Notes: generated by a model from the letters alone, not told the origin. A stretch of 52,576 bases of DNA from Perkinsus olseni (GCA_013115125.1 JABANN010000214.1:1-52576); one strand, 5' to 3'; numbered from the stretch's first letter, positions 1-52,576 are shown. Numbers and translations are program-made.

Positions 1-649
1 TGCTGATGTCTCAACAACAACAACAACTCGCTAATGTGATGATATCATCCTCGACCCCCATATAGGCTACGGCCGTTCACTCCATCGCTCGAACGGTTCG
101 GAAAACATCGACCTGCGCTTACTTAGTGCGGGAAGCCAGCGCTAAGATACCGTCGAAGCGATCAGAACAGGAGCCGTCGCGATGATGTAACGTCATCAGG
201 TTCGCTTCAGCGTGTTCGGCATCCTTTATGAGAGTCACCGTGCTACCATTACCGAGGGACGCCTCGTGCTCAACGTGTGATTCCCGGCCTAGTGAGGATC
301 TCACACTTAACCACCGATTTGGCGTAGTGATTGTAATTTCAAACAGTAGCCTGGAATCATGAGCGAGCAAGTCCCGAGAAGCCTTCCCTCCCCCCAGTTC
401 ACTACATCCGGTTTCCAGGTGCCAGTCCTAAATGGACTCATCGGCAAATGCTTCGATGAACAGCAAGCAACCGAACGTTTCACCTGGAGACCTTCGAGAG
501 ATTCGGCGTGGACTGAAATGGCAATGCCCCAAAAAATGAACCTGAACGCTTCCACGTGCGAAGAGATCCGGCGATTGCCCCAAGGAAACACAAGGCGGAG
601 CTGAGCACGAGTGTAATGGTATAGGGATTACTACTGATGAAAATCAAAT

Positions 650-2062
650 CTATCCTTTGAATGTTCCAGCAAAAGTGAGGACACCGAGGAGCAGAATAAC
701 AGCCAGATAGCACTGCAGAGCGGCCATTCCCCTCGCCCGATCAATAATACAGTACTGACTAGCCTCGGGGGCCCGGCCCTGCCAGACCAGCCAGCAGGCC
801 AACACCGTCGCCACTGCTGCATTGATGCAGGCAACCGTCTTGAGGAAGACTGCACTGCCTGATGATACGGGCACGACACCGGAGGCAAAAAGAGTGAGGG
901 TCCACGGGAGACCGAGGCCGACACATATGTTTATAATTTGCGAGCCCAAGCACGAGGCTGCTGCCATCGAGCCATAGCCACGGTAGGTGGCGGTGAGAGC
1001 GTTGATGGCGTCCGGGACTTCAGCCCCGAGGGCAACCAGAGCTAGACCGAAGAAGCCGCTGGAACTGGGGTTCTGCAGAAGGGACACCCAGCGGTCTACA
1101 ACGCAACCGACTACGAACGAGGCCAGAGACACCCAGGCAAAGGACGCCAGGAACGTCACCGGATAGAGATTCTCGCGTGGCTGATAGATACGGCAGTCCG
1201 GGCAGGTGAGGTCGATCACACGCTTGAGAGGCCAGAGCACTGCGACGAGATCGGTCTGAATGCTCTGCAGTAGCGAAGAGGATCGGGTAGAGTCCGCTGG
1301 ACTGGGCGTCGAGCCAGTCTCGATCAGAGGCAGGGCTAGTTCTTCGTCGTACTTGTCTCGAAAGACCGAGCTTTTCTGATCGCTGGCTTTCCGTCGGAAC
1401 TCTCGGAAACTCTGAAACTCAGCGGTTCCGTCGGAGGTGTTGGAGGGCTCCAAAGCAGCAGCCACGCCGGCCCTGTGCGTCAAGCGCCACTGAGAGTACC
1501 ACGACCGAACCTGGTCACCGTAGCAAAGCACCGTGACGTAAACTCCGTAGACGACAAGAAGAAGCACGCCGTGGGCGGCAGAGATCGACGTCCGAAGTGC
1601 GTGCAACAGCACTAGCACCGACGCGCCGTAGAACAGAACGTCGCGGGTCAAAGGCCTTCTTTTCAATAGGAGAGGCACCTTGTTCACGCTGGCGATGCTG
1701 CAGAGAGCCGGGACTGTGAGAAAGGCCAGCAGACCGCTGCCGAGGATCGCCCCGATCCCTAGGGCTGCATCGCTCTCTTGGTTGCCACGCACGATCGCCT
1801 TCATAGTGGCCATTGAGTTCACAGTGATTTCGGGCACAGCACCGCCAAAGGCCATGAATGTGGCACCACCGATCTCCTCGGGCAGGCCCCAATGGTCACA
1901 CAAGGTCTCCATAGAGTCGCATAAGTGATCAGCGGCCAGCGCCAAAGTGGCGAAAGCGAGCAACAGGAGTGCTACTTCGACTGGGACTTCGACGGCGAGG
2001 CTTCCAAGGGAGTCAAGACAGAGCGACTCCCCGAAGTTGGAAAGAGTGCAAGATTCACTCAT
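650..2062 (-). CDS. Ca2+/cation antiporter (CaCA superfamily, NCKX-like Na+/Ca2+(K+) exchanger), intronless
   Basis: 545-aa ORF; probable start MSESCTL at 2062. Alpha-1 repeat 'IGGATFMAFGGAVPE...GAILGSG' and alpha-2 repeat 'GLALVALGAEVPD...GSQIINICVGLGLPW'; multiple TM helices with a central hydrophilic loop. Confidence 0.9.
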   Translation of the reverse strand: MSESCTLSNFGESLCLDSLGSLAVEVPVEVALLLLAFATLALAADHLCDSMETLCDHWGLPEEIGGATFMAFGGAVPEITVNSMATMKAIVRGNQESDAALGIGAILGSGLLAFLTVPALCSIASVNKVPLLLKRRPLTRDVLFYGASVLVLLHALRTSISAAHGVLLLVVYGVYVTVLCYGDQVRSWYSQWRLTHRAGVAAALEPSNTSDGTAEFQSFREFRRKASDQKSSVFRDKYDEELALPLIETGSTPSPADSTRSSSLLQSIQTDLVAVLWPLKRVIDLTCPDCRIYQPRENLYPVTFLASFAWVSLASFVVGCVVDRWVSLLQNPSSSGFFGLALVALGAEVPDAINALTATYRGYGSMAAASCLGSQIINICVGLGLPWTLTLFASGVVPVSSGSAVFLKTVACINAAVATVLACWLVWQGRAPEASQYCIIDRARGMAALQCYLAVILLLGVLTFAGTFKG

Positions 2063-2570
2063 CGCGGATGCCACGTGTACAAGGAGATGACCGCGAGATA
2101 AATCGATTAGAATGGCGAGCGCGAGACAGAGTGCGCATATTTCGCCTGGCGCACGCCCTCCTGGGAGTTGTGCGCGCGCCACGGCGTCAGGACGGAACGA
2201 TAAGAATTGGGGAGTTGAGTAGCGGAAGAAACTATACCGGACGAGATGGGCCACACCGATCAGTGAAAAACGTGTTTGTCGACTCAAACCTTATAGGGTA
2301 GGCCGCCTACCGTAGGCGAACGCAGGGGCGTCAACGTCGCCTGGCGGACCTGTCTGTGTTACACACAATACCGGCCGAGCATTTTTCACGATTTGCAATC
2401 GATACGGCTGTTTCCTCGCTCAGCTGGAGGCTGTTGTTGAACATTCCACTTATCTCTCGTACAGCCCATCATTTTGAACGTGCATATTTCCGATTTGCTA
2501 TCAGAATATCGCGGCCACTTGGATTTGCCGGGGAAAGCGTCCCTCCTCAGTCTCCGTCCTCCATGCATTA

Positions 2571-5500
2571 ATGGTAGTGCTGGTGACAAGAGAACGAAGA
2601 CTGCCGTACTCTAGGGCAGTTGAAGACGACGTCGCGCTCGACCGAAGCTTCTTCGACAAGCTCGTACAACCCTCCACCACAGACACCGATTGGGACATCT
2701 ACTTGGTAGAATCCATATGGCCCATCTTGTCGAGAGGCCTAGCCGCTCTCGCACTCGAGGTAGGTGCCTCAACGCCACGTCCATGCCAGCACGCTCTTCC
2801 ACGCACCTTGTGCTACCACTCCTTCCATTGTAATTTACAATTTGTAAACATTACACGGGGAGCGTAATTACTCACAGCGCTGGCCGTGGGCAATTACCTC
2901 CCACGGCAATAGCGATGACCCGGTGGTAGATTTCGGCCGATGCCACGCATCTGTTTGAGACCGGCGGGTTTAGAGCACAACACCCGAGCTTTGCCGTCTG
3001 GAATCCAATCTTTCATCTGCTGTCTTGCTGTCATCCGCCACTTAGCTCAGCTTCAGCGTAGCTCCCTATCGGAGCCAGATAGGATCAGCGGAGTATGCTT
3101 AACACATCGTTGGACGATGATGTTAAGCATATCCTGAAACTCGAACGATGATCGTTCCTTCAAGGTTGAACGTCTCCATTTTCGGAAGGACGGAGATCCG
3201 CTTGTGCGGCGACGATTTTGCCCGTTGGCCTGGCTCGCGCAATATCTGCTACGTAACAAGCCGAAAAGCGGGACACACGACGCAGAGGGAATGCGAAGAG
3301 AAAAGCAACTGGAAAAATTCTCAGAGTGGGCCGATCTTGAACGAGGCCGCCGAGAGGTGAGATTTTGATCACTCGGGAGAGGGAAGGTCGACGTCCTCGA
3401 GTTCCTAGTGTGAACCATATGTATCGGTTCGATCGTCATCGATCCCGATTAGCCTGCTGGATTGGCGGACCCGTCTGCGGAAATGGCTTTCGGCGTGTGG
3501 CATAGTCAACTCTGATGGCCTTCGCTCCGCTAACGTGCCTTCTTGCAGCGAGCTAGTGCATCAGGTTTTTGTTGAAGTTTTCTCCCAAAATCAATACTGC
3601 TCAGATATACCGCCGCGAAAAAGAAGTTCGTCGCGTATTCAACGGCTTCTCGGCACGGAGACAAGTCCGAATAAGCGCGCTTCCGAAAGTTGTGGCTGTG
3701 CTGGACGAACTGACCTGGCTCGGAGGGGAACTCGTCAACTCGGAGTACTGCAAGACACAGAGCATCCTGGAAAGCTTCAGAGGAAAAGATTCCATCGACT
3801 TCGAAGAGTTCTGGCGTTGGTTCGCCGGACCGCCGAGAGGCGCAGGTGAGTGCACACTTGGGGGCGCTTCTTCTTGAGGCCTTGTTCACGGGTGTGTGAG
3901 TTCTAATTCCAACGCCGAGGACCGGCTTAGTCAGACTAGCACCGATGTATCTTGTTTATAGAGGGATGAGTTTAGGCAAGTGTCCACGGGTGTTACTTCT
4001 TCATTCCCGGCAGCACTACGTCATAGAATGTGCTACACGAAGCTACAAGGCTCGTTTAATGGTTCGCAGGTAGGAGTTGTGCCTGCTTTGCCGGCCAACT
4101 TTGAGATGATTCATTCCGAATGGACAGATCGAATGAGCTGCGGATGTCACGGCTTGTAGAGTGTGCCTTTCGAGTAGCCGTCGAGCCTAGAAGATGACCC
4201 GCGTAGCTCAAGGAATGTACCTCAGGAGGTGTGCCATTGAGATGGACGGCCTTCGTCCGAGCGGAAGCTCGAAAGCACTACAAAGACGCGCGAGTAAGAT
4301 CACAGCCCTCGTTTCTTATTGGTGTGCGCCTTTTGCTTTTCTACACTCCCTTCGGTCTTTCATGGAAGAGCATAATTCTTCGGTATACTAGGGCCTAGCC
4401 ACTTGGCTCGTCAGAATAGTCCATGGCGCCGGCCAAGCGCTGCCTACGACACCTCAGTATCCCTGAGGGCTTCTAAGCGTGCTGGTCTTCTGGCTTCCTC
4501 TATTCACTTGTCTTTGCTGATGGATGTGCTCCCCGGAGAGATGCAATTATCAGTGTTGCCGCAAACGGAATCTCCAGTCCCACCCGCAGCGCATATCCCT
4601 CCGATGTTTAGGAACTAAAAGCGATGAGGATCGAGGAGAAGGAGGTGGCGGTCGTTGGTACCATCCGAGCCGACGAGGACCGCGATGAATTAGAGTGAGG
4701 GCGTGCAGTTTTGTGGAGTTTTTGACCTTCTCTCGGCGGAGCTCCTTCGACCTGCTCTGATGTTGGGTGTTGGAGTGCTGTCATTCATAGGCTACCAGAA
4801 GTTCCTCAAAAAAGGCCTCTGTTCTCAGATTCACCCAGCTGTGCGCGAAGCTTTCGGAAAACGAGGAAATTCGCAAGATTCTGGACGAAGATTTTATCCT
4901 CACTGGAATGGAGCCTGCCGAGGGCGAGGAAGTGGTGGATGAGGTGAGAGTTTCCTGGTCGCAGTGTTGGTTAGTGCTCTTGTCGCGTCCCGTCCCTTCA
5001 ACGAATGCCGTCATGCCGATCGCGGGAACACCTTCATAGGTGCCACCGAGGGGAAGCCACGTAGAGCTTCTATGCGATCTGATGGAGAAAGCTGGATTCC
5101 GAAAAGATCCGAATCGCTTCTCCGGCGATGAGATAGCGCCCGAGCTGGCTGCTCTGGGCGATCAACAAACTTTTGCCTGCGAAGGCGCTAAGTGGTGAGT
5201 TTCATCTCCCCGTCGCTCATCTTGCGAATTGACTCCATTTCTCATGCAAGTTTGACAAATTGGCGGGTGAGCATGACAATGTTACAGTGAGTTTGACACT
5301 GAATGAAAAAGGTCGACGGAAGTTGAATGCTTCAACTCCAAAAATGCTAATGGTCAAGTCCAAGTTCGATACACGGTAAACATGGCAGCATTGGGAAGTT
5401 GATATTAAGTTTGACGAGGAAAATGTAGTCAAGTCTGGCATTACAAGGTGAGTGTCTCACCGTGGACTTTGGAGGTATCGCCAGGCTTGGCTGCCTTCCG

Positions 5501-7474
5501 ATCTTGAGGCAAGAATGGCAGGTTCTCATCCAAGTTCGGCATTCTGGTTGGTGCGTATTCAAGATGCGTCAAACTTGGCATCGACATTTTTCCAGTCGAA
5601 AAATCGGGCTTCTTTCGAACTTGCATCCTTAGTGACAAACTTGCTTGTCACATTTTCATTCTTGCCTGTTCACTTGCCAACGGCACGTTGCCATCGGCAG
5701 GTTGTCAAACTTGCTCGGAACATGGCGTGTTACCCAAAAGGCCCTACCGGAATCATCTCTCAAGATGAACAAACTTGCATTTTCCGATGGTCCTGACTGA
5801 TTCTATATACTGCTTCCGTGCAACTTACTCCGAGTAGAAATCTACGAAGACAAGTTTCTCGGATACTTCGTACCAAAGCTTTCGGACTCCACTGATCGGA
5901 GATTTGGCGAGGTCACAGTCTGACTGCCATCTCCTGACGATGAACTAAATAGCCACCCGTTAGCCATCTCTCGGTCCCACAGAAGTTCCGTATGTATTAC
6001 AGAACTGTCTTTCAGGACGGTGGGATGTATGCACCAGTGGTCGCTTCTACAGCGCCTTCTGGTCTGTGAGTGTGAGGATGGTGTGGTGGATGCCGAGAGC
6101 TTGAAGCTCATGATGGATCGCAGAGAGTTCTCTGTGCTAAAACGAAAAGTTTCGTAAGCTGCGAAAGGGGCCCTTTCAGAGGGCTTGATGGTACATGCTC
6201 GACCGAGTCCTTCAGTTTGACTAAAGATGTTCACTTGAGATCCACCACAGACGATGATACCTTGCAAGAATCGGAGACCATGGCACAAGAGAATACCGAG
6301 ATCGGCAGCAGAGGTGCGAACCTCTGGGAGATCCTGCCTCCATCGGCTCTGTCTGTATAAGAGCCCCCCCCCCATCTACGCGAAGTTGCTACCGCTGTTC
6401 GGCGAGATTATCATCTTGATAAGGGACAGGGTTGTCTCAGACCCCGCTCCTGCTGGTGCTGGTGGTCCTCGGGGTAGAACGTCGAGTGGAGAACGCAAGC
6501 CGTCCTTGAAAGAGCTATCCGACAGGTCAGAATAGGCTGCGAATTTTACAGCACACAGTTTACCTTGGGATGAATACCAGGTACAACATTAACATCATCA
6601 GACTTGCATGGCTTTCGGAACAGTTCGGGACACTTTTGCCTGACGGACACGACGACTATCCCGATAATCCGCAGGTAACCAGCCGTGAGTCAAAGCCCAC
6701 GGCGAATGTGGTTCGCATAATTTCCCTCAGTCCTTATCGAAATCTGCCGTTCGAGGTCTCGCCGAAGAGCTTTGTCCAGAAATCACTGACGAAGAGTTCG
6801 AGGTACCGCTGGCTTGAAACACTTCCATTGACCTCTTTCTGAGAGATGAGCAGGACGCACAGTCGGGCAGAACTTGACGAGCTCCCTTGGGCGGTCAATC
6901 GCGTGATTTTGGCGGGCTCCTCACAGAATTAGTCCAATTCTATATCGTAACTGCAACTCGGATAGTCTGAAGTTTGACTGAGGTGTGAAGGCAGTGATGC
7001 ACTGTCTGAGGTAACTACAGCTCTAAGACGAGCAACGACGGAATCCAACGAAAGAGCTTTATCAGTCCAGGCTGACTCCATACGCGGTGTTACAGCGATC
7101 GCGATCGCGTTGTGTGACGCCGCACAACGGTCGAGTCTGTTTGCCAAGCTCTTGCATGAGAATTGGATTATACAGGGACACGATCTTCTCGTGATTAAAT
7201 AGAAATCCCCTCAATCCTGAGTCTCGAAAGTAGTCGCCTCTCGAGCAAGCGCTCAGCCGCTTTGTGACATGAAACTGGTTGTGCGATTGAGCGTCTCTCA
7301 GGCTAAATGGGAGATAATCGACGCAGACAGATCGGGCTCCTTAGAGTTCGATGAGTTCGTAGAGTGGATGGCACTTGACGAGTTTGATATTGACGATGGT
7401 GAGTATCAGCCGACCATAGGCTTTCTATGAAAAAACCAAAATCTTAACTGTCGTGTTTGACGCTATCAGATTGA
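2571..7474 (+). CDS. Multi-exon DPY30/RIIa-like dimerisation motif + EF-hand protein (probably flagellar Ca-binding)
   Basis: Manual splicing joins exons at about 2571-2759 (YLVESIWPILSRGLAAL), 3164-3356 (PLAWLAQYLLRNKP), 3605-3846 (DSIDFEEFWRWF), 4838-4943, 5040-5193, 6016-6148, 6424-6525, 6581-6674, 6731-6802 and 7302-7398 (DADRSGSLEFDEF, canonical EF loop). Stop at about 7472-7474. Some boundaries are approximate. Confidence 0.7.
5217..5768. mobile_element. Foldback/MITE-like element inside an intron
   Basis: Imperfect long inverted arms: TCATCTTG (5217) / CAAGATGA (5761) and a perfect 13-bp GCAAGTTTGACAA (5247) / TTGTCAAACTTGC (5702). Multiple AAGTTTG copies lie on the left and CAAACTTG copies on the right. 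Confidence 0.55.
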
Positions 7475-7604
7475 TCGGCGACACTCGTGACCAAGTGCTA
7501 AGGGTAGTCGTGGTAGCGTCTCAAGTCATGTCGTTGATGTGCTTGGCTTGGCAATAATATGGGTTGCGTTGGTGTTTCCCATGGCCTATGTGAATATGAT
7601 TCAT

Positions 7605-8046
7605 GAACGCTTACAGAAGATATGCTTTCCCCTGCTATGAAACCTCTGACTGCGGGGACTGGGAGAAAGGGACGGTATGGCACACCCGAACAGGGCATGT
7701 GTCACGTGCCTCTGTTGAGGACGACAGGCCAAGGAGCAATGCCGGTCCGTCTGCCATTGCACCGGAGTGCTGGGCGTGCGAACACGCAAGCACCCAAACA
7801 CTGGACTCGTCCAGCCTGGGAACCCTTGATGCCAGGGCTACCATGGCTCACCCGCAGACTCGGTTTAGGTTGAGGGTGGGAGCCTCCCACTGGGAGGGTT
7901 GAATTCCACCCGGAAATGCGGCGGGCAGGTCACGCGGAATGTCGCAGACCCGCTCACGCCGACGTAGCATAGAGGAACTGAGAAGAGAGGCAGTCGGAAC
8001 TTCCGACTCGGAAGGTGGTCCGCGCGTCTCCGCAGGACCACTCTTC
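7605..8046 (+). ncRNA. Unassigned structured RNA-like element, copy A
   Basis: Dense hairpins and a long-range stem AAACC..GACTGCGGG (7640-7656) / CCCGCAGAC..GGTTT (7851-7866). Shares motif order with 23530-23885. G-U pairs mostly favour the + strand. Confidence 0.5.
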
Positions 8047-8907
8047 ATGACTGCCGTGCACAAATTACCACTCCAGAAGTTAGTGACCGTAACGCAGCTA
8101 GAACTAGTATCATCATCAGAAACGACTAGCTTGAGTTGTGCAGGATTGTGTGACTACGTCGGACGTAGTACGTCCCCTGCTAGCGAAATCCCTCCGTTAG
8201 CGATTTCTCACTCCCCGTAACAGCTTCTCTCGGCGCGACTTAGCTCACTAGTTGATCAAAAGTGGTTGAGGGGCGAGTCCTCCAGTCGAAAAAGGTGAAC
8301 GACACATTGGAAGATATCGAGGCTCTTAACGGTAAGAAAAATTCCAGTATTCTCATCCGTAATACTGACATTCTGAATGCTGACACAGCGTCCAGTGCGG
8401 ATCGTGCGATACCTCTCGACGAGAAGTTCTCGAGAAACGTCGTTCAACGACACATCTAAGGATTACGTGGCTTCCGCTGGGTCTCAATTCGATACCGTTA
8501 ACTCTTGTTCCTTCATACTTTGGGAACTGCATTGACTCAACATCAAAGGCTAAGGTGAGATACTGTCAGTACTGAGTCATGGTGAATCATACTGCCAGTA
8601 CTGGTCAGTATCATACTGAGCTGTACTTGCGTAAGCTGCGATCAGTTGTTCGATGAAAGAACAGAAAGGATATCAGAGTGTACCATTGCGGATTCACTTT
8701 ATGCAGTACTCAGAGCTAAGGTATCGCAGGCTGCGTTTTGCGACCTAAATGCGATGGTATCGAAGAAGTCTCTGCTTGACAAAATGAGACTGGCTAGTGC
8801 TACAAAATTTCATCCAGTGTTTGAACCAATGTGGTTCGAGTACATGGTATTCAATACAAAGTCGTCGGTCGATGAGAGCAGGTGTGGGTAGACTCGGCCT
8901 AGGATCC

Positions 8908-9333
8908 TCAAACTGTAAAGAGTCTGCGATTACCATCACCACCACGACCACCATTGCCACCACGGCCGCCATCACCACCACGGCCGCCATTACCGCCATT
9001 ACCAGCACGACCGCCAGGGCCGTCTTCACCATCACGACCGTCCAGACCATCACGACCGTCTTGACCCTCTTCACCGTCACGACCGTCCAGACCATCACGA
9101 CCGTCTTGACCATCTTCACCATCACTACCGTCCAGACCATCACGACCGTCTTCACCGTCACGACCGTCTTCACCGTCACGACCGTCCAGACCATCACGAC
9201 CGTCTTCACCGTCACGACCGTCCAGACCATCACGACCGTCTTGACCGTCTATGCCATCATTGGTACTTTCTATGCTACCGACAATTGCGGCAGAAATCAG
9301 GAGTAGGAGTGAGGGAAGGAAGAAGAACTTCAT
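8908..9333 (-). CDS. Secreted Gly/Asp-rich repeat protein (141 aa): signal peptide, (DGRDG[L/E/Q])n, (GGx)n, C-terminal RRLFTV
   Basis: ORF with a hydrophobic N-terminus MKFFFLPSLLLLISAAIVGS and a Gly-every-third-residue repeat; architecture and C-terminus shared with 24668-24832 and 26559-26723. Confidence 0.8.
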   Translation of the reverse strand: MKFFFLPSLLLLISAAIVGSIESTNDGIDGQDGRDGLDGRDGEDGRDGLDGRDGEDGRDGEDGRDGLDGSDGEDGQDGRDGLDGRDGEEGQDGRDGLDGRDGEDGPGGRAGNGGNGGRGGDGGRGGNGGRGGDGNRRLFTV

Positions 9334-11038
9334 ATCTATGAAACGAATCTGAGCTCGAAAGCCGAGTCCACGAGAGTTCCAATTCCCGATAGTTCCCAGG
9401 TTGTTCTCGTTTGCGATTAAATGACGCTATTTAGAAGCCGACCACTGTTGAAGCGACGAGTGACCTGTGGCGGCAGGCGGTTCAGGCCTGGCCCAATCTC
9501 TCTCGGTCTCTTGTGGACGCACATGAGAGAACCAGAAGAGCGCCTGCCGCTCCTAAATGGAGAGGGGCTCTAGTGGAAGGCCTCTGCTCAACCCGAAACC
9601 TCATTACGCCGGCGCCACGCCTGACGAGCCCACAGGACAGGCTCCACCATATCGACCCGGTCAGTGACGCGATGCCACCTTTTTCCCGCCAGAAGTGTCC
9701 CGGTCACATTGACGGGGTCATTCCGGGCCGAAAAAGTCGCGCTCGATTTAATTATGACATCTTGCGGGTGTCATATAGCCATGGTCTATCCTGGTCGTGA
9801 TTCGAAGTACTGAAACGCCCAAGCATGCGCAGGTCTAGTTCAGGAAGTGCGTAACCTCAAACGTGGAGTATCACGAGTAGCCGGGACTTGACAACGCTCT
9901 CTCGTGTATTGTCCCACTCGGAGAACGGAGGTAATATTAGCAAACGGTCCCGAATGCGGTTAGTGTCTCTTGACGGGATTGCCCTCTACCGCTAAAGTGT
10001 CTTGCCATTGCGACCCAACGAATAGACTCTCAGCCATCATAGGTCAAACGCAATGTACAGATCAGGATAGGTACTGCTGGTACCGCATAATGCGGTATGC
10101 CCTCATTAATGCGGTCCGCATTTCTTCCGCATTTTCCAGGAGAAGTTTAATAAAGTTCATCATGGAAAGTGACATCGTAACTCGACGAGTTACTAACTCG
10201 TCGAGTTATCCTCATGCTATCGCCCTGAGAGTTCCTTCCGCCCTCAAATGAAACTCGCCCGGAGGCAGGCTTCGTGTCTGTGTTCCATACGAGCCAGAGC
10301 TCGTTAATGGCAACCGCGGTGAAGCTCTCCATTACCGTGAGGACGGAGGATGACAGAACCCAGAAAATCAGAGCATTTGGACCACGGCTTGCGTCCCTCG
10401 GGAGAGGCTCCATCTGCTTCTACTACAGATCAGTTTTCGAATATTATGGATTTGGTCAGGAAGAGCCTCATACTATATCTCTGGTATACGGTTCCGAATC
10501 GTTTTCCACACACGCCTTTCGCGAGGGTTCCCCATACACCACTTCGTCTTTGTGCTTCGTCGGTGCCTCCCGCATCTCCGCGGAGGATTCTCTGATTCTG
10601 ACTATCGGGATTGAAAGAAATTGAAACACACGGGTTCTGCTTTTTCGAGAGGTGTTTTCGGTATTATGTAAAAAACCAATTAGGCTTGAAGAAGTGACTG
10701 AGAAATCACATATCTTCAACCACAACTAAACACTGGCAAAGCAAGATTGCAATTCAACTCACATTTAGTTTCATGAGTGGGAAAAGTTGGAATTTTTTTT
10801 TGGTTTCCGTCAGCTATCTGAATCTCGACTCGCATTTCGTTACCGTGAGCGTTGATGAGCGATGGATGATGCCACTGTATTCCATCTATCTGTACTAGTG
10901 TACTTACGCTGTAGATGCTCCAACGAAGGAGTCGGCTAGGGTGGAATCGGCCGGGTTCGATCGGGGACCCAGCCACGCATCGGAGTAGCTGATTGCGATT
11001 AGTATGTGTAACATCTGGGCCTGAGTAATCGCAAGACA

Positions 11039-11385
11039 CTTTGCGTTTATGGTATGGATCATGATAGAAGAGCGATCACTCTGGCAGCTGATACCTTCGG
11101 TACAAGGTACGAAGATATTTACTGAAGGTGCGTCTCGCCGCAGCAACATACAAAAGTGCCTTAGCTGCCTTGGGGTTCATAGATACCTCAGGAATCCTGA
11201 GGCAAGGTCTCCCTCTGGGACCTATTATATTTAATTATATCTGGGACCTTATTATCGTATTTATACAGCATAAATTCGGTATTATAAATTATTCTTCCCG
11301 ACTCCTCGAGCCGCCAGACATGAGCTTCGGCACACTTCTGATAGAACACTTGGAGCCCAACGCAACAGGGTCTGCTTTTGAAAGG
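11039..11385 (+). pseudogene. Decayed, apparently intron-less fragment of the AsnB-like gene
   Basis: CGCCGCAGCAACATACAAAAGTGCCTTA..TGCCTTGGGGTTCAT (about 11136-11180) matches the exon at 16562-16606. Upstream 'HDRRAITLAADTFGT' matches parent 'HDRTSSEITLAVDTFST'. Frameshifted. Confidence 0.65.
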
Positions 11386-11725
11386 TTCGGTTTGAAATGA
11401 GGGTGATTAAAGGAGGTTCCCTAAAACGAGTCCGACCACCTCTCGGCTCGAGTTTACTATAAATTGTGTATGAGAAGAGACACAACGTGAAGTACAGCGG
11501 ACTTCGTCACCTCATGAACCCATACGGCTCGTGAACTTGATACCAATAGTGAAGATACCGAGCTTCAGGTTTCCAAACATTACCCGAAGTTTTCTAAATC
11601 GGGAAGCGAGATTTTCATAAATTTCATCAAGAGAAAGAGAGAGAAGAATCACGGAAAATTGAATCTCGTCCGCCTGTTCCCTTCTTTGCTCCACTAGGCG
11701 GCGAGGCGTGAGCGTAGAGAGTCAC

Positions 11726-13849
11726 CTATTTCCCCAACCGCTCTCGGAGTTGTTTCACCTGAACTCAGTTGTACTCTCAGAATTTGTTGGTGTACGCCAC
11801 CCACCCTTCCTTGGACGGCCATTAGAAGCTCTTCGGCGGCCTTCAATTGTCCTTCGTGGTTGCTTGGCTTTCTCTCTTCCTCTCGCAGCTTGCTGTAACT
11901 GCATAAATACCAGTTAGCAGCCCAAGGCCATTACTGGCCTACCTCAGGTGGATGGGAACCATCGGCGAAGGTATGCTGCTAGCTTTCTTGATGTCCCGCA
12001 GCCTTGCCTTTCTCGCCAGAGTCTCCTAACGTGATTAGTAACTCTCATTAAGGCAAGGTCTGACATGCACACTTCTTCCCAGGTTGAGTTCGGCTCTCTC
12101 CGGCTGCCGAAAAAACTCTGGAGAACGCCTCGAGCGATCGCTTCTGACCTGAAACGTACCCCCAAGCTCAACGCCAACAGACACATGAGCATTTTAGCTT
12201 AAAATAATGCTTACCCAGGCCCATGATTGCTAAGGAACTTGAGTTTCGCCGCCCTCCTGTTACCCATGAAGTCCTCAGTCGGCTCTTGGGTGAAACTCGT
12301 ATCCCCGTACTGCATGACATGACTGAAAATAGTCCGACGATAGCAAGAGGGGCAATTCTCGACTGAGCATCCGAATCACCTATCATTTGTCTCTTTTCTG
12401 ACCACATCATACTGATGCTGTAATGTCTCATTGTTATTTCTTGGGTCTTGTGTATCCTCATCCTCCATCCAGTTGACCGAAAAATGGTCTCCCAGGCAGG
12501 TCCCGAGGGAGACGTTGCCAACGACATCGTGCTGAAAATGAGCAAGACGTTATCAACCACATGCATGCGAGTGGGGAAAGTTGCACGGGGGAATTCTGTC
12601 CTACTGGAGTGCAGTAGGTGGCAAAGCTGGATTCATTCTCATTGGCGGCAGTGACATAATATCTACAAACCACGGCGGAATAAAAATAGCATCCTCAAGC
12701 TGAGGGCCCAATTAGCGTTTACTGGTTGGGAATAGTTGGCAGCCCATCGAACATACTGCCCGACTCGCAGGCCTCAACGTAGAAAACTAACTGTTTATAC
12801 CTGAACCCAAGAAACTTAGGAAAGTCTGTGCTGTTGGAGGCACACATTTTCTTGGTCTCCATAGCCTCCAGCCATGACCGAACTTGCTTCTTGCTGATCG
12901 ATGTGTCCAATAGTGCCAAGATTCCCGCTGAAAAGAAGGCTCGAGCTGAACCGCCGGGCCAATTCATAAATAATATCAGAACAGTTCGTATGGTATTAAG
13001 GCTTTTACAGTATAATACAAATAATATATAACAAGAACTGGAGATATAAATCTATTATAATTGATATTATTAGGAACATGAAGCTGCGAGCAGGGCAGAG
13101 GTCCCCTTACGCCCTCCATGATCCACGAAATTAATGAAGACGTAATCGTCCTTGGTGCTCTTCAAAACTCTCCCTGTAGCAAGCGAGGTATCTCCTGTCA
13201 GGACCTGCAGAGACGGGCCTCTTAGTATAGGTGGATGTAACTGGAACTGATCGCACCGCATGAGCGATGACACGATGCCATTGGCGTCACGGGGCGGAGG
13301 AACCTCTCGAAGATGGGCCAGCCTACCCCTTCCACATTTTTCACCGTGACCTCGTCATAGCTATAATCTACTTTGCAACCTTCGTAGACGTCCACGCCAG
13401 GATCGGTGCCTGGCATGGAGAGTAGCTCCATATTTGCGCAGCTGGCCCACCTGTTGGTTCGTTGAATAGTTTTCCGGGATAGGGGTTCATTGGGTCATTG
13501 ACGACGTCGTTGTACCTGGGGACCCACACTGTAGCATGCGCTGCTGCCGTTCATCCTCTGCTCACGAAAAGGTGATGATGTGTTCTTCCGGAATGCCATG
13601 CCTTTTGAGGATCTGATAGGCATGGCATATGTCAGCTTGATGGCGGTAGTTGTAGTAACCGTTAGAACCAGCGATGAGGACCTGATATCACGAATTAAGG
13701 CCATCGACAAGTTCAAGCTTCCATCCACAAAGCAGGTCAATCGTACGTACAGCCCAGTGATGCGACCCTGAATTATCGCCCAGCGGTTGCGAGACCCCAA
13801 TTGATGGGCTAATGCAGAGAAGTGCAGCAAACGCTACAGAGAGAGTCAT
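11726..13849 (-). CDS. Legumain / asparaginyl endopeptidase (peptidase C13, vacuolar-processing-enzyme-like), multi-exon, signal peptide
   Basis: Spliced motifs: [54 protein letters not shown] (catalytic His), [14 protein letters not shown] (catalytic Cys), [36 protein letters not shown]. Confidence 0.93.
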
Positions 13850-14139
13850 GCTGCAAGCAGAGATTGAAAAGTTCTGAGGGAGTTTAGGCAGCCTCTCTAT
13901 TCGTTCAGTTCGGAAAAGCCCCCCCTCCCTGGCGATCCCGAGCAAGATATAACGGGTGCACTATAACTCAGTATAGTGTGGCTATTTGAGATGGGGCTCA
14001 AAGAAAGGTAAAACCGGACTCGAGAGGAGTTCGGGAAACTGATGTAGTTGTTGGATTCAGAGTGAACGTATGCTCCATAGCATGACGAGGAACACACGTG
14101 TTCACTAAGACGAACGTACGTAGTACATACCATGAGCAA

Positions 14140-14286
14140 AGCCCGGCTATATTCCCGGGAATTTCCGGGAATTCCCGGGAAGAATCTCAACCATTCTCCC
14201 AGGGAATATTGAGCATTCTTTCTTCCCGGGAATTTTCGGAATTCCCGGTAAGAAAGAATAGCATTCTTCCCCGCTGGGCCACCCTA
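14140..14286. mobile_element. hAT-like MITE remnant built from TTCCCGGGAA palindromes
   Basis: Several copies or variants of TTCCCGGGAA; the right end reads TAGGGTGGCCC on the minus strand, resembling a hAT terminal repeat. Confidence 0.45.
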
Positions 14287-15018
14287 AGCGAAGGCGCACA
14301 AAGAGCAAGGTCGGTACGTAGCAGCAATGAAGGTAGTTGTCCCCACTTATAATTCATCGCTGAGTTCTACTCAGCGAGTGCGAATCCAAAGGCCACTCTA
14401 GCGGACGATCAGATGCCGCCAACACTGACGAGACATTCACTGCTCGAAAGCATCAAGATGAGCCACGCAAGCCCGGTTTTCGATAGACCAACTAGAGTGG
14501 TCACTGGCCGCTGGTCGGCACTGTGGTGGGCCGTGCGCACTCCGCACAATACAACTGTACGAACCGCGCGGTACGAACGTGGAAACTGGGGGACGCTGTC
14601 CCAGCTGTACCCCTTGGCATGCGGCGTACGACTCGTATGATACGAGATACATGGAGAATTCATGATGAGGACCGTGGACCACGGTGTCGACCCCGCGCAG
14701 ACTTTTAAGGGGCAGATTTCGATAAGATGTACCTTGGCGGCCTGAGGGCCTAAACAGAAGGTGATGGAATCACCGTGGTCCTCAGTAGATGAAAACAAGA
14801 GAGATTCGTATCGGTAAGGTGCTCCTGCCTCGGAGCTAATCAGTCATGGGTTGTAACGATCAAACTCACCTGACGTGAGTAATTGGACTGTAGTTTCTCT
14901 GTAGTAATTGGAAGTTTATGGAAAAGATGACCTGCTTGTGTTATACCAGCTTGTGTGACCAGTTACAGATCCGTCCTTACATTGGCGTGTGTCATGTAGT
15001 TGGTGTGAATTTATCAGC

Positions 15019-18000
15019 ATGGGTTTGTATTCTCCCTGCTTGCTTGCTTCTCTGGCCTGTATCGGGGATGCCTGCAGCTTTCTATTCGCCAACTTCCCTG
15101 TGAGCGATTTGGACGCCCAGAGGGTTAATAGATGGATGAAGCGCCGCGGACCCGACACCACAAACGTATGGCGAGATGCACATGGCAAGTGAGTCACGCA
15201 CGAAAGCAAACTCTCTCCTATGATATGATCTGCCCGGGGCTCGCGCTCTCCTGACTTGTTCTGCCGTATCAAGCCCTGCTCACAAGCTCGCTGTGAGCAG
15301 AGCTCGACCTTAATACGAACGAGCCATGGTCTTCACCGATTTCAGATACACGTACGTCCACAATCTACTCCACATGACGGGAGAAGTCGTGCAACAGCCA
15401 CTACGGTAGGCTAGTTCAACACTCAGCGAAGGGTGTATTGTCTTATTATACGTGATAATTTTCCTTGATGTCCCAAGTGACGGCTCCCACTGAGCCTCAA
15501 GGCTCCGGCTAAGACACATCACGTCTCCGTGGCGCCTGATGACTTTACACTCATGTGACGTCAGCATTATTCTTGAAATGAGTACCGAACACATTCTTAG
15601 AAGAATTCTGAACACAACAAGAACACAGTGAAGAACATAAACACAGAGTTTGTGTTCTCCTGCCGTAAGACAACTGCGCATTCCCCCACGCGCACGTACA
15701 CAATCCTATGTTATCACCTGTTGACCCTACGATACCATTGAATCCTACGAGACCGAATGTTGATCCCACGATACCCTCAAATCCTACGATACCCCCCGTT
15801 CATCCTATGACACCATATGACCCCTCTACGACACCATTTGACCCTGCTACGATACCTGATAACGATTCTACGGCACCAGTCAGTTCTAACTCTTCAATTA
15901 ACCCTGTCACGGTTTCGGCTTCTGGGACGCGCTCTTTGAGTGCGGGACGGGGTCCGGCGCAGGATGCGGTCGAAAATATTGAGGGGCGTATATTTGGTGG
16001 TCGGGTTCCTCCTGGTAGAACTCGCCTAAATAATGGGGGGTAGGCCTTTCTTTTTTCCAGCTCGGATGACGAGGATATGGTAGCATTGTTCAACGGTGAA
16101 ATTTACAACTGGGAGGAGCTGGCAGAAGGGAACGATTCTATCATATCAGACGGGCAGGTTATTCTCCCCCTCTACAGGTTCGAGTGTCCATGCATGAACC
16201 GCGTGGAGTGTACCGCTCAGGGACCTTGGCATCGACGAATTTGTTCGTCACCTTGATGGTGAATTTGCGATTCTGCTCCATGACAGAACCAGCAGCGAAA
16301 TCACTTTGGCTGTTGATACCTTCAGCACAAAGCCACTCTGGTGAGGATCTTAAAGAACGCTCTCTTATCGACGGCAAGGTGACGAACGTTCACCGCCTGC
16401 TTTTTACGATGTGCAGTTTGACACGTTGAGTTCTATACCCTAGGCTAGGGTCCCTAGCTACGAACTAGTCCGCGCTGCCCATCAGATCCCTCAGAAAAGA
16501 CCTGCCGAACCTCTGCGTCACCGGCGGCCTCGGTCAGGTTCGCTAGGGAAGGCTCTCGTTTCGCCGCGGCAACATACAAAAGTGCCTTATATGCCTTGGG
16601 GTTCATCGTGAGTTGCCCGCCGCTCGTACAGTTCTGTATCCTCGGAAGCTTTTCAGGACGCCAGTTCACGAATGGTCAGTCCTAATAGGGTCCTGGTTTT
16701 CGTGGAAGACGATTCAGGCAACGTAGATCTCTCCCGTACGATAACCGTCACAGAGTTCGACATAAGGCAGTACAAGGTGATAACCTGGCCGTTCACCGAG
16801 AGTTGCTGGGTCGTCTTGATCCCATTCCTCATCAGAGGATGATCTCATGTGGATCACAGAGTGAAACAAGGAGCTCACCGCCTTTAGATTCTAAGGCTCA
16901 GAACTCGACGGATACTGTGACATATTGACCTATTGAACTCACGCTCAATGGCTTACGCTAGAGCAAAGGGCACTAAGATATCACTAACGGGCTCACGCCA
17001 TAGAGACAGATCGAACACAATGGCGTACCCAAATGAACAATGATTGGAAAGGCGGTTCACTAAAGAGAGTGTGCATCTGATTATCGCTTGAATGCAGAAG
17101 TCTACGGCCGACTTTGAGACCGCTTTCATCGATGCGCTGAGGAAGAGAACGCGTGCCGTTCGGCATCCCATTTTCATCGGGCTCAGCAGCGGGTAGGCGT
17201 CTGCAATAAGGGAGCTATCGTGAGCCGGAATACTGCTATTCGCACTCAGTCACGACTCGGGAGCTATCCATCTCGGCCTCTTACACTTGGGATTGCACCA
17301 CACCGCAGTGACCATTTCGGGCGACGAGGACCTCACTGTCGTTGAGAACAGGTGCGAAAACAGCAGCGTCTGCGCGATGCACTACTAGTTCAGTAGACCT
17401 GAGTTCCCGATTCAGGGTCAATCAAGGGTCCGATCTAAATGAACACTGGCTGCTTGCGATTTCGAGCCGAGACGACGAGGATGAGGCCAACTGGGTGGAA
17501 GCCGAGGTTGAGCACTTCAACTACACACATGAGGCGTACCTTAGTTGCGACTTTAGTGCCCTCAAAGTCGGCGATTTTTCAGTGACCTTCCGCCTTCCTT
17601 ATCCACCGACCAGGCTTCTAGAGGCCTCTCACTCATCTGCAGGCATATGCGTGATCAGGGTAAGCACAAGGTGAACGAACAGCAATACCAGCTCAGACTC
17701 GTCCCGCGCATAAAAGTTCGCTCATTGTTGATCCATCCCATCTTCAAGGCGCATTGGTGTACCTCTCGGGGACGGGAGGTGACGAGGTCTTGTCCGACTA
17801 CGCCTTCAATGGCACGAGGTTCGGAGCTCAGTCGCAGTTCGGCGGCCTTTGGCCAAGGGATCTCCATAGTATCTTCCCTTGGGGCACGTTATTTCTGAGT
17901 ACGCAAAGGGACTACTTGATGAAAGAGGTGTGTGACGCACTCGCGCCCTGCAGGACTCGTCACTTCTTGCTCAGGAGCTGGTGGCCGGCTCACATGGTGT

Positions 18001-18246
18001 CGAAGGCCGTTACCCCTTCTTGGACCGCCGAGTGGTGCAAGAATGGCTATGGCTCTCGGCAGATGTGAAGAACTCAGCATACAAGGTTCACACTACCGGG
18101 CCCTGACACAGCGAGGGCGATTTCAGGCTCCGTTGAAAGTTCTGTTCGATACACTCAATTATCCCTATTTACCGACCAAGGTCGGCTTCTCTGTGATGTC
18201 GAGGCAACTGCCCTCTGACGAGCCAGTGAGCTACCATACTCTGTGA
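15019..18246 (+). CDS. Asparagine synthetase (glutamine-hydrolysing)-like amidotransferase with N-terminal signal peptide, about 13 exons
   Basis: Spliced motifs: CSFLFAN..RRGPD, HNLLHMTG..QP, LFNGEIYN, LDGEFAI, DTFSTKPLW, IGLSSGHDSG (PP-loop), VYLSGTGGDE, EGRYPFLD, K-x-GF; stop at 18244-18246. Confidence 0.9.
15708..16043 (+). other. Pro/Thr-rich repeat ORF nested in intron 2 of the AsnB-like gene (possible retroelement remnant)
   Basis: ATG-initiated 111-aa ORF with DPTIP/NPT repeats lying between AsnB-like exons 2 (ends about 15405) and 3 (starts 16061). Confidence 0.3.
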
Positions 18247-19357
18247 TTACGAGGCAGAGTGGTTCAGCTTAGACCCACATATGGAAGTCCCACCTACATG
18301 CACCTCGGTTTTGTCCTCCGCCATTGCCGACAGATCTCATCTCAAAGGGAGTGCATTATGTGCGTCCATCGTAACTTGGAATCACAGTTAATTCGGCCCA
18401 CTTCTGCACGGCTTTCCACGTGCCATGGGGTCCTAGCATCATCTAAGAAGGCGAGCTAGCTTCATGAGCACATATTGATGTGTACCGCGCGCCCGTTCAG
18501 TCGGCGCAATCGCTCGAACTGCCAGGCTGGAATGCGAAGATTTTTTATCCTCGCATCAGCAACATGTTCCTGCCATTGTAGGCGTGCCCTGCGGGTGGAA
18601 TCAGTTCTCCTTGGGGAGACAATAGATGCTCCCTCGCTACCTGTCAGAGCGGCCGTGTTCTCGTAGAGAATACCATGAGGTGCACCCACATGGGTGAGCC
18701 AAATAGCTCTTTCTAACTCATGCTCTGGAGCCCTTCGGTGCTCATCAGGCACATGGACGGGCCAAGTAATCTGCCAAGATGCACGCCCAGAAGCAGAAGT
18801 GTGGCCGACCCTTCAACCGCCCAAACCTGTTATAGAACACATCGAACAACTCCCCTCACCACAAATGGTAGCGGCGTAACTGGAAACTGCGTCACATCTC
18901 AATAAGGCGTCCGACTCTCTCGACATTCGGTGAAGCAATCAACCTGGATAATCTCTTTAATGTTATTCCCTATCAGCACAATGACGTCGTGTGACACGAA
19001 ACCGTGACGGCCTCCCAATCGCTTGCTGAGTGTATTACGGTTGTTCGGAGAGTTCAGCCATTACTTCTCGATAGTGTTCCCGCTGTTTTTTCGTCTAATC
19101 TTTTTATCAGGGAGCCCGAAGCGACTTGCCGGTTACATGCTCATTTCCTAGTCTTTGAGCTATTCTTGGACGTTTTGCCGCAACGTCTCGACAAATACAC
19201 TACTTTCTTCATAACCGTTATGGCCGTTATTATATAAGTCCTCGGATATGACGTCTTCGAACGATCGTCGATTCGACGATCGTTTTACCCTATTGGGTAC
19301 GATGCGACCTTATTTTTGAATACTATGGCAGAGGAACTCGTCTGAGTCGACAACCCG

Positions 19358-22300
19358 ATGGTTCAAGTTCTTAAGGGCTACGCCGTTGCCCAAGTCCAAC
19401 CCCTGTGAGAAACCGCTGAGCCACCGCCTCTCTCACGCGGCATGCACACACAGCACAGACCTCATGATAGATTGGCTCGAGGGTATCCGACTCACATTAT
19501 CCACCGTACTGTCAGAGCGCTGTCTTGGTAGTCAAAGACGCTATGCGGGGGGCTGCCGAAGCAGCTCAAAAAGGCGACCTTGCTTCTTTCGTGAACGAGA
19601 AGATCCTACCCTCTATAATAAGATACCACAATATACTGGCGTTCCACGATGGCCCAATGGCCACGGACTGTAAAACAGCGTGCGAGTAGCGAGTCGGGTC
19701 ATACTTTGTCCGTATCAGGTCTGATAGGGTTGCTAACCATGAGGATATTCGCGTTCGCGATTCTGACAGATTCAGAAGGCACGTCAACGAACGAATTTGA
19801 CGAGTGAGCTCCCTCGGTTGTTTGGTCGAAGTTGCGGGGGAAGTTGCTTCCGTTTTGCAGGAAGTTCAGTCCTCAATTCGTCCAACTCCTCGAGAATCTC
19901 ACTCTGGGTGAAATCGTCATGTCCGGCTGGGCAAGAGGGCTCTTCGAATTTCTCCTGCTCGCCTTCGAGAGGCTGGGGCTGGTTGACAGGGGTGCTGTCG
20001 GCGGCGCGTGCTCACAAGTATGCTGCACACTTTTCTCTGTGGTTCTATTATAAATGTTTGCCTTCTCGACAGACTCGATGCTCCCGCGAGTAATCGACGC
20101 GAGCTTTACTCGCTCATTGTCGAGTAAAAATGATTCTCCGAACAAGGTTTTTGCCCTCTATTTAGGACTTCCAAGATGAGAGCTCCCGGGCAAACTGTTT
20201 TTACAAGAGAGTTCTATCTGCGGTAAGTAATGCGTAACGGACTCTATCGCTAGAAGCACGACGTGCTTAGCACGTCCGCTAGGCCTTTTTCAGGCTAATG
20301 ATGGAGACGTTTATCGAGTGCTGGGGGACGTCAATGTCGAACTGTATGACACTCTTCAGGATTCGAGCTTATCAGAGTTATCAGAGCGATGCGCTTCTCG
20401 GGAACGCCGCCGCCTTTCAGAGTCCGATGAACTCGTGGTCACGACGGGCTTTTCTTCAGGTTTCGCCGGTCTTGTGGAGAGCGATCGTGAAATCCTCCGC
20501 CATATTGAGACCCGAAGCAGATGTCCAACCAGCAAGCCCATCGCTCGCTTGCCCTCTTGGAAGAACTTCTTACCCGATTGACCCCAGCCGTTGGGAATGC
20601 AAAGCCCTGACACGACGATCAACATCCCCAAGCTCCTATAGGTGAATGCTGGGCTATCGTACCAAGTTGGTACGACAACGAGATCAGTATGCGAGTTAGG
20701 CGGGGTGGGTCATTAGCTGAACCGGGTGAAAGGCGATGCACCACTCCTTATCCAACTTCGACGGTGGATAGTATTTTTTTCCATGAGTTTCTTTGCTGGA
20801 ATCGTTCCGAGACTCGACAAAGATGTCGAGAGGGCAAAGCTTGACAGACATTTGCCGCTGTTTTCGCTCAATCCTTCTCTTTACCCAAGGCCCGTTCCCT
20901 TATTCGGAACCGACTGTCTCTCGGCGAGGGCAGTTGGTCGGGAGTGCGGGAGAGGACCAAGCACTGTGAACCCGAGGCCCGAACCCTTTCAGGGTCTCGC
21001 CTTGGGGTAGAACCATATAGCGTACGGCAAGAAATTCCCTGGTTCATGAGAAATTCACCGTCGAAGTGGATAGTAGGTAGCGGGTTACCCTTCATATCTC
21101 TCCACGTCCGACCAGCCAGATCTACTGTTATTCCATTGGGGCGGTCTTGCATACACATTGGCTTTTTGTCAATCGTCGGTCTAGTGGACCGACGTTTGAA
21201 ATACAGGCTCTCGAGTACCTGTAGTACGGGCTCTCATGACGGATGTCTCTGGTGGACAAGGCGTCAATGTCAACGATAGATATCTTTGGACTTTTTGCTC
21301 CCGCTTGGTAGAACTCTGCAGGTACTGCATATTTATGACGGATTCTAGGGCGGTTGAAACCGTCGGTGTAGCGAAAATGAGCAATGCCTCGGTGGTAACG
21401 CTCACGTATGAAGCGAACAAGCTTTACTGTAAGATACTCGGTAATTGCGGCGTATATTTCAACGTAAGATCGTCCTTGACTGCCTCGGGCTAGATTTTCT
21501 CGTAGGTGCCTGATTCGGTTGCCGACTACCCAGAGAGGAAGGTTGGCTGGGGCAAGATCTCGGTGATGATACGCGAGATGAGTCGGAGAGAAGAGGAGTG
21601 CGAGTTCGGTGTCTCCATAGACACTGATGCCTACTTCAGTGAGCCATGATATTTACATAAGCGGATTGGCAGAGCTCAATGAAATGGCGCATGTTGAACT
21701 TCAAGTCGCAGTCTCCATTGGAGACTCTCCAACTTGTCGGCATTCGCCAACACTCTGCTAGATTCTAGCAGCTAGAAGACTTTTCGGAGCCACACTGTAT
21801 AGCCTCTCTCGTGCGACGGAGTAACCCACATGTCGTACGACCAACTGGAAGGATCTACCCCGCCCTTGTGGTCAATTTCAGGCTGAGCGTTTCAGCCCGA
21901 AATTTTCAGGGACACGCGAGAATCTCGATAATATCGTTGAAGACTTCGAATTAGATGGGCCCAAGCTCGTGGGGATAGCAGAAGAGTTTCATCAGGAAGA
22001 GCTAGGTCAGTAGGATAATCGCGGGCAGGGCATTCTCAATTCGTCGTCGTTCAGAGTTCGAAGACTCTTTTCCCCGAGGACACGGCATTGGTTCTTTTTT
22101 CATTGTCCGAAATCATGAAGAGGGACGGCAAATACTCCGAGAATGGTGAGCCATCAGACTCGGCGGGGTGTCTGATAAACTGGGAAGCTCCTTGTCGAAA
22201 TACAACGGTCGTTGAAACCGGGCCCTGAGGCGTTCCGAAGAGGCGTGTAGTCCAAAGTCATTTCTCAAAAGTCTTTCCGGGTATCATCTGGTGAGTAACA

Positions 22301-23359
22301 GCAGAGACGAGATAGTCGCTGCTTTCCTCCTCGATCCCACACTCATGTTGGCAGCCTTTGTGACGAGCCTTGCGCGGGCAGTTTGATCGTAGTATTGAAC
22401 AATATGCCCGATGCCAATTGACGGCGCAATGGGGCCGCTATGTCAACTGATGACTACAGTGAGGCCGCTGTGCCAGGGCTTGGCCACATTGAGTCCGCCA
22501 TTCGGCATAGCCCACGTCAGGTCTCGGCCGCAGTTGGGCAACCATGACAGGTCTCGGGCGCAGTGGGACCTCTCGGGAGTCTGCAGAGACCAGCAATCAG
22601 ATTGATCTCCAACCTCGTGACTTCACTGCTGCTGAGTGCGGTTGTGAATGAAGCCTAGTCCAGGCGCTGAGCAGAAATACAACCATCCTGATTCAGAGCA
22701 AATCCGTAACACTTCATACTATGGAATATCTGTACTGACTCAGTGAAATACGGGATCAATAGGCGCCATTGACGCTTGCATATCCGCCCTCGTTGACCGC
22801 GACGATTGCAGAGAAAGTGGAATGCTGCATTTTCCACTACAGACTGTCTGTAGTGTGTCGTAACCTTGAAATTCTTCAGACGAGGGCTTGCCACTTAAGC
22901 TCGTCCGATTAGAGCGAAGAAGCTCTCGTTGCGTGAGTCATGACACGTGAACAGGAGTGCAGCTTCCCTGTTAATTCTAGCGAGCCGCTTCGAAACTTTC
23001 CAGGTACGATGCTCCTGTGAAATATGATTCTCACCGTAGATTGCTCAAGGAGAACCCGCAAGGACTCAACTTCTGTTGGGATACCATCGTGCACGACTCT
23101 TACACGGCTAAAGTACTTTAGAGCCTTCACGATGGCTCCCTTTTTGACTGTGTCTGTTTTTTAGATAGCTTATTTTCCGCCACATCTGTTCTCGGCGCCC
23201 CAGAGCCTGCTAGTAGAGCATAATTGGTTCAAGGACGAAGCTTTCCGTCAAAAACTGATCCGACACATTCGAGCATCTCAAGTACTTTCTATTCACAGTA
23301 CACAAATATTAAGTGCCTGTTTGCTTCGGTAGGGGCAGTCTAAACGTTCCATCATGTAA
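19358..23359 (+). CDS. Multi-exon GT34-like (galactosyl/xylosyl/mannosyl-transferase, GT-A fold) glycosyltransferase; start uncertain
   Basis: Spliced exons give 'TYEANKLYC', 'KVGWGKISVM', 'VSIDTDAYF' (DxD), 'GSFFIVRNHEEGRQILREW', 'LLVEHNWFK'. Upstream exons from about 19360 appear phase-compatible but are less certain. Confidence 0.65.
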
Positions 23360-23529
23360 AAGCATGTTCATGTCCGCGGATTCGGGACACACTGTGTCCG
23401 ACACAGACATATTGTCTCCCTTGTGTTTTTGAATCATTTCTCTGTGATATCTTGCCAGCGTTGCGTACCATTCGGGAGACGCCATGGATAGTTTTCTGTA
23501 CCACCGGAGCGCAGCCCACGGAAGGACCA

Positions 23530-23885
23530 GACTCACGCGGGTTTCTATGAGTGACTTTTTCTCCGCGAGTGAAACCTCTGAGTGTGGGGAGGGGGAGTGG
23601 GGCGTGCGAGCACCGGAACCTGAGGCAAGCGCAGTTCCGTGAGAGAGCTCTCGGAACCGCCGAAACCCAAGCGATCACGGACTTGTAGGCCCATGAAAGC
23701 CGAGTATTCGACCAAGCACCTTGCCCTGGTAACGGTGCTAGACACGTCCAGCCCGCCCCATCCTTTGAATGGTGACGAGCTCACCCACACTCTCGGTTTT
23801 GCAGGGTTCAGGGAGGGTGGCTAAAACGAAAAGAGAGGACTGGCGGCGCGACCCACGCGTCTCCGCAGGGACGCAGCCGTCTTCC
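23530..23885 (+). ncRNA. Unassigned structured RNA-like element, copy B
   Basis: Same motifs as copy A in the same order (TGAAACCTCTGA, GAC.CGTCCAGCC, GCTCACCC.CA..CTCGGTTT, AAGAGAGG, CGCGTCTCCGCAGG); stem GAGTGTGGG (23580-23588) / CCCACACTC (23784-23792). Confidence 0.5.
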
Positions 23886-24667
23886 TCCCGAATATAAATG
23901 AGTCAAATCAACTCAAGTAGCCGAAGACAGAAACAGAGTCTGATACTAGCGCTGGCTGTGCAGCTGGTGTCCCACTGCTGCACCTTTGTGTCGAATGTCC
24001 CCACACGGCCGGCTTCACCGACGGTATGTGACTTCGTCCATACCTTCACATGACGGTCGACGTGTTGGCGAATCCAACCGCAGGCTGGGACAAATCGGGA
24101 CACAAGCCCATTTGTGACTCGCTTTTTCGGTTGGTCTGTAGAGTTTGCGGCTTTGAAATCAAAGGTTGATCGTGGTGAATCTCACGGCGTGTTGAAATTG
24201 GAACTTCGACTGTGATATCCAGCTCGCGTCGCTAGTCTAGCAGGGCCAGCCTAAAGGTTCCTCGAGCGAGAAAAGCAGAAGGTTCAGTGTGGTTTTTCTC
24301 TCTCGCCAAGATCATCTCGGAGGCTTCACGTCAGAATACTATTGATCTCATGTCTGTTTAGTGATCGCTCTCAACTTTGGATACCCCGAAAATGCCACAG
24401 ACAGGCGCAACACAAGACCAAGCCCTAAGATACGATCAGAAGTGTTGAGGTTGATGGAACACACTCTCGGAACTATACTGGATCCGTAGAACAGACCAAT
24501 ACGATAGGCAGAATTGGGAAAGCGTCAAGTGCCGAGCTCAAAAAGCTCGATCATGAGTGTCAAGATAGATCATGACGGATCCGCATGGTGAGGTGGTCGG
24601 GGCAGAGTCATTCATCCGATCATCAAAAATAGGGTACCCGTATTAGTGCCCCCCCCGCGAGGCTTCC

Positions 24668-46800: not shown

Positions 46801-49346
46801 ATCGAGACTCGAGAAGCGTCTGATGGAGTAATGAAATGATCGCGGCCGACCAGGAAGGCATCGACAAATTCCACCCTCAACCCGCGTACAACTTTTATCT
46901 CGTTCCTTCGCAGGGCTCAACTCGGTAAATACAACATCGTCTGAAAGGCCGATTATAATTAACCCGTCTCCGCTCAGCAGAAATGAGGTGCCGAATAGAA
47001 CTCGAACTCGAATGACGCGGGGTCATTTTCAATGAACTCCCTCCAACATGGCTGATGGGAATTCGGTTTCCACGAGCGCGCATTTTACGTACGAGTCCGT
47101 TCATTTTACTTATCCCAGGTCCTCGGAATTGCCGGTGCTATGAATCATTCTCCCGACAATGATTCTGGGGTACATAACGAAATTATTTCCGGTAAAAAAC
47201 TTTTCTAAGAAGCACTTCGAGCGAAGGGGACTAATAGAAGGCGTATCGATGCGATCCCAGATAATACCGCGATTGTCGAGAGAGGTACCTTCGCCATCAT
47301 CTTCGTCATGGTTCGAGATCGAACGCCTGGGGTGACTCCTTGGTCTGCTACTCATCGCTCGTACATCATCATCCGACAATATTTGCAGCACCTAGAATGC
47401 TTATGTTGCTCGTTACGGAAAATTTCAGATAATTTCGGATTCAACCTTCGCCAGCATTTGCGATTCACCCACACTCTGCCCAAACTCAGGGTCCGGAGCA
47501 ATCGCCTTCTGCCAAAAGCTGCCCCTGAGGCTCAGGGCCTGAGCATCTTCACGCCAAGACAGGGTGTTCGGAAATGGAAATTACTTTTCCAGTCCCGAAA
47601 ATTTTCCCTGTGGCAACCGGAATTTTGCCATTTTTTTGCCACTCCGCCATTTCCTCAGACATTTTTCCCTCACCGGAACACCCTGCGCCAAGACAAGGTC
47701 GTTAAATACTCGTCTCAATTCACTCGCGCTCCACACTTACGTTCAGCCTCTCCTGAAGATACTCCCGCAACTCATCCTCTGTGCAGGACCCGCCATACTG
47801 CAGATCGATAGAATGTCGCTCACCCACCCGCACTCGCAGTAGTGGCAAGCCGCCGCCGTCGCTGGCCGAAGTAGACGACGCACCTAGTACCAAAATCGAT
47901 CACCTGGGCGCGCGCGCTTTCCTTACGCTGTAACGATCTAATCCGTGTTTTAACACTGCATAGGACAGTTTCCTTAGCATCGTCTGGAAGGCCATCGAGC
48001 TGTCTCGAGGCAAACCATCGGGAGGGACTCCAGTGGACCTCTAGATCCTGAAAAGACATACAGCCCTACCAAGGCCGGCTCCCGGCTCGGTAGGAATTCT
48101 TACAATATCTTCGCACCGACAGTACTCCTCGCACGCCCCCCTGTCCAGCTCAGCCCACTTCGCTACTTCACACCGAAGGTCCCGCCACAACTTCATCAAT
48201 CGACCGTCACCACCTGTAGAAGCCGACTCATCTGCACCGCCGAGAATCCGAAAAATATTTGCAGTGCGCACCTTGTTCCCCTGCCTTCCTAGGTAACTTG
48301 AGCTCACGTCTTAGACAGAACATATCCCGGAAGAGGTCGCTGCAGCTCAACGATCGGCGGATTCTCGCCCTTCCACTGGCAACTAACACATACTTCTTAC
48401 CCGCGGCAGGCGCGTGGTTACGCTCGATGAAAATCGCACAACAGAATTTTGTGCACGCGGATAAGCCTGTTTCGACCACGTGCATTGTGACCAAAGCCAA
48501 GGACGGATTCCCCGCCCATTTCTTCACGAGGCCCCGATATCGAGCATAGCCACCCCCTCCCAGACCACTCGTACCATCTTTCTCCCTACTCTCCAGAGGT
48601 CTTCCTTCTCCATCACAGGGCTCTCCTGTGAAGCTGGACGGTCCAGGTCTGGATGGCGAGCTCGAGGATGATGCCATACGAGAAGGGCCGCAGCTACTTC
48701 AAGCTGATACTACTCACTGCACGGTTCCGAACCGAGTAGTAATTTCGCGGCGCGCGACTGAAGAAAAATAACACCATACCACATCTTACCATACTCACGA
48801 TGCCATGCTGCTCACGATCGAGCAACTAGTGTTCTCGAGACCAAATCCTCACTGAGAATTGCTCAGAATCGTTCCCTAGGGGAGTCGCACGGAAGAGCGT
48901 GCCCTGAATTGAAGCGAGGCATCTAGTAAATCTTTGCCCATTCAGTATACGCTACTTTCTCCAAGAGATGGGAGGAAAGTAAATGGGTGAATTTCGACGA
49001 ACTCGTGACTATTCCACGCACGATTATGCTGCGTCCCAGTGATAGTGTTCATCCTCATATCATTACCATCCAGCTCTCAGCGCCTCCCGAAAAGCCGACC
49101 CTTCGATGAATACCAATCCATCAACAACTCTTCGCCCCCAAAAATTTGACAACTTGAACGCACAGAGAAGATTTTTGACAGAAAGACCTCCACAGGGCCG
49201 ATCGCTACAGGTTGTCCACGGCAACCAACATTGAGACTGATAACGATGATGTGTAATAAAAAGGTGGATGGGAGCTCAGATCAAAGCTGATGCTGTTGTT
49301 GCACCTGACAAGAGAGAGGTCCCGGGTTCGATCCCGGCAGGCCGCA
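43857..49346 (-). mobile_element. Decayed element with tyrosine-recombinase-like remnant, bounded by tRNA-3'-half-like direct repeats
   Basis: AGGTCCCGGGTTCAATCCCTGC (43857) and AGGTCCCGGGTTCGATCCCGGC (49317); 'GDIRCFFPSSAMMAGVSLDEIRDCLGY' at 45816-45900; broken ORF chain at 47400-48677. Confidence 0.3.
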
Positions 49347-49513
49347 AATGCATTAACAATTACCGCAACTGGGAAGGTCTGGCCGTGATTCGTGGGAGGG
49401 ACCACGATGACGGCTCCGTTCTGCATACGGTTGAACCTGATGAGAACTCTTCTGAACACCCTGCCTCTTGATGAGTATAAAAGATATTTCACTCGTGCAC
49501 AGGGTCCAATATG

Positions 49514-49598
49514 CTCTCAACCTCACAATAAAGATACTCTCAACCTCACACTAAAGATACTCTCAACCTCACACTAAAGATACTCTCAACCTCACACT
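49514..49598. repeat. Tandem repeat, 23-bp unit CTCTCAACCTCACACTAAAGATA x about 3.7
   Basis: Units start at 49514, 49537, 49560 and 49583; no spacers. Confidence 0.95.
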
Positions 49599-49699
49599 GA
49601 GATCGACCTCGCACTATCCGTGAACACAGGTCCGTGAACTCACAGCTTAAATCCATATACGAAGGAGGCGCACTTGAGGATGAAAGCTGGCAATGCGAG

Positions 49700-52400
49700 A
49701 CCTGAGTAAAATAAACAATCAGCTCCGACAGAGCCAACTGCGCGAATCCTTAGTTCGCACTACTAAGCCATGAGCGTAAGAAGTCTCTACATCCACGCCC
49801 GTAGTTGTCTGGTGATTCAATTGCATCTTCTCCGAAAATTCGCGCCGTCACGAGTAACCCAGCTACTCAATTCTCCACTATTTTCCTGCTTCAAATTGCC
49901 ATCGTTCAACAATCCCCATGAGAAATGCAAAAACTCTACAATTCTTTGAGGGTGTTGATTCCGGCTGAGACTTAAAATGATAACAAAAACACGCAACCAT
50001 CACTACACCGGATGAGCTGGGATAGACGAGATTACTCCCCCGAACCTTCACCACTCCAGCCTTCAACAGAATGACCCAACGGGTGAAGACCTCGATGCGA
50101 TCGCATCAGAATGAGACGCTTTATCTTCGCGAGTTTCATGCGCTCAGAATCACGCAACACCATTATGAAGGCCAAAGACAAACGTCACTCAAAGGCGGGT
50201 CTACGAATGATGCTTGCCTTGGGTGAGTCATAAGCCATTCTTCTTGTCCGCTTATGGACTACAATCAGCCAATTCACCACCTTGTGACGATATAAAAAAC
50301 CCAGCTAATATAAGCCAGGCTTCAGTGCCATTTTCGTAGCCAAAATAAAGCCGGAATCCAGCGATGGCAAGAGATATGATTTCTATCCTGGAATATCCAC
50401 CAGTACCATCTCCCAGTACTACATATAATGCCGGCTATGAACCAGCCAGCGATGTCCACCAGATGCTTAGCATCATCATACTGTGCTTCATCCCAGTCCT
50501 TAGTAACCTCCTCACACTCTAACGGGCCTCCCGCTGCACAAGAGTCGCCAGTTCGATCCCTGCACCCGACATTTCACTACATTTTTTGGTCTCTCCATGC
50601 GGGCCACAATACTCAATCACCACCTTGAGGAATCCCACTAGTCCCACACCCGACATAATTTGGAAGATCTAAGCTTGAACCATGCTCTTCGTGAAATCTC
50701 TCCCCATACCACTCACCGCCCAAATCGCACCACAGAGTCCGCATGCACAAAACATGCCGATGAGGCTGCGATCACTGAAAAGATGAGCGGAGCGATGCGA
50801 AAATTGGGAGAGGCAACGCAGCAGCAACCGACGACTATCCGGAATTGAAACAAAGAAGATACTCTCATGAAAACCAGCAATACATTTGGACCTCGGAAAT
50901 TTAACAACGGCCGAAAGAAGGGAAAAACAAGCAGAACGAGAGATTTCTTCTATCGAAAATTTGGTTGGTTCGATCAGAAGTTGAAAAAGGGGAGAATCGC
51001 AAAAAATGTCACCTCCTGGCAACCGTGATTATTACTTGTTTTTAGCACCATAGTAGCCGCAAGCTGGTACGAGGAGACCGATGACGATCGAGAAGAAGGT
51101 GCCAGAGGAAACGTAGTGGAAGAAGACGTCCTGAGAAAGGGGTTGTATGAAGAATGAAAAACCGAGCTGTTTGTGCAGCTAAGAATTAAGTTAAAAGTTA
51201 CCTATAATGAACAATACAAGAAAAGTCTAATAAAATCAATATAAAACTGGAAGATTCATAGTTTCGATTCAATGTCAACTTCCAAGACAGTTTGGGGCAG
51301 TTTACTTCGCGAGGATCACTAGTCTACGATTACGAATGTGTTTGGTTCGCGCGGGGTGCGAACCTGTTGGTCATACCAACTTTTCCGTAACTTATTACTC
51401 CGAGAATAGTCGTGATAACCACCACTACCGCCGTCGCGATGCTCAGACTGATGACCTGACAGAAAAGATATTATCCCTAGGTCGACCCATGTAAGATACA
51501 AAATAGGTCAAGTTCTACTACCTTCCTCACGAGCATCGCTATCTCGGGACCACCAACATTCAGACCATACACCAAAATCGAATTACTCGGGTATCCTTGC
51601 TCGACGTTGGCAGGCTGCAAAGGAGCGTTGAAGGAGTCCATGACAAGATACGAAAGATTCCCACCAAAGCTGGCGCGATTAAACTTCACTGACGATGCGA
51701 AAGCACAACTTTTTGTTTTTCCGCCTTTGTCTCGTATGAGGCCCCCCATTGAGTATTTGCTAGAAAAATCAGCCGCTGGAGTAAGCGTCCGAGGCTTGGC
51801 GACAGGGACGTTGACCGCGAGGATGTAGGAAGACGCAGAAGAAGCCGGTCGAAGCCTGAGAGCCGGAAGACGTGATAATTAAGTCATGTATTGCTCGTTA
51901 TTAAGGACAGTTTCAATATGACTATGTGAAAGTAGAAAACACATTATAGAGATCGCGGAGTTCTCAGGGCTGATGACCGATGAGAGAACGCAAAACCCAT
52001 GCGTGAAGCAGTGGAGCTCAGCCTTGAACCTTCAGCGAAGGGCAAGATACGCGACCAGAAAGATCTTTCCGGTGGTAGTAAGCGCACCTATTGAACGTAA
52101 ATGAACCCCGGAGACCGTTTGTGGCTTGAGCAGGGAGATAGCAAACGGTTAGAGGTAGGATTGTAGCATAAATGAACAACAGACAGCGGCATACGGTTCT
52201 CCTGACAGATGAGCAGAGCATGAGAGTTTGACGATCAAGGACATCGCTTGGCGACGGGACCGACCCCGCACAAAAGAGTCGCACCCAGGAGAAGTCTCTT
52301 GGATGGTTAAAAAGAAGCAATGCACTACTCTAACGCTGGTCACTGTAGAGGGGTGTCAACGAGCACTCTGACTGAGCAGTAGGGACGTGGTTGCCAGTAA
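49700..52400 (-). mobile_element. Possible highly decayed LTR-retrotransposon remnant
   Basis: Broken minus-strand frames with a weak integrase-zinc-finger-like segment ('LHPLGH...LIRCSDGC', about 49990-50090). No intact domain or LTR seen. Confidence 0.2.
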
Positions 52401-52576
52401 CACTTCCTTACGCAGACGACCTTCCTTTCGAATGCTCATCATCGTACAGTCCTGCGTCAAGTTGTGCAGCACGCATGGACACAGCTCGTTGCACGCACGG
52501 ACACACGGTGGTACCAAAATTCAAAGTGCCCCGAGAGAAAAAGCCATTGAAGGGCATCACTTTAAATGTCTACCCT

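Follow-up and report, generated by a model that had tools for sequence, protein, structure and literature searches.

A dispersed, probably mobile non-coding repeat with preserved RNA pairing in the mollusc parasite Perkinsus olseni

What are the two diverged segments that share short motifs, strand and motif order within a single stretch of Perkinsus olseni DNA? We analysed the whole stretch, 52,576 nucleotides long (the 52.6-kb window), for which an earlier note had proposed two copies of an unassigned structured RNA. The segments are here called copies A and B of a unit X. At a probability of roughly 0.55, X is a short, non-coding, non-autonomous interspersed repeat of P. olseni that moves via a structured plus-strand RNA.

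Two homologous copies without coding potential

All six motifs listed in the earlier note were recovered by sequence reading and pattern scans, each exactly twice and in identical order in both copies. Across the window, exact sites of TGAAACCTCTGA were confined to 7638 and 23570 (at up to two mismatches, six sites against 5.98 expected), those of CGCGTCTCCGCAGG to 8023 and 23856, and those of GACNCGTCCAGCC to 7804 and 23741. GCTCACCCNCANNCTCGGTTT occurred twice against 0.03 expected, a count reached in 0 of 100 shuffles, and direct reading placed GAGGGTGG at 7872 and 23813 and AAGAGAGG at 7983 and 23831. The shared blocks were colinear by blastn, and reciprocal nhmmer queries of the 52.6-kb window (E 1.3e-5 and 3.7e-5) confirmed that A and B are homologous; at maximum sensitivity, nhmmer found no third X copy in the window. 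Outside the conserved blocks and helices the copies were otherwise unalignable in an anchored alignment, and the 3' tail was weakly alike (nhmmer E 0.2-1.8). The 5' edges, earlier put at 7605 and 23530, were moved to the family edge at 7638 and 23570, and copy A, thought to end at 8046, was found to extend to 8172.

7638..8172, plus strand: copy A (X_A), 535 nt, non-coding; bounded by the 5' edge common to contigs of three runs, likeness reaching 8160 and the direct repeats
23570..23886, plus strand: conserved core of copy B (X_B), from blastn, nhmmer and anchored alignment; 3' end uncertain, possibly ~24040
7628..7637, no strand assigned: direct repeat TCCCCTGCTA, 5' copy, a putative target-site duplication from the repeat search; abuts the family 5' edge exactly
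8173..8182, no strand assigned: direct repeat TCCCCTGCTA, 3' copy, from the repeat search and shuffle test
8153..8169, plus strand: terminal palindrome ACTACGTC-G-GACGTAGT, from sequence reading; 3 nt short of the 3' direct repeat

X is non-coding, as had been supposed: stops occurred in every frame of B, the shared blocks lay in differing frames, and six-frame reading gave no reading frame common to A and B. No protein relative was found for the 100-aa ORF of A (7600-7899). When ORFs of at least 20 aa from 3000-13000 were compared with 13001-52576 by tblastn, only short X-unrelated blocks were matched, bar one; this lone X-related match spanned 16 aa and reflected the DNA block. Among the 119 ORFs of at least 95 aa in the window, none was recognised as a reverse transcriptase or transposase, which counts against our preferred reading.

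X was also without a credible Rfam match, in keeping with the failure to assign it before. When cmscan was run on 7300-8400 and 23200-24200 with an E limit of 10, the sole matches were DUF3800-XI (12.8 bits, gathering score 37.8) and CRISPR-DR15 (16.7 bits, gathering score 36). No Rfam match in X to tRNA, SRP/7SL or 5S RNA appeared even at E 10, nor any at E<=10 to the self-cleaving ribozymes in Rfam (hammerhead, HDV-like, twister and others). The only string in X resembling the B box of an internal polymerase III promoter, picked out by eye against the consensus, sits in a segment missing from B.

A kinship with RNase P or RNase MRP RNA had been raised on the ground of a possible CCUCU/AGAGG pairing. 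The two strings lie close to the 5' and 3' ends of X respectively, and the 5' block resembles the first conserved region of these RNAs. That X is a divergent member of either family is effectively refuted. Neither model matched 7300-8400 or 23200-24200 at E<=10 or reached its gathering score anywhere in the window, a P1-P3 region before the 5' block is lacking since the family begins there, and X is multi-copy with a flanking duplication, where RNase P and MRP RNAs have only one or a few genes in a genome. In the folds, moreover, the 3' part of X formed local hairpins and did not pair back to the 5' end. The CCUCU/AGAGG pseudoknot proposed earlier is possible as a pairing; because both strands are invariant, it affords no covariation test.

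Dispersal, ends and surroundings of the repeat

The X region was compared with four public runs, two of them only guessed to be RNA. None of the runs listed for X is recorded as RNA, in itself no argument for or against its expression. In run X9, whose type (DNA or RNA) was a guess, 17 contigs aligned on 7100-8600; two had an identity of 99% or more, one of 95-99%, eight of 90-95% and six of less than 90%, and 9 of the 17 aligned only partly to the stretch. Position 7746 alone was covered by seven different contigs. Contigs of X9 (two), X11 and X12 began to resemble A at 7637/7638, with at least three different sequences upstream of this common 5' edge, and likeness to A extended as far as 8160 in the public contigs. 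Two X9 contigs joined 7674 to 7845 and 7676 to 7843 (sides of 34 and 20 letters); some members of the family thus miss 166-170 nt, and others carry 14-nt indels. No contig of the four runs aligned on 7100-7609, on 8171-8374 or on the neighbouring block Y_A (see below). Contig depth was 6-42 on X against 3.6 on a lone flank contig (8382-8554), a hint only, as these depths are not readable as copy number. X therefore has many diverged copies in varied contexts, a sharp common 5' edge and deletion variants. With members of about 370-535 nt, the family is a many-copy, dispersed and probably mobile element of this mollusc parasite. A search of metagenome, viral and prokaryote genome contigs for the 5' motif, two of its positions being left free, gave 0 stretches. 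A block-3 pattern recovered 54 metagenome stretches that were rejected as chance, their blastn matches (E<=0.01) being confined to the pattern and a few bases (21-31 nt).

An exact 10-nt direct repeat brackets copy A, touching the independently defined 5' edge on one side and lying past the last likeness (8160) on the other; an equal repeat anywhere in the flanks arose in 43 of 2000 shuffles. No direct repeat was detected in the flanks of copy B (700 of 2000 shuffles as good), a point against the repeat reading. The repeat search of 7618-8192 gave no terminal inverted repeats, only internal inverted pairs; one half of the terminal palindrome can also pair with 7959-7967. X_A begins with TG and finishes with CG, and sequence reading found neither an A-rich run nor a simple repeat at its 3' end. 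X thus shows neither the head of a SINE nor the termini of an LTR or MITE and is assigned to no class, and the absence of both an A-rich tail and a tRNA-, 7SL- or 5S-like head also speaks against the repeat reading. The 17-25 nt upstream of TGAAACC were rich in pyrimidines in both copies and, judged by eye, in one of the upstream loose ends of the contigs. These leaders weigh further against that reading, since they hint that the element may begin further upstream; in that case the 10-nt repeat could belong to the element itself or reflect a preferred target. Terminal direct repeats as part of the element were considered and dropped, because the leaders and tails of both copies aligned unconvincingly when all four were compared.

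X could instead be a solo LTR, a piece of a small tandem or LTR-type element, or a MITE-like derivative of a DNA transposon. The TG start agrees with this, two upstream loose ends in the contigs terminate in a purine-rich run (GAGGAGG) that resembles a polypurine tract, and the opposite orders of X and Y described below could be remnants of X-Y-X. LTR elements make duplications of 4-6 nt, and duplications of 9-11 bp fit some DNA transposons. The 10-nt duplication falls within the latter range and outside the former, but it flanks X_A alone. X_A ends with CG rather than CA, nhmmer found no second X within reach of either locus in the window, terminal inverted repeats are lacking, and RNA-type pairing with G-U would be unexpected in a MITE. 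We regard this reading as rather improbable. The earlier note had itself named ordinary LTR or MITE fragments as an outcome that would undo its proposal; a dispersed, probably mobile repeat is indeed what emerged, but with neither LTR nor MITE hallmarks.

Both loci also contain a second conserved block, Y, outside the repeat.

8199..8341, plus strand: block Y_A, starting 27 nt past X_A, from nhmmer and alignment to Y_B
23161..23307, plus strand: block Y_B, ~260 nt upstream of X_B, from nhmmer and alignment

Y_A and Y_B matched each other with nhmmer E of 4.2e-9 and 9.5e-9. The order is X-Y in locus A and Y-X in locus B, so duplication of a single segment carrying X does not suffice to explain the two copies, and this opposite placement means that A and B arrived independently. 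Both copies nevertheless lie less than 300 nt from a Y block, which is unexpected under random insertion and argues against the mobile-repeat reading. Y was rejected as an exon: the 3-base periodicity of its mismatches was weak (23/10/13) and the frames disagreed across a 1-nt indel. Two protein matches of a 55-aa ORF in Y_B (E 1.9e-10 and 4.3e-9) were uninformative, as they involved tandem-repeat proteins with one weak match counted eight times. Little consensus structure was found in Y on either strand. We also discarded the idea that locus B represents the target of insertion A before it was occupied; the upstream flank of A was unlike the sequence before Y_B, and 1570 of 2000 shuffles were as good.

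A minus-strand gene for a secreted glycine-rich/collagen-like product was observed 0.6-0.9 kb to the right of X in both loci; at a third paralogue of it (26527-26971), nhmmer found no X. The product of a neighbouring gene was 97% identical to P. olseni proteins, and other short dispersed repeats were present in the window, a point in favour of the repeat reading. If X were a conserved UTR or cis-regulatory element shared by two loci that a segmental duplication had made paralogous, the presence of Y and of the glycine-rich gene in both loci would be accounted for. The reversed order of X and Y, the X copies with other flanks in public contigs and the X-free third paralogue make this very improbable.

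Base pairing preserved between the copies

Folding placed the following elements in the two copies.

7641..7656, plus strand: helix S1, 5' strand in A (AACCU, CUGA, CUGCGGG), from MFE folds and consensus fold
7851..7871, plus strand: helix S1, 3' strand in A (CCCGCAG, UCGG, AGGUU), from fold and consensus fold
23573..23588, plus strand: helix S1, 5' strand in B, including GAGUGUGGG, from fold and consensus fold
23784..23808, plus strand: helix S1, 3' strand in B, including CCCACACUC, from fold and consensus fold
7675..7844, plus strand: inner part of the S1-closed domain in A, missing in some members (two X9 contigs)
7880..7979, plus strand: ~100 nt of hairpins between GAGGGTGG and AAGAGAGG, in A and not in B, from anchored alignment and fold
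8015..8041, plus strand: 3' hairpin in A, with lower stem, 2x1 internal loop and GCG-UCUC-CGC, from folds
23842..23881, plus strand: 3' hairpin in B, with GCG-UCUC-CGC top, 2x1 loop and another lower stem with G-U, from folds

The long-range stem covaried as the earlier note had described, with CUGCGGG/CCCGCAG in A replaced by GAGUGUGGG/CCCACACUC in B and two pairs changed on both sides. All 16 of the 16 pairs of helix S1 were standard in both copies, each of which had a U-G pair there; when the 3' partner was shifted by 1-3 columns, 0 two-sided changes remained and just 25-45% of cells paired. The 3' hairpin also proved to be kept on differing lower stems, with GCG-UCUC-CGC and the 2x1 internal loop in both copies. 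Two compensated pairs in its lower stem (U-A to C-G both times) brought the total between A and B to four, in two helices.

How far this exceeds chance depends on the control, and the two-sequence covariation was weak under two of three, which tells against the RNA-borne repeat reading. The standard covariation shuffle, which cannot reach significance with two sequences, gave 129/500. Randomising only the letters at substituted columns yielded a comparable helix in 26% of 300 trials when the whole alignment was used and in 22% of 1000 when it was limited to reliable columns. When the positions of the nine substitutions were randomised over the 73 reliably aligned columns, at least two compensated pairs appeared in 21 of 5000 trials, and by this control base pairing in X is preserved via compensated changes in the two helices. 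A third copy, 95% alike, differed by 13 substitutions, eight of them at paired positions of A's fold; six of these eight retained the plus-strand pair, five as G-U, which is A-C on the minus strand. Fold z-scores were slightly better for the minus strand (-3.3 and -4.8 vs -3.0 and -2.8 for the plus strand), a point against a plus-strand RNA. The YNMG-type CUCG/CACG loop, earlier said to be kept, is not: the third copy has 7808 C>G, and the stem of the loop has an A-C mismatch in B. A telomerase template, a hammerhead and an HDV-like topology were dropped by eye, as no such motif was common to both copies and S1 is a plain coaxial stem, not the nested double pseudoknot of HDV-like RNAs.

These pairings also fit a gene family whose product is a structured RNA peculiar to perkinsids and active in the cell, perhaps as an RNP scaffold; the other copies would be paralogues or retro-pseudogenes. 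The conserved blocks and four compensated pairs outlast the divergence of A and B, the wobble pattern favours one strand, Rfam holds no matching model, and a transcription start would likewise give a sharp common 5' edge. Yet the 10-nt duplication flanks copy A, many copies are diverged, truncated and internally deleted, some lack the entire inner domain, and the 3' tail is poorly kept between A and B. We consider such a gene family possible but unlikely. Quite unlikely, too, is a gene family with retro-copies of a perkinsid-specific structured RNA (~370-535 nt) that has its own function and could be a new RNP RNA or a retroelement RNA. In the latter, the conserved 5' helix and 3' hairpin might perform a step such as self-processing, which would account for the sharpness of the shared 5' end; the X-Y association would then mean that insertion is directed to the vicinity of one type of locus. 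Of the unassigned structured RNA put forward earlier, the lack of an Rfam family, the non-coding nature and the kept pairing stand, but a new class of cellular RNA gene is not supported. The many diverged copies, differing flanks, 10-nt direct repeats at A and placement on opposite sides of Y speak against a cellular RNA gene as against the RNase P/MRP kinship.

Returning to the mobile repeat, we infer that X is transcribed and moves through an RNA intermediate with a partner enzyme. X would spread via an RNA copy of its plus strand, in which the first ~20 nt (AACCU-CUGA-CUGCGGG) would enclose a variable domain by pairing with a segment ~200 nt downstream. Two purine-rich blocks (GAGGGUGG and AAGAGAGG) would follow the closed domain, then the conserved hairpin (GCG-UCUC-CGC above the 2x1 internal loop) and a tail that is kept less well. 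The copying machinery, presumably a reverse transcriptase encoded elsewhere, would most likely recognise the blocks and helices still shared by the diverged subfamilies A and B.

Significance and comparison with known systems

Mobile elements of Perkinsus are barely described; listings from literature searches included no report of short retroposons in the genus, and the papers found with the 12-nt motif were unrelated. A curated X model would make it easier to mask repeats and annotate genes in Perkinsus genomes. X insertions, which vary from copy to copy and perhaps from isolate to isolate, could also give strain-typing markers for a commercially important mollusc parasite. The case also urges caution, as compensated pairs and conserved blocks in two nearby copies fit subfamilies of an RNA-borne repeat as well. 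If X were a functional lineage-specific RNA, it would represent a new structured RNA class in alveolates.

X is similar in length to RNase P/MRP RNAs and its 5' block could pair with a 3' purine block, but it lacks their 5' helices and closing helix, fails both Rfam models and is dispersed. Among the few described mobile-element groups of the genus are the Dada DNA transposons of Perkinsus marinus, 4.7-11 kb long, with a DDE transposase and 6-7 bp duplications in tRNA genes; they insert in or beside small RNA genes (PMC3706591). This habit recalls the X-Y association, but X, being short and non-coding, is unlike them, and Y does not correspond to any recognised RNA gene. Solo LTRs and TRIM-like elements resemble X in size (0.35-0.55 kb), TG start, flanking direct repeats and the adjoining block Y. 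X differs from them in its CG rather than CA end, a duplication of 10 rather than 4-6 nt, no paired copies in the window and no identified primer-binding site.

SINEs are short interspersed elements moved by the reverse transcriptase of LINEs. X lacks their tRNA-, 7SL- or 5S-derived head in the Rfam search, the end of copy A lacks an A-rich or microsatellite tail, and the window has no RT ORF. Strictly defined, the term SINE should not be applied to X, because it has no small-RNA head, no A-rich tail and no known partner LINE. What it shares with SINEs is that it is short, non-coding, dispersed and multi-copy, with a defined 5' end common to its members, subfamilies marked by deletions, central blocks conserved between diverged subfamilies, a flanking duplication of ~10 nt at copy A and a conserved RNA structure.

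Two related copies and a dispersed family

X is a dispersed structured non-coding repeat of Perkinsus olseni, an alveolate that parasitises molluscs. It lies on the plus strand as copy A (7638-8172) and as copy B, whose conserved core spans 23570-23886. The earlier note had described two related copies sharing six motifs in one order, and this observation is real: each motif was found exactly twice within the 52,576-base window.

Motifs shared by copies A and B, with positions in each
7638 and 23570, TGAAACCTCTGA (pattern scan of the window)
7804 and 23741, GACNCGTCCAGCC (pattern scan of the window)
7846 and 23779, GCTCACCCNCANNCTCGGTTT (pattern scan of the window)
7872 and 23813, GAGGGTGG (direct reading)
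7983 and 23831, AAGAGAGG (direct reading)
8023 and 23856, CGCGTCTCCGCAGG (pattern scan of the window)

For GCTCACCCNCANNCTCGGTTT, the 2 matches in the 52,576-base window compare with 0.03 expected, and 2 were reached in 0 of 100 shuffles. The copies are homologous (nhmmer E 1.3e-5 and 3.7e-5), their blocks are colinear by blastn, and nhmmer found no third X copy in the window. Block-anchored alignment gave identity at 161 of 431 columns; between the blocks A and B could not be aligned, which agrees with the differing inter-motif sequence reported before.

X is a dispersed family. Parts of copy A were present in 19 public runs from 11 studies (X1-X8 being DNA; 0 of 19 recorded as RNA), and the contigs of 4 of these runs were aligned to 7100-8600 at 80% likeness. 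Seventeen contigs of one run, X9, fell on this stretch in identity classes of 2, 1, 8 and 6, nine of them only partly; the copy-number inference rests on the contigs of this one run, whose type (DNA or RNA) was guessed. At position 7746, seven different contigs overlapped, and all seven were unlike the window there. Likeness started at 7637/7638 in two X9 contigs and in one contig each of runs X11 and X12, with at least three unrelated sequences upstream of this edge, and likeness to the X family extended to 8160. No contig of the four aligned runs lay on 7100-7609 or 8171-8374. Two contigs lacked 166-170 nt (7675-7844), and others varied by 14-nt indels. Contig depth was 6-42 on X against 3.6 on the single flank contig, a hint only. 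Runs labelled as two other organisms held pieces 95-98% like X, which could be from infected-host samples and were therefore not counted as cross-species conservation.

An exact 10-nt direct repeat, TCCCCTGCTA, was found at 7628-7637 and 8173-8182, where it abuts the independently defined 5′ edge of X and comes after the last family likeness. Shuffles of the upstream 40 nt matched anywhere in the 361 nt downstream (8040-8400) in 43 of 2000 trials, and the exact abutment on the 5′ edge makes chance even less likely. The direct repeat and the 5′ edge therefore delimit copy A as 7638-8172 (535 nt). Its 3′ end is CG, with a palindrome at 8153-8169, and a repeat search found no terminal inverted repeats. 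For copy B the 3′ end is uncertain and no flanking repeat was detectable (700 of 2000 shuffles did as well). A pyrimidine-rich tract of 17-25 nt precedes TGAAACC in both A and B and, judged by eye, in one contig loose end. The real 5′ end of X may therefore lie elsewhere, and the 10-nt repeat may have another meaning.

RNA structure, strand and coding potential of X

Copies A and B folded more stably than shuffles on either strand (z-scores: plus strand -3.0 and -2.8, minus strand -3.3 and -4.8). Two helices were common to both, a long-range helix near the 5′ end (S1) and a 3′ hairpin. S1 pairs the first ~20 nt of X with a segment ~200 nt downstream, as AACCU/AGGUU, CUGA/UCGG and CUGCGGG/CCCGCAG in A and with GAGUGUGGG/CCCACACUC as its final part in B. 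The covariation earlier proposed for this stem was recovered, with 16 of 16 standard pairs in each copy and two pairs with both partners altered (C-G to G-C; C-G to U-A), although its significance depends on the control used. When the partner was slid by 1-3 columns, 25-45% of cells paired and compensated pairs numbered 0. The 3′ hairpin likewise keeps GCG-UCUC-CGC and its asymmetric (2x1) internal loop in A and B, and two lower-stem pairs are compensated between the copies (U-A to C-G). A YNMG-type loop (CUCG vs CACG) had also been thought to be kept, but a third copy differs there (7808 C>G).

The covariation statistics rest on two sequences and have little power: in a shuffle control the observed helix values were reached in 129 of 500 trials, and letters-only randomisation gave a comparable helix in 26% of 300 trials (substituted columns, whole alignment) and in 22% of 1000 trials (reliable columns). 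Position randomisation of 9 substitutions over 73 reliably aligned columns, by contrast, gave at least two compensated pairs in 21 of 5000 trials. What stands out from these controls is that, of the 9 substitutions in conserved blocks, 4 pair with one another.

For the strand, 13 substitutions of a 95%-alike copy were placed on the fold of A. Eight fell at paired positions; two of these disrupt the pair and six preserve the plus-strand pair, five of the six via G-U (A-C on the minus strand). A U-G pair also lies within S1 in both copies, and a G-U pair within the hairpin of B. On this modelled fold, the G-U pattern therefore favours a plus-strand X RNA, whereas the fold z-scores do not.

Copy B has stop codons in all six frames, the shared blocks of A and B occupy different frames in six-frame reading, and a 100-aa ORF spanning copy A had no relative among the proteins searched. 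At the gathering score, the sole Rfam match in the window was a tRNA at 29566-29638 (minus strand, 67.6 bits). The earlier failure to match X to SRP, snRNA, tRNA or a known ribozyme was upheld, since the two X regions, searched at E up to 10, gave only one chance match each, DUF3800-XI (12.8 bits vs a gathering score of 37.8) and CRISPR-DR15 (16.7 bits vs 36). The CCUCU/AGAGG pairing, suggested before as an RNase P/MRP-like pseudoknot, is possible and invariant, but X is extremely unlikely to be either RNA: among RNase P, MRP, SRP, snRNA and ribozyme models, none matched the two X regions at this threshold.

Surroundings of the two copies

Features near copies A and B
8199-8341, conserved block Y_A, 27 nt downstream of copy A (nhmmer)
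23161-23307, conserved block Y_B, ~260 nt upstream of copy B (nhmmer)
8908-9426, minus strand, secreted glycine-rich/collagen-like protein gene, right of the copy A locus
about 24650-24864, minus strand, secreted glycine-rich/collagen-like protein gene, right of the copy B locus
26527-26971 (also given as 26527-26741), plus strand, inverted paralogue of the glycine-rich gene

Block Y (~145 nt, ~70% alike between loci) is within 300 nt of each X copy, downstream of A but upstream of B, and Y_A matched Y_B (nhmmer E 4e-9) more strongly than X_A matched X_B. Random insertion leaves the proximity of both X copies to Y unexplained. That X is a conserved part of duplicated loci is very unlikely; nhmmer found no X near the inverted paralogue at 26527-26971. 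Judged from the arrangement, the simplest history would be duplication of a Y-spacer-gene segment, with X inserted twice on different sides of Y.

Y itself is apparently non-coding or a broken exon, with weak mismatch periodicity (23/10/13), reading frames interrupted by a 1-nt indel and little consensus structure. Two protein matches of Y were rejected as tandem-repeat artefacts. Runs of pyrimidines ending in AG lie upstream of Y in both loci.

The three secreted glycine-rich protein genes make up a small family. In the one at 8908-9426 the start resembles a signal peptide, and the G-x-y repeats (GDG/RDG) have a 9-nt period and match Pfam Collagen at E 8.9e-10. Those at about 24650-24864 and 26527-26741 are 82% alike and inverted to each other. 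Lying after Y_A and ahead of the collagen-like gene, 8518-8715 aligns with its own reverse complement (nhmmer E 0.001).

Other features of the window
650-2287, minus strand, 545-aa ORF, Na/Ca exchanger, 97% identical to Perkinsus olseni proteins (P. chesapeaki 76%, P. marinus 80%), which assigns the window to P. olseni
13929-14042 and 35732-35842, dispersed repeat of ~105 nt, inverted to each other (nhmmer E 2e-12)
14138-14265, palindromic CCCGGGAATTTCCGGGAATTCC cluster adjoining the 13929-14042 copy
35448-35514 and 35599-35665, 67-nt direct repeat adjoining the 35732-35842 copy
11123-11183 and 16547-16609, 60-nt block, 5.4 kb apart, 50-nt core 92% alike (nhmmer E 8e-9); may be a further duplicated segment or repeat
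11038-11107 and 16262-16332, weaker colinear block accompanying the 60-nt pair
36144-36986 and 37557-38510, two paralogous ORFs in tandem at ~1.53-kb spacing, ~80% alike across 284 nt, no Pfam match
49508-49621, tandem array, 23-nt unit x4, AAGATACTCTCAACCTCACACT-like

Identity of X

Our preferred reading, with a rough probability of 0.55, is that X is a short mobile element, non-autonomous and probably carried through RNA. Its conserved helices and blocks would then be requirements of its copying machinery. Among 119 ORFs of at least 95 aa in the window, none was a reverse transcriptase or transposase, and the only Pfam families matched were Na_Ca_ex, Collagen and Peptidase_C13. The earlier interpretation as a novel structured RNA stands in part: RNA-type structure is conserved, but X is unlikely to be a new ribozyme-like RNA of the cell. 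A family of functional, lineage-specific RNA genes with retro-copies is an unlikely alternative.

X adds a new family to a known kind of element, and text searches of the literature on Perkinsus transposable elements, retrotransposons, SINEs and RNase P/MRP gave no account of such an element or of these RNAs. X fits none of the established classes. With no tRNA, 7SL or 5S head and no A-rich tail, it does not qualify as a strict SINE. Nor does it qualify as an LTR, which would end in CA and carry a 4-6 nt duplication, or as a MITE, since inverted ends are missing; a derivative of LTR-like or DNA-transposon origin is quite unlikely. The Dada DNA transposons of P. marinus, the subject of the single relevant paper found (PMC3706591), target tRNA genes and differ from X in size, in coding and in the length of their duplications.
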